IMG/VR virus record: IMGVR_UViG_3300034374_005671
Span: 19,370-83,369 of that record
DNA from: a virus
Direction: 5' to 3' (one strand)
Length of the DNA: 64,000 nt
Part shown: positions 1-64,000 of the stretch, in pieces
How the letters are laid out: every line of letters begins with the position of its first letter
Numbering within the stretch: the first letter of the stretch is position 1
Made by a program: the position numbers and the translations under genes
The notes under the pieces: generated by a model
What the model saw: only the letters and a program-made list of their open reading frames with translations
What the model was told of the DNA's origin: nothing
Database searches by the model: none

Positions 1-2
1 GT

Positions 3-3000
3 GGAGGATATACAGGTAACGACCCATTCATAGACCAAAATTCTTTTTTGTATAGAATGGGCTCAAGAAGGGCTTCTGGTGGAAGAATACCTGATGGAGA
101 TATAAATAAAATAGTTATCCACTTAGCTGATAACCCTACTATGTTTGATGGTGTAGACGAAATAATAGTCGCAGTGGACACACCTCTTGTTTCAGTCACT
201 CATATGGGACGGAACAATAGGTCAGACTATGGTGGCGCAGGGTTAGGCTCTGCTGGTCTACAGGCTAATCATACAAAACAGTATTTTTATGCTTCAGGTA
301 CTTGGGGTACGTTAAATATAAAAGCTGATTATCCTCCAATAGACAAGATAGAATTGATAAATGGGGGAGAACTTGCAATAAACCTAGAGAAAACTTGTGT
401 ATTTGAGACTAGATGCCCTTTTAAAGTGTATGAAGACTTAGTTTGCAATCCTGTACCATTTGAATATGGTAACTTCTCATATTGGGAGTCTACCCTTAAC
501 TATCCAAACAATAATTTCTTGTATGATAGTCAAAGCGTGGTGATTACCGAGGCAGACATCCCACCTGATATCAGGACTGAGTTCCAAAACGTATTTACAA
601 ATGGTGCCCCTGCTGCAGGACAGCCTTACGTATTATCAGATGCTGCTGACTTTAGTTGTAAGCCAATTAGGCACTTCAAGTTCCCTGACTTCAACACAGC
701 ACCTGCATTTGACCAAGATGCTATACCATTCAGAAAAAACAATATATTCCCTATTGGATTACACTTGGATAATGAAGTAATTGAGGCTTTCCTTGATATT
801 GCTGTAAATAATAATTACATAAATCAAGAGTTTAGGGATTCTATAACTCACTACGAAATATTTAGAGGGGATACTAAATTTGATAGGTCTGTTATAGCCA
901 AAGGGTTATTGTATGATATGTATCAGTATCCTGAGTATGAGTTTTCTACAGAAGACTCTAACACAGACAATAATGCTTGGTTTAGTAATTTCCCTTACAA
1001 TGACCTTTCTAACAACAAGTTATTGTATCAAGACGAAGACAGAACTGAATACATCCCCCACCCTTTTAGGAATTCAAGAGCTGGGGCAGCTCGTAAATCT
1101 AACTACAAATATACTTTCCACTCTCCTGAGACTAGCTTTGATAAGCCTATACTACCTTTTGAAATGTATGTGGAGTCTCACTTTACGGGGCAGAGTAGAG
1201 GGTCGTTTGTGGCTGTAAAGAATCACCCTGTCTTCACAGTACTATCACCAAGAGCACATAGGTTGGCCAAGATACTAGCGGCTACAGAAACGTCTTTTGA
1301 AGTTCTTGCATTGAGTACAGAACTTTTTATACAGGTCCAACAAGCTTCAGGAGGTGTGATACCTATTGGTAAGGTAGCAGCTTGGATAGCTTGGGCCATA
1401 CTTGCTGGTTCTGCTGTGGCGAGTTCTATACCTGCAGGTAGACGAAGAAGAGTGGAGTGGGAAGAAATATTTTACAATAGAGGAGAGCGACATAACTTTG
1501 CTTACTATTATTCCTCAGTAGGATATTACAATCAATTCTCTAGAGCAAACAACGATGAGTTCAATACTTATGGACTGGTGGGAGATAAGCTTAGAGGACT
1601 AAAAGAAAGACTGTATATTAAAGATGGTAGATACAGAATAGACGAAGCATTTGACAGTCAACCTACTGTCATAAACAATACCTTTAGAGAGTCTTCTGTA
1701 TTCTTAAGTCTAGGTTCCGAAGTAGAATCTACTTTAGAACAAGATTCTAACTTTAACTACTCATTTAATTTAGAACCACCTGCCGCTATAAGAAATAGAG
1801 ACAATAGTAGATATGCAGCTAGTGACCACACTTGTGTAAATGTAGGGGATAGAACACCAGAAACTACTAGAAGTATTGCATCTCCTTATGTCTCATTAAA
1901 GCAGTTTATCCCAAATCAGCATGGAAACATAAATGATTTGAGATACATATACACTTCATACTGTGGCAAGTTGGGAACAGACAACTCTTGTGATATAGTT
2001 TATGGAGGAGATACATTCATCAATAGATTCTACATAAAAAGAAAGTTCCCATTCTTCTTAGCACCTATGATAGATGGTAACAATTCTTTACCTGACCTCA
2101 TACCTTTTAACTATCAAGACGTTAGAAATATTGGGTATCCTAAGTATTACTTAAACTACCGAATGAGTGAGAGGGATGAAAGCACAAGTCTAGGTAGTAT
2201 ACCTAATATGGTGTCTGACTATGAGTTAGATTGTTTCTCGAAAGGTAACAAATATATTGTTCCTCCGTCCAAGTTTTACTTGTACTATTACGGTATACCA
2301 GGATTTATGGTAGAGTCAGCCATGAACCTAGATTTCCGATACGGAGAGAACGAAACAGACAAAGGATATTATCCTGCTCAGTCTGACTTCTATAACTGGA
2401 CTCAAGAAAGTGTAGTACCTATTAGAGAAGACAATCAATATTTCTACTGGAATGTATACTCTACTGAGAATGATAGAGTTGGATACAGGTACTTACCTGA
2501 TAATTATGACCCAGCAGAGTTTAATTGTAGATTTGACCATTATGATAGAACTATCTACTCATTGCCTGATACAAACGAGCAAGACCTCTTAGATAATTAC
2601 AGAGTCTTTTTGGCTAATAACTTCTACGATTTCGGTAGCAAGTACGGACCTTTGAAAGCCCTGCATAGTATAGAGTCTGCTAAGGTTCTAGGTTTATTTG
2701 AGAATGGTGTGGTAGTATTTAATGCATACAGCACTATCCAAGCTACAACCGATGACTATTTGGTTGGTAATGCAGGTATATTTGCAAATAGACCCCAAGA
2801 GTACTTTAAATCAGACCTAGGGTACGGAGGAACTCAACACACAGCGTTTGCCACTTGCCAGTACGGACATTTTTGGGTTGATGCCAAGAGAGGCAGAGTA
2901 TACTCTGTTCAACCAGGAGGTGCAGGTATGCAAGAGATTTCTCAGAATGGCTTAGGTAATTGGTTTAGAGAAAATCTTCCATTTAGAATAAAGAAACAGT

Positions 3001-4004
3001 TCCCTAACATATCAGACAATATGATAGACAATCCATATGAAGGATTAGGCATATCAATGGTATGGGATGATAGATACTCAAGATTATTCGTCACCAAGCT
3101 AGATGCCAAAGTAAAATCAGGTATCACTATATACGATGGACCTAAAGAAACACTTCCATGTGTACCAGGAGGGTCTATCACAATTGACGTTAGATACGAA
3201 GATGATAAAGAAAAGTTAGATTTTTGGTATCTTTCTCCATCTCCGTTCTGCGAAGGACCGACTTTAGTACACCCACAAACTCATCCAAACATATTTGACT
3301 CTGCTTCTTGGACTGTATCGTATAGTCCTATTACAAAGTCATGGGTGTCTTTCCACTCGTTCTTACCTAACTATTATGTAGCTCACAATAACTACTTCTC
3401 TTCAGGACTTAATTTCGGTTCTAATTCAGGTATTTGGAATCACTTACTTGGTAGTAATCAAACGTTCCAAGTATACTACGGAACACTGTACCCTTGGATT
3501 ATTGAGGTACCTGTGAAGCAGAACTACAACACAAGAATGTACGAAGACTTCTCGTATCGACTTGATGTTAGGAGATACAGCAATGAGTATGATTATCACT
3601 ATTTCCCTGAAAACTTTGATACAGCTGTATTCTACAATGACAGAGAATCTACAGGTTTGCTAAACCTTATAACTCAACAACAGAACAATCAACAACAATT
3701 GATTGAATTACCTAGATTTACTGGTAGTGGAGTTGATATATTAGCTACTAAATCAGACTATACTTGGTCAGTAAACTTCTTCCTAGATAACCTTAGAGAG
3801 AATCATACCTTACCAATATGGAATCATGCAGTAAACAATGTAGGTAAGAGCCTAAATGCAACAGCATTTAACTATCAACCTACATTCAAAAACCATATTA
3901 GAGGACAGTATCTCATTGCTAGGCTATCTCAGAATAATGAGTCCCGACTCAAGTATATCTTTGAACACTTCATTTCCGATTCACTACTTTACGATGCTTA
4001 TTAA
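3..4004 (+). CDS. Tail stabilisation/nozzle-like virion protein (crAss-like, P22 gp10-like), 5'-truncated by the window edge
   Basis: The frame is open from position 3, so TTG at 48 is probably not the start. The protein is Y/F/N-rich and beta-propeller-like, with motifs GGDTFI, DLGYGGTQH, FWVDAKRG and SWTVSYSP..KSWVSFHSFLPNYY that I recognise from crAss-like stabilisation proteins. It precedes the giant cargo genes. Confidence 0.7.
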   Translation, partial: GGYTGNDPFIDQNSFLYRMGSRRASGGRIPDGDINKIVIHLADNPTMFDGVDEIIVAVDTPLVSVTHMGRNNRSDYGGAGLGSAGLQANHTKQYFYASGTWGTLNIKADYPPIDKIELINGGELAINLEKTCVFETRCPFKVYEDLVCNPVPFEYGNFSYWESTLNYPNNNFLYDSQSVVITEADIPPDIRTEFQNVFTNGAPAAGQPYVLSDAADFSCKPIRHFKFPDFNTAPAFDQDAIPFRKNNIFPIGLHLDNEVIEAFLDIAVNNNYINQEFRDSITHYEIFRGDTKFDRSVIAKGLLYDMYQYPEYEFSTEDSNTDNNAWFSNFPYNDLSNNKLLYQDEDRTEYIPHPFRNSRAGAARKSNYKYTFHSPETSFDKPILPFEMYVESHFTGQSRGSFVAVKNHPVFTVLSPRAHRLAKILAATETSFEVLALSTELFIQVQQASGGVIPIGKVAAWIAWAILAGSAVASSIPAGRRRRVEWEEIFYNRGERHNFAYYYSSVGYYNQFSRANNDEFNTYGLVGDKLRGLKERLYIKDGRYRIDEAFDSQPTVINNTFRESSVFLSLGSEVESTLEQDSNFNYSFNLEPPAAIRNRDNSRYAASDHTCVNVGDRTPETTRSIASPYVSLKQFIPNQHGNINDLRYIYTSYCGKLGTDNSCDIVYGGDTFINRFYIKRKFPFFLAPMIDGNNSLPDLIPFNYQDVRNIGYPKYYLNYRMSERDESTSLGSIPNMVSDYELDCFSKGNKYIVPPSKFYLYYYGIPGFMVESAMNLDFRYGENETDKGYYPAQSDFYNWTQESVVPIREDNQYFYWNVYSTENDRVGYRYLPDNYDPAEFNCRFDHYDRTIYSLPDTNEQDLLDNYRVFLANNFYDFGSKYGPLKALHSIESAKVLGLFENGVVVFNAYSTIQATTDDYLVGNAGIFANRPQEYFKSDLGYGGTQHTAFATCQYGHFWVDAKRGRVYSVQPGGAGMQEISQNGLGNWFRENLPFRIKKQFPNISDNMIDNPYEGLGISMVWDDRYSRLFVTKLDAKVKSGITIYDGPKETLPCVPGGSITIDVRYEDDKEKLDFWYLSPSPFCEGPTLVHPQTHPNIFDSASWTVSYSPITKSWVSFHSFLPNYYVAHNNYFSSGLNFGSNSGIWNHLLGSNQTFQVYYGTLYPWIIEVPVKQNYNTRMYEDFSYRLDVRRYSNEYDYHYFPENFDTAVFYNDRESTGLLNLITQQQNNQQQLIELPRFTGSGVDILATKSDYTWSVNFFLDNLRENHTLPIWNHAVNNVGKSLNATAFNYQPTFKNHIRGQYLIARLSQNNESRLKYIFEHFISDSLLYDAY

Positions 4005-4006
4005 TT

Positions 4007-7000
4007 ATGATTAGACTAGATTTAAATAAAAAGTTAACTAAGGCTGAAAACGGTACAGTTATACCTGTAGCTAGACATCAAAATTATTTTACAGTTGACC
4101 CATTTGGGGAAGGTCTAGATAGACCAAATAATAATTTGTATGATGAGAGAAATAGGGGAGGAAGTAATGCATATTCTGCACCAACTTCAGGAGGGCAAGG
4201 GTTCTATGGAGAAGCTACTAGAAATAGAACAAATGCAGATGCAATAGTACAAAGCCAAATAGCACAAGAAACTCAAGCAAGAATTGACGAGGAAAAAGAA
4301 AGACAACAAGAGATAGACCGAAACACCCTGGCTCCATATAGTTACTATAGGAAGTATGATTTAGATAAAAAGCCTATTGCTGGTTATTCTCCTGGAACCC
4401 CAGGACACACATTTGCATTGTATGGAGAGGATATAAAAAATTATCAGTACGGATTCGACAGTGCAGAAGATAACATTGCATTAGCGAATCAGTTAAGAGG
4501 CATATATACAGATTACACAGGCTCCGAAAGGCAAGAAAAATTAGATGCTCTTAGAGATGCACAGTATCAAAGATACCTTATGAATCCTGAACGTTTGGCG
4601 GCTATGGACCAAGATATAGCATATAATGAAGGTATACAGTCTAACGTAGATAGGGATTTTGGACCAGGTGTTGATAATGCTAGGGCTGATGTTAATAATT
4701 TTAGGTATCAAATGAGATGGGACCCTTTATTATGGCAAGATAAAAAATTACCTCCTAAAAACATAAACTACAATAGTTTAAATTCACAAATACACACTAC
4801 TCTTGGTACTTTGGGAATGGTTCCAGTATTTGGAGAACCTTTTAACTTGTTAGATGCAGGGTTATACCATCTTGAAGGAGATAATTTCAACAGAAATCTA
4901 TCACTAGGCTCTATGATACCCTTTTTAGGAAATGCTACAGGAGGTGCTCAATTGGCTAGAAAAGGATTTCAATATGGAAAAAATTTCTTTAGGAGGGGAG
5001 CATCTGCAGCTCCTACGATAGCGAGAGGAGCTACCAATATTCCTTCTCCTCAATTTAGAGGAGTAAATAGACAATTATTTCAATCGGATATAGATTATGG
5101 AAAATCATTAGGGCTAGACATTAATAATGTAGATGACTTAATGAAGAATTATAATTTAAGAAACAGAACATACAGAGCGATTGATGTAAATCCTAATACA
5201 TTTAATGACCCAGGATTCAGACAAGCCGCAACAAATGTAGGGGTTGATGTAGAGGACGTTGATGCACTTACAACATATATGGGCTCATCAGTTCCTTACA
5301 AAAGGATAGGCAATGTATACACAGAGGGTTTATTGAAAAACACGGGAGATAGCAAATCATTTATGTTCACATCTCCAAACAAAGACTTTACTACAAATTA
5401 CATTAGAAATGCAGATAATCCCTATGTTTTTAGGTACCCCATATTTAATGATGATGTTACTAACCTAACTAATACTGATATACTAAACAGAATACGTTAT
5501 GGTACGAGAGATAATTTCAGTAATGTTGGACAATTTGGACAAGAATTACCATATGAGTTTTTATTACGTAATCCAGATGCAGCAAAAAGTCTAGGTAAAG
5601 GACAAATAGTATCAATGCCACCTAGTGGTAATAAACCTTTTGTACAGACAAACACCATACAGTTTGTAGGTAATAGAGGAGATGCAATAATAGACCCTAG
5701 TAAAGTTGAATTTATGTCACCTTCTAACCCTGCTTTTGTTGACTTCCAACAGGGAGGTACGGCAAGAAGACATCAAGATGCAGAACCTCTAACATTAGAG
5801 CAAAGGGCAGAAGCTATGGGCGAGAACCCAGAGTACGCTAGAAACGTACAAAAAATGCTTGATGAGGGGGCAACTATACAAGAGTTAGCCGCCAGAAGAG
5901 TAGGTACTGTAAGTGGTTTATCTAAGTTATTCCCTGATGCTGAAATGGGGACTGCGCCTGAACGAAGTTCAAGCAGAAGCACTAGTAGTTCTAGTAGTCG
6001 GGGAGGCGGGTCTGATGTAGAGTCCAGAGCAGCTGAATTTAATATGTCCCCCGAAAAGTTTGTTGGGTACTACAACAGGGGGGCAAGAATGATTAACGAA
6101 GGTAAGAGTATAGATGATTTAGTTAAAATGGGATATGGCACAAGAGGAGCCTTATCAAGAATGTTCCCAACTGCCCCTACTGAAACAGTTAAGGTGGAGG
6201 AAACACCAGAAAAATCTTCAAATCTTGATAATTTATCTCAAGAAGAGATTAATGCTCTTTGGGTGCAAATGGGGAATGATATTAAAGATGCTCCAAAGGC
6301 AAAGAACCCTGAAGGTACCCGTATAATGAAAGATTTTCAACCAATAGGATTTCTTGATTACACTCCCCCTCCTCCAACAGTAAATGAAGATTTAGATATA
6401 CTTAATTCTGCTGCTTCTTTTTCTTCGCAATCATTAGACGAAATAAGTACTCCCGACATTTTTAAAGAGAAAAAAGAAGTACAACCGCCTGGTAGCGGGA
6501 CAGTTCTGCCTGGAAGAAGAAATATCTTTACAGGGGAGTATGTAAGACCCGCAGAAGGTAAAGATATTTTTGAAGCTACAGGAGAATTTTTTAATAGAAA
6601 TATTGTAGAACCTATTGAGGGTTTTGTAGATAAAAACATCATACAACCTTTCGAAGAAAAGTTTATTGAACCTATACAAGAGGAAATTGAATTTGCACAA
6701 GGAACTTTTAGCCCAGAAGTACAAAAAGATTTAGCGGCTCTTGAGTCTAGTGAAAATCAACAAAAAATAGCAATGGAGATTCTTCTGAATCCCGACCTCA
6801 CTATACAAGATGCGTTGAGGGATAGTGGTTTTACTCATGCAGCTCAGGCTATGGATGATGTAGAATACCTAGAAGAAAATTATGGAGATTGGTATGATTG
6901 GTATTTAGACCAAGGTACTACGGCTAAAGCACTTAAGAATATAGGAGAATTTGTATCAGGACAGGACCTTGACGTTCCTCAAGAAGCCCAGGAAGGCATT

Positions 7001-7399
7001 TCTGCAGGCAGAGAATTTTCTAGAATGAAGGACTTTACTGGTATAGAGTTCTTGTCTGACCCTTGGGTTGCAGACAATTACGGTGACCAAATATTTGAAT
7101 CAGTTATGGGTTACAAACCAGAAGAGGGAGAATATGAAGAAGCCCTTCCAATGATACAGGATTTAATAGAAATCCAACAGTTGATGGCTGAACAGGGTTT
7201 TGATATTAGTGAAATATTCCAACAAGGAGGTAAAATAAAACTAGACCTTGAAAAAAAATTAGGAGTAGATATAGACAAGCTAGACCCTTTACCAATAGGT
7301 ACATCCTACAAATCCCGTAGGTTTTTCCAAGAAAATCCTCTTGCAGCCATAGCATATGGTAAAAATCCTTTTAGAAAAGCAGGCTCTCCACCAAGATAA
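4007..7399 (+). CDS. Putative internal virion (cargo) protein, 1130 aa, with pre-toxin (PT-TG-like) hairpin, ART-like domain and a ~50-aa tandem repeat
   Basis: Long ORF coupled to the upstream gene. Contains the HTTLGTLGMVPVFGEPFNLLDAGLYHLEGD..LSLGSMIPFLG segment, YRAI/FTS/YE motifs and FQQGG punctuation. Confidence 0.6.
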   Translation: MIRLDLNKKLTKAENGTVIPVARHQNYFTVDPFGEGLDRPNNNLYDERNRGGSNAYSAPTSGGQGFYGEATRNRTNADAIVQSQIAQETQARIDEEKERQQEIDRNTLAPYSYYRKYDLDKKPIAGYSPGTPGHTFALYGEDIKNYQYGFDSAEDNIALANQLRGIYTDYTGSERQEKLDALRDAQYQRYLMNPERLAAMDQDIAYNEGIQSNVDRDFGPGVDNARADVNNFRYQMRWDPLLWQDKKLPPKNINYNSLNSQIHTTLGTLGMVPVFGEPFNLLDAGLYHLEGDNFNRNLSLGSMIPFLGNATGGAQLARKGFQYGKNFFRRGASAAPTIARGATNIPSPQFRGVNRQLFQSDIDYGKSLGLDINNVDDLMKNYNLRNRTYRAIDVNPNTFNDPGFRQAATNVGVDVEDVDALTTYMGSSVPYKRIGNVYTEGLLKNTGDSKSFMFTSPNKDFTTNYIRNADNPYVFRYPIFNDDVTNLTNTDILNRIRYGTRDNFSNVGQFGQELPYEFLLRNPDAAKSLGKGQIVSMPPSGNKPFVQTNTIQFVGNRGDAIIDPSKVEFMSPSNPAFVDFQQGGTARRHQDAEPLTLEQRAEAMGENPEYARNVQKMLDEGATIQELAARRVGTVSGLSKLFPDAEMGTAPERSSSRSTSSSSSRGGGSDVESRAAEFNMSPEKFVGYYNRGARMINEGKSIDDLVKMGYGTRGALSRMFPTAPTETVKVEETPEKSSNLDNLSQEEINALWVQMGNDIKDAPKAKNPEGTRIMKDFQPIGFLDYTPPPPTVNEDLDILNSAASFSSQSLDEISTPDIFKEKKEVQPPGSGTVLPGRRNIFTGEYVRPAEGKDIFEATGEFFNRNIVEPIEGFVDKNIIQPFEEKFIEPIQEEIEFAQGTFSPEVQKDLAALESSENQQKIAMEILLNPDLTIQDALRDSGFTHAAQAMDDVEYLEENYGDWYDWYLDQGTTAKALKNIGEFVSGQDLDVPQEAQEGISAGREFSRMKDFTGIEFLSDPWVADNYGDQIFESVMGYKPEEGEYEEALPMIQDLIEIQQLMAEQGFDISEIFQQGGKIKLDLEKKLGVDIDKLDPLPIGTSYKSRRFFQENPLAAIAYGKNPFRKAGSPPR

Positions 7400-7422
7400 T
7401 TTACGTCATAATTTGTAAATTA

Positions 7423-7454
7423 TTTGGTTATATCAAATATGTTTTTTATATTCG
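7423..7454 (+). promoter_or_regulatory. Bacteroidetes sigma-A-type promoter (TTTG-N20-TATATTCG)
   Basis: TTTG at 7423-7426 and TATATTCG at 7447-7454, in the 75-bp gap before the ATG at 7475. Matches the -33/-7 consensus TTTG / TAnnTTTG with one mismatch. Confidence 0.6.
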
Positions 7455-7474
7455 TATTTATTCTCTAAATCAAT

Positions 7475-9964
7475 ATGTACAGGAACTTTACTAATAAAAG
7501 AAAATTTCAAGATGCTAACTCTATTGGCGCAGAGGGGACTGTGCAGAATATACCTATTGCTGATGTTAACTTCGATGATAATTACATAGAGCAATTAGAA
7601 AGCACTTTACCTCAAGATAATATTGATTTAAAGTTTGAAGACCTTTCTTTTTCTGCACAACAAGACCCTTACATGCGGCAATACTATGGTATCACGGAAG
7701 GTACAACATATAATCCTCCGTCAGGCATGCAACCTGCAGGTCCTCCTCAAGCTTCAACACCAGACATGAAGCCTGTAACATTAGGACAAAAAGTTAGGAA
7801 TAACACGATAAATAGGCTACAAAAAAGGTTATCTAATATTGAAGAAGGCAGAGAGAATAAAATAGCTAAGGCTGTAGATTTATTAGGTTTAGGAAATATA
7901 GGCACAGCAGGCGGGTATATGCAAGCTTTTACTGATTTACCCGAAAGAGCTTTCGCTAGAGCAGGGTACAATATGGAGCAAGGACCTAGAGGTAAAGCTA
8001 GAGCACTAGGAAACATAATAGAGGCCAGTACAGGGTTGGGAGGAGCTTTTTTGCAAGGGCTTGGTTCTTTTAAAAAGACAAAACCCATGACAGAAGAAGA
8101 GTACATCGCAGCTAAAAAAGCAGAGCAAGCCAAGAAAAACAATACTGTCATGATTGGCGATACCCGCTACACCTTAGTAGAAGATAGCGAGGGTAGAATG
8201 ACAATTGGACCTGAATACCAAGAAACCGAAACTATGAAAATGGGGGGACGAATGGGCCCTAAAGTTATTAAGAATCAAGATTTCTATACAAGACTAGATG
8301 AGGCAACTAAAGGAGTGAATCAGTCAGGGACTAGGAACACAGCTACACGTTCTGGAGTTGGAGAGCAATATAGCCTTGACCTGTCTACTGTTTTTCAAAG
8401 CCCTCAAGATTTGGTGGATTATTATGGCATGAGCAGTCTTACAAGTGACCCTAAATCTACTTACTATGTTAACCCAGAAAGGGCAAAAAGAATGTATGAA
8501 TTAGTCACAGGGTCAGGTAAAATAAACCCTGCTGAACTTCACATGATTATGCAGGCTAGAGGATTAGATTCAGAAGGTTATGAAAATTTAACCAATGCCC
8601 AAGTGATGGATGCTATTAATAAGGTTAATGAGCATATGCCTGGAACATATCAGGCTGGGCCTCAAGGAGGGTTTAGCGGTGAACAAAATTTAGCTGCTGT
8701 TCAAACTGCTTTAGACCATTACGGGGGCGTAAGAAGAGCTTATGGAGTACCTTTTACCCCAGGCCAAACAGCTGAAGAAAGATTTAGCGAACTGTATTAT
8801 GAAGATTATATGGCTAGTAATCCCAATACACCTGAAGGTAATATTGTCAAGTTAGACGGAGGAATGGGAGGTGTTATGCGCTTACAGAATGCCAGCCCTA
8901 CTATGTTTAATCCTTTTGCAATTCAAACACCAAGCATCCAACCTTTCACAATGGAACAAGTAGATGCTGATTTTGCAAATGTACCAGAGCCTTCACCATT
9001 CATGACTGATTTTGATATGGATGGTATTTCTGATTATATAGATATTGATGCAGGTGAAGGTACCAATCAAGCTTTACCAGGAGTATTAGGAGGACCATCG
9101 ATTGCTACCCCCACACCTACAGACTTTTCCTACTCTGATGCAAGTAGCCCTGTAGACATGACTACTGATTCCGATGGGGATGGTATTCCTGATTATCAAG
9201 ATGATTTTGATAATTCTATAGTGTCTGAAGAGGAAAGACAGAAAGACATAGCCAAAAAACAAAATTCTCTGTTTGGCATGGCAGCATCTTTAGGTTCTGC
9301 GGTAGGCTCCGATGATTTAACTTCTCGAGCAGCTCGTGCAGGTCTAATGGCAGGCCGCTTACTACAAGGAGAAAGCCCTTTAGCATCAACCATAGGGTTG
9401 GGAGCAGGGTTAGGTTCGGTTGGATTTGGAGCTGCAAGGACAATGAAAGGAGCTAGGGCAGAAGCTATCGCCACTGCAGATGCAAGAAAAAGAGCTGCAG
9501 AAAGATTAAGACAAGGGATTATGACAGGGGGTACAAAAGGCAGAGACGTAGCATCCCTAGAATCATATCTACAAAGTTCTACCTACGACCCTATGGCAAC
9601 AGAGTTTGGCCAAGATGGTATGATGATGGGGGGTAATAAAGGAGGAATGGCACAAGGTGGCAACCAAGGTACTCCTCCTCCCAAAGGAGTTGTGATTGGA
9701 CGAAATACTGCCAAGTACTTCCAAAAACCACAACTACCTGTTTCACCTAACGGTTTGGTAGAATATCCTAATCAAATGGTTAATGTACCTACAACAGGTA
9801 CTATAACTATGAATGAAGAAAAAGCAGGTGGACCACTACCTGAGTATGTTTTAGCTGTGCCTAACGGAGATACACCAGTCATAATGCAAAATGGTTACGA
9901 CTATGATTTCCCTAATAGTGACATGGTAACAGAGATACCCTTAAATCAAGCATTGTATGTCTAA
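7475..9964 (+). CDS. Putative internal virion protein, 829 aa, with two DxDxDG Ca-binding-like motifs, Gly-rich hydrophobic helices and a conserved C-terminal beta domain
   Basis: Motifs DFDMDGISD and DSDGDGIPD. The C-terminal ITM...VLAVP...MQNGYDYDFP...VTEIP domain resembles Bacteroidetes phage structural proteins. xxGG motifs are present. Confidence 0.55.
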   Translation: MYRNFTNKRKFQDANSIGAEGTVQNIPIADVNFDDNYIEQLESTLPQDNIDLKFEDLSFSAQQDPYMRQYYGITEGTTYNPPSGMQPAGPPQASTPDMKPVTLGQKVRNNTINRLQKRLSNIEEGRENKIAKAVDLLGLGNIGTAGGYMQAFTDLPERAFARAGYNMEQGPRGKARALGNIIEASTGLGGAFLQGLGSFKKTKPMTEEEYIAAKKAEQAKKNNTVMIGDTRYTLVEDSEGRMTIGPEYQETETMKMGGRMGPKVIKNQDFYTRLDEATKGVNQSGTRNTATRSGVGEQYSLDLSTVFQSPQDLVDYYGMSSLTSDPKSTYYVNPERAKRMYELVTGSGKINPAELHMIMQARGLDSEGYENLTNAQVMDAINKVNEHMPGTYQAGPQGGFSGEQNLAAVQTALDHYGGVRRAYGVPFTPGQTAEERFSELYYEDYMASNPNTPEGNIVKLDGGMGGVMRLQNASPTMFNPFAIQTPSIQPFTMEQVDADFANVPEPSPFMTDFDMDGISDYIDIDAGEGTNQALPGVLGGPSIATPTPTDFSYSDASSPVDMTTDSDGDGIPDYQDDFDNSIVSEEERQKDIAKKQNSLFGMAASLGSAVGSDDLTSRAARAGLMAGRLLQGESPLASTIGLGAGLGSVGFGAARTMKGARAEAIATADARKRAAERLRQGIMTGGTKGRDVASLESYLQSSTYDPMATEFGQDGMMMGGNKGGMAQGGNQGTPPPKGVVIGRNTAKYFQKPQLPVSPNGLVEYPNQMVNVPTTGTITMNEEKAGGPLPEYVLAVPNGDTPVIMQNGYDYDFPNSDMVTEIPLNQALYV

Positions 9965-12900
9965 AAGTATCTTTGACAGAAACCCTTTAACTGAAATGTT
10001 CTCTTCTATAGAAGAAGCAATGAGATGTGCTGATTCTATGGAGTTAAAGAATATGTTAAGAAACTCATTTAAAAATATAACAACAGACCCTATATTAGGT
10101 AAACCGAATAAATCTAAACAATCAATGTCAATCACAATAATTGCAGGTGATGACCTTAATAAATTAAATAATATAAACACACTGGAAAACGGAGGAAAAA
10201 TGAAAAAGTTTAAATACACAGGTAGATATGCTGATGGTGGTAAAAATTTGAAGCCAATCCCAGCAGACAACAAAGGACTTCAGGCTCTTGCCAAGAAGAA
10301 TCCTAAGTTAGTTATGGACATGGGATTCAATCCTAACAGCGTAGCAGCTAAAACTAAAGGTAAAAAGAAAGGACCTAAAGTTTCTAAGAATCAAGATGTT
10401 GAAAGAGTACCTGAGACTGCACGTATAGGTGATGACATGAGTAGCATGAACGCTCTTAAAAGACTTTATTATGATTATCTAGCTGGAGAGGGAGCTCAAA
10501 CTGATAGAGTAATACAGGCTGGAAGGATATTCCCGTTTGGTCAAATTTTTCAAGCTGCTGAGGGTATAACAGATATAATATATCCTTTTCTGACTGATGA
10601 GAGTCAAGCAAAGGAGGACAAACGTAGAGCCATCCAGCAAGAAGCTACTGAAGACTTAGAAGAATACAAACAATATTTAAAAGACAAGGGACTATACAAA
10701 ACACCTTTTGAAACTGTAAAAGGCTTTTTCGGTTTTCAAAACGGAGGAATGGGACCTAAAGTTCCTAAGAATCAAGGTGGAAGATTAGTTGTACCAGGAT
10801 TTACTGGTGGTATGATTGACCCAACCACAGGAGAAAGAGTACCTATGCTTGAGGATTATGTCAGAAAAGGTATGCAGTATTTCATGGGAGATACTACAGC
10901 TAACCCACCTAAGTTTCAAAATGCAGACCCCACTATCGTACCTTCTGTTACAAACTTAGATGAGACAGTTGTAACTGCTTATCCAAATGAAGGAGAGATG
11001 GGAGTACTCAACACCACAATTTATACGCCACAAAATGTCTCTAAGAAACAGCTGAGACAGATGAATAGAAATAATGCAGCTCAGGCTATGATGTCAGGAG
11101 AGCCTCTTTCTTACGCAGAACTTGCAGCTATGTACGGACCGAGAAAAGCTTCTAGAATCATTGCATCGGGAGCAGGTGCTTCAAATTTCAATCAAAATAT
11201 AAGCGGTGTATCTAGTGCAAATGCAGACGTAGGGGATGTAACCTCAACTTCAGAAGTAGGAAATGTAAGTTCATCTTCAGTTTCAGATTCTTCAGGAAAC
11301 GCTATGGACATGCAAGGTGCTAACATTGGTTCAGGCGTAATGGACAACTCGCAGATGGTAACTAACCAAAACGGTGGAAGAATGACTCCTAACCTTGGAG
11401 GATACCCTGACATCCCTTACTTATTTGGATATCAGATAGGAGGAATGGTACCTGGTTATCAGAATGCTGCCCCATCCATCAGAAATTTCCCAAGTAGTAT
11501 TGAAGGATTTCCTAATTTTCAAATGCCTGTAGCTGGCTCTCCTTCCGAAGGAGGTACCACTGAATTTATGAATTCAGACCAAAGTGTAATGTATAATGAG
11601 CGAGCGTGGGTAGAAATGCTTCAGAATCTAGGTGTTGATGCTGAACAACTATTAGCAGGAGGTGGAGCAAATTTACCTGCATTTTTAGATAAAATGGCTC
11701 CTCAATTAAGAAACCAAGTAACTGGTATACTAGAGGGCGCAGGCATTTCAGTTCCTCAGAGTAATGCACAACTAATTTCAGGCTTTAAGAATTTGCTACA
11801 GGAGAACCCTCAAATATTATCTGAGCTTAAAAAATTAGAGAATATAAGCATGGAGGATGTTATGAATTTGGGTACTGAAGCTCTAGGGGAGCAGGGTATG
11901 CAAGGATTATTAGGCATAATCAACAATCCATTCTTTAAAAAACTTGAAGGACAAGCACTACAATTTGGACAAGCTATGCAAGGCTCAAAAGAAGTGCAAG
12001 ATTTACTTGGTCTAATAAATAAGGCTCGAGATGTGTATGACGAGGTAAGTTCACAGCCCTCTACTGCTCCAACAACTGGTGGTAGTGCGCCTGCTGCAGG
12101 TGATGAAAGCACAGCTGAGGTTGCTACTGCAGAAGACAATAAAGATAGGTCAAACTATCCTTATAAAGTATTTAAGAATGTTGGTCTTGACATAAAAGAC
12201 TTCCAAAAAGGTCAATATTCTGACCGTTCTGCTGATAGCAATAGAGAACTTAGAAGACTTTTACAAGAACATTTAGCTGCAGGAGGCTCACCTGAAACAT
12301 TTAGTGTCAGACAGACAGCTGAAACTGCTGATATTGAAGAGGCTAAAAGGAAATTAATGGAGAACATTACTACAGTTCCAGTTGAATTCGAGGACATTGT
12401 GCCTGAAGATGAACTAGAGAAAGTCAGCCTGAGCGAAGAACAAACGGTCCCAACGTCTCGTAGACAAAATAGACGAGCCAATAGACTTGAGAAGCTTGAA
12501 GGCAGACTGGAAAGAACTCAACAAAGAACGGCAGATAGACAAGCTAGAAGAGACGACAGGCAGCAAAGAAGAGCAGATAATCAGGCGGTTAGAAGCAATC
12601 AAATGCAGCAAATAAAAGACCTTAGAGAGCAAATCCGAGCTGCTAGAGGTAATGCTATGGACGGTATGAGATATTTCCCACCTACCATAGGAGGTAATAT
12701 TCCTAACGGAGGACAGATGGCACCTGCATTCAACTTTGCTCAAGACGGCATACTTACTGGTATGCGACCAAATATGATGGCACCACCTTCATATCAAAAA
12801 GGAGGCATAATGAATGTACAACCAATGCCTTATGACCCTACCTCTCAAGATAGCACTATGCTTGGTGGAGGTACTGCTCCTATGTTCCAAGATGGCACCG

Positions 12901-13208
12901 ATTATCTTAGGAATCTACGTGTACCAGGATATACTGGGGGCATGATTAATCCAATGACAGGAGCAATCATTAGAACTCCCCAAGATATGATTAATCAGGG
13001 ATTAAACTACTTTGTACCTGATTCTACTAGGGTATCACCACCTCGAAATCAAGATGGCCAAATGATGAGAGGAATTGCACCAAGTAATGAGCCTTACCAC
13101 TTAGAGAAATTAGGGATTGCACCAGTGGGTGGACCATCTTTGAGACCAACTCCACTAGGCCAAATGATGAGACCTATGCCTCTTAATAGAATTCAAAGAT
13201 TACGCTAA
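9957..13208 (+). CDS. Putative internal virion protein, 1083 aa, low complexity (M/G/Q/P-rich), modular
   Basis: Overlaps the upstream stop. Carries about 12 QxGG/QDG/QNA motifs and a duplicated VPG[FY]TGGMI[DN]P module. Confidence 0.55.
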   Translation: MSKSIFDRNPLTEMFSSIEEAMRCADSMELKNMLRNSFKNITTDPILGKPNKSKQSMSITIIAGDDLNKLNNINTLENGGKMKKFKYTGRYADGGKNLKPIPADNKGLQALAKKNPKLVMDMGFNPNSVAAKTKGKKKGPKVSKNQDVERVPETARIGDDMSSMNALKRLYYDYLAGEGAQTDRVIQAGRIFPFGQIFQAAEGITDIIYPFLTDESQAKEDKRRAIQQEATEDLEEYKQYLKDKGLYKTPFETVKGFFGFQNGGMGPKVPKNQGGRLVVPGFTGGMIDPTTGERVPMLEDYVRKGMQYFMGDTTANPPKFQNADPTIVPSVTNLDETVVTAYPNEGEMGVLNTTIYTPQNVSKKQLRQMNRNNAAQAMMSGEPLSYAELAAMYGPRKASRIIASGAGASNFNQNISGVSSANADVGDVTSTSEVGNVSSSSVSDSSGNAMDMQGANIGSGVMDNSQMVTNQNGGRMTPNLGGYPDIPYLFGYQIGGMVPGYQNAAPSIRNFPSSIEGFPNFQMPVAGSPSEGGTTEFMNSDQSVMYNERAWVEMLQNLGVDAEQLLAGGGANLPAFLDKMAPQLRNQVTGILEGAGISVPQSNAQLISGFKNLLQENPQILSELKKLENISMEDVMNLGTEALGEQGMQGLLGIINNPFFKKLEGQALQFGQAMQGSKEVQDLLGLINKARDVYDEVSSQPSTAPTTGGSAPAAGDESTAEVATAEDNKDRSNYPYKVFKNVGLDIKDFQKGQYSDRSADSNRELRRLLQEHLAAGGSPETFSVRQTAETADIEEAKRKLMENITTVPVEFEDIVPEDELEKVSLSEEQTVPTSRRQNRRANRLEKLEGRLERTQQRTADRQARRDDRQQRRADNQAVRSNQMQQIKDLREQIRAARGNAMDGMRYFPPTIGGNIPNGGQMAPAFNFAQDGILTGMRPNMMAPPSYQKGGIMNVQPMPYDPTSQDSTMLGGGTAPMFQDGTDYLRNLRVPGYTGGMINPMTGAIIRTPQDMINQGLNYFVPDSTRVSPPRNQDGQMMRGIAPSNEPYHLEKLGIAPVGGPSLRPTPLGQMMRPMPLNRIQRLR

Positions 13209-13227
13209 TATATCTCAATACTAAAGT

Positions 13228-16200
13228 ATGAATTTTTATAATCTTGACTTACTTTCTAATTACCAAGATGGCGGTAATACTAAGATAGAAGAACAGGTAT
13301 CAGGTAGATACGTGAAGGGTGTTGCAAAACCTGAACAGCATGATGTTAATGCTGAGGTTGAGAAAAATGAATTTATACAGTATCCTGATAGAGAGATATC
13401 CCAAGTAGACCCAAAAGGTAAATCACACGCTCAAGGGGGAGAATTTATGAATCTTCCCCCTGAAACTAAAATTTTATCCGATAATATTAAGATTGGTAAA
13501 GAATTACGTGATAGATTAGAGGATATGTTTGGCGTAACTCTAAAAACATCTGATACTATTGCTAAGGCAATGGAGAAAGTAAGGAAGAGTATAGGAATGG
13601 AATCCATCCTTGTTCGAATGGAACAATACCTTAAAAAGATAAAAGAAAATAATAAGGTAAAAGACAAGGACACTAAAAGAGTCAATGAGGAATACTTAGC
13701 TAATAAAATCTACGAACTAGAACAAGAGCGAAATCAAAAGAAAGAACTTGAGAATCAAGTCTTTGAGATGTTGTTTAATGTTCAAGAGACTAGAAAGCAA
13801 GCTGAACAAATGGGTGACCCGAATCATCAGAATATCAGAAAACGTCCCCCAATAGACCAGCCTACTGAGCAAGAGATGTCTGATTATGAGCAGATGAAGG
13901 AGGCAAAACAACCTAAAAATTTGGCTAGACCAGGACAGCAAGGACCTGAGACTATGCAGGTGATGGCTGAAAATGGTGGAAGACTCATAGAGGTTTTCTT
14001 CGATGGGGGGTCTCCTTACGTGGGCAATATGAATGATATGCAAGCCTTAGAGGTTCAAGCTATGCAAGATGGTTATGATAATCTTGATGAGTTTATTTTT
14101 GGTGTTTATTCTGACGGAGGAGGTATACCACAAAGGTATAGAAGCAAAGGATTCACCAAAGTAGGTGTAAAGAAAAGAGCACCTTCTGGAGCTAAACACA
14201 AATGGGAAGTCCTTGCACGTAAAAAAGTAGGAGGCAAAACAAGATATAAAATTGTTAAAGGTGGCTTCCGTGGGATGAAAGATTTTAAATCTCACAAAGA
14301 CCCTAAGAGAAAGAAAAGATTTTGGGACAGAATGGGGGGTAAAAACTCTCCCAAAGCAAAAGACCCATTTTCTCCTTTGTATTGGCACAAACGTTTTGGT
14401 ACTTGGGAAGAAGGAGGAGTGCTAGGATATCAAAATGCTGGTGAAACAGCATCCGCATTTGCTGCAAGAATGGGTCAGGCTTGGCCTAAAGGTGTAAAAG
14501 ACCCAGTATACAATGCCGATACTAAAATGTGGGAATTTGCTGATGGTACACCAGCTATTAGTAGGGGGGATGCTATGAATTTAGCAAGAGATATTAATCG
14601 AACAGGTGAGGTACCAGATGCCTATAAAGTAGCTGAAAATATAAGAAACCAGGGGGGAGTAGCATCCACACCAATTACTCCTAGTGAAGAGCAAACAGCA
14701 GCTAACCAGAACGGACCAGTTACTCAATATAATCCAGAACCTGTAGATATAGGAGGTGTACCTCACTATGAAGTAATAGTAGATGGTAAACCTTATTTGC
14801 TTGAAGCAGGCAAAGTTTCTACCATTCAAACAGATGATGGCTCAATATTCCGAGTAGATATGGGAGATGTAGAATCTCAAGATTTTAGTGTGGACACTAG
14901 GCAAGAAGCAGGATATAGAACAGGTTACTCATCAAGAGGCGATGTAAAAGGTTATAGAGGGGCTGATAAGGCCGCTATTGATGCTCAAATAGCAGAACTA
15001 GAATCCGATTTAGCTCCTTTCTTGCAAGCTATCGAAGACGGCACAGTACAAGCTGACCCTGAAACAGGCAAGTTTAATTTACCTCTTACTATTAGAGGGG
15101 GTAGCTCATCCAGACCTATGGCACTGGGGCAAACTAAGAGCCAACTTCAGTCTAGTTTTGAAAACTTAATACAATACAATCCTGAATTAGAAGGCCAAGT
15201 TGGTTTTATCCAGCCTGATGGTTCAATAGACCCTAACAAACAGACTGGACAGGTAGCATTACCTGCAGGATTTCATAATGTATTTGGAGATGAGTTTGAC
15301 CCAGGAACCATAGAAACTTTCGATTTAGATGAATTAAGTAGGGGAGGGAAAGAAGGTGAAGAAGCTCTATCTAATATTGGTAATGATGCATTAGCGTACA
15401 ATAGAAACAGAACCGAGTATGAAGAGGTTCTCCTTCCTTTCCTAGAACAAAAAGGCTATGATATAGACCAATTTAATGTCTCTAACGAAATGCTACCATA
15501 CAGAACTGCTGAAGAAACAGCAGCTGACTTAGGAATAGATTACGAAAAAGTACAAGCAGGAGATTTCTCTGAATTATCAGAGAGATTAGGCAGAGAGATA
15601 ACCTCGGTAGAACAAGCTAAGGAATTCTTACTTGATGCTGCTCAGTTCTCAGGGATTGGAGGGGCTTCTGAAGGAGAATTAACTTCTTTGGTATCTGAAG
15701 TAACTCCAGATGACGGAGGGATACCACCTCCTATAATTCAAGATGACCCTGTTATGGGAGGTCCTATGCTATTATCTACTCCTAGAAGACTAGGCCCTGA
15801 CCCAATGATGGTTGGACCTTTCATTATGCCTGAGTACGACAGAGTATCAGCTATGAAGGTATCTCCTCAAGCGGGTTATCAAGCTAATACTAAGCAGGTT
15901 AAAGCGGGTATGGACCTATTAACTCAATCAGTTGGTTCTCAAGCGGGTGCAAATGTTGCTAATCTTTTAGGACAGTCTGCAGAAGGTATTAACCAATTGA
16001 CAGCTAATACTAATCAACAAAATGCTCAATTGAAGCAACAAGCTGACCAGATGAATGCTCAAATACAGCAGGCAGAAGCTGCAGCAAGAGCACAGGCATT
16101 AGCTACCTTTGGTACAGAATCAATGACAGCATACGCTAATACTTTAGCAGACAGAAGGGCTTACTTAAATATATTGGAAGAAGATAGATTAGCAAGGGAT

Positions 16201-16449
16201 GCAGAAAGAAGACAGCTACAAATTCTTGATGCAATATACCCTCAATATACATTTGATATGTTTGGAAATGTACTTTACGACCCTTCAAGAGCAGGAGATT
16301 TCTACGTACCAGAAACTGCTTTAGCTCAACAAATATATAACCAAGGAACAGGGACAAGCGGAAGCACTGAGGCAGTAGATGAGAATTTTGATACTAGAAC
16401 TATTGACGGTATCACATATCTAAGAGCACCTGATTCGTATCAGAGTTAA
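13228..16449 (+). CDS. Putative internal virion protein, 1073 aa (NAEVE..SHAQGG domain, coiled coil, basic cassette, Q/A-rich C-terminus)
   Basis: The NAEVEKNE...GKSHAQGG..LP...ILSD domain is typical of crAss-like/Bacteroidetes phage structural proteins. The C-terminal Q/A coiled coil resembles ejection (pilot) proteins. Confidence 0.6.
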   Translation: MNFYNLDLLSNYQDGGNTKIEEQVSGRYVKGVAKPEQHDVNAEVEKNEFIQYPDREISQVDPKGKSHAQGGEFMNLPPETKILSDNIKIGKELRDRLEDMFGVTLKTSDTIAKAMEKVRKSIGMESILVRMEQYLKKIKENNKVKDKDTKRVNEEYLANKIYELEQERNQKKELENQVFEMLFNVQETRKQAEQMGDPNHQNIRKRPPIDQPTEQEMSDYEQMKEAKQPKNLARPGQQGPETMQVMAENGGRLIEVFFDGGSPYVGNMNDMQALEVQAMQDGYDNLDEFIFGVYSDGGGIPQRYRSKGFTKVGVKKRAPSGAKHKWEVLARKKVGGKTRYKIVKGGFRGMKDFKSHKDPKRKKRFWDRMGGKNSPKAKDPFSPLYWHKRFGTWEEGGVLGYQNAGETASAFAARMGQAWPKGVKDPVYNADTKMWEFADGTPAISRGDAMNLARDINRTGEVPDAYKVAENIRNQGGVASTPITPSEEQTAANQNGPVTQYNPEPVDIGGVPHYEVIVDGKPYLLEAGKVSTIQTDDGSIFRVDMGDVESQDFSVDTRQEAGYRTGYSSRGDVKGYRGADKAAIDAQIAELESDLAPFLQAIEDGTVQADPETGKFNLPLTIRGGSSSRPMALGQTKSQLQSSFENLIQYNPELEGQVGFIQPDGSIDPNKQTGQVALPAGFHNVFGDEFDPGTIETFDLDELSRGGKEGEEALSNIGNDALAYNRNRTEYEEVLLPFLEQKGYDIDQFNVSNEMLPYRTAEETAADLGIDYEKVQAGDFSELSERLGREITSVEQAKEFLLDAAQFSGIGGASEGELTSLVSEVTPDDGGIPPPIIQDDPVMGGPMLLSTPRRLGPDPMMVGPFIMPEYDRVSAMKVSPQAGYQANTKQVKAGMDLLTQSVGSQAGANVANLLGQSAEGINQLTANTNQQNAQLKQQADQMNAQIQQAEAAARAQALATFGTESMTAYANTLADRRAYLNILEEDRLARDAERRQLQILDAIYPQYTFDMFGNVLYDPSRAGDFYVPETALAQQIYNQGTGTSGSTEAVDENFDTRTIDGITYLRAPDSYQS

Positions 16450-16460
16450 ACAAGTATAAA

Positions 16461-19400
16461 ATGGCTACAGCTTATTCACAACCTTTACAGTATACACCTT
16501 ACCAGGAGCAATGGAATAAAGAGCTTCTGGCTAAGGCTTTGCAGTATAAGCAAGATAAATATGATACAAACAGGCAAGTCATAAAAGAGACTATTGCTCA
16601 AGTGTCTAACATCGACTTGATAAAAGACCAAGATGCTGAATATCTATACGACAGACTGCAAACAGTAGTTAACAACTTAAATACTCAAGGTACAGGTGAC
16701 CTCTCTCTAGATTCTAGAGCTGATTACCTAACAGGGTATGTTGCTGATGTGGCAGACCAAAAAGTAATGAATGGTTACATTGGTACTAGGGCATACAGAA
16801 ACGTAGTTGCAGAGCACGAGAAGTATAAAGAAACAGGAGAAGCTTCTGATTTAAATTTATCTTATTCTTTGCAAGATATTAGTGCTTGGGCCAATGATGG
16901 CCAAATCGGAAGCGCATTACCTGCAGGAGCAAATACATCCTATGTAAAGTTTACTGATTTATATGAAAAATACCAAGAGGTAGCAAAAGCTTTACAACCT
17001 GATTCATATGTGGTGTTTGAACAATTTGGTGGAAGCGGATTCACATGGTACAGTCAGGAAGGTCTAAGACTCGATAAAAATAAATTAGTTTCTGCTTTTA
17101 ATTTAGCTACAGAATCAGACCCTGCCATCCAAGACCAGTTAAGAGTAAATGCTTGGGGAGCAAATTTAAATGTTAGTGATGCAGATTTCATAGCAACTTT
17201 TAAAGAAGATGGAGCAAGAGAAAAAGAAGCTATTGGTAGGTACATCAATAGACTAAAAGATGCTAAAGCTAAGAGTGTCAGTTCGTCTGAAATGGCCGAG
17301 TTGGATGCTAACATAGCAATATATGAAGAGCAAGTTAAGCAATATGATGAAGCTCTTATGATGACTGACGAACAGATACTAGCAAATAAAGAATCATACC
17401 AGTATCTTTCATACAGAAGTTCTTATTTTACTGACTTGGCAGGAGTATTTTCATATGAACAAATGGAAGCACCTAAATTAGTAACAGACCAAGGTGCACT
17501 AGAAATGTACAAACAGCAGCAAGCAAACGCTAGAAACAGAGCTAGAATACAATCAAAAGAAGATATAGCTAGGGCAAAAGCAATTGTCGAAGAGGATAAA
17601 ATGAGAATTGAAGATGAAAAAGCACTTAAAGCCTTAGCTATAGAGATACTTAAGGAAGAGGATACGGATATACAAGAGGGAATGTTACGATTCAATCAAG
17701 ATTTAATTGCTCGTAATCCTGAATACGCTGCTAAACTAAATTTAGTTACAAACTTTGAAAAGAAAGAACCTAGATTAACCCTTGAAGAAGCTGCAAGTGA
17801 ATACAATGTAGATTTAGTGGCTGTCAGTGAGGGAGATTACTCGACTATAGCAAGTGCTATGGGGGAAGGTGCAGTCCTTCCCGAGTTTGAAAGCCCCCAA
17901 GAGGCAGCTGCTTTTTTAGTAAGTCAGGCTAACATAGCGAAAGGGTTTGACAACACTAACAGTTACGACCCAATGCTTGATGCTTATCTTGCAAACGGAA
18001 TGATATCTCAAAAACAATATAATGAGATGACAGCTGGAGGTTATTCAAATTTAACTCCAGATGAATTCCAACAACTATTCAACCCTATAGAAACAACGGC
18101 TGGCGTTCAAAACTTACAATTTGACGACATGACTGTCACAACTGATGATGGTGGGCAGGAAGAACTCAATACCCTAAATATTCAGACTAAAATAAATGAG
18201 TTCTATGGTAAAAACGATGTGATAGAAGAGCAAGCCAGAAAAGAACTTGTAACAATATATGGGGAAGAAAAAGGGAATAGACTCTATAGAGAATTGGCAG
18301 GACTGGATAATATGTATTACCTTCGAATTATTGGAAAAGATACAGACGGTAGCAATATTATTCAAAAAGAGTATGCGACCTACGACAAAGACGGCAAAAT
18401 AGATATAAAATCCACGGAAGCTGATTGGGATAGAAATAATTATCTTTGGAATGAAAATGCTAATGAACCAATGTATTATAAGGACCTAGGTACTAATGAT
18501 ATTCGTGCTATGGTTAATCCAGCCGCATTAACTGGTTATAGGCAGGACATACCCGAGGAACAAGTATTTGCAGCTGCTGACAGGTTATCAACTTTAATGA
18601 CTCAGTATTCCGTAAACGAGCAAACTATAAATCACTTAGTAAATGCAAGGGATGGAGTGAGAACAGACTTTCGTTCCATCGCTGACGAGGCAGCAGACAA
18701 TATCATAGATAATAAATTGAGTTTTTTAATTCATAACGATAAAGGAGGGTCTTGGAATGCAATGTACAATGAGGATGAAGACTTATGGTTTATTGAGGGT
18801 ACATGGGATGCGAAGAATATGAGACCACTATCCATAGGCGAGGAGGGTGTAAGAAGAAATCTTAGGAATAAACTAGGTCCAGGTAAAATGCCAGGTAAAG
18901 AGTATTCTTGGTGGAACTTTACAAAATGGGGCACATCAGAGGCAGGTACAGCTGACTATATAGAAACATATGATATAGGCACATGGGGGGCCACAAACAA
19001 AAACAGAATCAGTTTGGAAGCTAATAATGACCAAGCAGAGAGAATCGTATTAGATAACGCCCTACTTCTAACAGCACCTAAAGAGAGTTTTTCTCTTGCA
19101 AGGAACAATGAACAGCAGTATCTTAGCTCAATTATAGCAGCCAACCAATCTAATTTTGAACCTATAACTGCATCTGATATCGCTATGCTTGGTGAAGGCC
19201 AAAATTTACAACTTAAAACAGGAGTTAAGGACGAAGGCGACAAAACAGTAGTACCTGCTGCTTTAGGACGTTTCACGGCCCTTACTGATGGTGCAGTGAT
19301 AGACCAAACAATAAAAAATAATGTAGGAGCTACAGAGGACAATGCAGCTACTACAACAGCTATGGATGGTAACGCAAGTATAATTACTACTGGCGGTTAC

Positions 19401-20012
19401 CACTATATTATAGCGGGATATGATACTCGAAATAAGGATGAAGTTAGCGTGATAGGGGGTAAAATACCTGTAGGGGCAATAGATTACTCGCAACCTAACC
19501 CTTTTCATGGTACATTACAAAATCAAATTACTGCTGCAAAGACTGCAGAAAACAACTACTATATGGAAAGGGTAGTGGCTAATAGACTGGAGTGGGATGC
19601 GGAGACTCAGACAGGAGAAAGATATATTGAACCTTTGGACAGAGCCCAACAATATTTTTCTCCTAACTTTTCAGTCGATGGTGTTAGTTACACTGCAGAG
19701 CTTAACCAATCAATTGAAAGGGTAGGACCCAATGATGTAGATTACGGATTGGTTGTAAAAGTTAACAAATTCACTACTGATGAGAATGGTAATAAGGAGC
19801 CCCATATATTCCAAGGAGGGGAAGGTAATGAAAATAATATTGACTTTATATGGACACCTCTTGATGCGAATGGAAATCCTTTAACATTTGATACACCAAG
19901 TGATTTTCAATTGTATATTCAAGAAAATTATAACGATGAAACAGCTCCTCTTGCTTTTGCATCAGCTATAAATGCATCAAACGAAGTACCAACAACAATA
20001 AACAAACCTTAA
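16461..20012 (+). CDS. Putative internal virion/ejection protein, 1183 aa
   Basis: The N-terminus MATAYSQP.QY.PY....ELL.KALQYKQDKYD resembles crAss-like cargo proteins. Lies in the cargo cluster. Confidence 0.55.
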   Translation: MATAYSQPLQYTPYQEQWNKELLAKALQYKQDKYDTNRQVIKETIAQVSNIDLIKDQDAEYLYDRLQTVVNNLNTQGTGDLSLDSRADYLTGYVADVADQKVMNGYIGTRAYRNVVAEHEKYKETGEASDLNLSYSLQDISAWANDGQIGSALPAGANTSYVKFTDLYEKYQEVAKALQPDSYVVFEQFGGSGFTWYSQEGLRLDKNKLVSAFNLATESDPAIQDQLRVNAWGANLNVSDADFIATFKEDGAREKEAIGRYINRLKDAKAKSVSSSEMAELDANIAIYEEQVKQYDEALMMTDEQILANKESYQYLSYRSSYFTDLAGVFSYEQMEAPKLVTDQGALEMYKQQQANARNRARIQSKEDIARAKAIVEEDKMRIEDEKALKALAIEILKEEDTDIQEGMLRFNQDLIARNPEYAAKLNLVTNFEKKEPRLTLEEAASEYNVDLVAVSEGDYSTIASAMGEGAVLPEFESPQEAAAFLVSQANIAKGFDNTNSYDPMLDAYLANGMISQKQYNEMTAGGYSNLTPDEFQQLFNPIETTAGVQNLQFDDMTVTTDDGGQEELNTLNIQTKINEFYGKNDVIEEQARKELVTIYGEEKGNRLYRELAGLDNMYYLRIIGKDTDGSNIIQKEYATYDKDGKIDIKSTEADWDRNNYLWNENANEPMYYKDLGTNDIRAMVNPAALTGYRQDIPEEQVFAAADRLSTLMTQYSVNEQTINHLVNARDGVRTDFRSIADEAADNIIDNKLSFLIHNDKGGSWNAMYNEDEDLWFIEGTWDAKNMRPLSIGEEGVRRNLRNKLGPGKMPGKEYSWWNFTKWGTSEAGTADYIETYDIGTWGATNKNRISLEANNDQAERIVLDNALLLTAPKESFSLARNNEQQYLSSIIAANQSNFEPITASDIAMLGEGQNLQLKTGVKDEGDKTVVPAALGRFTALTDGAVIDQTIKNNVGATEDNAATTTAMDGNASIITTGGYHYIIAGYDTRNKDEVSVIGGKIPVGAIDYSQPNPFHGTLQNQITAAKTAENNYYMERVVANRLEWDAETQTGERYIEPLDRAQQYFSPNFSVDGVSYTAELNQSIERVGPNDVDYGLVVKVNKFTTDENGNKEPHIFQGGEGNENNIDFIWTPLDANGNPLTFDTPSDFQLYIQENYNDETAPLAFASAINASNEVPTTINKP

Positions 20013-20017
20013 TTAAT

Positions 20018-23000
20018 ATGGCTGCTGATTCTTCACCAAAATTTAAATTAGGTCAAAGAACTGCTAACATTACTCCACAAGAGGTAAAACAGCAATCAAG
20101 GCCTTCTTCTGCCGCTTATAACACTGGTATAACTAAAGTAGATAAGTCTACTTATAATGCTGACCTTATAAGGAATACGCACTTTATAGACCCTTTTGAA
20201 CATTATAAGCCAGTAGGTGAAAATATGTGGGCATCTCGATACCCAAATTATAGACCTTATTGGAGTGAGGACCAATGGGCTGAAATTCAAACTTCCGAGG
20301 AAGTCAGAAGAAATATGCGTAAAAGAGCTTGGGATGGATTCTGGGGGTCCTTTGCAGGTGGTTTTAAAAATACAAGTGAAAATATAGGAAACGTCCTTGG
20401 CCGTGATTTAGGAGGTCTTATAGTTAGCGATGCAGGTAAGAAGGCAGGGGAGCGTATGGCAGCTGAAGAAGTTTTATATCCTATTTATACATCTAGAGAA
20501 ATGAGGCTTGAAGATGCTAAGGCTGACCCAAGTATAGCAAGCTCATTTATGAAGTATATGCCAGGGGGAGCTGACCCAGGAAGAAGATGGGCACAATTAG
20601 GTGCATCATCAGGTTTTACTCTTGGTACACTAGCCACTGTGGCGGCTGAAGAACTTGCATTAGGGGCTTTAACTTCATTCACAGGTGGGGCAGCAGCTCC
20701 TGCTGCGGCTGTAAGAACAGGTAAAAATCTCAATAGATTAAGGAAGGCTTTTAAGACAATGTTCTCTAGTGGAGGTGATTTTCTTAAAACAACAAAAGCC
20801 TTAGCCGCAACAAAAAATGTAGCAAGAGGTGCAAAAGCTTTAGGCAAGGGAGCACTTTACACAGCTAGAATGGCGAATCTAGCATCTTATGAAGCTTCAA
20901 TGGAGGCGGGTATGTGGATGGCTGAGTCTAAAGAAAATTATATTAGAGACTACATGGCTGAAAACGGAGGTGAATTACCTTCTAACGAAGAATTAGCAGA
21001 AGCATACGAGAAAATAGAAGAGGGAGGTGATTTTTTGTTTACATACAATATGCCTTTACTCACAATGTCTAATCTCATAGTTCTACCTAATATTATTAGG
21101 CCAGCAATCCCTTTTAAATTTGGAACAGGATTTATACCAAAAACACTCTTTAGAGGAGGTAAGTATAAAGCTTTGGGAGATGTGGTTAAAGAAGGGATGC
21201 AAAAAACGATGGGAAAAAGGCTCGGAGGGTTCGCATTCGGAACGGCAAGACTCACTGGTAAAGTAGCTAAACTAGCAGGCTCAGAAGGTTTTGAGGAAAT
21301 GGCTCAGGGTATTGGGGGAGAAGCAGCTTCTAGTATGTATGACCCTGTTAACGGTGAGTATGCAGACACCCTTATGGAACAAATATCAGTTATTGGTAAC
21401 GCTGCGAAAGAGTCAATGGGCTCTGGTAAAGGTTGGGATGAATTTGTAGCAGGGGGTCTTATGGGTCTTGGTTTTGGTGGATTTGGAGCAGTTAAGACTA
21501 TGGTCACTGGGGGGAAAAGCCAACTTCAACAAAATAGAGAGACAGCTGCTGCAATGAATGCAGCTATGGATGATTTCATACAAGCCACAATGTTTAGTGC
21601 TGATAATATCAATGGTGCGACACAAACACAAATACAAGCAGAGATATTAAAGGCAGAACAAGAAGGAGACACTAAAAGAGTAAAAGATTTAAAAAATCAA
21701 GCAAGAGCTTCTCTTTTCATGACTATGCATAGGTCAGGTAAAGGTAAAGACTTCGTTAATGATTTAATGGAGCAAGTAGAGATAATGCAAGAAGAAAACC
21801 CCGAAGGTGTGGAACTTCTTCTTAATGGTAAAACTATAGAGGAGACCAAGTTAGAACTCCAACAACAGTATGAGCAGTACTCCAAGGACATGGATATGTA
21901 CACGAGTGCCTTTGGGATAAACGAAATGACTGACCCAAATGAGTACAGTGCTACATATAACGCAGCACATTTTCTCGCAGCTTCAGGAACTAAACTTAGA
22001 GATGGGCAGGCAAGGGTAGAAAACCTAAGAAATGACTTAGCTAAGGAACTTGCTGAGAGCGAAGACGGTAAAGATGCAGATAAAACATTTAAGATAAATG
22101 AGATGTTTGAGGTCCTCATGGACCCAACAAAGCTTCCAGCCGCTATAAGCAGTGTGTATAATTCTTTAGAGACAAACAAAGAGATTCTTAAGAATTCTAC
22201 AAATGAAGCTGAAAAGAAAGCTTTACAGGAAACAATTGATAAACAAGAACAATACTTGTTTGCTCTCAATGCAATAAACAAGCAGGTATTTGATAAGAAT
22301 GGTAATATATCAGATAACTATGATTCTGCGGAGGCTATAACGACCATCTTAAATCAGATGCAAAAGGTAGCTCCTTCTGCTGTTAATGAATCTTTCAGGC
22401 AAAAGGCTAAAGACCTTTTAAAAATTAACGCAGAAAACCAAAACATCACCTTCTTCCAAAACGTATTGACAGACCCTAAAGCTCGTGAAGCATACGCATC
22501 GAAATTTGTTGAGGCTCGTGAGATTGCCCAAGCAAAAAACGCTCTTAAAAAAGCTAAGGCTGGTAACAGAATGGTTAGGGGTGTAGACACTGACTTGGCA
22601 AATGCTGATAGCATGACAGAGCAAGAGTTTGACGAAGCTACAGGTGATGCACAGTTTTCTCCTCAAGACATAGATTTAGTTCTATCTAAACTAGCTTCCA
22701 TAAAGCAAAATCGTTTTACAGGTAAATACGTAGTAAATAAAAAGAAGTACGATACTTTAGAAGAAGCACAAGATGCAGCCTTAGATTCTTTACCAATACA
22801 AGTCAAAGAAAAAGCTGCCCCTTACAAAGAAGCATTTAAGAAAAGAGCTAACGCTATTGCTCAGTCTAAGCAAGACCCTAAAGCAGTAGAGGCTGCACAG
22901 AAAAGAGAAAAGCCTTTAAGAGATAGAATTAAAAGAGCAGAGAAGAAGCAACAAGCCGCTGACGTTGTCCGTAGAGGAGGTGGTAAAACTGTCGCACAGA

Positions 23001-26000
23001 CAGAGTCTGCTTTAAAAAAGAACCAAGAGGCTCTTGCAAAAACAAAGAAGGACATTAAGGAAGCTCAGACTGAACTAAACCAAGCTACAAAAGCAGTAGA
23101 GGCTGAGAATAAAAAGAAAAAGAAAGATGCCGCTAAATTAAAAGAGGCTAAAGAAAAGCAGGCTAAAGCTAAAGAGAAGGTTGCTGAGTTAAAGCAAAAA
23201 CAGTCTGATTTAAATAAAGCAATAAAGGCTGATACGCAGTATTTACCTGAAATTAAAAAAGTTGAAGAAAAGCAAAATGCTATTGCTGAAGCTAACAAAA
23301 AAGGTGACTTAGTAACAGAGTTATCAGCTATACAAGATTTAATTAAAGCAGCATCCACAGGTGAAGTTATATTAAGCAAAGAACAATTAGCCAATTTAGT
23401 TGCTAGACGATTGGAAATAGAAAATCAAGGTTATTCAGTTGAAGCTCCTACTGTAGGACAGGTTATGACGGAGGAGATGGACAACAGTTATGATGTAGAA
23501 GAGGTTGTAACTGAAGACTTACCAGAGGGAATGTCTGTAGTTAAAGAGGTTAAGCAACCCAAAGTATCCTATCAAACCGAAGAAAACGCAGACCCCGAGG
23601 TAAAACAAAAGGGTAAAGTAGTTGTAGCTAAAGGTATAGGTAATAAAGAGAACTTCAAAGAGCTTGAAACTCAAGAAAAAATAGAAAAAAACGCAGCGGA
23701 AAATAACAATCCTGAAGGACAAAAAGCAGCACAAGAAAAAATACAAGACGAAAAAGAAACCATTGCTGCTAATTATATGTCCAAAGAGGAAGAAAAAGCT
23801 GAAGGAGCAGAAGAAAAATCTATTAAAGAAAAGATAGACACCGAGACTCCTCTTACTGAGCAGGAGAGAGTAGAACGGGATGATAAGTTAGCAGCTAGAT
23901 TTAAAAATGCAGAAAATTCAGGCCCAAAAACTCAAAATGAGGTAGACAATGATGCTACTCGTTTATCAAGACCACAAACCGAATCTTCTAGAGGAGTCCT
24001 TGGTTTGGTATTTGATTATGCCATCATGTCTCTTTACTACGGTCAAAATCTAACAGGATTTTTATCAAACTCAGCCAGCAGCAACCTCCAAAAACTATTT
24101 GGAGGATTGAGAGAAAAAGGCAAAACTCAAGGTAATGTAAGTATTGCTGTTATAAAACTAAACGATTCACTTATCCCTGAGTCTGAGATTTTAATAGACT
24201 TGTCAGAGAATGGTAAAGACAAATTACCTAAAAACGCTACAGATAGAGACATCACAAGACTGTCAAATAGAATAAATAAAAAACTAGAAGCAGGTGAAAC
24301 TGTAGTAATAAGAGACAGCAAGAATAGACTTATCATTATTAATAGAGGTCTAAACACAAGGCCGTTTCTACAAGCAATTGAGCAAAAGTATAGCTTATAT
24401 AGAGATGCTTATACTGGTTTAATCAGGGAGGGAAGTGCTAATGGTAAGATATTTGGTTCTAATTTTAACGAAGGGCAATTCACAGAACAGTCTAAACAAA
24501 GACTCGGGCAACTTAGAATAGGTGATGAAGTACAATTACGTATCCCTAATAACGAATACAATCAAAACCTCATTGAGCAATATCAAAGAGGCGAAATAAC
24601 CCAGAGAGATGTATTTGCCAATATGGCTATAGAGATAGTAAGCGATGGGCATGTAGTAGGTCTTATACCAGGTTCTGAGAAAAATAGTACGTATGAAGTA
24701 GAAAGATTCCAAAGAGCTGAACAGCTAAGAGCTAAAGTGTTTGGGGGTAAAAGCAAAAAAGCTATCGACTCCGTAGTTTCCAAAGTAGGCAAAAGAACAA
24801 CAGGCTACTTGGCAGGTAAAGTTGAAGTGAGCCAAAATTTTGTTAAAAGAGCTGGTAAACGTAACCCAGCACAAGACCAAACAGGACAAACAAACACCGT
24901 TTTTGTAGGTCTTGAACAGTTTGAACAAGACCTAGCTGACAGCGGTGCTAATGTTACTGTAGAATACTTTGTAGGTGAGGACCCTTACACAGCCGTTGAT
25001 GCTAATGGCAAAAAGATAGGAAATAAGGAGGCCAACAGAGAAAATTCACCTTTTAGAAAAGGTGCAGTATATATAAAAGTAACAGACAACGCTACACAAC
25101 AGACACTCACTGTACAAGCAGTCACTCCTATGTTTGATAGTGCAGGTAATCCTGTTGTGTCGCCTATGACCTATAATCAAAATGATTTAAAGTCTGAGGC
25201 GTTTAAACAAGAACTTTCTACAAATTTAGACGGCTCTACAGGACAGCCTATCATATCAACTCAGATATTTGTAGATGGTAAATCATTCTCTTCTAATACC
25301 AATGAGACTAACAAATCAGAGACTGTATCCGATAAATTTGGAGAAACTCAACAGAAAGGTAACGTAACTGTGGTGCCTGTAGGTGGTAAGCCTGTTCCTG
25401 TTACAGGTGCATCTATAGATAATGAAACAGATACTTTCAAAGGAGAAGGCCCTGATGGACCGATAGAATTCCCATTAGCTAAGATAGAGGACTTCGCTCC
25501 TTACAAAGAAACTAATTCAGCTGCAAGACCTAAAAATGCTCCTCAAACTTCAGCAAGAAAGCAAGCTGATGAGGCGTTAGCCAGACTACGAAGAATAACT
25601 AAGCCAGCAGAAGTTATAGATAGAAGTGCAGTGCAAGCGGCAGCAGAGATAGTTAAAATAGAAAGACTAGTAGAAGGAGGTCTTCAGTTAAATGAAGATG
25701 AGCAAAAAATACTAGATAATGCCAAAGCAGGACTTAAAAACGGGGGCTATAGTATAGAGACTAAAATCGAAGGAGAGGTATTAGATAAAGTGCCTACCAA
25801 AACAGAAGCAGTTACAAAGTTAGAAGAGGATGATACTCTTCCTGAAGGTGTTGTTGTAGTTAAGAAAGTCAACAGACCTGCTGTAACTAAGGGTGGTAAC
25901 CTAGTAAGTGGTACAGGTAGCAATACAGGTAAACCTAATTATACTCTTAGAGTAGGTACAAAGAAAAATACTGAACACGCTGAAAAGAAAGCAGAATTAA

Positions 26001-29000
26001 AAAGAGAACAAGACAGACTTGCTGCCCTCGAAGAACAACAGAAGAAACAACAAAAAGAATCTCCTAAGACTAGAACGGTTACTCAAGAAGAAACAGATGC
26101 AGCTATAAAAGAATTAGAAGATAGCCTTAGTAGTTTAAGTTTCCGCACGGGACTTGAAATTAACGAAATTGAATATGGTGGCTTTAGACCTTCTATTACT
26201 GTAGGAATTGAAACAATTACTGATGAAAATGGAAGGGAAACTACCAGAGAATATGTAGGGGATGAAGCTATTGCTGAGGCAAGGGCAAGGGGTATCTCAC
26301 TTAGAATAGGTAATAAACCAGCACACCTAAAAAACACCGTACGAACATTAGAAATAAACGGTAAACAATATAGAGTTTTCGGAGAGTTCTACCCAGATGG
26401 GACAGTCATATATAATGCTAGTGAGTTAGATGCTGCTGGAATACCAATCGCTGACCTTTCTGCGAGTGAGTTTAATGAGTTAATGGCTAGTCAGGAAGTA
26501 GAAGAAATAACTCCTGAAGCAAACGTCCCTACTGCACAAGAACAAGAAGTTGTAGAGCAAGCAAAACTTGCGTTAGAAAAGAAGGACCCAGAGACTGGTC
26601 TTACTAAGCAACAAACATTAGAAATAAAGCAAGGACAATTAGCTGCCGAAGACCCAGGTAGTGCAGATGCAAAAATTCTTGAAAAAGAGATAGCAGGCCT
26701 AAAAGAGGCGATTGCTGTTCAAACATATAAAATCAATTATCCTGCAGCTCATATCATACAACTTCAACTAGTCAAGGAGCGACTTAGATTAGAAAAAATA
26801 AGAGAAAAAACAGCTGCAGAAAAGAAAAGATTATCAGAAGTAAATAAGCTTATTGATGAGATGGACCCTGCTACAAGGGAACAGGAGATAGCAGACAAAA
26901 GGTTTGCCAATCGAAAATCTCCTACCGCTAAACAAAAGAAAGCCCTTGATGACTTAACTGTAAAATTAAAAGAAAAGTCTAAAGAGCAAAAAAGAAACGG
27001 TGAATTTGCTGAAAGATTAAACGATAACAAAAAGAAAATTAAAGAATTATTCCCTGACCTTTCTGCTGTTGCCGATAATCTAGTAAAATCAAAAGCAAAA
27101 CCTGCTGTCAAAAAAGCTGAACCTAGAGTAACTGCTGAACAAATTGCAGCTAAGTCAGACCGAGTAAATCAGCTACAAGCAGAGCTTGCAAATATAGAGA
27201 AAGAAATTGAAAATAACGCTGTTGCACAGGCAAAGGCTGATAACTCAAACGCTTCTGAGGTACGACCTTCTAGTAAGAATAAAGCTATAAAGAATGCAAA
27301 AGAAGGTAGCGAAGCTATTGATGTTAAAAATGATACACTCCAAGAAGAGTTAAATCAAGTTAATGAAGAGTTAGCCAAAGCTAATAAAGAGTTCAAGGAA
27401 ACATCCCAGAAGGTAGCAGAGTTAGAACAAGAAAGACTAGAAGCTCTTGAGTCGGTACCTGAAGGTGAGAGGGGTGCTGTTGCTAAGGTAGTGGAAGACA
27501 CCGTAACAGGTTCAGTAGAAGGCACACCTAAAAACAGACAAGTAGCAAAGAACAATTCTGCTGCTATAGAGAGAATGTTACAGGCTGAACAACAACTAAG
27601 TGAAGCACGTAAAAAACTTTCAACTCTTAAGAAAGAAAGAGAGGCACTTAATACTCAAAAAAATCTAAACACTCAAGAAGGTCTCACCCTCGAAGAGCAA
27701 CAAAAAGTCACTGAAGAAAAGAATACAGAACGTGTTGCAAGACTCAACGAGAGGCAAGAGCAAATTTCTAAAGAATTAGCTGATAAGAAAAAACAAGCGG
27801 CTAGTGTATCAGAGGAGCAGGAAAAAGCTTTGAAGGCTGTAGAGAAAAGAGCAAACAAAGAAGTCACTCTTGAGGAAATTCAAGAAGAAATAGATAGCTT
27901 AGAAAATACTGAGTCTGGATTAATTAGAAGGGTTAACGATATTTTCGAGCAAAGCGTAAGCGTAAAAGAAGTAGCTAAAAAACTAAAAGCACTTCAAGGT
28001 CCCACAAATATTGCTGACTTCTTTACTGATACACACAAGAAAAGGAATCTTGAGTTAAGTAAAAGAAACGGAAAAGACTTAGTTAGACAGATAGATAAGA
28101 GACTCAAAGAGTTAAAGTTAGCGAAGCAAGCTTTGGAAATCAAAAATTCTCAAGAGAACCAAGAGATTCAGAAGCTAGAACAAGAATTTGATAATAATGC
28201 AAATGATTTAGCAGCTGCAGAGGGTGCAGTAGAAGCATTGAATCAAGAACCTTTAACTAATGAGGAAATACTTGAGGAGGTAGCTGCAATAGAGAATGAG
28301 GAAGAGATAGAGGCTCTTAATGAGGAGTTGTCTAATTCTGAAAGAGAAACCCCTTTAAGTCCTTACGAAATCTTTGATTTACATGATTCTGCTACGGTAG
28401 AAGAGGTACAACAGAGATTTGTGCAAATTGTGAATGAAAACAACTTCTTTGATGCAGATGTCAATACAAAACTAGAAATACTTCTTGCATATAAAACTCT
28501 TCTTCAAGAGAGAGGTGCTGCTGCCCAAGCGATATCTTTAGATGAACTTCTAAAAAGAGACGATTCTAGACAAGCAAGATTAGATGCCGTAGATGTTCAA
28601 GAAACTGTTGCAGCTAAACAGGCTTACATTGTTCAATATGGACAAGAAGGAGATGTATTTACAATGCCTGATGGTACAACATACACTGTATTGTCAAGGA
28701 ATGAGGAGGAAGACACTATTACGTTGTCTAAAGAAGGATACAACCCTATCGTTGTTTCTATATCAGATGGCACCTTAGCAGCATCAGAATTAGAACTAGA
28801 TAGACAAGATGTGGAGGAGAATCCTCCTACAGATGCGGAAATCATGCAACTCCTAGAAAAATTATCACAAGGTATTCAACTATCTCCAAGAGAAAACGCC
28901 ACTATGATAGTGCATAAAGAAAGAATCAAGGAGGTTGCAGAACGTATGGCTACTTATAGTACCACATATCAAACACTTGATAAATTTGGATTACAGTACT

Positions 29001-30076
29001 CTGCTCAAGTTATGTACACATTAGATATAAATATGTTTGATGATTTGGCATTAATAGTTGAAAAATATACTACCTTAGTGAAAGAGGGTCAACCCCTTCC
29101 AAATAATTTAGAAGAATTAATGTTACAGGCGGGACTAAGTGCAGAAAGAGTTGATGCTTACAGGCAAAACCTTACGGTAGCAGCATATGCTTCTATATGG
29201 GCATACGCTACACAAGCAGATATTTTGATTGGAGAGCAAAGGTCAGCCACATTAAGAGAGGTTCTTGGTCAGAATGCTGCTGTATTTGACAATCAAATAC
29301 AAAGACTAGAAAGAATGGATGTGTCAAATATGACTCCTGCGCTGTTAAGACAAGCATTAGGCATACCAAGAAGAATAATTGAGGACTTTTTTGCTGAACA
29401 ATCATTATATTTGTCAGGAACAGATGTTATGGAAAACATGACTAAAGACCAAATGTTAGGACTATTAGGCTCTATAGGTAACTTTATTGATAGAACGGTA
29501 GAAGAAGAAACAGCTACTCAAGTTCTACGTAATTATATGGAATTTACTAGAGAGTTGAGAGAGATTGGATTAGACCTTAACGTATCAACTATAGTCCTTA
29601 CTCAAGAGGGACTAGACTTTGGAACTGGTTCTCAGCTGGTTTTCAACGACTCAATTGATTTCCTAAGTGAATTTAACGATGTCGAAATGAGTGAGAAGGC
29701 CTTAGAGGATATATCGTTAAATAACGAAGTCATTAAAGTTAAAAATGATAAGGGGAGCATGTCTGAAGTGAATGTATCCGACTTAACTCCTCAACTCTTA
29801 AGCAGTGAACAAGTTCAAAGTGATGTGAAGTATGTTAATTCTATCTTAAACGAGCTAGGGGAAGGCATGCAAATGTCTACGGCATACATAGCAGCATCGC
29901 ATCTTGTTAACGGAAACGCAACCGAGATTGTATCTAGAATTTTTGAGAGCAGCAGAGATGTTGAGCAGGTAGTTAGATATAGAGAGTTCACTAGAACAGG
30001 AACCTTAAAACCTGTTAATGAGTTCTTTAATAGAGAGACAGAAGAAAAAGAAGTAGAAAACCAAATTTGTAAATAA
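20018..30076 (+). CDS. Giant polyvalent virion/ejection protein, 3352 aa (membrane-inserting N-terminal region, long coiled coils, GrpE-like x2, J-domain-like)
   Basis: Gly/Ala-rich hydrophobic helices with EASMEAG, NMPLLTMSN and SEGFEEMAQG motifs typical of DNA-ejection proteins, plus K/E/A heptad regions. I found no RNAP DxDxD motif. Confidence 0.6.
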   Translation: MAADSSPKFKLGQRTANITPQEVKQQSRPSSAAYNTGITKVDKSTYNADLIRNTHFIDPFEHYKPVGENMWASRYPNYRPYWSEDQWAEIQTSEEVRRNMRKRAWDGFWGSFAGGFKNTSENIGNVLGRDLGGLIVSDAGKKAGERMAAEEVLYPIYTSREMRLEDAKADPSIASSFMKYMPGGADPGRRWAQLGASSGFTLGTLATVAAEELALGALTSFTGGAAAPAAAVRTGKNLNRLRKAFKTMFSSGGDFLKTTKALAATKNVARGAKALGKGALYTARMANLASYEASMEAGMWMAESKENYIRDYMAENGGELPSNEELAEAYEKIEEGGDFLFTYNMPLLTMSNLIVLPNIIRPAIPFKFGTGFIPKTLFRGGKYKALGDVVKEGMQKTMGKRLGGFAFGTARLTGKVAKLAGSEGFEEMAQGIGGEAASSMYDPVNGEYADTLMEQISVIGNAAKESMGSGKGWDEFVAGGLMGLGFGGFGAVKTMVTGGKSQLQQNRETAAAMNAAMDDFIQATMFSADNINGATQTQIQAEILKAEQEGDTKRVKDLKNQARASLFMTMHRSGKGKDFVNDLMEQVEIMQEENPEGVELLLNGKTIEETKLELQQQYEQYSKDMDMYTSAFGINEMTDPNEYSATYNAAHFLAASGTKLRDGQARVENLRNDLAKELAESEDGKDADKTFKINEMFEVLMDPTKLPAAISSVYNSLETNKEILKNSTNEAEKKALQETIDKQEQYLFALNAINKQVFDKNGNISDNYDSAEAITTILNQMQKVAPSAVNESFRQKAKDLLKINAENQNITFFQNVLTDPKAREAYASKFVEAREIAQAKNALKKAKAGNRMVRGVDTDLANADSMTEQEFDEATGDAQFSPQDIDLVLSKLASIKQNRFTGKYVVNKKKYDTLEEAQDAALDSLPIQVKEKAAPYKEAFKKRANAIAQSKQDPKAVEAAQKREKPLRDRIKRAEKKQQAADVVRRGGGKTVAQTESALKKNQEALAKTKKDIKEAQTELNQATKAVEAENKKKKKDAAKLKEAKEKQAKAKEKVAELKQKQSDLNKAIKADTQYLPEIKKVEEKQNAIAEANKKGDLVTELSAIQDLIKAASTGEVILSKEQLANLVARRLEIENQGYSVEAPTVGQVMTEEMDNSYDVEEVVTEDLPEGMSVVKEVKQPKVSYQTEENADPEVKQKGKVVVAKGIGNKENFKELETQEKIEKNAAENNNPEGQKAAQEKIQDEKETIAANYMSKEEEKAEGAEEKSIKEKIDTETPLTEQERVERDDKLAARFKNAENSGPKTQNEVDNDATRLSRPQTESSRGVLGLVFDYAIMSLYYGQNLTGFLSNSASSNLQKLFGGLREKGKTQGNVSIAVIKLNDSLIPESEILIDLSENGKDKLPKNATDRDITRLSNRINKKLEAGETVVIRDSKNRLIIINRGLNTRPFLQAIEQKYSLYRDAYTGLIREGSANGKIFGSNFNEGQFTEQSKQRLGQLRIGDEVQLRIPNNEYNQNLIEQYQRGEITQRDVFANMAIEIVSDGHVVGLIPGSEKNSTYEVERFQRAEQLRAKVFGGKSKKAIDSVVSKVGKRTTGYLAGKVEVSQNFVKRAGKRNPAQDQTGQTNTVFVGLEQFEQDLADSGANVTVEYFVGEDPYTAVDANGKKIGNKEANRENSPFRKGAVYIKVTDNATQQTLTVQAVTPMFDSAGNPVVSPMTYNQNDLKSEAFKQELSTNLDGSTGQPIISTQIFVDGKSFSSNTNETNKSETVSDKFGETQQKGNVTVVPVGGKPVPVTGASIDNETDTFKGEGPDGPIEFPLAKIEDFAPYKETNSAARPKNAPQTSARKQADEALARLRRITKPAEVIDRSAVQAAAEIVKIERLVEGGLQLNEDEQKILDNAKAGLKNGGYSIETKIEGEVLDKVPTKTEAVTKLEEDDTLPEGVVVVKKVNRPAVTKGGNLVSGTGSNTGKPNYTLRVGTKKNTEHAEKKAELKREQDRLAALEEQQKKQQKESPKTRTVTQEETDAAIKELEDSLSSLSFRTGLEINEIEYGGFRPSITVGIETITDENGRETTREYVGDEAIAEARARGISLRIGNKPAHLKNTVRTLEINGKQYRVFGEFYPDGTVIYNASELDAAGIPIADLSASEFNELMASQEVEEITPEANVPTAQEQEVVEQAKLALEKKDPETGLTKQQTLEIKQGQLAAEDPGSADAKILEKEIAGLKEAIAVQTYKINYPAAHIIQLQLVKERLRLEKIREKTAAEKKRLSEVNKLIDEMDPATREQEIADKRFANRKSPTAKQKKALDDLTVKLKEKSKEQKRNGEFAERLNDNKKKIKELFPDLSAVADNLVKSKAKPAVKKAEPRVTAEQIAAKSDRVNQLQAELANIEKEIENNAVAQAKADNSNASEVRPSSKNKAIKNAKEGSEAIDVKNDTLQEELNQVNEELAKANKEFKETSQKVAELEQERLEALESVPEGERGAVAKVVEDTVTGSVEGTPKNRQVAKNNSAAIERMLQAEQQLSEARKKLSTLKKEREALNTQKNLNTQEGLTLEEQQKVTEEKNTERVARLNERQEQISKELADKKKQAASVSEEQEKALKAVEKRANKEVTLEEIQEEIDSLENTESGLIRRVNDIFEQSVSVKEVAKKLKALQGPTNIADFFTDTHKKRNLELSKRNGKDLVRQIDKRLKELKLAKQALEIKNSQENQEIQKLEQEFDNNANDLAAAEGAVEALNQEPLTNEEILEEVAAIENEEEIEALNEELSNSERETPLSPYEIFDLHDSATVEEVQQRFVQIVNENNFFDADVNTKLEILLAYKTLLQERGAAAQAISLDELLKRDDSRQARLDAVDVQETVAAKQAYIVQYGQEGDVFTMPDGTTYTVLSRNEEEDTITLSKEGYNPIVVSISDGTLAASELELDRQDVEENPPTDAEIMQLLEKLSQGIQLSPRENATMIVHKERIKEVAERMATYSTTYQTLDKFGLQYSAQVMYTLDINMFDDLALIVEKYTTLVKEGQPLPNNLEELMLQAGLSAERVDAYRQNLTVAAYASIWAYATQADILIGEQRSATLREVLGQNAAVFDNQIQRLERMDVSNMTPALLRQALGIPRRIIEDFFAEQSLYLSGTDVMENMTKDQMLGLLGSIGNFIDRTVEEETATQVLRNYMEFTRELREIGLDLNVSTIVLTQEGLDFGTGSQLVFNDSIDFLSEFNDVEMSEKALEDISLNNEVIKVKNDKGSMSEVNVSDLTPQLLSSEQVQSDVKYVNSILNELGEGMQMSTAYIAASHLVNGNATEIVSRIFESSRDVEQVVRYREFTRTGTLKPVNEFFNRETEEKEVENQICK

Positions 30077-30082
30077 TTTATT

Positions 30083-33000
30083 ATGGCTTGTAGCATAATT
30101 AAAAATAAATCAGGAGTACAATCAGTTCTTGCACCTAATGGTGTTGAATCTAATTTATACCAAGATTTACTTAAATTACCATTTATAGAGGGGCAGAATG
30201 ATGCGCTCGTGTACCATAACAAAGCACAACAGTACGCAAAAGATTCTTTCTTTACAGATGGGAATGGGGAACCTGTTCTTATGTTTAGAGCAAGGTCTGC
30301 TCCAGACCAATTAGGCTTGATGGGCAATAAACTAGTTTATACTACTTCTTTTGCTGAAGCTTTGGCACAAGACAAACAAGGGAAAGGTGTAGAGGTAGGG
30401 TTTATGCAGAAGAGAGCTAAAGCCAATGTTCTTGAAAAGTCTAACACTCCTGCTGAATTTTTTAGAAACACTAGAAATGCAGGACTAGAAATAGGAACAG
30501 GTGAACAAGTTCTATCCGAACTAGCAGGTTCTAAGTCTGTTGTTGTTACAACATCTCAAAATGACTTCAAACCTATTGCTCTTTTTAATAGAGAGACTGA
30601 TGCTTCTACAGCCGCAGGGTTTGCCACTATGACAATGAATTCAGGGTTTGTCAAAAACGAAAAAGTTAATTTATCTAATTTACTAGAGGCACAACCTGCA
30701 TCAGAAGGGTCTCAGGTGGTAAATGTAGAAACAAGAGAAACTGGGGGCCAACCTTCTTCAATAAACGTTATCGTAAATGATAATAACGTTGCTAACATTG
30801 ATTTGCAACCTATGCTGAATGGTTTTGAAGTGCCACTGCTAGACTTATCAAATGAAGCATTCCCTGAGACTGTAGCGCATGACATGCTCAAGTTGGCTTT
30901 CGCCAAAGTAAAAAAACCTATCTATTCTTCTAGAGAACTATCTGAACAAGAACGTAATGTGTGGGAAACACTTGTACAGGAACAAGTGGCCACGCAAATG
31001 CCTGACGGTAGATATGTTTTAGAGCGCATCTCTGCGAAGAAAAGAAACAGCAAGAATCAAGATATTTCGATTGCACAATTAAAAAACAACGGGACTATAC
31101 AAGTTAAATTTAACTCATCAGACCCTCACTATGTGTATAAAGGGCAAGTGTACCGCAGTCAAGGAGCTTTAAATAAAGCAGTTAAATTAGATTTGAGAAG
31201 AGGTAATGTTAGCGTTACTACTCCCAATAATTCTTTTGTGTTTGAATTACAAGACCCTCTTTTTGAAGGGGTGATAGAAGGGTTTGCTGAGGAGATGTTT
31301 GGAACTAAAGACTTCCTTACATTTTTTGAACAGAATGGCAAGGTCTACATGATGATGGACGAGAATCATGCCAATCAAATATTTAGTGATGTTAAAACCT
31401 TTAAAAACCTCCAAGGACAAGAAATGGAGGTAGATGTACGAAAAGAGTACGAGAAAGTCAAGAAGGGAGGACAAATACAAGATATACCTGGTTTATCAGA
31501 AGCAGTTGAAAACATGCTCCTTAGAGATATGCAAGATGCAGCCCTAGAAGAGGCTAGAAGCCTTCTTGACATGTCAGAACAAGATAAAATGAGGCAACTA
31601 ACAGGGTTCCTAGATAGACTAGGAATTAATTTAGTTAGTTTAGACGATTATAAAAAGAGTTACGAACAGAGATTTGGTGTACCGTTAGAGGCAAATGGTT
31701 TAGCTGATATGCTTAACAAAGTCGTTGTTCTTAGTAATGAAGCTGATTTATCTGTTCTAACAGAGGAGGTTGCTCACTTTGCAATCGAATTCTTTAACGA
31801 CCAAGAAGTTCTTGAAAACATGCTCAAGAACATAGACCAAACTAACGCATACAAAGCGAATGCAGCTAACTACCGAGATGCGTATAGTAAAAAGACTCAG
31901 GGAGCAAAAGGTTTGGAGGGAGATGCCCTTGAGCGTAAAGTAAGAAAAGAGGTTCTAGGTAAAATACTTGCTGATAAAATACAGGATAACTTTGACCAAA
32001 GCAGTGCATCCAACTCAGTAGAAACTGGTATATTCAGTATTCTTAGAGACTTTTTTAATCGTTTCTTGGATATATTTACACCAAACAGAGGTAATGTACA
32101 ATTCTTTGAAGAGTTTGGTCAAACAATAGATAATATAGCTCGTGGGGTTGTTGACCCTAACCAAACAGGTATGTTTACTGAAAGGCAAAGTAATGAGTTT
32201 TACTTTAGCTTACAAGCTGACCCTACCATGCAAAGGCTTAGTCAGAGTCTTGCTACCTCAATGGCTTCATATCAAACAAAGTACTTGAGACTTTTAGGTA
32301 CTGAGAGTGAGGGACTGTCTAAGAGTAACCAAATGAATGAGATTGTGCAAAAAGCACTTGACCATCAGTTATTGGAAAGTAGTGCTCAGTTTTTAGGTAT
32401 CATGCGTTCCGATGTTGAAAAGGCTGCTGATATATTCGATAGAGCTGAACGTCAGGTGATAGAAGATTTAAGGCAAGCCAATGCTGGTAACCCACAAACA
32501 TCTGCTAATGTATCGCCACAGGTTAAAGCAAATTTAATTCTAGAAAAAATACCCACTCCTAATGTTATGAATCTAATCACTTATATGAGTGATGTGACTA
32601 CTGACTTGGATGTTATTGATGCCTTCTTAACAGATGCAGCTGCAAGTGACTTGTTTAACCCTAATGATGTTGTAAGGTTACAAGACCTATCTCAAGCAAT
32701 TAGAACACAGACTGCCCAACTGAGGCCCGTTGTGGATTCGGTAATTAGAGCTCAAGTAAAATCAGACATTATCGATTTAGCTAGACAAAAAGGAGCTACT
32801 GAATCTATGATTAAAGATTTGGAAGCTAAGATGTTGTCGGGTGCGGGTTTAAAGGATATGACAATGGCTGCTTCTTATCTATTCTCAGGGTCTGATATGA
32901 TTTCTAATCCTATATTGTCGTATGGCCTCATGGCTATAAGAGAGGAGCAAAATAACGCTAATGGTATGACAGAATCTTACTTTAGTGATTTTGTACAAAA

Positions 33001-36000
33001 ACTCAGAGAAACTAATATGTTTGGCCGTGAGGAAGAGTTTTTTGAGAAAGCTGTTAATGGTTCTTATTTCAGGAGCCCTATCGATATAGGAGCTTTTATG
33101 AAAGACTTCAATGATGCCAAGCAAGAAATAAAAGACAAGTACAAAGAGAAAATATCTAAACTAGATACTACAACAGACGAAGGAAATTTTAAAAGACAAG
33201 AACTTCTTTCAGAGCAAGCTGAAGAATTACAAAAAGTCAACGAGAAATTTTTGATGAGCAGGTACGTAGAAAAGCCTGACAACAGAAGAAGAGAAAGAGA
33301 CACAGTGAACCCTGTCAGCGGCCTTAAAACAAGAACGCAAGATGCTCAAAGAAGCATAGCTAAGTTTTCTAAGGCTAAAGCAGAGATATATTCAAGATAT
33401 AGAGACCCTGATACAGGAGAATTTGTAAATAATTTCTCTACGAGAGATTTAGATGCTTTAGATGAGATTAAAAAACAAATTAAATTAGAATCTAGTCTTT
33501 ACAATGCAGCTTTTAGACCAAAGACAGGTGGTGAGTTGGCCACTGCCCTTGACTTACAGGATTATTATGAATCTTTCCAAGGTGGTGAGATGTCGGAAGC
33601 AGCAAAAGATGCATACTACGTGGCTAGAGAGAAGGTCAAAGCAGAATATGGAGAAAATTCTAAAAACTTTAAAGCTTGGGAAAAAGTATTTTCTATAGAA
33701 ACTTATGCTGAAGAATCCGTAGAAACTCAGGCAGAACCTGTAGAGATAGATGAAGAAGCACTGAGAGATGCAAGTATTAAGTATGATGCTACTATAGCAT
33801 CTATAAGAGCTATGATAAACACTGAGAATATAGCTGAATCGGACATCACTCCTTCATTTCTGTATGAAGCTCTCAAGGAAAAAAGAAGAACTATTTTAGC
33901 CCCCTACAGGTCTGCTAAACTTAATAATGAGGTAGATGGAACTAGTTTTAGTAGAAACGAACTTGCTGTAGCAGAAGTTAGAAAGATAGACGAATACTTA
34001 TCTTTTTTAGTTGGACCAAGAACAAAGAACACCCCACGAGGTGAATTTGTAATGAATCAAGAAAGGACAAGCCCTTTCACATTCGAAGCTGTACCTAATC
34101 AGTCGTTTAAAGCAAAATTTTTGCAGCTATTGCAACTAGATAATGAAACAGGTGGCTCCCAACTACAAGATTGGCTCAGAACATTAGAATTAGCTCCAGG
34201 AAAATCAGATGGCGTATTCCCTATACCTAGAGATGCTTACTACGTTACGTTCAAAAAATACAAGGATGGCGTACTTGTTCCAAAAGAAAAAGGACCATCT
34301 TTCGTGTGGGAGAGTATGACAGGCGAATCTAAAGAGTTAAATCCTGATTTTAATTCTGATTTAATAGGTAAGTTTCATCAACCCAGTGCTTGGGCAATGG
34401 AAAAGTACCGAGATGACAAATATTTTGAATATTTTGGAATTAAAAAGTCAGTTGACCCTTGGTCAGACGTAGCTACTAGAAATACAGATGTATTTGACCT
34501 TCTTACGTACTACCAAGAAACTAAGTACGATGTTGATAGATATCAAGGGTTAAACAACCATTACTACTTAAGACCTCAAGTAAGAAAGATTGCTAATGAA
34601 AGACTTTATAAAGGTCTCACAGACCCATCTACTATTCCTGGCTCATTTAAAACTTGGGCTAAAGAAACATTCGTTATTGACTCTACGGATGAAGAATTTG
34701 GTGCAGCAAGACCTGATGGCAGCAAACAAGCAGTAAGAGGGTCTAGAGCAATTCCAAGATATTTCCACATAGAAAAACCACAAGAGGAACTCACGCAAGA
34801 TGTTGCTTACTCTATGGGTAGATACATGGATGCAGGATTTAGATACATAGGTAGGTCTAGAGCATTAATGAAAGCACAGATGGCATTGTTCATGCTAGAG
34901 CAGAATGTATATGCAGAGACTGGTCCTGGGATACTTAAACGTAAAGGTACTAGTAATTACGCACAGACCATGCGTGAGATGATTGATAGAGACATTTTTG
35001 GTAACTTAACTAGTGGTGCGCTAATAGGAACTGATGTTAACATAGGTGGTAACCAAGTGAATGCTGCAAAGACAGTCAAAGCTCTTACTAAGTATAGTAA
35101 AGGACTTCTCATGTCAGGTAACCCGTTTGTACCTGCTACTTCTTATGCTGCATCTAGATTGATGATTAGGGCCGTAGGTAGAGAAGGTAAATTATTCACG
35201 GAAAAAAGTAGACGTAGAGCAAGGAGGAAATATTTACTTGATACAGGTAAGTCTATTTTTGATGAAAATACAGGACAATTTATCCCTGGAAACAGAGCAA
35301 CTTTGCTTATCCAGTATGCAGGGTTGAAAAGAGACGTAGAAGAGATGTTCACAGGTACTACTCTAAGTAGGGGACGTAGAGCAGCAAGACGTTTTAAACC
35401 AGGTAATATTACAGGATTCCAAATATTTAACCAAATACAATCCGTTGAGGCTGTTACAGCTGCTTTAGATAACTTTAGGTTGTATGATGGTAAATTTTTG
35501 ACTCATGCTGCTTTTGTAAATAAATTACTTGAGGAGACTAACATGACTCGTGACCAAATAGAAAAACAATGGGATAAGCTGAGTGACAAAACATACGACA
35601 ATTTCTTGACTAGAGAGGGCGAAAGACTAGTTTTAAATAAAGAAGCACTTAAGAAAGAGGGATTTGACCCTAAAAGCTATCAAATGGTAGAGGCACAAGC
35701 AAAAGAATTAGCAAAAACAGCTAAATCTAAGATAGATGCTAACTTAGAGGGCTCTCAAGCTGCCCTTCTATCAAGAAGACCTGAGCTCGCTCTTTTCTTC
35801 CCTTTCAAAAATTACTTATCTGTATTTTTAGGCTCTAGGCTTAAGAGGGGAGGATTCGACCCAGTAACAGGTATCTATGATGAAGGGGTGTATAACACTG
35901 TATTTGGAGGTACGAAAGGAAAAGATTTATTTAAAGCTCTTGGTGCTATGGCACTATCTGCAGCAAACTTTAGTGCAGCTAACAACTCTGTGTTATCTCT

Positions 36001-36631
36001 ATTAGACAATACAGACCTTTCTGAAGCACAGAAAAGGAACTGGATTAGAATGGGAGCTGATGTTAGAATGTTTACCATCGCAGCACTGTCTGCTTACCTT
36101 CTAACTATGTTGGCTTATCAACAAGGGGCTGATGGTGAAGAAGATGATTCTCTAGCACTGAACTTTGCATCGTATATCGCTACGAGAGTGTACTATGAGA
36201 CATTCAGTTCAACTTTCTTTGGTACTGCTTTCACTCCTCAAGAGATTATGGGTCCAGGTGCAGCTATAGGTCAGTTAACATCTTTCCTTGGGGATACTGT
36301 TAAAATTTTAGGTTTTGACCCAACTGCAGAAGAGGATACTCGTTCTAAGGCAGAAATAGAAAGTGACAGAGGTATTATCAGTGTGCTTGGTATAGAATCA
36401 CCAAGTGAGTTTACTGGTATGATGGGAGAGTTGTTTGATAGATATGTTCCCCTATATTATAACTTACACCGTGCAATGGAGTATAGAGCTAATCCTGCAC
36501 AAATTAGGAAAACTGAATCTAATTACATAAGATACAGACCTAGTGTGTTTGGCCAGTGGTTATATAAGTCTTCTAAAGAAAAAGGTAAGGGTGATGAGGG
36601 TAAGGCTAAAATAGGAGGAAGTGCATATTAA
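30083..36631 (+). CDS. Giant polyvalent virion protein, 2182 aa (degenerate GNAT-like and zincin-like modules, hydrophobic C-terminus)
   Basis: N-terminus MACSIIKN..APNG.ES.LY..L, DGNGEP motif, YSSRELSEQERNVWETL GNAT-like tail, LTEEVAH zincin-like motif and C-terminal hydrophobic helices. Confidence 0.6.
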   Translation: MACSIIKNKSGVQSVLAPNGVESNLYQDLLKLPFIEGQNDALVYHNKAQQYAKDSFFTDGNGEPVLMFRARSAPDQLGLMGNKLVYTTSFAEALAQDKQGKGVEVGFMQKRAKANVLEKSNTPAEFFRNTRNAGLEIGTGEQVLSELAGSKSVVVTTSQNDFKPIALFNRETDASTAAGFATMTMNSGFVKNEKVNLSNLLEAQPASEGSQVVNVETRETGGQPSSINVIVNDNNVANIDLQPMLNGFEVPLLDLSNEAFPETVAHDMLKLAFAKVKKPIYSSRELSEQERNVWETLVQEQVATQMPDGRYVLERISAKKRNSKNQDISIAQLKNNGTIQVKFNSSDPHYVYKGQVYRSQGALNKAVKLDLRRGNVSVTTPNNSFVFELQDPLFEGVIEGFAEEMFGTKDFLTFFEQNGKVYMMMDENHANQIFSDVKTFKNLQGQEMEVDVRKEYEKVKKGGQIQDIPGLSEAVENMLLRDMQDAALEEARSLLDMSEQDKMRQLTGFLDRLGINLVSLDDYKKSYEQRFGVPLEANGLADMLNKVVVLSNEADLSVLTEEVAHFAIEFFNDQEVLENMLKNIDQTNAYKANAANYRDAYSKKTQGAKGLEGDALERKVRKEVLGKILADKIQDNFDQSSASNSVETGIFSILRDFFNRFLDIFTPNRGNVQFFEEFGQTIDNIARGVVDPNQTGMFTERQSNEFYFSLQADPTMQRLSQSLATSMASYQTKYLRLLGTESEGLSKSNQMNEIVQKALDHQLLESSAQFLGIMRSDVEKAADIFDRAERQVIEDLRQANAGNPQTSANVSPQVKANLILEKIPTPNVMNLITYMSDVTTDLDVIDAFLTDAAASDLFNPNDVVRLQDLSQAIRTQTAQLRPVVDSVIRAQVKSDIIDLARQKGATESMIKDLEAKMLSGAGLKDMTMAASYLFSGSDMISNPILSYGLMAIREEQNNANGMTESYFSDFVQKLRETNMFGREEEFFEKAVNGSYFRSPIDIGAFMKDFNDAKQEIKDKYKEKISKLDTTTDEGNFKRQELLSEQAEELQKVNEKFLMSRYVEKPDNRRRERDTVNPVSGLKTRTQDAQRSIAKFSKAKAEIYSRYRDPDTGEFVNNFSTRDLDALDEIKKQIKLESSLYNAAFRPKTGGELATALDLQDYYESFQGGEMSEAAKDAYYVAREKVKAEYGENSKNFKAWEKVFSIETYAEESVETQAEPVEIDEEALRDASIKYDATIASIRAMINTENIAESDITPSFLYEALKEKRRTILAPYRSAKLNNEVDGTSFSRNELAVAEVRKIDEYLSFLVGPRTKNTPRGEFVMNQERTSPFTFEAVPNQSFKAKFLQLLQLDNETGGSQLQDWLRTLELAPGKSDGVFPIPRDAYYVTFKKYKDGVLVPKEKGPSFVWESMTGESKELNPDFNSDLIGKFHQPSAWAMEKYRDDKYFEYFGIKKSVDPWSDVATRNTDVFDLLTYYQETKYDVDRYQGLNNHYYLRPQVRKIANERLYKGLTDPSTIPGSFKTWAKETFVIDSTDEEFGAARPDGSKQAVRGSRAIPRYFHIEKPQEELTQDVAYSMGRYMDAGFRYIGRSRALMKAQMALFMLEQNVYAETGPGILKRKGTSNYAQTMREMIDRDIFGNLTSGALIGTDVNIGGNQVNAAKTVKALTKYSKGLLMSGNPFVPATSYAASRLMIRAVGREGKLFTEKSRRRARRKYLLDTGKSIFDENTGQFIPGNRATLLIQYAGLKRDVEEMFTGTTLSRGRRAARRFKPGNITGFQIFNQIQSVEAVTAALDNFRLYDGKFLTHAAFVNKLLEETNMTRDQIEKQWDKLSDKTYDNFLTREGERLVLNKEALKKEGFDPKSYQMVEAQAKELAKTAKSKIDANLEGSQAALLSRRPELALFFPFKNYLSVFLGSRLKRGGFDPVTGIYDEGVYNTVFGGTKGKDLFKALGAMALSAANFSAANNSVLSLLDNTDLSEAQKRNWIRMGADVRMFTIAALSAYLLTMLAYQQGADGEEDDSLALNFASYIATRVYYETFSSTFFGTAFTPQEIMGPGAAIGQLTSFLGDTVKILGFDPTAEEDTRSKAEIESDRGIISVLGIESPSEFTGMMGELFDRYVPLYYNLHRAMEYRANPAQIRKTESNYIRYRPSVFGQWLYKSSKEKGKGDEGKAKIGGSAY

Positions 36632-36662
36632 ATCTCTCTTTATCACAATCTAAATTACAATT

Positions 36663-36770
36663 ATGAGTTGGGGAAAAGCAATGTGGAAGTTATATCTTTT
36701 TTGCTGGGCATTGATGGCAGGACTTCTAGGCACGATGACTTACGTAGCCCTTAAACATTTTATATTTTAG
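36663..36770 (+). CDS. Small single-TM protein (35 aa)
   Basis: Translated by hand as MSWGKAMWKLYLFCWALMAGLLGTMTYVALKHFIF. It fills the gap between the last structural gene and the terminator. Confidence 0.45.
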   Translation: MSWGKAMWKLYLFCWALMAGLLGTMTYVALKHFIF

Positions 36771-36774
36771 GCAT

Positions 36775-36799
36775 AAAAAAAGGGGAGCTTTCGCTCCCC
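36775..36799 (-). terminator. Intrinsic terminator at the convergence of the two arms
   Basis: GGGGAGC-GAAA-GCTCCCC stem-loop followed by T8 on the - strand. Confidence 0.85.
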
Positions 36800-36823
36800 A
36801 CACACTGGAAAAAGATGATAAGC

Positions 36824-37219
36824 TTAGGCTTCAGTAGTAGCCTCTGCTTGTTGGTTTTCAGCTTCCTCAGCTTCCATAGCTTTAGTCTGCATAGCTTTCT
36901 TATAATCATCGAAATTCATCGTATGACCGTCCTCAAAGAAACGTCTGTGCATAGTACGATAAATCATACCATATAACTCAGCGATTGGTTGAGCGTAAGG
37001 TTGCATAAAGTGCCCGATAGGTTGGTTATTTTCACCGAACACTGCTTGGGTATTGTCATGGAGAAACTTCTCCAATCTACCCTTAATCTGCATCATCTCT
37101 GCACCATACATAGTAAGCTCCGTGTCGGGAGCATACATTTCCTGTTCGATAGCTTCATAATTGAAGTCATCATTTTGGGGAGTTGCCCCGTTCTGTGAAG
37201 TCTTTACTTCAGTTGCCAT
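36824..37219 (-). CDS. Hypothetical protein (131 aa)
   Basis: ATG-start ORF, last gene of the - arm before the terminator. Confidence 0.6.
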   Translation of the reverse strand: MATEVKTSQNGATPQNDDFNYEAIEQEMYAPDTELTMYGAEMMQIKGRLEKFLHDNTQAVFGENNQPIGHFMQPYAQPIAELYGMIYRTMHRRFFEDGHTMNFDDYKKAMQTKAMEAEEAENQQAEATTEA

Positions 37220-37249
37220 AATAATTGGTTTAAATTAAAAAATACAAAT

Positions 37250-38248
37250 CTACAAAATATCATTCAATGTATCATCAACTTGTTGAGGATTTTTTTCTTC
37301 CTCTTCAGGTTGCCTAACATCAAACAACTTCTCTACCCACACATCTTCGAATCCTTCCATATCTTCGATATCTCTAGACTTCAACATGTGATAGAAATAA
37401 TTCCCTTCAGGGATAAAATGGTTATACTTACCACCACCTTCTTCTATGAACTGCTCGTCAACGTACTGATAGGCGAACTTAGAGAACACCATGTACTTTC
37501 CTGTGGCTCCAACCTTGTAAGGGTTGTATACCGCTAATACCAAGTCAGACAACTGAAACAATTGGTCTGACCCGTAGAAGTCTAGTTGGCGTGGTGCCTC
37601 TGATGGGTGGTTGCCAACTCTATCGAGTAAATCTCTTTTGAGCTGCATCAGAGGTAGGAAGAATACATATGGGTGGTTTTTCTTGAGTTTGTTCATTTCT
37701 TCGAACAAAGCATCTATTTCTCCTTTTTCCCTTCCTTTTACCAAGCCAACGTGGTCGATGGTAATCATTACCTTCTTGTCTATATTAGATTGCAAAAACT
37801 CTGCCACCTCATCTCCGAACTGACGAGCTGTCACAGGTTCCTCATAATAGTACAATCCATCCCTCCTTTCTTGCTCACAGATGTCTTTTATGACTGTCAA
37901 GTTGTCTCCGTGTGGAGTATTGAACAGCACTTCTGACATCTTCATATCCGTCTTCTGCGTAATCTTCCTCAAAAGAAGCTTGTATACAGCAGACTCCCAA
38001 TTACATCTCAATAGAACGACATCAGTATTATTATCAATAACACTGTTCTCAATCTTCTGCATCAGGTACGTCTTACCGTGATTAGACAAACCTCCGATAG
38101 TCATTATCGTAGAAGGGAGAAACCCTCCAAGCAAGTGCCTATCTAACCACTCAAATCCTGTAGATATAGGAGCAATCTCTCCTGTCTGAAACTTGGCTAT
38201 ACTTCTTACAGCCTCATCTGTCTTCTCCTTAGCTGATTTAATTGGCAT
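37250..38248 (-). CDS. dnaB: Replicative DnaB-like (SF4) helicase
   Basis: ISTGF.WLD..LLGG, Walker A GGLSNHGKT, Walker B ITIDHVGL, QLKR and DFYGSDQL..LSD motifs. The start is probably ATG 38248 (MPIKS), overlapping the upstream stop. Confidence 0.85.
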   Translation of the reverse strand: MPIKSAKEKTDEAVRSIAKFQTGEIAPISTGFEWLDRHLLGGFLPSTIMTIGGLSNHGKTYLMQKIENSVIDNNTDVVLLRCNWESAVYKLLLRKITQKTDMKMSEVLFNTPHGDNLTVIKDICEQERRDGLYYYEEPVTARQFGDEVAEFLQSNIDKKVMITIDHVGLVKGREKGEIDALFEEMNKLKKNHPYVFFLPLMQLKRDLLDRVGNHPSEAPRQLDFYGSDQLFQLSDLVLAVYNPYKVGATGKYMVFSKFAYQYVDEQFIEEGGGKYNHFIPEGNYFYHMLKSRDIEDMEGFEDVWVEKLFDVRQPEEEEKNPQQVDDTLNDIL

Positions 38249-38777
38249 TGGCTTTACATTTTGTGTAGAGTCTGCTATCATCGATAGAAAACTTCCTAGC
38301 GTATGCATTCGAAGGCTTCCAAATAAACAAGTCTAATCTAGCCGTGTATTCGGGGTCTGTCTGCATAAGATACTCCTCTACTGTTTCAACAATATGGTCA
38401 AAGGTAAACAAATTTTTTGTTTCTTCAACAAACTGAGCAAACATTTTTAGTGCCTTGTTAGCACTACCCACGTTACGCCCATAGTCTTTGTATAGCTGTA
38501 CTAATCTTAGGAAGGTAGCTTTTATCTCATCACTAATTCCTGCTGTACCAACATCTCTTAGAAAGCCATTACCTTTTTTAGTTATCTTATACCAATTATC
38601 TTTCTTACGAGGTTCCACTAAACCTTCTCTAAGAAGAAGGCTCATATACTTCTCGACATGGTCAGAATCCATCCACAGCTTATCACAGTCGTTCTGTTTG
38701 ACTGCAATAAGGAGAACAAATGAAGGATATGTCATCTGTGCTTTGTCGAGAACATCAAAGTTTATGTACATACTCAA
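38238..38777 (-). CDS. Hypothetical protein with winged-helix-like N-terminus (possible initiator/helicase loader)
   Basis: LLREGLVE...WYKITKKG wing motif. Translationally coupled to dnaB. Confidence 0.45.
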   Translation of the reverse strand: MSMYINFDVLDKAQMTYPSFVLLIAVKQNDCDKLWMDSDHVEKYMSLLLREGLVEPRKKDNWYKITKKGNGFLRDVGTAGISDEIKATFLRLVQLYKDYGRNVGSANKALKMFAQFVEETKNLFTFDHIVETVEEYLMQTDPEYTARLDLFIWKPSNAYARKFSIDDSRLYTKCKANAN

Positions 38778-38863
38778 TCTTTTTTATCGGGAAATAGGTA
38801 ATCAACTAGAGCTATCACTCCAAATACAATCACAATTATCCCACCTATTACTAAAAGTTCCAT
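38774..38863 (-). CDS. 29-aa single-TM peptide (possible holin-like or lysis accessory)
   Basis: Translated by hand as MELLVIGGIIVIVFGVIALVDYLFPDKKD. It fills the gap directly downstream of the endolysin. Confidence 0.45.
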   Translation of the reverse strand: MELLVIGGIIVIVFGVIALVDYLFPDKKD

Positions 38864-38872
38864 TACTATAAT

Positions 38873-39754
38873 CTATAAACTAACTAACATGTCCATCATC
38901 TCCTGTTGGGGATGAATATCACACTTACCTGTGTTTGTGTTTGTATGGGATAGCACACCCTTAATCAAACCTCTGTACGCTTCTTCTTTCCATTCAAAAG
39001 CCTTAGCACCTTCCTTCTTAATCCATCTAGGAAGTCCCTCACGGATATCAATACCATCTCTCTCAGCAATGAAGTATAACCACTCCCGAACTTTCTCTAT
39101 CTGTGCATCTGAGAACCTGTGCCACTGACTCATACCTTTGAAAGGTTCAGCTAAAGTTACAAATTGAGAAGGGTCTGCTTTTACCCCTGCCCAAGTCTTA
39201 CCTTCTTTAAGATAACCCCAGTTGCAAATTTCTAATCCTACAGAATGCTCGTGCATATACTGAGAACCATTTCTACCGATGTGCCAAGCATACGCTCCTG
39301 ATGGGAATGCCTGTACCATTCTGCCATCGTATGTATCATCGTCACCCTTAATAGAAGGACCTCCCAAAACAAACTCAGTTGCAATACGTCCTCTACTATC
39401 TCTGCCCCAATGGTCAATACACTTGTAAGGGTTATGCCATCCTGCTGTAAAGTGCAAGAACGCATACTCCTTTGTGGTAGGACCGTTTAGATACTCTCCT
39501 GTGGGCAGGTAATGAGTATCATAAGCAAACTTCGAGTCGATAGCTTTATCTACGGTCAAATCCGTATCTAGCAGACTCATCGCCTCTAGTGTCTTAGGAC
39601 CAACAATCCCATCAACTACTAAACCTCTGACCTTTTGAAAGGTCTTTACTGCATCCTCTGTTTGAGGACCAAATATGCCATCTACATCGATAGCACCCAA
39701 AAAGGACTGAATTTCCATTACCATTCGTCCTCTACTTCCCATTCTATAAACCAT
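38873..39754 (-). CDS. Endolysin: PG-binding domain plus N-acetylmuramoyl-L-alanine amidase (Amidase_2)
   Basis: PG_binding_1 motif DGIFGPQTEDAVKTFQ...DGIVGPKT. Amidase motifs LHFTAG, SVGLEICNWG and SH.....KCD. Confidence 0.85.
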   Translation of the reverse strand: MVYRMGSRGRMVMEIQSFLGAIDVDGIFGPQTEDAVKTFQKVRGLVVDGIVGPKTLEAMSLLDTDLTVDKAIDSKFAYDTHYLPTGEYLNGPTTKEYAFLHFTAGWHNPYKCIDHWGRDSRGRIATEFVLGGPSIKGDDDTYDGRMVQAFPSGAYAWHIGRNGSQYMHEHSVGLEICNWGYLKEGKTWAGVKADPSQFVTLAEPFKGMSQWHRFSDAQIEKVREWLYFIAERDGIDIREGLPRWIKKEGAKAFEWKEEAYRGLIKGVLSHTNTNTGKCDIHPQQEMMDMLVSL

Positions 39755-40007
39755 GATTGTAATCTTTATAAGTTATTGAAATCAGTTTATCTAAATAAAC
39801 TCTTGCCTTCTCTAAATCCTCCAAACCATTCTTAGATTTGTGGCGAGTCACGTACTTGATAATATTCCCTTCGAAGAAATCCAAGTTGTGAGCTGCGATA
39901 TAATCCCAAGTTTCTATGTTCTTGTTGTAGAACTTAGGATGTGTAGTGCCACTCCTCTTTGGGCTGTGTGGATTATCCATTAAAGGGTCTCTAGTGTTTT
40001 GTCCCAT
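39744..40007 (-). CDS. DUF3310 (T7 gp1.7/SaV-like) protein
   Basis: HP.FY..IE.WDYI....LDFFEGNIIKYV.R...KNGLEDLEKA..YL signature. The start is probably ATG 40007. Confidence 0.8.
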   Translation of the reverse strand: MGQNTRDPLMDNPHSPKRSGTTHPKFYNKNIETWDYIAAHNLDFFEGNIIKYVTRHKSKNGLEDLEKARVYLDKLISITYKDYNHGL

Positions 40008-40008
40008 A

Positions 40009-40194
40009 CTATTTATTCTTTGCGACACTATACTCAGTATTGTTGTCTGCGTTAACATTCAAGAGGTCTACTAGTTTTTTAGCCTCTTCTTTCGATTCTA
40101 AGTTTAGTACAACTCCCAAACTGTCTAACAAATATACGCTAGAAGAAGGTAATTGAGAGTGTACTTTAACTTTTTTTATGATTTTATATCCCAT
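40009..40194 (-). CDS. Hypothetical protein (61 aa)
   Basis: ORF tightly packed between its neighbours. Confidence 0.5.
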   Translation of the reverse strand: MGYKIIKKVKVHSQLPSSSVYLLDSLGVVLNLESKEEAKKLVDLLNVNADNNTEYSVAKNK

Positions 40195-40894
40195 GGGTAA
40201 TATAGTGTCTACCTTTTTTAATTAAATTAATACTATCGCTCACAAGGGTTGAATCATCCAAGTTGATTATCAACTCAGGGTCGATAGGCACACCTAAGAA
40301 TCTTGTTTCCAAGTGAAGGTGGGGACCTGTAGAACGCCCTGTGGACCCAACTAGTCCAATTGCATCCCCTGCTTCTAGTGTGTCTCCTTGTTCTACAAAT
40401 AATTTTCTGTGGTGGGCATAGTAAGTCTCAAGACCATTGAAGTGTCTTATAATAACTAAGTTACCATAACCTCCGTTATAACCCCTCTTTGAATACCTTA
40501 CTACTCCAGGAAACATACTTTTCGTAGTGTCCCTGTTATTGTATGCTATGTCGATACCATCGTGACTTCTGCCCCAACGCCATCCGTATCCGCTTGTCAT
40601 TCTCCCATCTACAGGGTAACAATACTCGTGTTTGTGAGTCACTAAGGGAAGTGTTACAGTATCAGGGGCATCATAATCCCTGTAATGCAATCTATCCCAC
40701 GAATACGTAGAATCATACAACGTATCGCCCATAAGAACTGCTGTATCCAAATCAAACGTAGAGTCTACAATTATAGCAGTCTCTATATCGTAATAATTGT
40801 TTACAGTCTTACTGTTTAGCGATGCCCAAACCCATAGCATCAATACAGTAATCAATACTAATTTCCAATCAATCATATTTACTTTATGTTCCAT
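40184..40894 (-). CDS. M23 family peptidoglycan endopeptidase with N-terminal TM anchor
   Basis: SGYGWRWGRSHDGIDI (HxxxD), GGYGNLVIIRH, YAH and STGPHLHLE (HxH). Confidence 0.9.
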   Translation of the reverse strand: MEHKVNMIDWKLVLITVLMLWVWASLNSKTVNNYYDIETAIIVDSTFDLDTAVLMGDTLYDSTYSWDRLHYRDYDAPDTVTLPLVTHKHEYCYPVDGRMTSGYGWRWGRSHDGIDIAYNNRDTTKSMFPGVVRYSKRGYNGGYGNLVIIRHFNGLETYYAHHRKLFVEQGDTLEAGDAIGLVGSTGRSTGPHLHLETRFLGVPIDPELIINLDDSTLVSDSINLIKKGRHYITHGI

Positions 40895-40896
40895 AA

Positions 40897-40980
40897 TTAT
40901 TTTGCTTCATACCATGATGTGCCAATATTGGCTTCTGCCCCCATCTCCACTAATCCACTACTAAGATAGTAATTTCCTCC
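40897..40980 (-). repeat. Displaced copy of the polA 3' end (27 codons plus stop)
   Basis: GGNYYLSSGLVEMGAEANIGTSWYEAK versus GGQYYLTSGLVDIKAEANIGDSWYEAK at 41912-41995, 21/27 aa identical. Confidence 0.9.
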
Positions 40981-41724
40981 TCTGCTATCCTCCACTTCTC
41001 CAAAACTTTTAATACACAATTCTACACCACCTGTCCTACATTCCGTCATACCCTCAAAATCAATAGAGGGTGTGTACTTGTATTCTTTTGTCAAACGTAA
41101 TAATTTTTTTTCTAATTCCCAAATTTTAGAAGCTTCGTTTTCCACGATAGCGACTACTTTGTATTCATAAGGTAGTCTTCCTGAAAAACGTTTCTCCAAA
41201 GTATCCCCTGTTATGCCTATTTTGTAGAACACCTCCTCATCTTTATTCAATTCTAAGATATATAATTTAGGGTTTTTTTCATTGCTCTTTTCTACCCATC
41301 TGTCTTTCTTGTAAGCAGAGTAGTAACCACACTTAGGACAACCATGCCCCCTCTGATGGTGTAATGGTTGTTGCCAAAACTCTCCGTGGGTGGGGCAAGT
41401 AATTTTCATATCTTCTTGAGAGAGAGTAATGGTTTCGGGGTGATAAGTGTATTTACCCCCATGAACTGTTTTAAACTGTTTTATTTTTTCTAAAGGCTTT
41501 ATACTATCTCTTTCTTTTATGTAATCGGCATAACATTTTTTACAGCCTGTGTTTACACTTCTTAAATGTAATTGAGGAGAGGTTTCAAACTCAGTATTAT
41601 GTTTATTACAAAAAACATTTATGCTATTTTTAGAACCTTTAATTACATCAGGATAAGAAAACTTATCACCATGCATATCTCTGAACCTTTCAATCCAGTC
41701 TTTAGTTGTCAGATACTTTCCCAT
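40897..41724 (-). CDS. Free-standing homing endonuclease (DUF723-like Zn-ribbon repeats plus GIY-YIG/T5orf172-like domain) fused to a polymerase C-terminal tail
   Basis: Two HG.K[FY].Y...C..H..F...P..H....GC.KC repeats, then LYIL...YKIGIT...KRF...LEK...FEGMTEC. The last 27 aa match the PolA C-terminus. Confidence 0.75.
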   Translation of the reverse strand: MGKYLTTKDWIERFRDMHGDKFSYPDVIKGSKNSINVFCNKHNTEFETSPQLHLRSVNTGCKKCYADYIKERDSIKPLEKIKQFKTVHGGKYTYHPETITLSQEDMKITCPTHGEFWQQPLHHQRGHGCPKCGYYSAYKKDRWVEKSNEKNPKLYILELNKDEEVFYKIGITGDTLEKRFSGRLPYEYKVVAIVENEASKIWELEKKLLRLTKEYKYTPSIDFEGMTECRTGGVELCIKSFGEVEDSRGGNYYLSSGLVEMGAEANIGTSWYEAK

Positions 41725-41857
41725 TGTCTTGCTCCATTGCTTTTATTATAACCATTCTAATATAGGAAGACATATCAAGTCCTAGCTTATCAGCCGCCTT
41801 TCTTACTCTTTCTTTTAACTCAGAATCAGTTCTTACTATTATTTGTACTTCTTTCAT
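41702..41857 (-). CDS. Ribbon-helix-helix (CopG/RelB-like) DNA-binding protein, 51 aa
   Basis: Translated by hand as MKEVQIIVRTDSELKERVRKAADKLGLDMSSYIRMVIIKAMEQDNGKVSDN, a classic beta-helix-G-x-x-x-S-helix pattern. It overlaps the HEG start. Confidence 0.75.
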   Translation of the reverse strand: MKEVQIIVRTDSELKERVRKAADKLGLDMSSYIRMVIIKAMEQDNGKVSDN

Positions 41858-41862
41858 AATTA

Positions 41863-41894
41863 CAATGTTACTACAATTTTATCAATTATCCAAA
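41863..41894 (-). promoter_or_regulatory. Bacteroidetes-type promoter for RHH-HEG (TTTG-N20-TAACATTG)
   Basis: The - strand reads TTTGGATA...TAACATTG with a 20-bp spacer. It is overlapped by TTGTA[AG]T repeats (possible RHH operator). Confidence 0.55.
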
Positions 41895-41911
41895 TTTATT
41901 ACAAAATACTT

Positions 41912-43936
41912 TTATTTTGCCTCGTACCAAGAGTCTCCTATATTCGCCTCTGCCTTAATATCTACTAAGCCACTTGTTAAATAGTATTGTCCACCTTTAA
42001 TCATGCAGTCCTCAAGCACTTTTTTATACTCATCTACTAGGCTTTCATCCACCTCAAGAACAAATTCATCATGGGGTATATTACATATTCTTACCTTTCG
42101 AAAATGTCCATTGTCTACTATATAATCAAAAAGTAAACAAGCGGCTCGTTTTGTCATATGTGCTGAAGTCGCTTGAACAGGGTTGTTCAAGGCCAACCTG
42201 AAGTATTTTCCTTGCCAAGAAAAGTACTTAGAAAGTTTAGGTCTCATCTTTGTATATACCTTGTATGCCTCTTTGTTTACTACGGTATATGTCTCTCCTT
42301 TCTCTTCAGCCTCTTTTTTCTTGTTAGCTTCTACTTTACCTGCCTTGTACAGCTTCTTATCAGCTTCTCCTGTAGCATCCATCCATTTTTTAAGGTCAAG
42401 GAATTGGTCAAACCAAGGAAGGTCTAATTTAAAACCATCTGCTGATTCTACCCACCCATTCTCAATGGATTCTTGCAGTTTCTTTCTGCCCCAAGTATAT
42501 ACTCCAGGATGTAGTTCTTTGTATAGCTGTTCTAATCGTTCCCCTTCCTTTACCTCGATATTAAGACTCTTAGCTGCTGTAAAGCCTGTCCCACCATACG
42601 AGAAACAGAAGCGAGGTGCTTTGGAGAACTGCCTTTTATCTTTATGGTTGTTTTTAATTTCATCGTCAGTTAATTCTTGCAGTTCAGGGAATATCAATCT
42701 TGCGAATGCAGAGTGTAAATCATCTCCATTCTTGATTGAGGATATCATCATTGCATCTTGGTGGAGGTCAGCACCGACCACATTTTCTTGGCCTTCGTAG
42801 TCAGCCACGACCATTTTATATCCATGTGTAGCCACAAAGCAATCCCTAGTTCTCTTATTAGCTGGAAAATTAAGAATATTAACCCCGCCACGCCTAGTAG
42901 AAATTCTAGCAGTATCCAGCACAGGATTAAAATCAGTATAAATTCTGCCATCTTTAATTTTATTTAAAATGTTTTCTCCGTATGTAGATACATCATGCTC
43001 TGCTTGTTTGTATGTTAACCATAACTCTACGAAAGGGTGGCTACTTCTCCTAAGAACATCCTTGTGTAGAGTCTTCTTGTCAGGGTTCTCATCCGATTGT
43101 ACATCAATACCAAACTCCTCAAAGATAGGAATCATTTGTAGAGATGACGACAATAAGGGGATGATACGTGGAGAGCTATCAAACATATCTATCTGTCTGT
43201 CCCTATATTTAGGTAACTCGTCATAGACAAATTTGACCACATCATCCTTAGCTTTTTCTAGAGCAATCTTGTCTTGCTCAATTTTATCTTTCCATTTAGC
43301 TTCTGATATTGGGATACCACACTGCTCCATATAGGCAAGAGCTCTGATATATCGACAATGTAGCTTGAATGTTGGTACACATCCTCTGTCTCGCAACCTT
43401 TCCCCTAAAACTTTAACTAATTCTAATACTTTGTCTACGTCATTGAAAGCATATCGAATAGCTTTTGGATTTGACAATTGGGTCTTAGCAATGTTCTTTT
43501 GCTCACTCTTATCATAGCTGATACCCAACTCACGCTCCATCACAAAACCAAAACCGTGTCTTGTAATTAAACCGTTTCCGTTGTAAAGTATTTTACTTGC
43601 AATAAATGTATCGTAAACTTTTTTAGGTACAAAGTTATATTTGTATAACCACCCAAGGTCGAATGTAAGGTTGTGACCAACCAATGTCTTGCCTTCCAGG
43701 AAAGGAGCCACCTCATCAAATGTTATCTCTCCTCCTAATTGTTGAAGGTCTATAATATAGTTGTCCTTCCCTGTACCTATCTGCACAGAGAACATATGAC
43801 CGTCTATAGGTTTGAGGGAGGTAGTCTCCGAGTCAAACGCAATAACATCAGGTAGCACCATATCTTCTAAGGTGCAATAATTGTACGCTCCTATCTTCTC
43901 AAAGAAAGGACGATTGTTTGTTATGATATAATTCAT
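41912..43936 (-). CDS. polA: DNA polymerase family A with 3'-5' exonuclease
   Basis: ExoI FDSETT, ExoII HNLTFD, ExoIII YAFND. Polymerase motif A ADYEGQE, motif B RQFSKAPRFCFSYG, NNPVQ, motif C PHDE. Confidence 0.93.
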   Translation of the reverse strand: MNYIITNNRPFFEKIGAYNYCTLEDMVLPDVIAFDSETTSLKPIDGHMFSVQIGTGKDNYIIDLQQLGGEITFDEVAPFLEGKTLVGHNLTFDLGWLYKYNFVPKKVYDTFIASKILYNGNGLITRHGFGFVMERELGISYDKSEQKNIAKTQLSNPKAIRYAFNDVDKVLELVKVLGERLRDRGCVPTFKLHCRYIRALAYMEQCGIPISEAKWKDKIEQDKIALEKAKDDVVKFVYDELPKYRDRQIDMFDSSPRIIPLLSSSLQMIPIFEEFGIDVQSDENPDKKTLHKDVLRRSSHPFVELWLTYKQAEHDVSTYGENILNKIKDGRIYTDFNPVLDTARISTRRGGVNILNFPANKRTRDCFVATHGYKMVVADYEGQENVVGADLHQDAMMISSIKNGDDLHSAFARLIFPELQELTDDEIKNNHKDKRQFSKAPRFCFSYGGTGFTAAKSLNIEVKEGERLEQLYKELHPGVYTWGRKKLQESIENGWVESADGFKLDLPWFDQFLDLKKWMDATGEADKKLYKAGKVEANKKKEAEEKGETYTVVNKEAYKVYTKMRPKLSKYFSWQGKYFRLALNNPVQATSAHMTKRAACLLFDYIVDNGHFRKVRICNIPHDEFVLEVDESLVDEYKKVLEDCMIKGGQYYLTSGLVDIKAEANIGDSWYEAK

Positions 43937-44169
43937 TCATCAGGATTCTCGTCAGGGGTCAAACAATCCCCTTTAAAAAATATCTCCTTGCTTAGAACTT
44001 CTTCTAGCTGTAATAACTCATCATCTTCCAAATCATACACATCGATGTAGTCAGGAACTGAACCTGTAGCTAACAGTCCTGCTAATCTAACTAGGTCATC
44101 TTCACATCTAACCTCTTTCCCATATATGTAAAGACAGCAGTCTTTTACTTCAAATTTTTTACTTGACAT
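43933..44169 (-). CDS. Hypothetical protein (78 aa)
   Basis: Coupled to both neighbours by overlapping start/stop codons. Confidence 0.55.
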   Translation of the reverse strand: MSSKKFEVKDCCLYIYGKEVRCEDDLVRLAGLLATGSVPDYIDVYDLEDDELLQLEEVLSKEIFFKGDCLTPDENPDE

Positions 44170-45557
44170 TACGCAAATAATTTTATATTAACAAATTCGC
44201 AAACACCACTTTTAAATGCCTTTGCGCTGGGGGTACTTGGCTCAAATTTATCTGAGGTAACCCACATTACATAATTTTTATCTTTATACCAAACTTGTTC
44301 TACTGGCTCTCCTTTGTATTTACCGAAACCAAACATCAAGTTAAAGTCAGACCTTTTAGATTGTTTTTTATATCGTAGAAACTCCTTATCGGTGTACAAC
44401 CCTTCAGACATAGGGATACCCGTAACAAGTCTTTCTTTTGCAAACATACCCCACCCATACCCATCAATATCTTCAAAGTTAAGTTCTTCTATCTTACCAA
44501 ATTTCAAAGAGTTACCTGCTAAGTCTATTATCTTACAATCCTTTTTGTTGGGAGCGATACGCACCCCTCTACCCAAGGTTTGGTAGTATATAGCCATCGA
44601 ATTAGTAGCTCTAGCGTGGATGATAGCATCTAACTCAGGATGGTCAAATCCTACAGATAATACAAGTACATTGAATACCACTCTGATAGAGCCATCTTTA
44701 AACCCTTCGATAATCTTATTACGTTGTCTCTTAGGAGTTTTGCTGTTTACAGAAGCACTATTAGGTACTAACTCTGCTAACTCCTCAGCAGCTTCGATAG
44801 AAGGGACAAAAGCCAATATAGATTTCCTACCCTCATCTACCAATCGCTCTACTTCACTTATAATGTTTGCTTTGGTATTGTTCTCCTCGTACATACGTAG
44901 TAAGGAATTGTTTGTATAATCAGAACCATTACTATTTAGAACTAACATAGAGTCATCAACGAATCTATTCTCATATACCAATGGACTCCAAAACCTTTTT
45001 TCTACAAGGTCTTGTATTTGAGTTATGTGTATAATCTTTCTGAAGAAAGACTTTGCAGTTCTATTCATCATACGTAACACAGACTGCCCCATATAACTGG
45101 TTAGGAATATAGGAGTTGCAGTTAATCCAATTACTTTGCGAGGTCTAAGTGCTTTTATCGCTCTGTGCATTTGTGAATTGACCTTCGTTTGTAAGTGACA
45201 CTCATCTACAATGATATAATTAACTCCTGCTTCTTGGAACTCCTCTAGGGAATTAAATACACTTCGAGGGGTTGCAAAAGTCACAGAACCTATCTCCTTC
45301 ACTCCAACAGATGCAGAGAATAAACTTGCCTCCTCTCCGTAAGATACGTACTTAGCATAGTTTTGCTCTAGTAATTCCTTTGAAGGTTGAAGACACAAAA
45401 CTTTCTCCCCCAATGCTCTTGCTACGTTAGCAACAATCAAACTCTTTCCCGCAGCCGTTGGTGCGACTACTAGTCCATTCTTTGCTGTGCTGTTTTGTAT
45501 AAAATCTATACAAGCATCTACTGCTTGTTGTTGGTATGGTCGTAATGTGAAAGCCAT
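44169..45557 (-). CDS. SF2 DExH helicase (YejH/UvsW-like)
   Basis: LRPYQ, APTAAGKS, DECH, GLTATP, GFD.P.LD and QTLGRG.R motifs, plus a C-terminal FGFGKYKG (DUF3820-like) motif. Confidence 0.9.
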   Translation of the reverse strand: MAFTLRPYQQQAVDACIDFIQNSTAKNGLVVAPTAAGKSLIVANVARALGEKVLCLQPSKELLEQNYAKYVSYGEEASLFSASVGVKEIGSVTFATPRSVFNSLEEFQEAGVNYIIVDECHLQTKVNSQMHRAIKALRPRKVIGLTATPIFLTSYMGQSVLRMMNRTAKSFFRKIIHITQIQDLVEKRFWSPLVYENRFVDDSMLVLNSNGSDYTNNSLLRMYEENNTKANIISEVERLVDEGRKSILAFVPSIEAAEELAELVPNSASVNSKTPKRQRNKIIEGFKDGSIRVVFNVLVLSVGFDHPELDAIIHARATNSMAIYYQTLGRGVRIAPNKKDCKIIDLAGNSLKFGKIEELNFEDIDGYGWGMFAKERLVTGIPMSEGLYTDKEFLRYKKQSKRSDFNLMFGFGKYKGEPVEQVWYKDKNYVMWVTSDKFEPSTPSAKAFKSGVCEFVNIKLFA

Positions 45558-46048
45558 TCTTCTAATTTAGTTTTTAATAATCCTTTTTCTTCTACCAAAG
45601 GTAACACTTTTTTCATTCTTTCAAAACTTTTTGGAAACTCTTTTTGCAATCTATCAAAATTGTTAGTATCCACAAGCCTATCAAAACGTGTATGTGCATC
45701 CCAAGATAGGTACACAACATTACTGCTGTGGTCCTCTACAGAGTGATACTTTCTTTTTGGAAACAGATGAGCTATATTCAGACGAGATGGGTCATAAATA
45801 CGCTCACCTGTTTCGAAACAAAAAGGATTACTCTTGAGAAAGTTTACGTGAGCCTCAAAGAATTTACTTAATTTTTCTTTACGCTCCTGGTCTACTTTAA
45901 ATGATTTTTTGATTGGTGTCTTTCTAGTCAACATAGTTTCTTCTCCTTGACTTCTTCTTTGCATCTCTCTACAAGGAGAGCATAAGCCTTTACTTCTGAC
46001 AGGTACTTTTGCACCACATTCTTTACAAGGATATAACTTACGCTCCAT
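45518..46048 (-). CDS. Zn-finger plus HNH-like nuclease (NinG/Rap-like)
   Basis: CxxC...CxxC, then C..TG...NIAHLFPK....NVVYL..DAH..FD. The start is probably ATG 46048, overlapping the SET stop. Confidence 0.6.
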   Translation of the reverse strand: MERKLYPCKECGAKVPVRSKGLCSPCREMQRRSQGEETMLTRKTPIKKSFKVDQERKEKLSKFFEAHVNFLKSNPFCFETGERIYDPSRLNIAHLFPKRKYHSVEDHSSNVVYLSWDAHTRFDRLVDTNNFDRLQKEFPKSFERMKKVLPLVEEKGLLKTKLEEWLSHYDHTNNKQ

Positions 46049-46419
46049 TATATCATATCTACACACGCACCTTTGGTATCAAAGTCTGTGCCTCCACAAA
46101 CATTGTATAGTGTGTATTTTAAAGTAAGTTCTTCTCCTGCTTGTATATCCCTAATAGTTCTGACATACTTAAGGTCTTTTAACAGTCCCTCTGCTTCATT
46201 ATCTATAAGAACTAAGTTAGGTTCATCGCTATGATTAATAAAGCCTCCTAGTGGAGTCCTAATATAGTTGTTTTGAAACCTTTCATCAAATTTATGTGAA
46301 ACGCCTAAAACCGTCTTAGCTTTGATAGGCTTTGTAGCAAATAAACCAAGACCATGTATATGTGACTCTCTAATCGTAAGCCCCTCCATCAATGGTGTAT
46401 AAAAAGCACTTTTTTCCAT
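46048..46419 (-). CDS. SET-domain protein-lysine methyltransferase
   Basis: S.IHGLGLFA.K.I, GGFINHSDEPN and RDIQAGEELTLKY, which are all three SET signature motifs. Confidence 0.88.
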   Translation of the reverse strand: MEKSAFYTPLMEGLTIRESHIHGLGLFATKPIKAKTVLGVSHKFDERFQNNYIRTPLGGFINHSDEPNLVLIDNEAEGLLKDLKYVRTIRDIQAGEELTLKYTLYNVCGGTDFDTKGACVDMI

Positions 46420-46491
46420 ATTATTTATTTTCTTTTAATTAAATGTCCCAACATCATAGCAACAAAGCAACAGATGTGAAATACTACCACA

Positions 46492-47163
46492 CTAATCACC
46501 CATTTCATCTTTTACTTCTTCTGTACCATACATATATCTATCGCTGTCTTCTGTTACCCACTTCTCGTATCCCTCAGCATTGAAAGTTTGAGTACATACT
46601 TTATAGTCAGGTCTTGCAGGGAACTCCTTAGTGGTAAAAGAAGGCTCTATCCATCTTACTCTATTGTTAGGTTGTAATGCGATATTACCATTGTGTAAAA
46701 GTATAATATGATGAGACTTATGTTCGTGAGGTGTTTCACTCAACGTAAGGTCTGCGTTTTCATTAGTGTCTCCTGCCCATTGTATGGTAGCAAAGTACTC
46801 ACCATCATACCACTTTTTATCTTTTAAAAAAGCCGATGCAGTTACACTACCCAAATAGTTAAGTTGCACTATTGAGAAGTTCTTACTGAAAGAGTTCCAA
46901 AGGCATAAGTGGTCAAACGCCATAGCAGGAGCTTCAGTAGGGTCTATCTCTCTGTCAAACACCACGAAAGCAGAACAAGGTAGCTTGTCTCTCATTACGC
47001 CATTTTCTAGTAACACTTGAAATAGAGGAACTTGCCCAGTTAAACATTTAACAGACACCATGCGACCTCTGTCAAACTCTCCGTGATGTTCTTCCATGTC
47101 ATATAAGTATTCTCTTCTTACCCACACATCAATAGGTGGGAAACTTGATTCTATATAAGCCAT
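46492..47163 (-). CDS. Conserved marine-phage hypothetical protein
   Basis: The MAY....PP...VRREYLYD...HGEF...F...LENG...HEHKS.H...L.NG.IALQPNNR pattern resembles a family from cyano- and pelagiphages (recalled from memory). Confidence 0.55.
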   Translation of the reverse strand: MAYIESSFPPIDVWVRREYLYDMEEHHGEFDRGRMVSVKCLTGQVPLFQVLLENGVMRDKLPCSAFVVFDREIDPTEAPAMAFDHLCLWNSFSKNFSIVQLNYLGSVTASAFLKDKKWYDGEYFATIQWAGDTNENADLTLSETPHEHKSHHIILLHNGNIALQPNNRVRWIEPSFTTKEFPARPDYKVCTQTFNAEGYEKWVTEDSDRYMYGTEEVKDEMGD

Positions 47164-47174
47164 ATTTGTTGCTT

Positions 47175-49322
47175 TTAACTACTACATCCAAAGCACTCAA
47201 ACTGAGAGTCTTTTGGTTTTTCTTTACTTACTCCTGCTAATTTAGCATTATTTTCAATTTTTGACTTGGTTCTAGTGTAATAAACCCCTGTCTTCAATCT
47301 TTTTTTCCAAGCATACATCAATGCACTTGATATCTTAGAATACTTTGCATCCTTGTGATATACATTCATTGATTGACTTTGGTCTACATACATATTTCTA
47401 ATAGATGCTAAATCAAGCAGAGTCTTCTGTGATATCTCCCACACATCTTTGTATCGGTATCTCACATCTTCAGGTATCTCTACGATGTTTTGGATAGAAC
47501 CGCCATTGGCAATAATCTTATCCATCATCTCTTGATTCCATAATTTTAAATCATCTAACTCACTTACAAGATACTTGTTAATTACAGTAAACTCGCCTTG
47601 ACCAACTCTTCTTGTGAACAAGTTACTTGTCACAGGTTCGAAACTTTCGAACACTCCAAGTAAGATAGAAGAACTTGCCGTAGGCATAAGCCCTAAGAAT
47701 AGAGAGTTCCGAACTTTAATAGGCTCTCTCTGGGAAGGAGCTAACACTCTGCCTGTTACTTTACTTGTGTACATAATTCCTTTACTGTAAGGACTCCCTT
47801 CCCAAGCAGGATACACACCTTCTTCCTCAGCCATCTTCTGACTTTCTTCTACAGCAGACTCATACATAGTTCCGAATATCTTGTGTTGCCAATCAACGGC
47901 TTCCTCTGACTCAAAACTAATTTTCTTCTTTGCGAAGAAGTCTGCCATCCCTGCCACACCAATAGCCAACGCTCTTTGGTCTTCTCCTGCATTCTTGCTC
48001 CAATCATCAGACCACTTATTCTTGTCTATGACTCGGTTAAGCATTCTAGTTAGAACCTTGACACTGTGCTTGATAGTCTTCTCACTCTCATGCTCAGACA
48101 AGTTAATTGAGCCAAGGGTACATTGTGGTGTGTACGAAGGCTTTGATGCTTCCATAATTTCGATGCATAAATTACTTTGTTTAATTACACCGATATTACT
48201 CTGCATATTCTTTCTGTTAGCATTGTCCTTAAAGAACACATAAGGTCTACCTGACTCCACTTGAGACTTGATTATTGAGTCCCAAATTTTCTTAGGTGAT
48301 ATTTCGTGACCAATACCAAGGTCAACTGCCTTCTGATATTCTGCTTCAAACTCCTCACCCCAAAGGTCTTCAAGAGGACGTAACCCGTTGTCTTTCAACA
48401 CTTTAGGGCAGAACAGATGCCAAGGTTCATTGCTCAACAATTTATTCATAAATAAATCGTTAATAGTTACAGACAAGAATAAGTCTCTTGTTCTAAGTTC
48501 TTCTTGTCCTACGGGAAGAGTAAGTTCCAAGAAGTCCATAATGTCTCTGTGCCAAACCGATAGGTATAACGCACAAGAGCCTGAACGAGTACCTTGCTTG
48601 TAGAAACGCATCTTGGACTGAACCATATCAGCGAAACGTACAATCCCTCCTGCCTTTGCACTAAAAGAAGTCACATCTGATTTCTTACTTCTCAAGTTAT
48701 CTATCATAAGACCGATACCTGCACCTTCCTTCGAAGCGTAAGCTATTTTAGTTAAAGTGTTTTCGATGCCATCAATGCTATCTTCTTGCAAGTGAGTGAG
48801 GTTACACGATATCATTCCGTTTCTGCCTTCGATACCTGCATTGGTATAGATAGGTGTAGCACAGTTGATTCGTTTAGTCTTCAGCTCGTCTGCAAATAAT
48901 TTATATTCCTTCTTATCTTTTGCCAAGTGTTTAGCCACTCTCTCGTACATACAAGAGGGTAACTCCGATGGAGAACCATCAACCTTCTTAGAATACTTCT
49001 TCAAGAAAGTAATAGCACCAAAGAAATCGTATGTCTCATCAACAGGTTGAAGAGGCTTATCAATTAATTTAGATAATCTACTTAGTAGCAGTCTACCTCC
49101 TAGCAAACTATAGTCAGGATGCGTAGTCACCATATCGGCTGAAGTAAATGCGATAAGCTCATCGATATCAGTAGTGGTCATCCCATCCTTGATAGATGGG
49201 ATAACCTTCTGAAAAAGTTCGTGAGCATCAACCTTCAAACCTTGAGAGCGATTCTTAATTCTAGTTAAAATTTTGTTAGGAAGAAAATGTTGACTACTTC
49301 CGTCTCTCTTGGTAATTCTCAT
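47175..49322 (-). CDS. nrdA: Ribonucleotide reductase class Ia alpha subunit with ATP-cone
   Basis: N-terminal ITKRDG ATP-cone, ATP..NAG..SC, SNLCIE, MPTASSS, DQSQS, KTGVYY and a C-terminal CxxC. Confidence 0.95.
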   Translation of the reverse strand: MRITKRDGSSQHFLPNKILTRIKNRSQGLKVDAHELFQKVIPSIKDGMTTTDIDELIAFTSADMVTTHPDYSLLGGRLLLSRLSKLIDKPLQPVDETYDFFGAITFLKKYSKKVDGSPSELPSCMYERVAKHLAKDKKEYKLFADELKTKRINCATPIYTNAGIEGRNGMISCNLTHLQEDSIDGIENTLTKIAYASKEGAGIGLMIDNLRSKKSDVTSFSAKAGGIVRFADMVQSKMRFYKQGTRSGSCALYLSVWHRDIMDFLELTLPVGQEELRTRDLFLSVTINDLFMNKLLSNEPWHLFCPKVLKDNGLRPLEDLWGEEFEAEYQKAVDLGIGHEISPKKIWDSIIKSQVESGRPYVFFKDNANRKNMQSNIGVIKQSNLCIEIMEASKPSYTPQCTLGSINLSEHESEKTIKHSVKVLTRMLNRVIDKNKWSDDWSKNAGEDQRALAIGVAGMADFFAKKKISFESEEAVDWQHKIFGTMYESAVEESQKMAEEEGVYPAWEGSPYSKGIMYTSKVTGRVLAPSQREPIKVRNSLFLGLMPTASSSILLGVFESFEPVTSNLFTRRVGQGEFTVINKYLVSELDDLKLWNQEMMDKIIANGGSIQNIVEIPEDVRYRYKDVWEISQKTLLDLASIRNMYVDQSQSMNVYHKDAKYSKISSALMYAWKKRLKTGVYYTRTKSKIENNAKLAGVSKEKPKDSQFECFGCSS

Positions 49323-49323
49323 C

Positions 49324-50277
49324 TTAAAACTCGTCTGTGAACATACCTTCAGTAGTAGTAGGGATATCTACTCTAGTGTACTGACCTGTTCTTTGTTCAA
49401 AGAAATTGTTTTTCGCTGACAACCCAATACGAGCCATATAGTCAAGTGGGTTTCTAACATTGAAATACTTACCACATCCGAAGTCTTCTAAGACGATATC
49501 AGTAACGTATTTAACGTACTCCAGCATCTCTTCCTTTGTAAGACCTTGTAAGCCATTAGGCATACTATCTAAAACAAACTTCTGCTCTACATCGAAACAC
49601 TCAAGAATGATTTTCTGAATTTCGTGAGTAGGAATTTTGTACTCATCCTTGATGTAGTTGTTGTATAGGTACTGAGCAAACTCATAATGCAAGGATTCAT
49701 CTCTAAGGATTAATTCGTTCATAGAACCCAAGCCATTCATCTTGTTACGTGACCTAAACCAAAACACTCCTGCGAATACAGAGGAGAAAGCAATACCTTC
49801 CACACAAGCAAATGCTACAAGTCGGTGAGCGAATGATGGATGGTCAATCCACTTCTCTGCCCAAGAAGCCTTGTCTTTTACTGCTTGGTTGGTAGACATT
49901 GAATTAAATAAATCGTTTCTTTCTTGGTTGTCTTTGATGTATGTATCAATAAGGAGTGAATAACCATTGGCATGAACCTGTTCTATGAATGTCTGATGCC
50001 CATAAAAATACTGAGCTTCAAGTAGCTCTACTTCATTCATAAAGTTGGTAGCCAAGTTGTCTATCACAAGACCATCAGAGATAGCAAAGAATGCAAGGAT
50101 GTTTTTTAAGTAACTTTTTTCATCTTCTGACAACGCATCGAAGTCATCAGAACTCAAGTCAACCTCCTCGGCAACCCACGTTTGCTTTTCTGCTTTTTTA
50201 TAATAATCCCACAAATCAGTATGGGACAATGGGAAAATAGAATACCTCTTCCCTAAATCCTTAGAGTTTAAATACAT
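49324..50277 (-). CDS. nrdB: Ribonucleotide reductase class Ia beta subunit
   Basis: W..EEVDLS.D, FFAISD, EQVH...Y, VEGI.F, RDESLH and NFFE motifs. Confidence 0.95.
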   Translation of the reverse strand: MYLNSKDLGKRYSIFPLSHTDLWDYYKKAEKQTWVAEEVDLSSDDFDALSEDEKSYLKNILAFFAISDGLVIDNLATNFMNEVELLEAQYFYGHQTFIEQVHANGYSLLIDTYIKDNQERNDLFNSMSTNQAVKDKASWAEKWIDHPSFAHRLVAFACVEGIAFSSVFAGVFWFRSRNKMNGLGSMNELILRDESLHYEFAQYLYNNYIKDEYKIPTHEIQKIILECFDVEQKFVLDSMPNGLQGLTKEEMLEYVKYVTDIVLEDFGCGKYFNVRNPLDYMARIGLSAKNNFFEQRTGQYTRVDIPTTTEGMFTDEF

Positions 50278-50302
50278 AGTTAAATTTTAAAAAAGTTTAG
50301 AC

Positions 50303-50330
50303 AAAAAACCCACCGAAAAATTCGATGGGT
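50303..50330 (-). terminator. Terminator-like hairpin in the nrdB leader
   Basis: ACCCAUCGAA-UUU-UUCGGUGGGU followed by a U-run. The G-U wobble fits only the - strand RNA. Confidence 0.6.
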
Positions 50331-50341
50331 ATTAATGCCCC

Positions 50342-50373
50342 CCAATATAGGTATTACATTCGGAATATCCAAA
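50342..50373 (-). promoter_or_regulatory. Bacteroidetes-type promoter upstream of nrdB (TTTG-N20-TATATTGG)
   Basis: TTTGGATA, then a 20-bp spacer measured from TTTG, then TATATTGG. Confidence 0.55.
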
Positions 50374-50389
50374 TTTGTAACAATTGTAA

Positions 50390-50701
50390 TTAGAAAGGAT
50401 ACTCCTCTCTTACTGGTTTGTTGTGTCTGTACACAACTGATTTTGACTCCTCGAAAGTAGCAGTCCCCTCCTTCTCTTCTAACTTCTTTAGAGACTTTAA
50501 CTCAGCCTCCATTTCAGTTACCTTTTCAGAGTAAGACCACTTCTTTCGATTCTGCCAAGAGTACGAGCCATAATAGAACTTCGTACCCTCTTCGGGCATA
50601 TCTTCACTCAATCTTTGCTTGAGTTCAGACTGCTCCTTCTCGATGTCCCTGCGCTTCTGCTCAAGGATTGCGTAACGCTTGTATATTTCTTCTAAAGTCA
50701 T
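50390..50701 (-). CDS. Hypothetical coiled-coil protein (103 aa)
   Basis: ATG ORF in the operon. The W.YS..V..LE..LK..K..E pattern is common in phage proteins. Confidence 0.55.
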   Translation of the reverse strand: MTLEEIYKRYAILEQKRRDIEKEQSELKQRLSEDMPEEGTKFYYGSYSWQNRKKWSYSEKVTEMEAELKSLKKLEEKEGTATFEESKSVVYRHNKPVREEYPF

Positions 50702-50709
50702 AATCTAAA

Positions 50710-51357
50710 TTAAAATGGTAAATCTTCTACATTTGGTTTTTTCTCCTCTACTTTTGGTGGTTCAGGTGTTGAGGGTACGTCTTGAGATTCGCCAAAGTTC
50801 TCACTTAGTTGTTTCTTCATAAAGTTATACAAGTAATCGTTACGCTTCTCAAAGTTAGGCTTCTTCTTGCCCATACTTTCTTTCCATTCGATTGGTGGGA
50901 TATCACCATCGGGATTGTTTGCAGTTTGGTATGTAAGTGCCTTCTCTACTTTCTCTGTGCCATCCTTACGGAAAGTAAGACCACGATACTGATACTTACT
51001 ACCTTCGGGTTGATAGACAAATCCTGTCACATCATACTCCATACCTTTCTGTAGATTAGGTAACTGACGAATGATGTTCTCAGCAAAAGGAGAAATCTCA
51101 TCTCTATCCATTAAAGGAACTTCGATTTGGAAGTAATCCTCGTTACGTAATACTACAGCAAGAGTCTGCCCAAAGTTAGTGTCTCGATGCTTAATAGAAA
51201 CTAATGCTCCTGATATAGGCTTACGATACACCTTCTTGTAGTTAACACCTGAACGTCCTGCAACGCTCCATTCATTCTTTTCAAAACCCTCTTGAGGTTC
51301 TTTGGAAGTCTCATAAATACTCCCATCCTTAAAACTTACTTTCAAATAATGTGTCAT
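50710..51357 (-). CDS. Putative single-stranded DNA-binding protein
   Basis: Beta-rich OB-like body, Pro/acidic linker and C-terminal EDLPF tail, in the replication cluster. Confidence 0.6.
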   Translation of the reverse strand: MTHYLKVSFKDGSIYETSKEPQEGFEKNEWSVAGRSGVNYKKVYRKPISGALVSIKHRDTNFGQTLAVVLRNEDYFQIEVPLMDRDEISPFAENIIRQLPNLQKGMEYDVTGFVYQPEGSKYQYRGLTFRKDGTEKVEKALTYQTANNPDGDIPPIEWKESMGKKKPNFEKRNDYLYNFMKKQLSENFGESQDVPSTPEPPKVEEKKPNVEDLPF

Positions 51358-51375
51358 AATACTGATTTTAAAAAT

Positions 51376-51945
51376 TTACTTTACATCTGTTTTCTCCACC
51401 ACACCGAGACCCCTCAGCTCGGATGCACAAGTGTCGGTAAATATACGAACACTTTCTAATACTTTAGACAAATACTGATAATTTGCATATGCCATAGAAT
51501 AATCTCTAATCCATTCTTCATAGTTAGGAGATGCTCCAAGATAGTCACGCATAGATGACTTGGCTATGTTGGAGTACTCCTCATGCTTTTTTAAGTAATC
51601 AAGAGCCTTTGCTCTTTCAACTGTCTTGGATTCCTCAAGAAGCATCTTCACACGATTGACCTCGTGAACATAATTATCTACCAACTCACGATAAATGAAG
51701 TTGGCTCTCGTTCTTGTCTCTTGTACAAGAGTATATTGTCTAGGTAACTCCATTCTGTGGAACTCCTCTTGGAGTTCTGCGAAAGCACCTTCTAGTTCCC
51801 GAATACCTCCTTCTACCTCCACCATTCTTTCGTAATTCTTAGACACACGTAAGTTATCTATGACTTCCTTTATAATGTCAACTGCACACAATTCATCTTT
51901 GCAACTGACTATTTTATCTACAATTTGTTTTGCTTTTTCGCTCAT
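51376..51945 (-). CDS. Hypothetical alpha-helical protein (189 aa)
   Basis: ATG ORF coupled to the upstream gene. Confidence 0.55.
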   Translation of the reverse strand: MSEKAKQIVDKIVSCKDELCAVDIIKEVIDNLRVSKNYERMVEVEGGIRELEGAFAELQEEFHRMELPRQYTLVQETRTRANFIYRELVDNYVHEVNRVKMLLEESKTVERAKALDYLKKHEEYSNIAKSSMRDYLGASPNYEEWIRDYSMAYANYQYLSKVLESVRIFTDTCASELRGLGVVEKTDVK

Positions 51946-52175
51946 ACTACTTTTAAAATTTCTCCGTTATCGTTCACTAATATACTAACTTTATATTTAT
52001 TATCCAAGTTTTGTGCGATAATATGGAAAGCATTTGGTATGTGTTGTAAAACCCAAACCAATTCATCCATACTCTTGCCCTCTTGCTGACACCACATATT
52101 CAAGAACTGTGCTTTAGTTTGTTGTGTTGCATGAGTACCTCGGTACAAGTTAATATAATCTTTTTTACTTAACAT
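51942..52175 (-). CDS. Hypothetical protein
   Basis: The start is probably ATG 52175 (MLSKKDY), overlapping the nuclease stop. Confidence 0.5.
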   Translation of the reverse strand: MLSKKDYINLYRGTHATQQTKAQFLNMWCQQEGKSMDELVWVLQHIPNAFHIIAQNLDNKYKVSILVNDNGEILKVV

Positions 52176-52899
52176 TAAGTGCTTTGAATATCTTGTAATA
52201 GTCCGATATCTCTTTGACTGTCTCTCTAACAATAGACTCTGCTCTTTCTATTGATTTCTGAGAGAATAGATATTTCTCTTTCCAAATGTTATTACCTACA
52301 GTAAGAGACTCTCTTCCTCCACCATTCATACACTCTCTACCTCCAAGTCTTTCTATAATGAGATACTCGGCTCTCTTCACCTCAAGACCTCTCTGCTGAA
52401 GACCTAAGATATACAATTCTAATTGTAGTTTCTTTGGGTCATGCAAGTCAGCCTTAGAACTTTTTGATTTAGTCTTATAGTCTCTGACTATCTCTACAAT
52501 CCCATCCTTCTCTTCTGTTCTGTCATCAATATAACCAAGAAGGCAAAAGTCTCCAAAGTCTACAACTATCTCATCTTGGAATATACCCAAAGGCTTGACA
52601 TCTCTTAGGATAATCATCTCCTCATCATCGAATGGCTCACATTGCCCAAGAGTCACACAATCTTCTACCTCAGTACCGAACTGCCCCCAACCCATATCAG
52701 GGAATCGCTCACCTAAGAAGTATCTAATCATATACTCCTTGTTACCTGCCATACCCGTGTTGAATCCTTTCTTGGCAGTCCAAGATTCTACTTGTGACCA
52801 ACTTGTTACAGGCATCCCAATAAACTTCTCGTGTTCGGGACGACTGCCCCCTCTTTCCCACTGCTCACGTGAGTACTTTTTAGGTAATTCTAAACTCAT
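52165..52899 (-). CDS. PD-(D/E)XK (RecB/Cas4-like) exonuclease
   Basis: SWSQV, FGTEVE, E...GYID, DYKT and QLELY motifs. The start is probably ATG 52899. Confidence 0.8.
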   Translation of the reverse strand: MSLELPKKYSREQWERGGSRPEHEKFIGMPVTSWSQVESWTAKKGFNTGMAGNKEYMIRYFLGERFPDMGWGQFGTEVEDCVTLGQCEPFDDEEMIILRDVKPLGIFQDEIVVDFGDFCLLGYIDDRTEEKDGIVEIVRDYKTKSKSSKADLHDPKKLQLELYILGLQQRGLEVKRAEYLIIERLGGRECMNGGGRESLTVGNNIWKEKYLFSQKSIERAESIVRETVKEISDYYKIFKALNVK

Positions 52900-52900
52900 C

Positions 52901-53029
52901 TTATTCTTCGTCATCTAGGTTAAAATCATCATTCTCTAAGAAGTCTCCTTCGGGTATGGTCTTACCTGCGTAGTAGAATATACCAAATATGATTGTTAAA
53001 CAAACTATAATAATTATTGCATTCATCAT
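52901..53029 (-). CDS. 42-aa membrane peptide with acidic tail
   Basis: Translated by hand as MMNAIIIIVCLTIIFGIFYYAGKTIPEGDFLENDDFNLDDEE. It fills the intergenic gap. Confidence 0.55.
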   Translation of the reverse strand: MMNAIIIIVCLTIIFGIFYYAGKTIPEGDFLENDDFNLDDEE

Positions 53030-53039
53030 TTTACTTTAT

Positions 53040-53891
53040 TTAAAATAATCCATTTAGTTCGTTAGGAATGTCCCCCTTGAACATTGTATCTAATATATCC
53101 TTAGTTGCCTTGGGGTCTAGATTCATTGAACTTAATTTGTCTTTTAGGTCTCCGATATCTTTGACTGATACAACGCCATTGTAAGCCTTCTCTAACGTAC
53201 CAAGTTCTGCATTTGCAAGTATCTCATCTTTCCAATCAGTCTTGATACCCGCCATTCTTTTAAGGATGTCGTGACAAATACGAACATTCACTTCACATCG
53301 GTGAGTAATCTCTTCGTACTCCTCGTGGATGTACATACTCGCAACATCTTTACCTAGAATAATACTCTCTGCATAGTCCAAATTAAATGCGTGAGCAAGA
53401 GACAACAGAGGTGCTGACACAGGAGAAGAACCCTGCCACAAATCTTTTATATCAAGAATCCAATTGATATCCCAAGGCTTCAGTCCTGATACATCAAACA
53501 ACTCGTGTACTGAGATGTCGTTGATGACAGACCTACGCATAACGTAGGGAATAGCAAATCCTTTTAGAGAATGCCCACACAAGGTAAGACTGCCCCAAGT
53601 TCTTCGGAATGCATCTACCATTTTGTAAGTAGTCTCAAGAATCTCCTTCTCGTCACCTTGAATAGTCTTGATGTTTAGGTGGTGATTCTTTACGTATCCA
53701 AGTGACACACAAAATATCTTTCCGAACTCAGCAAACAAAGGTGCAGTCTCTGTGTAGGAATCAGAGTCATCTACACGCTCTGACCAACTATTATGCATAA
53801 GACCTTCTTTGGCTAACTCAGTCTCTTGTGGGACTGTTTCAATGCTGATAAAAAGAATTTTCTCTAGGTTGATTTTCTTTACTGCTCTCAT
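53040..53891 (-). CDS. PolB-exo-like DEDD 3'-5' exonuclease homologue, apparently catalytically dead
   Basis: LFISIETVP, AEFGKIFCVS.G, GHSLKGFAIPY..RR, KPWD...D...W and RCEVNV align to the family motifs DIETVP / GHN..FD.P / YC..DV. Confidence 0.7.
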   Translation of the reverse strand: MRAVKKINLEKILFISIETVPQETELAKEGLMHNSWSERVDDSDSYTETAPLFAEFGKIFCVSLGYVKNHHLNIKTIQGDEKEILETTYKMVDAFRRTWGSLTLCGHSLKGFAIPYVMRRSVINDISVHELFDVSGLKPWDINWILDIKDLWQGSSPVSAPLLSLAHAFNLDYAESIILGKDVASMYIHEEYEEITHRCEVNVRICHDILKRMAGIKTDWKDEILANAELGTLEKAYNGVVSVKDIGDLKDKLSSMNLDPKATKDILDTMFKGDIPNELNGLF

Positions 53892-54789
53892 TTTTTACTG
53901 CTTTAATTATGTAATCTGCTATATCGTCTCCTTCTTCTAAGAATTCCGATTCTTCTACAAATGTAGAAACTTTTATTGACTTTACCAAATTTTTATTTAA
54001 AAATTCTTTGGCTTTTATTTTCCAATACCCAAAACTCCGTTCTCCTTTGTCGGGATGTAGTACCACATCTCTACCCTCTAAGTTAGGTAAAATATGTTCT
54101 TGCAAGTTAGTTACTGAAGATGTCGCTAACCAAATGTGTTGAGGTCGCACACAAGCCATAATCAGAGCAGTCTTCTCTGACTCGACTATATGTACGGCAT
54201 CATTAGGTCGGAGTGGAAGTAGATGGGAACCAAAAGAACACATTCTAAAATTGAAATCATCCATTCTAGAATGTAACCATTTTATATTTTTATATGTCTT
54301 ATCAAACTTTGTTCTCTTAGGTTCACCATCTACCATGTGGTAATTCATAATCTTTCCACTCCTAACCTTCTTAAACTCGTCAATGAACCAAAAGATAGGG
54401 GCAAAACCCCCATTGAAAGGCACAGAGACTACGTTGTAGGCAATTAAAACTGCCAAGTGATTGTCACCCCAATGCTTACGGAGAAAGTCCGTTAGAGGGT
54501 CTGTATTTGCGTAGCAAGTTGCCAATGATTTTTTAACTAAATCCAAAGGCATCACCGACATAGGCTTTTCTACATACTTAACTTCGTCTTCTTTAAGTAT
54601 TACTTGCCCTTTTGGTCTGTTCTCGTAGCCACACTTGTTGACTCTATCACACACTCCGTACTGAGAATCGCACAATTTGTCCTCCTTCTTGTCGAAAAAT
54701 AAATTAAATCGTTTTATTCCTCCACAACTTGGGCAGTTGACCTTGAAGTTTCGTCCATGTCTTGCTTTCGCAAACTCGTATCTATACAC
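53839..54789 (-). CDS. DNA primase-like protein (Zn ribbon plus DUF6371/toprim)
   Basis: CP.CG...YGVCDR..KCGY, IFWFID...VRSGKIM.Y, FG.HLL, VESEKTA, HPDKG and GDDIADY. Confidence 0.75.
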   Translation of the reverse strand: MYRYEFAKARHGRNFKVNCPSCGGIKRFNLFFDKKEDKLCDSQYGVCDRVNKCGYENRPKGQVILKEDEVKYVEKPMSVMPLDLVKKSLATCYANTDPLTDFLRKHWGDNHLAVLIAYNVVSVPFNGGFAPIFWFIDEFKKVRSGKIMNYHMVDGEPKRTKFDKTYKNIKWLHSRMDDFNFRMCSFGSHLLPLRPNDAVHIVESEKTALIMACVRPQHIWLATSSVTNLQEHILPNLEGRDVVLHPDKGERSFGYWKIKAKEFLNKNLVKSIKVSTFVEESEFLEEGDDIADYIIKAVKNESSKENQPRENSFYQH

Positions 54790-55213
54790 GCTCGTGATGT
54801 ATTTTCTTGTAAGAATTTAAATACTTTAGTTCGCCATTCGGTAAACGCTCTGCACGTTGGATGTACTGAACCTTTCTACCTCTTGTAGTTTTTCGGTTGT
54901 TGTTGACTCGTCTATACTGACTTTGCAACATAGATAAGTCAATCTCTTGAGGCTCTTGCTTGTTCTTGAACTCACGTACAATTGCTCTAAGCGATGATAG
55001 GGCAGTCTCTACTGCTTCCTTTCTCGTCTTGAACTTGTCGGTAGGCATAACGTCTGTAAAGAAAGGGTCGATAGTTCTGAACGCCCATTTCCCTTCACCA
55101 AACTTAGTTACAAACCCTACCTCAGCATCTCCTAAGTCTCTGCCTTCGTACTCGTTGGTGATTACTAAATACTCTTTGTAATCTTCTCTGCTTGTTTCTT
55201 GATATTTAACCAT
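54782..55213 (-). CDS. Hypothetical protein (143 aa)
   Basis: Coupled ORF in the operon. Confidence 0.55.
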   Translation of the reverse strand: MVKYQETSREDYKEYLVITNEYEGRDLGDAEVGFVTKFGEGKWAFRTIDPFFTDVMPTDKFKTRKEAVETALSSLRAIVREFKNKQEPQEIDLSMLQSQYRRVNNNRKTTRGRKVQYIQRAERLPNGELKYLNSYKKIHHERV

Positions 55214-55457
55214 TGCTTACTTTTTTTGACTTTTGATACGCTAATTTACTATTCTCTTCTAACTTACGCAAGAAAACATTACAACCTATTTCTCCACCTC
55301 CAGGAGCGTAGAACTCTTTAGGTATAAATCTTTTGTTCTTGTTGTCGTAGATTAGGAAGAAGTTACCCTCTTTTCGTTTTACGAATCGAGTAGTTGGCGT
55401 AGAACTCTTTAAACGACTCATAGCCTGTTTCATAAATTTTTGATTTTGCTGTTTCAT
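55206..55457 (-). CDS. Hypothetical protein
   Basis: ORF in the operon. The start is uncertain because it overlaps the next ORF. Confidence 0.4.
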   Translation of the reverse strand: MKQQNQKFMKQAMSRLKSSTPTTRFVKRKEGNFFLIYDNKNKRFIPKEFYAPGGGEIGCNVFLRKLEENSKLAYQKSKKVSNG

Positions 55458-55713
55458 ACTGCTTGTTAAATTTACTTATATTATTTTTAAAAAACTTTTT
55501 ATCTACTTTACTCATAGGTAAAGTAATCACTCCCCTTAATTCAGGGTCTTCTTCTTTTAGCGAACTATGTACGTATCTTGTATGTTTTTTATGAAAAACA
55601 ATAAACTCTTCTGAAGGATTTATCCCAAATCCACTAAACCTATCGTCCGTTGTAAAGCACACCATACAAGGAACTTTATTTTTAATTAACGTATGTAATC
55701 TACCTTTCTCCAT
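55363..55713 (-). CDS. Hypothetical protein (116 aa)
   Basis: ATG after an A-rich leader. Confidence 0.5.
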   Translation of the reverse strand: MEKGRLHTLIKNKVPCMVCFTTDDRFSGFGINPSEEFIVFHKKHTRYVHSSLKEEDPELRGVITLPMSKVDKKFFKNNISKFNKQYETAKSKIYETGYESFKEFYANYSIRKTKRG

Positions 55714-55819
55714 TTTTTACAATTGTAAATAATTTGCTTATTAATTTTTTTTTACCTATTTTAACGCTTCTAAAATTAACACTATGAAAATTACAGATAA
55801 AATTAAATCAGTATTGACA

Positions 55820-56260
55820 TCAGACCTCTTTATCACAACGGCTTCTGCCGTTCTCGGTGGAGTCGTTTTTTTCAAGGGTATGCCCCTTCTCGGTGGTATC
55901 GCCATCGGAGTCGCTCTCACTAAGTTGTGGGGAGTCCTCAGAGGGTAAAGCCCACACAGGAGCGTTGTCCCCACCATCACCTCCTGCATACAAGTCAAGT
56001 ACGTATTCGACTTCTTGCCTTGTAGTCCCCGAAAGGTCATTAGCGTAGATGGGAGTACCTTCACCTACATATGCTCCCCACACATTGAATTCTAAGTATT
56101 CGAGTGCTTCCTCTACGCTCATACCTTCTTCTATTAAGATATCTTGCATTTTTGCCTTAGAGTAAATAACTCTTGGTACTTCTATCCATTCTTCTGCAAA
56201 TCCAATGATGGCTTTGTCAAATCCATCTGCGTATAATGTGGGGTCTTTTTTATTCTCCAT
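55820..56260 (-). CDS. Conserved phage hypothetical protein
   Basis: ADGFD.AIIG......RVIYS...M...L...GMS.EEA.EY.EFN..GAYVGE.TP is a widespread phage family. The start is probably ATG 56260. Confidence 0.65.
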   Translation of the reverse strand: MENKKDPTLYADGFDKAIIGFAEEWIEVPRVIYSKAKMQDILIEEGMSVEEALEYLEFNVWGAYVGEGTPIYANDLSGTTRQEVEYVLDLYAGGDGGDNAPVWALPSEDSPQLSESDSDGDTTEKGHTLEKNDSTENGRSRCDKEV

Positions 56261-56624
56261 CGCTAACATACATTTCAAATCCACCTGTTCGTCTGTACTC
56301 TTCGTTTGGAACACCAAGTTCCATCCACGAATCGCCAAACTTTTCTCTCGAATCAGAATATACCTCCGTATCGTGGTATCCATCTTCTAATGCTAAGTCT
56401 TCTAAACCTTCGCCATACACTTCTTTGTTATGGTCATTGTTTACAAACTCTCCATCCCAATCTTCCCAAATGTTTTCATTTAAGTAATCGAATAGTTCTT
56501 GCTCGGTGTTGCCCTCATAGGGAGGCTCACACTTTCTTAACTTTTCAACATCAACCTCTATGGGTTGTGTCGCAGTCCATTGTGTGAATTTCTCACACCT
56601 TCTTACAAATAATTTATCTGCCAT
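56250..56624 (-). CDS. Hypothetical acidic protein (124 aa)
   Basis: ATG ORF coupled to the downstream gene. Confidence 0.55.
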   Translation of the reverse strand: MADKLFVRRCEKFTQWTATQPIEVDVEKLRKCEPPYEGNTEQELFDYLNENIWEDWDGEFVNNDHNKEVYGEGLEDLALEDGYHDTEVYSDSREKFGDSWMELGVPNEEYRRTGGFEMYVSDGE

Positions 56625-56634
56625 TTTATTTAAT

Positions 56635-57063
56635 TTAATCTACCATTACTAAAGTTTCCAATCGGTCACTTACTTTTCTCCAATAACGATTGGTACAATA
56701 AAACATATGCCCATTCGTCCCACCATTCCAGCACCTCGCTATCTTCTCATATGAAGAATTTGGGTGATAGTATTCTTTCCATACATAGAACATCTCTTTA
56801 GACTTCTCTACGCTATATCTATCATTATAGGTATAACGAACATCACTACCATTCTTCTCCAATATCCTATTCACTTCACGAACCATGATAGGATGTATTT
56901 GTAGTACACCTACTGCTCTGCCACCATCTCCAATCGCAGTCGAGTCCCCTCGTGATTCTACGTGAATGATTGCATCTACCAAATACTCGATAGGTACTTG
57001 GTCTTGTGCATACGTGCTGAAAGACAACACAACAAATATAAATAAAGTAATCAACTTTTCCAT
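56635..57063 (-). CDS. Secreted lysozyme-like/lytic transglycosylase
   Basis: Sec-type signal (MEKLITLFIFVVLSFSTYA), then AII.VES (catalytic E), GD.G.A.G.LQI and AR.WNGG. Confidence 0.75.
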   Translation of the reverse strand: MEKLITLFIFVVLSFSTYAQDQVPIEYLVDAIIHVESRGDSTAIGDGGRAVGVLQIHPIMVREVNRILEKNGSDVRYTYNDRYSVEKSKEMFYVWKEYYHPNSSYEKIARCWNGGTNGHMFYCTNRYWRKVSDRLETLVMVD

Positions 57064-57076
57064 AATATAAATTTAG

Positions 57077-57150
57077 TACTCCCTAAAGGACTCGAACCTT
57101 TAACCTATTCATTAGAAGTGAATTGCTCTATCCAATTGAGCTAAGGGAGC
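57077..57150 (-). tRNA. tRNA-Arg (anticodon UCU)
   Basis: GCTCCCT acceptor stem, TAGCTCAATTGGATAGAGC D-arm, ATTCA-CTTCTAA-TGAAT anticodon arm and GGTTCGAGTCC T-arm. No encoded CCA. Confidence 0.92.
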
Positions 57151-57156
57151 ATATCA

Positions 57157-57291
57157 TCAATCATCTATGACCTCAAACATTTGACCTGTAGTAATGAGAT
57201 ACATATCGCTTAGTGCTTCATTATCTCGGTCATACAAGTCTTCCTCTACGGCTAACTCTTTAGGTAATAAGTCCATCAGTCTTTTTACCAT
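57157..57291 (-). CDS. Hypothetical protein (44 aa)
   Basis: Translated by hand as MVKRLMDLLPKELAVEEDLYDRDNEALSDMYLITTGQMFEVIDD. Confidence 0.4.
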   Translation of the reverse strand: MVKRLMDLLPKELAVEEDLYDRDNEALSDMYLITTGQMFEVIDD

Positions 57292-57320
57292 TGCCGACTT
57301 CGTTATTTTACCTAATGGTT

Positions 57321-57458
57321 TCATTTCCCTTGACCTCTGTATTTCTTAGCGTAATGCTTTGCACCTTTGTGCTTAGAGTTCTTACTCTTGGCGTGTACAC
57401 CTTTACGCTTTCTTTTAGGTGTAACCAACGCTTCGCTTCCGTACTTAATTTTTGCCAT
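57321..57458 (-). CDS. Small basic protein ending KKYRGQGK (45 aa)
   Basis: Translated by hand as MAKIKYGSEALVTPKRKRKGVHAKSKNSKHKGAKHYAKKYRGQGK. The YRGQG ending recurs in aquatic phage small proteins. Confidence 0.65.
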   Translation of the reverse strand: MAKIKYGSEALVTPKRKRKGVHAKSKNSKHKGAKHYAKKYRGQGK

Positions 57459-57747
57459 CTTCTTTTAATTTATTTATCCATTTAATAACTCGACCACATA
57501 ACTCATACTCTTCCTCTTCTTCTATTCTACCTAAATTGAGTTCAAGTATTTCTAAGTATTCTTCTTTCTGTGCTACAACATCTATCTCCATAATCTCGTC
57601 AGCGTGTTCTTGCGTATGATTTGCGATAAGACAACTATCGTCATCATTATCTAGAGCATCACATATCTTAGTACAAGTCGTAATACTGAACTTGATAGGG
57701 TCAATGTTGAGTCTGAAGTCCTCGTTAAAATCTAAAAAATCTCCCAT
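57445..57747 (-). CDS. Hypothetical protein with C-terminal UVR-like EEYE.C motif
   Basis: EEEEYELCGRV helix. Coupled ORF. Confidence 0.5.
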   Translation of the reverse strand: MGDFLDFNEDFRLNIDPIKFSITTCTKICDALDNDDDSCLIANHTQEHADEIMEIDVVAQKEEYLEILELNLGRIEEEEEYELCGRVIKWINKLKEDGKN

Positions 57748-58253
57748 TACTTACAATCTTTTAAACGCTTGTTTGCTTCTTTCACAAACATATCAATTTC
57801 AATTAAATCATTCTTCGTACTTTGGATATCAGTCCAAAAAGAAGTTGAAGAATCAAACTGATGTTCTGTACCATCCAATGTTCGGTAGTAAGGATTGTAG
57901 TATAGTGTAGGTACTACATCCCCTCCCCCAACTATCTCACAATACCAAATAGGATTGTCGTGTTCATCTGAAATAGTAAAACAACCTAACATACTATCGT
58001 TCTCAGAGGGACTGATGACTCCTGTTCGCCATCCCAACTTCTCTCCAAATAGCATCCATCTGTTTGATTCCCAATTGTACCATACGCTATCAATGAATAA
58101 TTCAAATGACTCTCCATAGGATTTTCTACTAAAGTCACAAGTCTTGCCATAGTTACTTATGATATCCCTTACCTTGTTTCCCAATACTGCATCGTTAGGA
58201 GTATTGTTTACTACTTTGATTACATCTTTAATTAAATCTACGTGTGTTTCCAT
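57747..58253 (-). CDS. Hypothetical protein (168 aa)
   Basis: N-terminal PND..LG.KVR motif common in phages. Coupled ORF. Confidence 0.55.
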   Translation of the reverse strand: METHVDLIKDVIKVVNNTPNDAVLGNKVRDIISNYGKTCDFSRKSYGESFELFIDSVWYNWESNRWMLFGEKLGWRTGVISPSENDSMLGCFTISDEHDNPIWYCEIVGGGDVVPTLYYNPYYRTLDGTEHQFDSSTSFWTDIQSTKNDLIEIDMFVKEANKRLKDCK

Positions 58254-58280
58254 TACTTTCCTTTTTAAACTTTTTACAAA

Positions 58281-58937
58281 TTAAAGACTATTTAGTGACT
58301 TATCCAAATCATCTTCGTTAATTATTTCTCCACACCTTTGCAATTCATCTACATAGGTGACGTTTCCTATTGCTTCGGATAACCTATCAGCCAAGTCAGT
58401 ACAGCATTCATAATTATCATCATACAGCATATCCCCACTACCATTGTCAGCCATCGTTATCTCTACAAACTCAAACTTATTATCTTCCAATAACTTGAAC
58501 CATACGTTATAGTAAGGGTGAGGCGTGTGTTCTAACTCTTCTCCGTTCTGTATCTTAACCTCTCCTGCGATTTGGCAACCACTTTCCTCATACTCCAAAG
58601 TAAAAGATAGGTTAGGAAATGTTTTAGAGATAGATAAAATAAACTCTACATTAGGTGACCAAGCCGTATCATAAGCTATTCGATAGTAATCATCATCTCT
58701 TGCACTCTCATAACTACTTACAGAATCTACGTCCCACTTAGTACCCCAATGAGATACTCTCCATTCGTACCAATCATCTCTTAGTTCTTCTCCACCCTTG
58801 TCTGTCTGTTTTCTTGGAGTAGGCATAAAACTTTCCATACAAAAGTTACCACCACTCAAGTCAATTATTCTGTAGAACTCAGACATATGTTCTTTAGTCC
58901 CACACACTTCTAAACTATTCCAACACCAATTCGGCAT
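58281..58937 (-). CDS. YubB/DUF1281-like ferredoxin-fold protein
   Basis: MPNWC.N, WY.WR...WGTKWD, DTAWSP and FP.L.F.L.YEE.G motifs. Confidence 0.8.
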   Translation of the reverse strand: MPNWCWNSLEVCGTKEHMSEFYRIIDLSGGNFCMESFMPTPRKQTDKGGEELRDDWYEWRVSHWGTKWDVDSVSSYESARDDDYYRIAYDTAWSPNVEFILSISKTFPNLSFTLEYEESGCQIAGEVKIQNGEELEHTPHPYYNVWFKLLEDNKFEFVEITMADNGSGDMLYDDNYECCTDLADRLSEAIGNVTYVDELQRCGEIINEDDLDKSLNSL

Positions 58938-58954
58938 AATCTTTTTATTTAAAT

Positions 58955-59257
58955 TTATTGAAAAAATATGAACTCATCACTTGGATTACTATTCCTCCAA
59001 GTATCTATAGCATCTTCTTGGATACGCACCTCTTCCTTTGGCTCTTCCAAAGGCAAGGAATCGGGCATCCCCTCGTAATACAAGTCGGGACAATCACTCA
59101 AAGCCATATGCTCCCCACAATCGTGACATACGATATGCTCTGCACCCATTCTATGAATCAAGATAGTACCACAATTACCACACGATACGATGTTAAGTCC
59201 TTTGGACTGCATCTCTAACTGCAATTTTACTTGCTCTGTTTTAAGTTTTTTACTCAT
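58955..59257 (-). CDS. Zn-ribbon hypothetical protein
   Basis: N.V.CGNCG...H......C..C......CPDL. The start is probably ATG 59257. Confidence 0.55.
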   Translation of the reverse strand: MSKKLKTEQVKLQLEMQSKGLNIVSCGNCGTILIHRMGAEHIVCHDCGEHMALSDCPDLYYEGMPDSLPLEEPKEEVRIQEDAIDTWRNSNPSDEFIFFQ

Positions 59258-59259
59258 TG

Positions 59260-59766
59260 TTACCAACTTGCTTGATATGAATAACTTGCATTGTGACCAA
59301 CAATCGAATGCTCTTCGATAATCTTACCGAACACCTCAACTGCTTCCTTCACATCTCTCTCATACCACTCATCTATATCAGTACTACCAAAGAAGAAACC
59401 TTCTTTTGGTGGTAGCGTTTGACCTGCGATAACCTTGTCCCCAATACTAAGACTCTCTTTAACTAAAGATAATGCTTCGTGTATCTGTATTAGGTCATCT
59501 ATATCTAAGTAGATAACTTGACATTCATCTACACCCCCACCAAAGTTGTCTACTACGTATGAGTGAAGAGCATTGAACTTTCTAAACTCTCCGAAGAGTT
59601 CTTCGATATACCGAACATTCTTTAGGTTTACGTGTGAAAGGTCAGCATCATCAATTTTAAGTTCCATGTTGTTGACATCTCGCTCACCCCATCTACCATC
59701 ACTATCTCTAGTGTCTTTAAATTTACTGACGTAAGTACGTCTTGAAAAATACATATCTAATCCCAT
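59260..59766 (-). CDS. Conserved phage protein (MGLDMY family)
   Basis: MGLDMY...RKFNALH...LP..EGFFFGST..DEWY...Y.ASW. Confidence 0.7.
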   Translation of the reverse strand: MGLDMYFSRRTYVSKFKDTRDSDGRWGERDVNNMELKIDDADLSHVNLKNVRYIEELFGEFRKFNALHSYVVDNFGGGVDECQVIYLDIDDLIQIHEALSLVKESLSIGDKVIAGQTLPPKEGFFFGSTDIDEWYERDVKEAVEVFGKIIEEHSIVGHNASYSYQASW

Positions 59767-59782
59767 TGTTTCTAATTTTACT

Positions 59783-59827
59783 CTAAGTTAATACTTTTAA
59801 TGTTACCAAATTGTTAAGAAATCTTAA
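59783..59827 (-). promoter_or_regulatory. Early promoter, TTAACA direct-repeat class
   Basis: TTAAGA-TTTC-TTAACA, then 21 bp, then TAACTTAG, upstream of ATG 59766. Confidence 0.6.
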
Positions 59828-59835
59828 AACTTTCA

Positions 59836-60153
59836 TCAAGAGTACTCAAATTTGTTAACGTGTTCCTCGTACTTGTTTACAACTCTATTAAGTGATTTTG
59901 TTATCCACTTATACTCGAAATTATCTCGGTCATCCATATGGTTGACGTAGTGATTTATTAAAGAGTGTTCCCCACGTTTAAGAACTTCTGCAATTTGCAT
60001 TTGAGTAAACCCTAATCTATGGTAAAGTATTTGCGATAAAGCAATACGAACATCTACTATTTCACGCTTACGTGATTTACCTAATATATCTTTCTTGTGA
60101 TATCCTTCCCTCTCTATCTCTTCCCATAGAGAACTAATTAACTTATCAGTCAT
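59836..60153 (-). CDS. Stand-alone DnaA domain IV-like HTH protein
   Basis: DILGKSRKREIVDVR.....I.....G.T...IA..L.R.EHS.I.H matches the Bac_DnaA_C pattern. Confidence 0.7.
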   Translation of the reverse strand: MTDKLISSLWEEIEREGYHKKDILGKSRKREIVDVRIALSQILYHRLGFTQMQIAEVLKRGEHSLINHYVNHMDDRDNFEYKWITKSLNRVVNKYEEHVNKFEYS

Positions 60154-60175
60154 TTCTTTTTATTTAAAATTAACA

Positions 60176-60667
60176 TTACCACCAACTTGGTGCTTCTCTT
60201 CCTCTCTCCCACTTAGCAAAGCGTGACTTATCTACTTTGTAGTAAATACGATACGCAAGAACTACGTTAGGTTGTCTACATTCATTGGGCATCGCTTGAG
60301 CAAAGTCAGTCAACTCCCCTTGAGGAATCAAGTCTGCCAACTCTCCCATCATACGGATACCATCCTCACAATAGTGAGGTTTATTGTATCTAAGTTTAAA
60401 CTCTTCGCACAACGCTAACCCATGTTGTACTGCCCATCTAAAATTATCTCGGCTATCTCCTACCCATCGTGTACAAGGATGATTGTGGTAGCCACCTTTC
60501 AATGGTGTACCACCTTTGGTTGTTGGCATAACATCGTCTGTTGCACCATACCTACGCAAGGCAGAGCCTATCTGCTGATATAACTCCACGACCATCTTAG
60601 GTACGTGCTTGTCGCAATGCATCCTTGCAGATACAATTGGGTCTTTGTGTAGTACAAATATATTCAT
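60176..60667 (-). CDS. Pyrimidine-dimer DNA glycosylase (DenV/endonuclease V-like)
   Basis: MNIF.L..DP...A..HCDKHV.KM..E..Q, H.NHPCT.W, E...RY.K.H, F.QAMP and AYR.YY. Confidence 0.75.
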   Translation of the reverse strand: MNIFVLHKDPIVSARMHCDKHVPKMVVELYQQIGSALRRYGATDDVMPTTKGGTPLKGGYHNHPCTRWVGDSRDNFRWAVQHGLALCEEFKLRYNKPHYCEDGIRMMGELADLIPQGELTDFAQAMPNECRQPNVVLAYRIYYKVDKSRFAKWERGREAPSWW

Positions 60668-60669
60668 CT

Positions 60670-60984
60670 CTATTCTTTCTCTAAAGATACATAATTTTTA
60701 ATAAATCCTACTACTGCATCGTAGACATCTTCTATGTGTGCGTAAGGAATAATATCCATTAGATACTCTCGGTATTCGTTCTCCCGATACTTTTCATCTC
60801 GTGTTATTTTACCTACTACGGGCATTAACCAATCCCAAGACTCGTGATAGTTGAGTTGGCTCTCCATATATCCTTGCTCGTAGCCGATACCATGCAATCG
60901 CATTTCTTCCAAATTTTTTAAGTATTCTTCATCGGATTTGTATTCCACTCCCATAAAGTCTGCTATTAGTTTATTTTCTTTCAT
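60670..60984 (-). CDS. Conserved phage hypothetical protein
   Basis: NKLIA.FMG...YH.SWDWLMPVV.KI...VY.AVV.FI pattern. Confidence 0.6.
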   Translation of the reverse strand: MKENKLIADFMGVEYKSDEEYLKNLEEMRLHGIGYEQGYMESQLNYHESWDWLMPVVGKITRDEKYRENEYREYLMDIIPYAHIEDVYDAVVGFIKNYVSLEKE

Positions 60985-61174
60985 CTTGAATTTGTTTTAA
61001 AATAATTTGTTTATTATCGTTTGACAAGTCTGCAATCGCTACAACCTCTTCGTTTCCGTACAAGTCATCAATTGCTTCTTGCTTGTTGCCAAAGATGATT
61101 ACCTCTCCACTCTCCTCAAAACGTAGCATTCTATCGTTTGCTCTGTCGTAAATTACATATTCGTTACTCTGCAT
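60971..61174 (-). CDS. Hypothetical protein (67 aa)
   Basis: Coupled ORF. Confidence 0.5.
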   Translation of the reverse strand: MQSNEYVIYDRANDRMLRFEESGEVIIFGNKQEAIDDLYGNEEVVAIADLSNDNKQIILKQIQDERK

Positions 61175-61176
61175 CT

Positions 61177-61716
61177 TTAAGCGTTTATCTCTTTTAAATA
61201 CTCTATGTAACTATCAAGGAATGCAATCCTCTCGGCATCATCTGTCAAGTACAATTTAATTAACTCTTCCAACTCTTCCTCTGAAATTAGATTATTACCT
61301 AAATCAAATTCGTAATAGTGCATCAATCGTTCACGTAGAACAATTGCATCTGTCACTTGTGATGACTCCTTTGCAATACGTTTGGCATAATCCATTACCA
61401 TAATTTCATCGTGATGCAGTAAGGCTTCTGCTAAGGAATCTTTTAACGAAGATATTATGTGTGTTGCACTTGCTACGGAACTGCATACTTTTCTTGCAAT
61501 AAAGAAGACACATCTCCAAGACCTATAGAGTGAATCTACTGACTGCCATTTGTCATCTGTAGTATGGCTTAAATCATAAGTAAATTCAGAATCCTCAATA
61601 ATGCATTCCCAACCCTTATCTTCGTTATACCTTAGTGGCACACCAATCACTCTTAGTAGTGCTAAATCCTCTCGGTAATCAATGCTTTCTTTTGTGTAGT
61701 TTGCTACGTATCCCAT
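61177..61716 (-). CDS. Hypothetical protein (179 aa)
   Basis: First gene after the promoter at 61737-61781. Confidence 0.55.
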   Translation of the reverse strand: MGYVANYTKESIDYREDLALLRVIGVPLRYNEDKGWECIIEDSEFTYDLSHTTDDKWQSVDSLYRSWRCVFFIARKVCSSVASATHIISSLKDSLAEALLHHDEIMVMDYAKRIAKESSQVTDAIVLRERLMHYYEFDLGNNLISEEELEELIKLYLTDDAERIAFLDSYIEYLKEINA

Positions 61717-61736
61717 ATTTTCTAACTTTGTTTTAA

Positions 61737-61781
61737 CAAATATACTAATAAAATGTGAATTATTCTGTTAAGATGTGTTAA
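61737..61781 (-). promoter_or_regulatory. Early promoter, TTAACA direct-repeat class
   Basis: TTAACA-CATC-TTAACA, then 21 bp, then TATATTTG. Confidence 0.7.
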
Positions 61782-61805
61782 AAACCCCACCCACTACAGG
61801 TGGGG
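61780..61805 (-). terminator. Intrinsic terminator
   Basis: CCCCACC-TGTAGTG-GGTGGGG followed by T5 on the - strand, just after the stop at 61826. Confidence 0.7.
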
Positions 61806-61825
61806 CAAAACACAGAAAAAACAAA

Positions 61826-62794
61826 TTAACTAAAATTCTCTTCGATATGCTCTGCTTCGATAGTCACTGCATCTTCTTTAGATATCTTATCAAATAGATA
61901 GTATATAGCATATGATTCGATTAACATATCTCTACCCTTTAACTCGCCATCAGTTATCTCTATGCGATAACTTTTGATATCGCCATCTCGCTTATTCGTT
62001 TTAAGTAATTTAAAAGAATGACCTCCACTTATACGCCAATCCCTTGCTTCCAATCCAAAATACTTATCAGTACCTAACTGAGTAGGTACAAATATCTCGT
62101 GACCTTCTTGGAACTTTTCCATCAATGCATTTCTTACCATTGCCTCAGCACTACTACTAAACTCGCTTGGAATATCTACTTTGTACTTAGAAAGAGTTCC
62201 CTTACACGCAATAAAATGATTGTACTGAATTTTTAAATCAAATAAAAAACTATCTATTTCGCTTTTCTTACTGCGAATGAACTCGAATACTTTTATTCTT
62301 GATTCTAAGAACTCTATGTTATCATCGTAATCAAAAAACTTTCTATCGTCTTTGCTCGAACTTAATTTAGGTAAATCCATTTTCACTTCGAACAAAGGTT
62401 TAGCACCCTCAAAACTAGTGCCTTTGTGAGGAGTACGCAGTACAATAGTTAAATCAGAGTGCCACATTGGGTCTTTACCACACGTAAATGTAACCTCCAT
62501 GTATTTGTATCTGTAATCAGTTTCTATCAAGAACCTCTTGTCATCTGAAGAACCATCAGCAACACATCCTAAGATATCAAAAATTAACTCTTTGAAAATG
62601 TCTGTGAACGTATCTTTTGCCCAATCGTTAAGGGATATACGCTCGTCCCATATCTTATCACTAATCCTTTGATTAGCCATTTCCATTGTATGACCTTGTC
62701 TTAGTCGGTCATTCATATCGTCTATCTCAGACGATGTAAATAGGTTCATATTCAATTCCCCTAATCCTTCTGTTATCAGTTTTAAGTTTTCCAT
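61826..62794 (-). CDS. Hypothetical early protein
   Basis: Long ORF. Start moved to ATG 62794 because the -7 box lies at 62820-62827. Confidence 0.6.
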   Translation of the reverse strand: MENLKLITEGLGELNMNLFTSSEIDDMNDRLRQGHTMEMANQRISDKIWDERISLNDWAKDTFTDIFKELIFDILGCVADGSSDDKRFLIETDYRYKYMEVTFTCGKDPMWHSDLTIVLRTPHKGTSFEGAKPLFEVKMDLPKLSSSKDDRKFFDYDDNIEFLESRIKVFEFIRSKKSEIDSFLFDLKIQYNHFIACKGTLSKYKVDIPSEFSSSAEAMVRNALMEKFQEGHEIFVPTQLGTDKYFGLEARDWRISGGHSFKLLKTNKRDGDIKSYRIEITDGELKGRDMLIESYAIYYLFDKISKEDAVTIEAEHIEENFS

Positions 62795-62819
62795 TTTTTC
62801 TGTTGTTTTTTTTCTGATG

Positions 62820-62864
62820 TAAATATACAAATTATTCCGATGGGTGTTTGTTAAGAAATGTTAA
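62820..62864 (-). promoter_or_regulatory. Early promoter, TTAACA direct-repeat class
   Basis: TTAACA-TTTC-TTAACA, then 21 bp, then TATATTTA. Confidence 0.7.
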
Positions 62865-62947
62865 AGCAAAATAAAACTAAGTAAAAACATTCCACCCAAA
62901 GCAATTATACCTAATATCATTAGTGCTTCAAAGACCTTGTAACTCAT
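62861..62947 (-). CDS. 28-aa hydrophobic peptide
   Basis: Translated by hand as MSYKVFEALMILGIIALGGMFLLSFILL, after an A-rich leader. Confidence 0.4.
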   Translation of the reverse strand: MSYKVFEALMILGIIALGGMFLLSFILL

Positions 62948-62967
62948 TTCTTTTTATCTAAAATTAT

Positions 62968-63132
62968 TTAATCGACTATCGTGTAGCCTTTTTCCCAAAG
63001 AAGATAGTCGTAGTAAGACTCGTCAAAGTCCTCCCAATTTTCATTCGTATCTTCGACCAAATTGTTTTTTACTGCCATATCCCACGCTTCATTACGCATC
63101 TCTTGATATGTACTCATTGATATTTCCTTCAT
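62968..63132 (-). CDS. Small acidic early protein
   Basis: The start is probably ATG 63132, downstream of the -7 box at 63153-63160. D/E/Y/W-rich. Confidence 0.5.
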   Translation of the reverse strand: MKEISMSTYQEMRNEAWDMAVKNNLVEDTNENWEDFDESYYDYLLWEKGYTIVD

Positions 63133-63152
63133 GTTTTCTAATGTTGTTTTCA

Positions 63153-63197
63153 CAAATATAGTAATAAAATGTGAATTGATTTGTAAAAAAATGTTAA
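63153..63197 (-). promoter_or_regulatory. Early promoter, TTAACA direct-repeat class
   Basis: TTAACA-TTTT-TTTACA, then 21 bp, then TATATTTG. Shares 24/25 bp (AATTCACATTTTATTAnTATATTTG) with the 61737 promoter. Confidence 0.7.
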
Positions 63198-63211
63198 CGA
63201 CTCTTTTTTAT

Positions 63212-63430
63212 TTAAAATTTAATGTTGTGGACTTCCTCCACGAACTTTGAAAAGCAAGAGTCGTGACGTTCCATCATGCCCATCTTAACCTCGTCATCTG
63301 TAGGTACATAGTTACCCAACCACTTGTGGTAACCATCTTCTCCCCAAAACGGAACAAAGTAAGTATCTTTATTGGCATCTATTAACTTAAAATGGTGTGA
63401 GCCATTATGTATAACTAAGTACTTTACCAT
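63212..63430 (-). CDS. Hypothetical early protein (72 aa)
   Basis: ATG ORF after an A-rich leader. Confidence 0.5.
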   Translation of the reverse strand: MVKYLVIHNGSHHFKLIDANKDTYFVPFWGEDGYHKWLGNYVPTDDEVKMGMMERHDSCFSKFVEEVHNIKF

Positions 63431-63439
63431 TATTTCTTT

Positions 63440-63649
63440 TTATTTAGTTTTAAATATGATAGGTAAAAAGTCGTAAATTGCTTTGTGGTCTAAATCACTT
63501 AATTTACTATACCATTCCTCAGAAAGTACATCATACTTTAGAGAGGTAGGACAATCCAAGTCAACACTACCATTTGCATATGATGGATATACCACACCAT
63601 TGTCAAGGTCTAACCAACTGCCTACCGATTTTAATTCATGTAATTTCAT
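63440..63649 (-). CDS. Hypothetical early protein (69 aa)
   Basis: ATG ORF, first gene of the - arm in this window. Confidence 0.5.
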   Translation of the reverse strand: MKLHELKSVGSWLDLDNGVVYPSYANGSVDLDCPTSLKYDVLSEEWYSKLSDLDHKAIYDFLPIIFKTK

Positions 63650-63725
63650 TTTCTTTTCTGTTTAGTTTTTTTGTTTGTACCCAACCCCTCCGAAGAGGGG
63701 ACTGAGTATGTAATTTTATTTGACT

Positions 63726-63757
63726 GCAATCTACAAAGACTTTTTTTAATATCCAAA
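63726..63757 (-). promoter_or_regulatory. Bacteroidetes-type promoter (TTTG-N20-TAGATTGC) with downstream UUCG hairpin (63685-63700)
   Basis: TTTGGATA -33 element identical to those at 41887 and 50366. The leader contains a CCCCTC-TTCG-GAGGGG hairpin. Confidence 0.45.
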
Positions 63758-64000
63758 AATAATTTTAAAAAATTCGGGCAGAGGATTTTCCTCCATAGAA
63801 AGAAACACGCACACACGCACGTAATATATAATAATAAACCATATAACCAAATATATATAGATAAGTTATCCACAATTCTCTCTATGCTCATATCTCAGAC
63901 CTCCGTGTGTGGTAGTTCCAAAACACCCCATAATGCTCTTAAAACGCATCTATGAGCCTCTCAAGGCATTTTAAACTATGCAAGTAATCGTCTATATTTA

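Follow-up and report, generated by a model that had tools for sequence, protein, structure and literature searches.

The window analysed here, a stretch of 64,000 nt, corresponds to positions 19,370-83,369 of the viral record IMGVR_UViG_3300034374_005671, which comprises 83 kb in full. Four genes, ORFs B, C, D and E (window 4007-16449), are considered in the following (Table 1). They are preceded by gene A, whose product measures 2362 aa in the full record, matches phrog_37948 (E 5e-222), is 32% identical over aa 1154-2355 (~1200 aa) to a csAssE-Sib phage protein annotated as 'Muzzle protein' and is the orthologue of phi4:1 gp042; it is free of the junction motif and lies at the head of the cargo genes. 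Since A is a homologue of the crAss-type muzzle, B-E occupy the position of the crAss001 cargo genes. In phi4:1, the orthologues of A, E, G and H carry an MS/MS virion protein annotation, and gp041 takes the place corresponding to B-C-D. With this annotation and the muzzle homology of A, the label 'virion cargo' used in a preliminary description of the locus is reasonable: B, C, D and E are probably carried in the particle of a crAss-like phage, as judged for B, C and D by gene position alone.

Table 1. Genes, cassettes and joints at the locus (window coordinates)
Feature	Position	Strand	Basis
Gene A, 3' part, muzzle-type homologue	3..4004	+	profile and identity matches
ORF B, 1130 aa, modular cargo-type protein	4007..7399	+	separate module homologues
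B cassette aa 13-586, pre-toxin-like and toxin-like block	4043..5764	+	blastn gap against L005
Two-part joint FQQGG-TARR-HQDA, B aa 579-592	5741..5782	+	HSP ends/starts
Joint FQQGG, B aa 1070-1074, opens 60-aa C-terminal module	7214..7228	+	module homologues
ORF C, 829 aa	7475..9964	+	homologues P0145-P0154 mosaic
N-terminal half-joint FQDA, C aa 11-14	7505..7516	+	homologue conservation
Joint MKMGG-RMGPKVIK-NQD, C aa 254-269	8234..8281	+	includes DNA repeat copy 1
C cassette aa 259-463	8249..8863	+	blastn gap 8247-8863
Joint GGMGG-VMRL-QNA, C aa 462-473, closes C cassette	8858..8893	+	
ORF D, 1083 aa, mostly helical modules, low-confidence coil between	9957..13208	+	AF2
Joints LENGG and YADGG, D aa 76-95	10182..10241	+	homologue alignment
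Linker GPKVSKNQD, D aa 139-147, DNA repeat copy 2	10371..10397	+	breakpoint cluster
D cassette aa 150-258	10404..10730	+	relatives and P0021
Joint FQNGG-MGPKVPK-NQGG, D aa 260-275, DNA repeat copy 3	10734..10781	+	
Joint cluster NQNGG..PNLGGYPDIPYL..YQIGG-MVPG-YQNA, D aa 470-504	11364..11468	+	alignment and breakpoints
Joint cluster FAQDG, YQKGG, FQDG, D aa 927-980	12735..12896	+	breakpoints
ORF E, 1073 aa, phi4:1 gp040 orthologue	13228..16449	+	gp040 annotated MS/MS virion protein
Joint YQDGG, E aa 12-16, opens conserved N-terminal module	13261..13275	+	homologues, breakpoints
Joints AENGG and FFDGG, E aa 247-261	13966..14010	+	AF2
YSDGG, DUF5754 basic cassette aa 299-392, WEEGG-VLG-YQNAG	14107..14442	+	HSP ends

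Defined strictly, as the union of [FYWM][QESAK]xGG and [FYW]Q[DN][AG], the motif shared by these proteins occurs 16 times in B, C, D and E together, against 1.8 expected from residue shuffles keeping the composition (z 10.8; reached by 0 of 500 shuffles). Its copies are concentrated in D and E, B or C alone being weakly enriched, and 15 of the 23 strict matches of the whole 83-kb record lie within B-E. The two-part form, GG-x(2-10)-Q[DNE][AGF], is found 7 times against 0.8 expected by shuffling (z 7.2), and the flanking giant proteins A, F, G and H hold a single strict match against 1.9 expected, so that both the bipartite form and the near-absence of the motif from the larger downstream proteins, as put forward in the preliminary description, stand. 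Its figure of about 25 copies hinges on the motif definition: there are about 16 strict copies and 41 under its own loose definition (19.9 expected, z 4.8), the repeated motif itself being clearly non-random. We give hardly any credence to the view that such strings simply arise from the composition of Gly/Gln-rich disordered linkers; it could draw on a general excess of GG dipeptides in D and E, but is refuted by the shuffles, the very test proposed beforehand, and by the homologues of ORF E, 119 proteins with 1008 occurrences of [MYFW]xxGG against 149 expected (median 9 per protein). M, Y, F or W stands at position -3 in about 50% of 1703 GG sites, an aromatic residue being enriched there 3.5-6 fold, and the motif keeps its position across homologues.

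The relation of the motif to module boundaries is seen by comparison with L005, a relative with 93-97% nucleotide identity to the window, which differs from it at five places in B, C and D by a large indel or replacement, at least one end of each lying exactly on the motif. In B, the modules at aa 1-343, 257-591, 585-770 and 1069-1130 have separate homologues, each in different proteins. The cassette carrying the toxin-like block is missing in L005 (95% identical; blastn gap at window 4042-5774), where the protein junction reads MIRLDLNK..|..RRHQDAEPL. The block terminates at FQQGG (aa 579-583), and the joint FQQGG-TARR-HQDA, at which HSPs end (aa 583-591) and start (aa 585-587), forms the right end of the missing cassette. 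The C-terminal module opened by the second FQQGG is common to proteins of 94-2210 aa, its homologues beginning at aa 1066-1076, and L005 carries an 83-aa insert immediately downstream of FQQGGK. In C, the N-terminal half-joint follows a basic leader, and its homologues retain it in the form [FY]Q[DN]A; the C cassette is missing in L005 and a further relative, L006, and retained in a third, L007. Its blastn gap shows an 8-nt overlap, ATGGGNGG, the MGG codon repeat present at both ends, and a 35% identical homologue is embedded in P0011, a member of the D family from another phage.

D is modelled by AF2 with a mean pLDDT of 40, all motif clusters falling in coil between predicted helices, and the alignment of its homologues (A1) is a mosaic, in which LENGG and YADGG are nearly invariant in 11 of 12 sequences and the cluster at aa 470-504 is an invariant island, with breakpoints at aa 474-479 and 503; a replacement in L005 begins immediately past this cluster. 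The linker GPKVSKNQD, with breakpoints clustering at aa 147-151 (n=7), is the left end of the D cassette, in whose place L005, L006 and L007 have other sequence and which is also found inside an otherwise unrelated 1569-aa protein (P0021); another breakpoint cluster lies at aa 945-953 (n=8). An internal repeat of 47 nt was confirmed at 10790 and 12920. The DNA encoding GPKVxKNQ, described earlier as almost identical in two genes, is repeated at 8246, 10362 and 10743, the second and third copies being 88% and 71% identical to the first.

It might be supposed that the joints are kept solely as a DNA signal for shuffling, having no role in the protein. In six of the seven residues shared by the three linker copies the same codon is used throughout (P ~0.002 given the codon usage of the region), which is above expectation, and in L006 a stretch of 34 nt (10741-10774) is 100% identical to the window with both flanks unrelated. 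This reading is nevertheless very improbable in our view: distant homologues retain the peptide pattern with varying residues (YQDGG, YADGG, MKNGG, WEEGG, WAEGG), and this variation of residues, and hence codons, under a constant pattern indicates that selection acts on the protein.

The N-terminal module of E is internal in phi4:1 gp040, preceded there by SYQNGG; an aromatic-xxGG lies upstream of it in 23 of 25 homologues, and breakpoints cluster at aa 11-18 (n=16). Around the DUF5754 region, HSPs start at aa 294/298 (36 matches) and end at 397/399/405 (45 matches), and in L007 a 67-aa insert separates WEEGG from the second half of the joint. That motifs sit at domain edges, as had been noticed, is thus borne out by the toxin-like block of B and by DUF5754 of E, placed between YSDGG and WEEGG. 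Two other copies, AENGG and FFDGG, have their GG at the turns of a three-stranded beta-meander in the AF2 model of E aa 236-423 (pLDDT 75-89) and are, according to this model, beta-turns rather than exposed linkers.

Homology breakpoints in the homologues of B, C, D and E cluster on the motif, as the preliminary description had proposed to check; at the cluster level the statistics are moderate (P 0.004-0.017). Its notion of a recombination joint between cassettes is supported by the ends of the L005 indels on the motif together with the 34-nt island of L006. The joint is a module boundary and a site of natural insertion, deletion, replacement and movement, even between genes. As a peptide it is also conserved in hundreds of phage proteins that have nothing else in common; the DUF5754 cassette occurs with the same bracketing motifs in about 100 proteins that differ elsewhere, and such brackets likewise separate DUF5754, LysM/YkuD, lysozyme and DUF5872 modules. 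The gut crAss-like homologue of E was without the strict motif.

In many family members the motif stands at the extreme N- and C-termini (starts such as MGWLKKYQQGG, ends such as GGWLSKYK), and within the first 30 residues the Q[DNE][AG] half shows a roughly 3-fold enrichment; this placement is not explained by a pure inter-domain hinge. It would suit a docking or loading tag, by which joints bind a repeated site of the particle (portal, tail-barrel rings, scaffold or DNA) and so tether and load each module, as would the near-restriction of the motif to proteins in cargo position and the short segments of crAss001 gp45 that separately bind portal and tail barrel (PMC10172136). We regard such a tag as quite unlikely, given that no PDB chain matches in sequence and that in phi4:1 the motif occurs in gp040 alone among 12 structural proteins checked; it is therefore no general loading signal.

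The reading we favour, with somewhat better than even confidence, is that B-E are modular internal-virion (cargo or ejection) proteins, whose modules are bounded by joints and exchanged there, the joint peptide having a role of its own in the particle. A module would end in Gly-Gly, preceded by two variable residues and, before these, by Met or an aromatic residue; the joint would often continue with a usually basic spacer of 3-8 residues and [K/R/Y]-x-Gln-[Asp/Asn]-[Ala/Gly], opening the next module. As the sole sequence common to unrelated modules, it may offer a short DNA identity for exchange, and junctions at a Gly-Gly turn or hinge would keep modules whole and hence be retained by selection. 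Most joint copies are too short and degenerate in DNA for guiding homologous recombination, and such a guiding step is therefore limited to the longer linkers. The peptide itself would most likely serve as a turn or hinge, or else in docking a chain that has to be packed and afterwards threaded through the tail.

These data can be explained without cleavage. Polyprotein processing, in which a phage or host protease would cut the joints after Gly-Gly or in the linker and set the modules free in the capsid or in the host, seems unlikely to us, even though specificity on the non-prime side, ending in GG, would fit it. Sequences following GG resemble true N-termini (GG|KIKLDLEKKL and MIRLDLNKKL; GG|GIPQRYK and M|AIPQRYK; FQQGGTA|RRHQDAEPL and L005 MIRLDLNKSL|RKLQDAEPL), and many family members begin with a leader of 8-12 residues ending in GG. 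However, copies are often just 6-9 residues apart and would give tiny peptides, and two of them are turns within a confidently folded beta-meander (AF2). The search for a protease that the preliminary description had recommended came out negative: no S78, S77, C5, C48 or MPTase(-PolyVal) peptidase was found in the 83-kb record, nor any HExxH in its ORFs of at least 100 aa, and in the distant relative phi4:1, taken as a complete genome, none of S78, S77, C5, C48 and MPTase exceeded the cut-off; phi4:1 gp041 has two HExxH and a weak MPTase match (E 0.022). Adenovirus adenain and ASFV pS273R process polyproteins at Gly-Gly-X in viruses of a realm other than the phage's; the joints resemble their sites in having Gly-Gly at P2-P1 and a hydrophobic residue upstream, which, however, lies at P5 and not at P4 as for adenain, and no C5/C48 protease was found. 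Precedents exist among ejected phage proteins. Lambda gpH is converted to gpH* and gpHC by a cut in its glycine-rich C-terminal region, site and catalyst being unknown (PMC12617516), and T5 pb2 is cut after R1127 (PMC10038345). The former region contains FATGG, YATGG and MRDGG, and the T5 cut lies three residues upstream of AEGG, thus preceding GG rather than following it. Both proteins are ejected and cut in or beside a glycine-rich region with aromatic-xxGG strings, but each is cut once, whereas the window has a repeated joint, and no homology to the modules was detected (hhalign of the E N-terminal module against the gpH C-terminus, probability 0.1). In the main text of the crAss001 paper, cleavage is not mentioned.

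As to exchange, T-even phages reportedly swap adhesin segments at tail-fibre motifs, the His boxes of gp37 and glycine-rich motifs of gp38 (the work being that of Tetart et al. in 1998), and 'linker' sequences at the module boundaries of lambdoid phages are recombination points between related phages. Here, too, short conserved motifs lie beside hypervariable segments as recombination points; in T-even and lambdoid phages they are found in receptor-binding proteins or at the boundaries of genes, whereas the joints of the window lie inside internal cargo-type proteins, in several genes and in hundreds of unrelated proteins. With crAss001, B-E share the gene position directly downstream of the muzzle gene, at which Bayfield et al. 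(2023; PMC10172136) place cargo C1 (gp45) and C2 (gp46); these proteins reside in capsid and tail, for the most part unresolved or unfolded, and have short segments bound to portal and tail barrel. The passages of that paper considered here describe neither joints nor cassette exchange, and no PDB chain gave a sequence match. The polyvalent proteins (Iyer, Burroughs, Anand, de Souza, Aravind 2017; PMC5512222) are large multidomain proteins of mobile elements (phages, conjugative elements), predicted to be packaged together with the DNA and delivered alongside it, mixing toxin-like, cell-wall and DNA-binding modules in varied orders and proposed to be processed by built-in zincin-like or assemblin-like peptidases. 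No conserved junction peptide was found in that paper, from whose text the words 'linker' and 'glycine' are absent. B-E are like these proteins in being large and multidomain, with recombined modules, and unlike them in that no peptidase domain was found, but a defined joint, aromatic-xxGG ... Q[DN][AG].

The joint peptide, an aromatic residue or Met followed by xxGG and often, after a short spacer, by a Q[DN][AG] half, is concentrated in the four proteins B-E. In its strict form ([FYWM][QESAK]xGG or [FYW]Q[DN][AG]), we counted 16 copies there versus 1.8 expected from residue shuffles (z 10.8), and 1 versus 1.9 expected in A, F, G and H pooled (residue shuffles), so that the preliminary description was right in seeing a repeated motif that is nearly absent from the three larger proteins downstream. 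Most of the signal stems from D and E, B and C being weak on their own. The looser definition of the preliminary description gives 41 matches (19.9 expected), the two-part form GG-x(2-10)-Q[DNE][AGF] is found seven times in B-E (0.8 expected), and across the whole 83-kb record 15 of the 23 strict matches lie inside these four proteins. The linker GPKVxKNQ, for which near-identity at the DNA level had been claimed, is indeed encoded by a DNA repeat at 8246, 10362 and 10743, all three copies using the identical codon for six of the seven shared residues (P about 0.002 from codon usage alone). Such DNA identity beyond protein need is confined to the long linkers; most five-residue copies vary in their codons.

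Close relatives of the window (L005, L006 and L007, all from one metagenome scan) bear out the proposal that the motif acts as a recombination joint, since the segments in which they differ are flanked by it. The contig L005, with 93-97% DNA identity to the window over 20 kb, shows five large differences in B, C and D, and all five end on the motif (see table). Large differences of L006 and L007 from the window likewise end on it; L006 matches the window at 100% over the 34 nt 10741-10774, both flanks being unrelated, and in L007 a 67-aa insert separates WEEGG from the second half of the joint.

Large open reading frames of the window (A-H, nucleotides) and large differences of the relative L005 from it (amino acid residues)
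Feature	Position	Strand	Remark
A	3-4004	+	3' part of a gene encoding 2362 aa
B	4007-7399	+	
C	7475-9964	+	
D	9957-13208	+	
E	13228-16449	+	
F	16461-20012	+	
G	20018-30076	+	3352 aa
H	30083-36631	+	2182 aa
L005 event 1	B aa 13-586		absent; leader then RKLQDAEPL, aligning with window RRHQDAEPL
L005 event 2	B		83-aa insert immediately past FQQGGK
L005 event 3	C aa 259-463		absent; MGG codons at both ends, 8-nt overlap
L005 event 4	D aa 150-270		replaced; between KNQDV and K-x-Q-x-G-LVVPGF
L005 event 5	D aa 506-558		replaced; directly after YQIGGMVPGYQNA

In more distant proteins, homology breakpoints also fall at the motif, as had been suspected. Homologues of D are mosaics, in which conserved, motif-bearing anchors are separated by unrelated cassettes, and the ends of their HSPs cluster at aa 147-151, 474-479, 503 and 945-953; the heaviest clusters lie at aa 11-18, 250-268, 279-298 and 397-422 in E and at aa 583-591 and 1066-1076 in B. 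The D cassette 150-284 recurs, between GG...NQ joints, in a 1569-aa protein (aa 997-1128) that is otherwise unrelated, and the next cassette there is one carried by another D homologue. One C cassette has a 35%-identical relative within a D-family protein, so cassettes also move between genes.

D contains an internal duplication of a ~47-aa module (aa 279-325 and 989-1035; window 10790-10836 and 12920-12966), which reads VPG[FY]TGGMI.P.TG ... and ends in a Q[ND][AG] half-joint; L006 and the protein P0010 are without its first copy, exactly between FQNGGMGP and RFQNA. An acidic D-x-D-x-DG-I-x-DY-x-D repeat is present in two copies in C (9005-9043 and 9164-9202, 82% DNA identity) and seems to resemble calcium-binding thrombospondin-type-3-like motifs. 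The leader of B, MIRLDLNKKL (4007-4036), recurs after the C-terminal joint as GG-KIKLDLEKKL (7223-7258); it is also the N-terminus of the B homologues in L005 and L006, and of P0156 and P0157.

As to module content, B aa 255-330 is a pre-toxin-like segment with >200 matching proteins of many lengths, a spread that fits a widespread pre-toxin-type segment, and the toxin-like block of ~250 aa following it has separate homologues in proteins of 1261-1444 aa; the whole block aa 255-591 (window 4769-5780) is a cassette missing from L005. E holds DUF5754; in its homologues LysM, YkuD, tail lysozyme and DUF5872 occur in addition. A search with E gave 363 proteins, and the basic DUF5754 cassette (E aa 299-392, 94 residues) stands in ~100 otherwise different proteins of 600-1850 aa, nearly all of which carry an aromatic- or Met-xxGG before the cassette and W-x-x-GG after it, many with a second copy (e.g. 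MQDAG, YQNAG) 3-6 residues further on. Within 119 of these proteins [MYFW]xxGG occurs 1008 times versus 149 expected (median nine per protein), copies being preferentially spaced 6-9 residues apart; one of M, Y, F and W stands three positions ahead of the first Gly at about half of the 1703 GG sites, and the motifs separate the recognised DUF5754, LysM/YkuD, tail-lysozyme and DUF5872 modules. Many family members open with MGWLKKYQQGG or similar and close with GGWLSKYK. P0079, P0088, P0099, P0105, P0137, P0139 and other DUF5754-bearing E homologues have M-G-W-L-x-K-Y-Q-x-G-G at the start and G-G-W-L-x-K-Y-(K) at the end, which suggests a W-L-x-K-Y peptide with flanking Gly-Gly as a fuller form of the joint. 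Cellulophaga phage phi4:1, a relative in culture, has four motif copies in gp040 (NFQAGG, SYQNGG, TFQIGG and KFQSGG) and none in the other 11 structural proteins checked; homology between E and gp040 begins precisely at YQDGG / YQNGG. In a literature search DUF5754 came up in just two papers, both on eukaryotic viruses, a giant virus in one and polinton-like viruses of algae in the other. The best structural matches of the cassette (window 14122-14403) come from BFVD and are small viral proteins that stand alone, 84-116 aa long (probability 0.8-1.0); Foldseek with the model of E 236-423 gave none in PDB and only small unnamed viral proteins in BFVD.

The eight large ORFs form one block (3-36631), entirely on the + strand, within a record of 83 kb that is estimated to be 54% complete and of which the window covers bases 19370-83369. 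A is related to the 'Muzzle protein' of the crAss-like phage csAssE-Sib (32% identity over ~1200 residues, E 1e-180), whose next two structural proteins match E and F, and the gene order A, variable genes, E, F is common to csAssE-Sib and phi4:1. Distant orthologues of A, E, G and H in phi4:1 are gp042, gp040, gp038 and gp035, all annotated as virion proteins on MS/MS evidence in the phi4:1 record, and the position of B-C-D is taken there by one different gene, gp041. In crAss001, the muzzle gene is followed by the genes of cargo proteins that are stored in the capsid and the tail (PMC10172136). On these grounds, the 'virion cargo' of the preliminary description is a fair label for B-E: E would be cargo by orthology with gp040, and B, C and D presumably so, by their position alone after the muzzle gene. 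Megablast and tblastn against a phage collection gave no near relative, and for D no match at all; Pfam, PHROGs and NCBIfam returned almost nothing for B-H (with no tape-measure match in NCBIfam), a related-locus search of viral contigs found none for D or for P0145, a homologue of C, and PDB chains searched by sequence gave no match for A, D (profile), E, G or H.

The AF2 model of D (pLDDT 40), too poor for a fold search, consistently shows helical modules set apart by coil, and all motif clusters fall within the coil. In the model of E aa 236-423 (64 sequences, pLDDT 79), MQVMAENGG-RLIEVFFDGG-SPYV folds as a three-stranded beta-meander whose turns hold the Gly-Gly pairs, YSDGG connects a helix to DUF5754, and WEEGG...YQNAG is disordered. 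Taken together, these placements characterise the joint as a predicted turn or hinge element, structured in some cases only.

Two copies within what is predicted to be a folded sheet, and copies often only 6-9 residues apart, speak against the joints being cleavage sites of polyproteins, a reading that we rate as less likely and consider unlikely. It is favoured by a specificity on the non-prime side, ending in GG, and by post-GG sequences similar to real N-termini: GG|KIKLDLEKKL resembles the B start MIRLDLNKKL, GG|GIPQRYK matches M|AIPQRYK of the protein P0047, FQQGGTA|RRHQDAEPL corresponds to the L005 start with RKLQDAEPL after it, and the Q[DNE][AG] half is ~3x enriched within the first 30 residues of family members. 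The hydrophobic residue is, however, at P5, where adenain has it at P4, and the peptidase that had been postulated was not found: apart from a weak MPTase match of gp041, no S78, S77, C5, C48 or MPTase peptidase was detected in the 83-kb record or the complete phi4:1 genome. This covers PF00770 and PF02902 (C5/C48) in both and PF18818 (MPTase-PolyVal) in the record (~54% complete); for the S78/S77 prohead proteases (PF04586, PF03420; no match in the record), absence is shown for phi4:1 only, since the fragment does not include this phage's head genes. Nor does HExxH occur in ORFs of at least 100 aa of the record. Also in favour of cleavage, glycine-rich regions are where ejected tape measure proteins are cut, lambda gpH being one case, with site and catalyst unknown (PMC12617516). 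The last 120 residues of gpH contain FATGG, YATGG and MRDGG, but hhalign of a 25-sequence alignment of the E N-terminal module with gpH aa 691-853 showed no homology (probability 0.1), and T5 pb2 is cut three residues before AEGG, after R1127 (PMC10038345), and not after GG.

The gp041 protein of phi4:1 (L001 16819-19038) is a 739-aa 'tail protein' that carries two HExxH motifs (aa 384, aa 627) and matches MPTase-PolyVal weakly (E 0.022); the record of the window contains no homologue of this protein, which may be a virion metallopeptidase.

Several other identities were rejected or found unsupported: a transglutaminase Q-tag (aromatic-Q-x-G-G), because Q makes up only 16% at that position and is interchangeable with K, E, R or A; the registers of bacteriocin double-glycine leaders and of adenain, because the hydrophobic position differs; a derivation from lambda gpH, in which the motif occurs, homology being unsupported and only a five-residue motif in common; the T5 pb2 cut, which precedes GG; and a tape-measure GEFV-type segment in E aa 1-110 (window 13228-13560), where the likeness is by eye and hhalign gave no homology. 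The E module after YQDGG reads NAEVEK[GN]E[FY] .. G.SH..GG and by eye is like lambda HRGEFVF and T5 MGEHGTEVV.

On balance, we lean towards B-E being modular cargo-type proteins, whose joints are points of module exchange aided by linker DNA identity and have a role in the particle; the enrichment and conservation of the joints and the exchange at them are direct observations. An aromatic-xxGG joint would close a module, and a basic spacer with Q[DN][AG] would open the next; recombination would be helped by the short stretches of DNA identity that the longer linkers offer, selection would retain junctions that leave modules whole, and the joint peptide may also function within the particle, be it as hinge or as docking element. 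That it is purely a docking tag seems quite improbable to us. Rather tentatively, and with considerable doubt, tailed phages could have in aromatic-xxGG a general 'cargo train' code, which would mark module ends in crAss-like cargo, in hundreds of DUF5754-bearing virion proteins and in the glycine-rich cut regions of tape measure proteins, and which the particle would read as a cut site or as a docking site on portal and tail channel. If true, any module between two joints would get packed and injected, and phage populations would trade injected effectors as in-frame cassettes. Phages inject ready-made proteins, and to our knowledge it is not understood how the particle accepts new cargo; a conserved joint for the in-frame exchange of unrelated modules (toxin-like, DNA-binding-like and cell-wall enzymes), both from gene to gene and from phage to phage, would explain the fast diversification of injected arsenals and would serve as a simple sequence handle to find cargo proteins in uncultured phages.

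A search of the literature on Gly-Gly phage polyproteins brought up no account of joints of this kind. The closest concept is that of the polyvalent proteins (PMC5512222), with which B, E and the E homologues share several unrelated effector-type domains per polypeptide. Polyvalent proteins, however, include a peptidase domain of their own, of the MPTase-PolyVal or assemblin-like type, by which they are predicted to be processed (PMC5512222; Iyer et al. 2017), whereas none was found in the 83-kb record (~54% complete); the text of PMC5512222 contains neither 'linker' nor 'glycine', and we therefore found no junction peptide in it. With crAss001 gp45/gp46, B-E share a place directly after the muzzle gene and ahead of giant virion proteins, but E and the D alignment gave no match at E up to 1 (phmmer, hmmsearch) to PDB chains, among which the crAss001 entries are presumed to be. 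Adenain and pS273R recognise (M/L/I)-x-G-G|x, which puts the hydrophobic residue at P4, whereas here M/Y/F/W occupies P5 and Q/K/E/R/A occupies P4, and the cognate C5 or C48-clan cysteine protease was not found in the 83-kb record and phi4:1. Tail-fibre genes of T-even phages recombine at conserved motifs, and this appears to be the closest mechanism by analogy: as with T-even fibre motifs and lambdoid linkers, a short conserved motif flanks the segments differing between close relatives, and the DNA of the joint, in the long linkers only, is identical beyond the need of the protein.

What the first reader, a model, noticed from the sequence alone, without database searches (positions are those of the whole stretch)
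40897..41995. Homing-endonuclease cassette that replaces the polymerase's 3' end, brings its own RHH repressor, and wears the old polymerase tail
Seen: PolA ends GGQYYLTSGLVDIKAEANIGDSWYEAK, and the endonuclease 1 kb downstream ends GGNYYLSSGLVEMGAEANIGTSWYEAK. They are 21/27 aa identical, but many synonymous positions differ, so these are two alleles and not a fresh duplication. Between them lie a promoter, an unannotated 51-aa RHH gene and the HEG. The downstream copy ends 2 bp before the M23 start, which suggests it is the ancestral tail. Established: some intron-less HEGs invade conserved genes by supplying a cleavage-resistant replacement 3' end. Inference: an intron-free, autoregulated selfish element targeting polA just after motif C. 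The HEG is read in frame into the displaced tail, which preserves translational coupling. Recombination between the tails could excise it.
Basis: partly seen in the sequence, partly recalled or inferred. Interest (0 to 1): 0.75.

Follow-up and report, generated by a model that had tools for sequence, protein, structure and literature searches.

The report
Homing-endonuclease cassette swapping polymerase gene end
A selfish nuclease gene with a small regulator has inserted near the end of a marine crAss-like phage's DNA polymerase gene, bringing a foreign replacement gene end and pushing the original end downstream; copies of the same phage with and without the insert coexist in the same water samples.

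Summary
PolA (41912-43936, - strand) and the nuclease ORF (40897-41724) end in 27-aa tails that match at 21/27 aa but differ at 23/81 nt. More than a dozen related contigs have polA followed 2 nt later by the M23 gene. Their tail matches the downstream, nuclease-fused copy (84/84 nt to L003). So the downstream tail is native and polA's present end is foreign.

Corrections:
- The foreign tract is 246 nt (41912-42157) and includes motif C.
- The displaced remnant is 114 nt. Its first 18 nt are read out of frame, and a 12-nt scar with two 1-nt insertions restores the frame.

The nuclease is a zinc-finger plus T5orf172/GIY-YIG-type homing endonuclease. Upstream lie a 51-aa Arc-like RHH gene and a 54-nt spacer with promoter-like motifs.

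Public metagenome contigs hold occupied and empty alleles in the same samples, with identical flanks, so this is not an assembly chimera. Two variants have lost the fused tail, so the peptide is dispensable.

The closest analogue is the mobile endonuclease ORF "gene hybrids" of fungal mitochondria; I found no phage description. Cleavage, RHH repression and translational coupling are inferred, not shown.

The parts
41912..43936 (-). Hybrid family-A DNA polymerase gene (674 aa): native 5' part joined to a foreign 3' end
   Evidence: Pfam DNA_pol_A 4.5e-43 and 3'-5' exonuclease 6.2e-22. 95-100% nt identity to L001/L002 up to about nt 1740, then 62-78%.
41912..42157 (-). Imported polA 3' tract: codons 594-674 plus stop, including motif C (HDE 621-623) and the 27-aa tail now used by PolA
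   Evidence: Empty-allele contigs from the same samples differ from the window only at 42101-42157 (14 letters) and are identical above 42158. Sliding identity agrees. The closest C-termini found are only 84% identical in aa.
41858..41911 (-). AT-rich spacer carried by the cassette, with two overlapping TTTG-N(18-22)-TAnn[A/T]TTG promoter-like motifs (41905-41863) and ATTGTA-N5-ATTGTA direct repeats (41877-41861)
   Evidence: There are 8 such bipartite motifs on this strand in 64 kb, against 2.8 +/- 1.7 in shuffles, and two of them lie here. Sigma-70-like hits are not above shuffles. Function untested.
41702..41857 (-). 51-aa Arc/CopG/RelB-like ribbon-helix-helix gene, overlapping the nuclease start by 23 nt
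   Evidence: Pfam NikA-like 1.7e-4, RelB 5e-4 and CopG 7e-4, all below curated cut-offs. PHROG 582 Arc-like repressor 2.8e-4. P22 Arc E 0.046 over residues 5-44. Three variants on about 22 contigs, one ending at residue 42.
40897..41724 (-). Homing-endonuclease ORF (275 aa): two C..H..C..C zinc-finger modules, a T5orf172/GIY-YIG-like nuclease domain (about residues 150-232), then read-through into the polA remnant
   Evidence: PHROG 681 endonuclease 1e-35 over residues 8-230. DUF4379 27.2 bits, above the cut-off. 10/25 aligned relatives match T5orf172. Invariant Y155, K168, G170, R179, E205, E228. Fold matches to GIY-YIG nucleases HIGLE Z 6.2, Slx1 5.8, UvrC 3.9, I-TevI 3.5. Tail residues 245-275 have pLDDT below 50.
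40993..41010 (-). First 18 nt of the displaced native polA remnant (AAAAGTTTTGGAGAAGTG), read by the nuclease ORF in a different frame from polA; probable microhomology junction
   Evidence: Alignment A1, BLAST junction at 41010 in all empty alleles, and comparison with the 3' end of the L005 nuclease gene.
40981..40992 (-). Scar in the remnant at native codons C-M-I-D: 3 substitutions plus two 1-nt insertions, which shift the nuclease ORF into the polA tail frame
   Evidence: table 4 shows letters left out at 40982 and 40984 in the empty-allele contigs of X2 and X14. The scar peptide EDSRGG is present in all 11 variants.
40897..40980 (-). Displaced native polA tail (27 codons plus TAA), fused in frame to the nuclease
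   Evidence: 84/84 nt identical to the L003 polA tail and 74-83 of 84 to the other close empty alleles (68/84 in the distant L032). It lies on the same contig path as the empty allele in X1 and X2.
40184..40894 (-). M23 peptidase gene, the unchanged downstream neighbour and probable right homology arm; its ATG is 2 nt after the stop in both alleles
   Evidence: Pfam Peptidase_M23 6.3e-28. Same 2-nt junction in all empty alleles.

Best explanation
This is an intron-less homing-endonuclease cassette sitting in the 3' end of polA of a marine crAss-like phage.

Contents of the polymorphic block (40981-42157):
- a foreign polA 3' end of 246 nt that keeps the polymerase complete;
- a spacer with promoter-like motifs;
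- an Arc-like RHH gene;
- a zinc-finger plus T5orf172/GIY-YIG nuclease gene.

The native last 112 nt of polA were pushed downstream. They are now read as the C-terminal extension of the nuclease, ending 2 nt before M23.

Proposed working (inferred):
1. In a mixed infection the nuclease cuts the empty polA allele near codons 630-650.
2. The break is repaired from the occupied genome. The left crossover falls in polA, which gives the co-conversion tract. The right crossover falls in the remnant or M23.
3. The occupied genome is immune because its functional tail is a diverged allele and its remnant carries the scar.
4. The RHH, transcribed from the cassette's own spacer, most likely represses the RHH-nuclease operon and keeps nuclease levels low.

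Proposed origin (inferred): a one-sided homologous repair from a donor that carried the nuclease directly behind polA (as in L005), closed on the right by a microhomology join.
For: Shown:
- Insertion and polarity: there are more than 12 empty alleles. The remnant is 84/84 nt identical to the native L003 tail, while polA's own tail is only 57-66 of 84. The identity break lies at about nt 1740-1780.
- Polymorphism within one population: runs X2 and X14 hold a contig joining 41010 to 42101 through 77 native letters. Flanks are identical. Cassette contigs have depth about 10-16 against flanks of about 35. X20 shows a native-type loose end. Two cassette haplotypes occur in X1.
- Nuclease family and intactness. 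There are 529 phage records with homologues, often several per genome.
- Selection on the nuclease: 9 synonymous against 4 non-synonymous differences between haplotypes in 190 nt.
- Affinity for this site: L005, whose polA is 57% identical, has a 36%-identical homologue overlapping the polA stop.
- No intron: no Rfam match.
- Single junction: all 11 variants share the same junction and scar, and the 9 with a tail have it unchanged.

Precedents in the literature:
- One-sided homing with microhomology junctions in T4 (review PMC2988022).
- An RHH (Arc) repressing a nuclease-bearing mobile element (bioRxiv 10.64898/2026.09.24.754181).
Against: - No cleavage, homing or binding was or could be tested.
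- The donor of the foreign tract was not found; the best match is 84% in aa.
- The nuclease domain scores below Pfam's T5orf172 cut-off on its own (15.6 against 20 bits), and fold Z-scores are middling.
- All RHH Pfam matches are below their cut-offs.
- No other member of the nuclease family seen here has an RHH partner.
- The spacer does not resemble the presumed target.
- Contig depths are only rough guides to allele frequency.
Confidence: 0.75

Rival explanations
1. The cassette is a passive passenger. It entered once by illegitimate recombination and spreads only by ordinary phage recombination or descent. The nuclease is inactive or has another job and does not target polA.
For: The junction looks like a microhomology join, and the polA 3' end is a general mosaic boundary: polA is 74% identical to L003 but the tail plus M23 is 90%. 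No activity data exist.
Against: - Catalytic-type invariants are intact, and substitutions between haplotypes are mostly synonymous.
- A distant homologue sits at the same gene end in L005.
- The haplotype block has sharp edges in otherwise identical genomes.
- The only differences between the remnant and the native sequence are clustered in 12 nt. This is what immunity to self-cleavage would require.
Confidence: 0.13
2. The RHH and nuclease act as a toxin-antitoxin-like or exclusion module. The nuclease mainly damages co-infecting relatives or host DNA, and the RHH neutralises it or shields the resident genome. Copying of the cassette is a by-product.
For: The best RHH Pfam matches include the RelB and CopG antitoxins. 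The two genes overlap by 23 nt. The RHH is almost invariant across about 22 contigs.
Against: - There is no PADLOC match.
- The RHH is only 51 aa, and 42 aa in one variant, with no C-terminal toxin-binding extension.
- The nuclease family is otherwise free-standing without a partner.
- The insertion geometry, with a replacement gene end and a displaced target, is the signature of homing.
Confidence: 0.08
3. The fused polymerase tail is functional on the nuclease, for example as a mimic that docks it to replisome partners or interferes with rival polymerases.
For: The tail is unchanged in the 9 of 11 variants that still carry it.
Against: - Two natural variants have lost it: P0053 by an internal deletion and frame change, and P0055 by ending at GGKD.
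- The model has no confident structure there (pLDDT 31-51).
- The conservation has a simpler cause: the tail is shared, letter for letter, with the co-occurring empty allele.
Confidence: 0.03
4. The arrangement is an assembly chimera.
For: The record is a metagenome assembly, and the two tails are repeats.
Against: - The repeats are only 73% identical.
- L019 spans 42256-40882 at 99.9%.
- Contigs from four runs cover both junctions.
- The fused protein occurs in 11 variants on more than 20 contigs from JGI, ENA and Logan.
Confidence: 0.01

Closest known systems
Mobile endonuclease ORFs (mORFs) that form 'gene hybrids' in fungal mitochondria: Allomyces macrogynus atp6; Glomus sp. atp6, atp9, cox2 and nad3 (PMC3630166, which cites the Allomyces case)
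   Same: An endonuclease ORF enters the 3' part of a conserved gene and carries a diverged replacement C-terminus in phase with the host gene. The native C-terminus is left downstream and stays nearly identical to the empty allele of close relatives. [quoted passage not shown] Identities are similar: native 91-98% and inserted 64-81% there, against 88-100% among close relatives and 68-79% here.
   Different: Here the host is a phage, not an organelle. The nuclease is of the T5orf172 zinc-finger type rather than LAGLIDADG or classical GIY-YIG. The cassette has its own stop, spacer and a second gene (RHH). The nuclease is fused to the displaced tail, not to the host gene. Both alleles are seen side by side in natural populations.
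Free-standing T5orf172 homing endonucleases of phages (ICP1, T5-like and Vibrio phages; Barth et al. 2023, PMC10448857)
   Same: The architecture is the same: repeated CapR/DUF723-type zinc fingers plus a T5orf172 domain. They sit next to or within essential replication genes and at boundaries of genetic exchange. In-frame loss of one finger repeat (P0002) parallels ICP1 gp174*.
   Different: That paper describes free-standing, intron- or intein-associated HEGs. I found no case there of a replaced gene end with a displaced, fused remnant, nor of an RHH partner.
T4 intron-less homing and one-sided homing: the Seg and Mob endonucleases, and illegitimate double-strand-break repair with limited homology (review PMC2988022). 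From my own knowledge: the mobA plus 50-nt bypass cassette in T4 gene 60.
   Same: A nuclease cuts a conserved gene of a relative, flanking markers are co-converted, and invasion of sites lacking homology on one side occurs through microhomology junctions. In the gene 60 case, extra sequence travels with the nuclease and both keeps the host gene working and protects it from cutting.
   Different: T4 insertions either lie between genes or split the host gene into two polypeptides. Here the host gene stays whole because its end is replaced.
I-TevI autorepression, and the Arc repressor of IS605-family elements
   Same: A selfish nuclease element limits its own expression from a promoter inside the element. 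In IS605 the repressor is an RHH (Arc) that binds the element's intergenic promoter.
   Different: I-TevI represses itself without a separate protein, and its operator mimics the homing site; no such mimicry was found here. IS605 moves by transposition. Repression by this RHH is untested.

Membership tests
T5orf172/GIY-YIG-type free-standing phage homing endonuclease | T5orf172 (GIY-YIG superfamily) nuclease domain with conserved Tyr, Arg and Glu residues | tested here: met
   This protein alone scores 15.6 bits (cut-off 20) for PF10544. However, 10/25 aligned relatives match T5orf172 and 6 match MUG113. Y155, K168, G170, R179, E205 and E228 are invariant and present. The best fold matches for residues 145-262 are GIY-YIG nucleases (Z 6.2, 5.8, 3.9, 3.5). 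PHROG 681 'endonuclease' 1e-35.
T5orf172/GIY-YIG-type free-standing phage homing endonuclease | N-terminal repeated zinc-finger DNA-binding modules (CapR, DUF723, DUF4379) | tested here: met
   PF14311 27.2 bits against a cut-off of 24.5. C39, H42, C61, C64 and C110, H113, C129, C132 are invariant. DUF723 matches 13/25 relatives and CapR 3/25.
T5orf172/GIY-YIG-type free-standing phage homing endonuclease | Presence/absence polymorphism at one fixed site in close relatives, with a co-converted flank | tested here: met
   More than 12 empty alleles share the same junction at 41010. Empty and occupied alleles occur in the same runs with identical flanks, and the foreign tract is 246 nt.
T5orf172/GIY-YIG-type free-standing phage homing endonuclease | Site-specific cleavage of the nuclease-less allele, resistance of the nuclease-bearing allele, and biased inheritance | not testable with these tools
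   Needs an enzyme assay and mixed infections. Only indirect hints exist: a diverged functional tail and a 12-nt scar in the remnant.
mORF-type gene hybrid (foreign C-terminus, endonuclease ORF, displaced native C-terminus) | The inserted C-terminus is in phase with the host gene and more diverged than the displaced native one, which matches relatives | tested here: met
   native remnant 74-84 of 84 nt to the close empty alleles (68/84 in the distant L032), inserted tail 57-66 of 84.
mORF-type gene hybrid (foreign C-terminus, endonuclease ORF, displaced native C-terminus) | Described so far in fungal mitochondrial genomes with LAGLIDADG or GIY-YIG ORFs | tested here: not met
   The host is a crAss-like phage: polA is about 28% identical to Crassvirales polA and the record is from IMG/VR. 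It therefore works like a mORF hybrid but is not a member of that set.
Ribbon-helix-helix (Arc/CopG/RelB) transcriptional repressor | RHH sequence signature (N-terminal beta-strand followed by two helices) | tested here: inconclusive
   Seven RHH-type Pfam families match at E 1.7e-4 to 0.058, all below curated cut-offs. PHROG 582 Arc-like 2.8e-4. P22 Arc E 0.046 over 40 residues.
Ribbon-helix-helix (Arc/CopG/RelB) transcriptional repressor | Binds repeated operator sites in its own promoter | not testable with these tools
   ATTGTA-N5-ATTGTA repeats and promoter-like motifs lie in the spacer. Binding is untested.
Group I/II intron or intein carrying a homing endonuclease | A splicing RNA or protein element that restores the host gene | tested here: not met
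   polA is a complete 674-aa ORF with its own stop. There is no Rfam match at 40700-42400 at E <= 1. The nuclease is a separate ORF behind a stop, a spacer and another gene.

The most novel reading that the evidence does not exclude
This would be a phage counterpart of the mitochondrial gene-end-swapping endonuclease elements, and it works as a self-contained unit. The imported polymerase end and the 12-nt scar are the two immunity determinants and mark the cleavage site. The displaced tail is renewed from the recipient at every homing event, which would explain why it stays identical while the nuclease diverges. Read-through into the tail is kept because it hands ribosomes on to the M23 gene. 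A dedicated Arc-like RHH autorepressor tunes the nuclease; this pairing has not been described for homing endonucleases.
Probability: 0.35. Interest if true: 0.65.

Novelty: new variant of a known kind. Interest (0 to 1): 0.55.

Why it matters
It shows how an intron-less selfish nuclease can live inside an essential phage gene without splitting it, and it rewrites the catalytic end of the polymerase, motif C included, as it moves. That is a direct route for horizontal exchange of polymerase segments among abundant marine crAss-like phages. It also warns that polA-based phylogenies can contain foreign 3' ends.

Occupied and empty alleles coexist with identical flanks in public samples, so homing, target-site immunity and the role of an RHH partner can be tested with synthetic substrates even without a cultured host. 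The empty site, the resistant allele and the scarred remnant together narrow the target of a T5orf172 nuclease to a few dozen bases. T5orf172 nuclease targets have rarely been mapped.

Tried and rejected
- DNA search of the locus against cultured phages found no match. The nearest cultured polA is about 28-30% identical, in crAss-like phages.
- The donor of the foreign tract was not found. IMG/VR scans with the last 94 aa and with P0034 returned only empty relatives. The best C-terminus in the 5.8-billion-protein set is 84% identical.
- RHH relatives: none in IMG/VR, and only its own cluster by word search. I could not test whether an RHH-nuclease pairing recurs elsewhere.
- A whole-protein Foldseek search against PDB gave nothing meaningful for this multi-domain model. 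The VIA wide search was needed.
- Operator mimicry of the homing site, as in I-TevI: the local alignment score between spacer and native target equals the shuffle mean. Rejected.
- Sigma-70-type promoters and terminators at the locus are not above shuffles, and there is no terminator between polA and the RHH.
- PADLOC defence models gave no match.
- Rfam found no intron or other RNA family.
- Excision by recombination between the tails: the empty alleles carry 77 nt of fully native sequence upstream of the tail, so they are not such products. No chimeric-tail allele was seen.
- RNA evidence: no run is on record as RNA, so expression and read-through into the tail could not be examined.
Full report
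**Setting.** The window is part of an 83,369-base IMG/VR virus record. Its family-A polymerase is about 28-30% identical to those of crAss-like phages. Its close relatives come from TARA and other aquatic metagenomes, and the runs that hold it are labelled freshwater, aquatic and oyster metagenomes. All genes at the locus lie on the minus strand:
- polA, 41912-43936
- a 51-aa ORF, 41702-41857
- a 275-aa ORF, 40897-41724
- an M23 peptidase gene, 40184-40894

**Observation.** They match at 21/27 aa and differ at 23/81 nt; 11 codons differ only synonymously and 6 non-synonymously. The 275-aa ORF stops 2 nt before the M23 ATG.

**Which tail is native.** Scans with polA and with the nuclease returned many relatives in which polA is followed, 2 nt later, by M23. 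These are L001-L004, L013-L018, L020-L027 and L032.
- Their polA tail is the downstream copy. The last 84 nt of the nuclease ORF are 84/84 identical to L003 and 74-83 of 84 to the other close relatives (68/84 in the more distant L032).
- PolA's present tail is only 57-66 of 84 identical to any of them.
- Along polA, the window is 95-100% identical to L001 and L002 up to about nt 1740, then drops to 62-78%.
- The polymerase therefore carries a foreign 3' end, and the native end lies behind the insert.

**Exact anatomy.**
- *Start of the remnant.* Native sequence resumes at 41010, which is polA nt 1914. The remnant is thus 112 native nt, not 81.
- *Out-of-frame stretch.* The first 18 nt (41010-40993, AAAAGTTTTGGAGAAGTG) are identical to the native gene, but the nuclease ORF reads them in another frame, as K-S-F-G-E-V.
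- *Scar.* A 12-nt stretch follows (40992-40981) with three substitutions and two single-base insertions, at native codons Cys-Met-Ile-Asp. After it the ORF is in the polA frame for the last 27 codons.
- *Without the insertions.* From my reading of the sequence, the ORF would otherwise stop about ten codons later, roughly 60 nt before M23.
- *A possible junction.* Relatives of the nuclease end 5-30 residues after the conserved G-x-T-E-C motif, often with a short (V/I)-K-x-(L/F) helix. The L005 homologue has ATAAAGAATTTT where the window has ATTAAAAGTTTT and native polA has ATAAAAAAGTTTT. This suggests a microhomology join, but it is an inference.

**The nuclease.**
- PHROG 681 'endonuclease' matches residues 8-230 at 1e-35.
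- Pfam finds a DUF4379 treble-clef zinc finger above its cut-off, and T5orf172 and MUG113 just below theirs.
- In an alignment of 25 relatives, two Cys/His clusters and Y155, K168, G170, R179, E205 and E228 are invariant. Ten relatives match T5orf172 and 13 match DUF723.
- An AlphaFold model (mean pLDDT 80.7) is confident for residues 1-244 and not for the fused tail, where pLDDT is 31-51.
- Its residues 145-262 align best to GIY-YIG nucleases: HIGLE Z 6.2, Slx1 5.8 and 5.7, UvrC 3.9, I-TevI 3.5. The Z-scores are middling, but the family is consistent.
- This is the architecture described for T5orf172 homing endonucleases of ICP1, T5-like and Vibrio phages (PMC10448857).
- Homologues occur in 529 cultured-phage records, often several per genome.
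- L005, whose polA is 57% identical, has a 36%-identical homologue starting 14 nt before the polA stop, with no RHH and no duplicated tail. The family has therefore settled at this gene end at least twice.

**The small gene and the spacer.**
- The 51-aa protein gives weak but concordant RHH matches: NikA-like, RelB, CopG and RHH_1, all below Pfam cut-offs; PHROG Arc-like repressor 2.8e-4; P22 Arc E 0.046 over 40 residues.
- It overlaps the nuclease start by 23 nt.
- The 54-nt spacer holds two overlapping Bacteroidota-type bipartite promoter-like motifs. There are 8 on this strand in 64 kb, against 2.8 expected from shuffles.
- It also holds two ATTGTA repeats 11 nt apart.
- Sigma-70-type matches are at background, and there is no terminator after polA.
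- The spacer does not resemble the presumed target.
- Promoter activity and repression remain inferences. The nearest precedents are I-TevI autorepression and the RHH Arc that represses IS605 promoters.

**Not an artefact, and polymorphic in nature.**
- L019, a separate 1375-nt metagenome contig, spans 42256-40882 at 99.9% identity.
- The nuclease cluster has 11 sequence variants on more than 20 contigs from JGI, ENA and Logan. The RHH cluster has 3 variants on about 22 contigs.
- I laid Logan contigs of four runs on 40300-42800. All four hold pieces of the cassette.
- X2 and X14 also hold a contig that joins 41010 to 42101 through 77 other letters. That is exactly the length of native polA nt 1837-1913, so it is the empty allele.
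- That contig differs from the window only at 42101-42157 (14 letters) and at the scar. It is identical above 42158 and shares the path below 40980.
- X20 shows a native-type loose end at 42101.
- Cassette contigs have depths of about 10-16 against about 35 for the flanks in X1 and X2. This rough figure suggests the occupied allele is a minority.
- X1 holds two cassette haplotypes that differ at 13 of 190 nt. Nine of those changes are synonymous and four are not, which argues for purifying selection on the nuclease.
- In this population the polymorphic block is therefore 40981-42157: 1177 nt in place of 162 nt. The foreign polA tract is 246 nt (codons 594-674) and includes motif C, HDE 621-623.

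**Fate of the fused tail.**
- All 11 variants share the junction and scar peptide K-S-F-(G/R)-E-(V/M)-E-D-S-R-G-G, which points to a single origin.
- Nine variants keep the 27-aa tail unchanged.
- P0053 has an internal deletion and then reads the last bases in another frame, ending Y-G-T a few bases inside M23.
- P0055 ends G-G-K-D.
- The peptide is therefore dispensable.
- Its constancy elsewhere is best explained by its being the recipient's own sequence; it lies on the same contig path as the empty allele. Selection on the fusion is not needed to explain it.
- Most forms still end at or in the M23 start, which fits translational coupling but does not prove it.

**Mechanism.**
- *Shown:* an insertion with a replacement gene end, a displaced native end and sharp block edges; coexistence with the empty allele; an intact nuclease of a homing family.
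- *Inferred:* the nuclease cuts the empty allele near the scar position. Repair copies the cassette, with a left crossover in polA and a right crossover beyond the scar. The diverged functional tail and the scar protect the occupied genome. The RHH limits expression.
- *Origin (inferred):* one-sided homologous repair with a microhomology join, as documented for T4 introns with limited exon homology.

**Comparison with known systems.**
- The closest analogue is the mobile endonuclease ORF that creates 'gene hybrids' in fungal mitochondria. It has a foreign in-phase C-terminus, then the endonuclease ORF, then the native C-terminus still matching relatives (PMC3630166).
- Three literature searches and two phage reviews or surveys gave no phage example of this arrangement, and none of an RHH partner. 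This is absence in what I could search, not proof.
- The element is not an intron or intein: polA is complete, there is no Rfam match, and the nuclease is a separate ORF.

**Verdict.** This is a real, well-supported and probably active selfish element. It is a new variant of a known kind.

Noticed in passing
window 40100-43936 compared with L003 and L004: There is a mosaic boundary at the polA 3' end. PolA is only 73-74% identical in nt to L003 and L004, but the last ~110 nt of polA plus M23 are 88-90% identical. The homing site coincides with a general boundary of genetic exchange between these phage lineages.
   Followed up: partly
L005:6012-6818: A 268-aa homologue of the nuclease (36% identity) starts 14 nt before the stop of a 57%-identical polA. 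It has no RHH and no duplicated tail. This may resemble the ancestral free-standing arrangement.
   Followed up: partly
protein P0002 (JGI contig of 2685 nt, DNA not retrievable): This variant of the cassette nuclease has an in-frame loss of 35 residues, which is one zinc-finger module, and still carries the fused polA tail. It resembles the repeat-mediated finger deletions reported for ICP1 gp174.
   Followed up: no
proteins P0053, P0055 and P0050: In these variants the displaced tail is partly deleted or out of frame, and the RHH stops at residue 42 instead of 51.
   Followed up: partly
L033:6280-7011, L039:5096-5827, L041:4916-5647, L043:8977-9948: More distant polA relatives (about 50% identity) carry a 323-aa member of the same nuclease family about 3 kb downstream of polA, directly after a DnaB-like helicase gene (read in L043, 7752-8885). 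This is another replication-gene neighbourhood for the family.
   Followed up: no
L003:8049-9182 and L004:8052-9170, compared with window about 38778-38872: L003 and L004 have an extra 372-377-aa gene between the 293-aa peptidoglycan-binding/amidase-like gene and the 179-aa gene. The window and L001 and L002 lack it.
   Followed up: no
window 39744-40058 compared with L002:6864-7127: The 104-aa ORF downstream of M23 is 87 aa in L002, through an internal in-frame deletion near its N-terminus.
   Followed up: no
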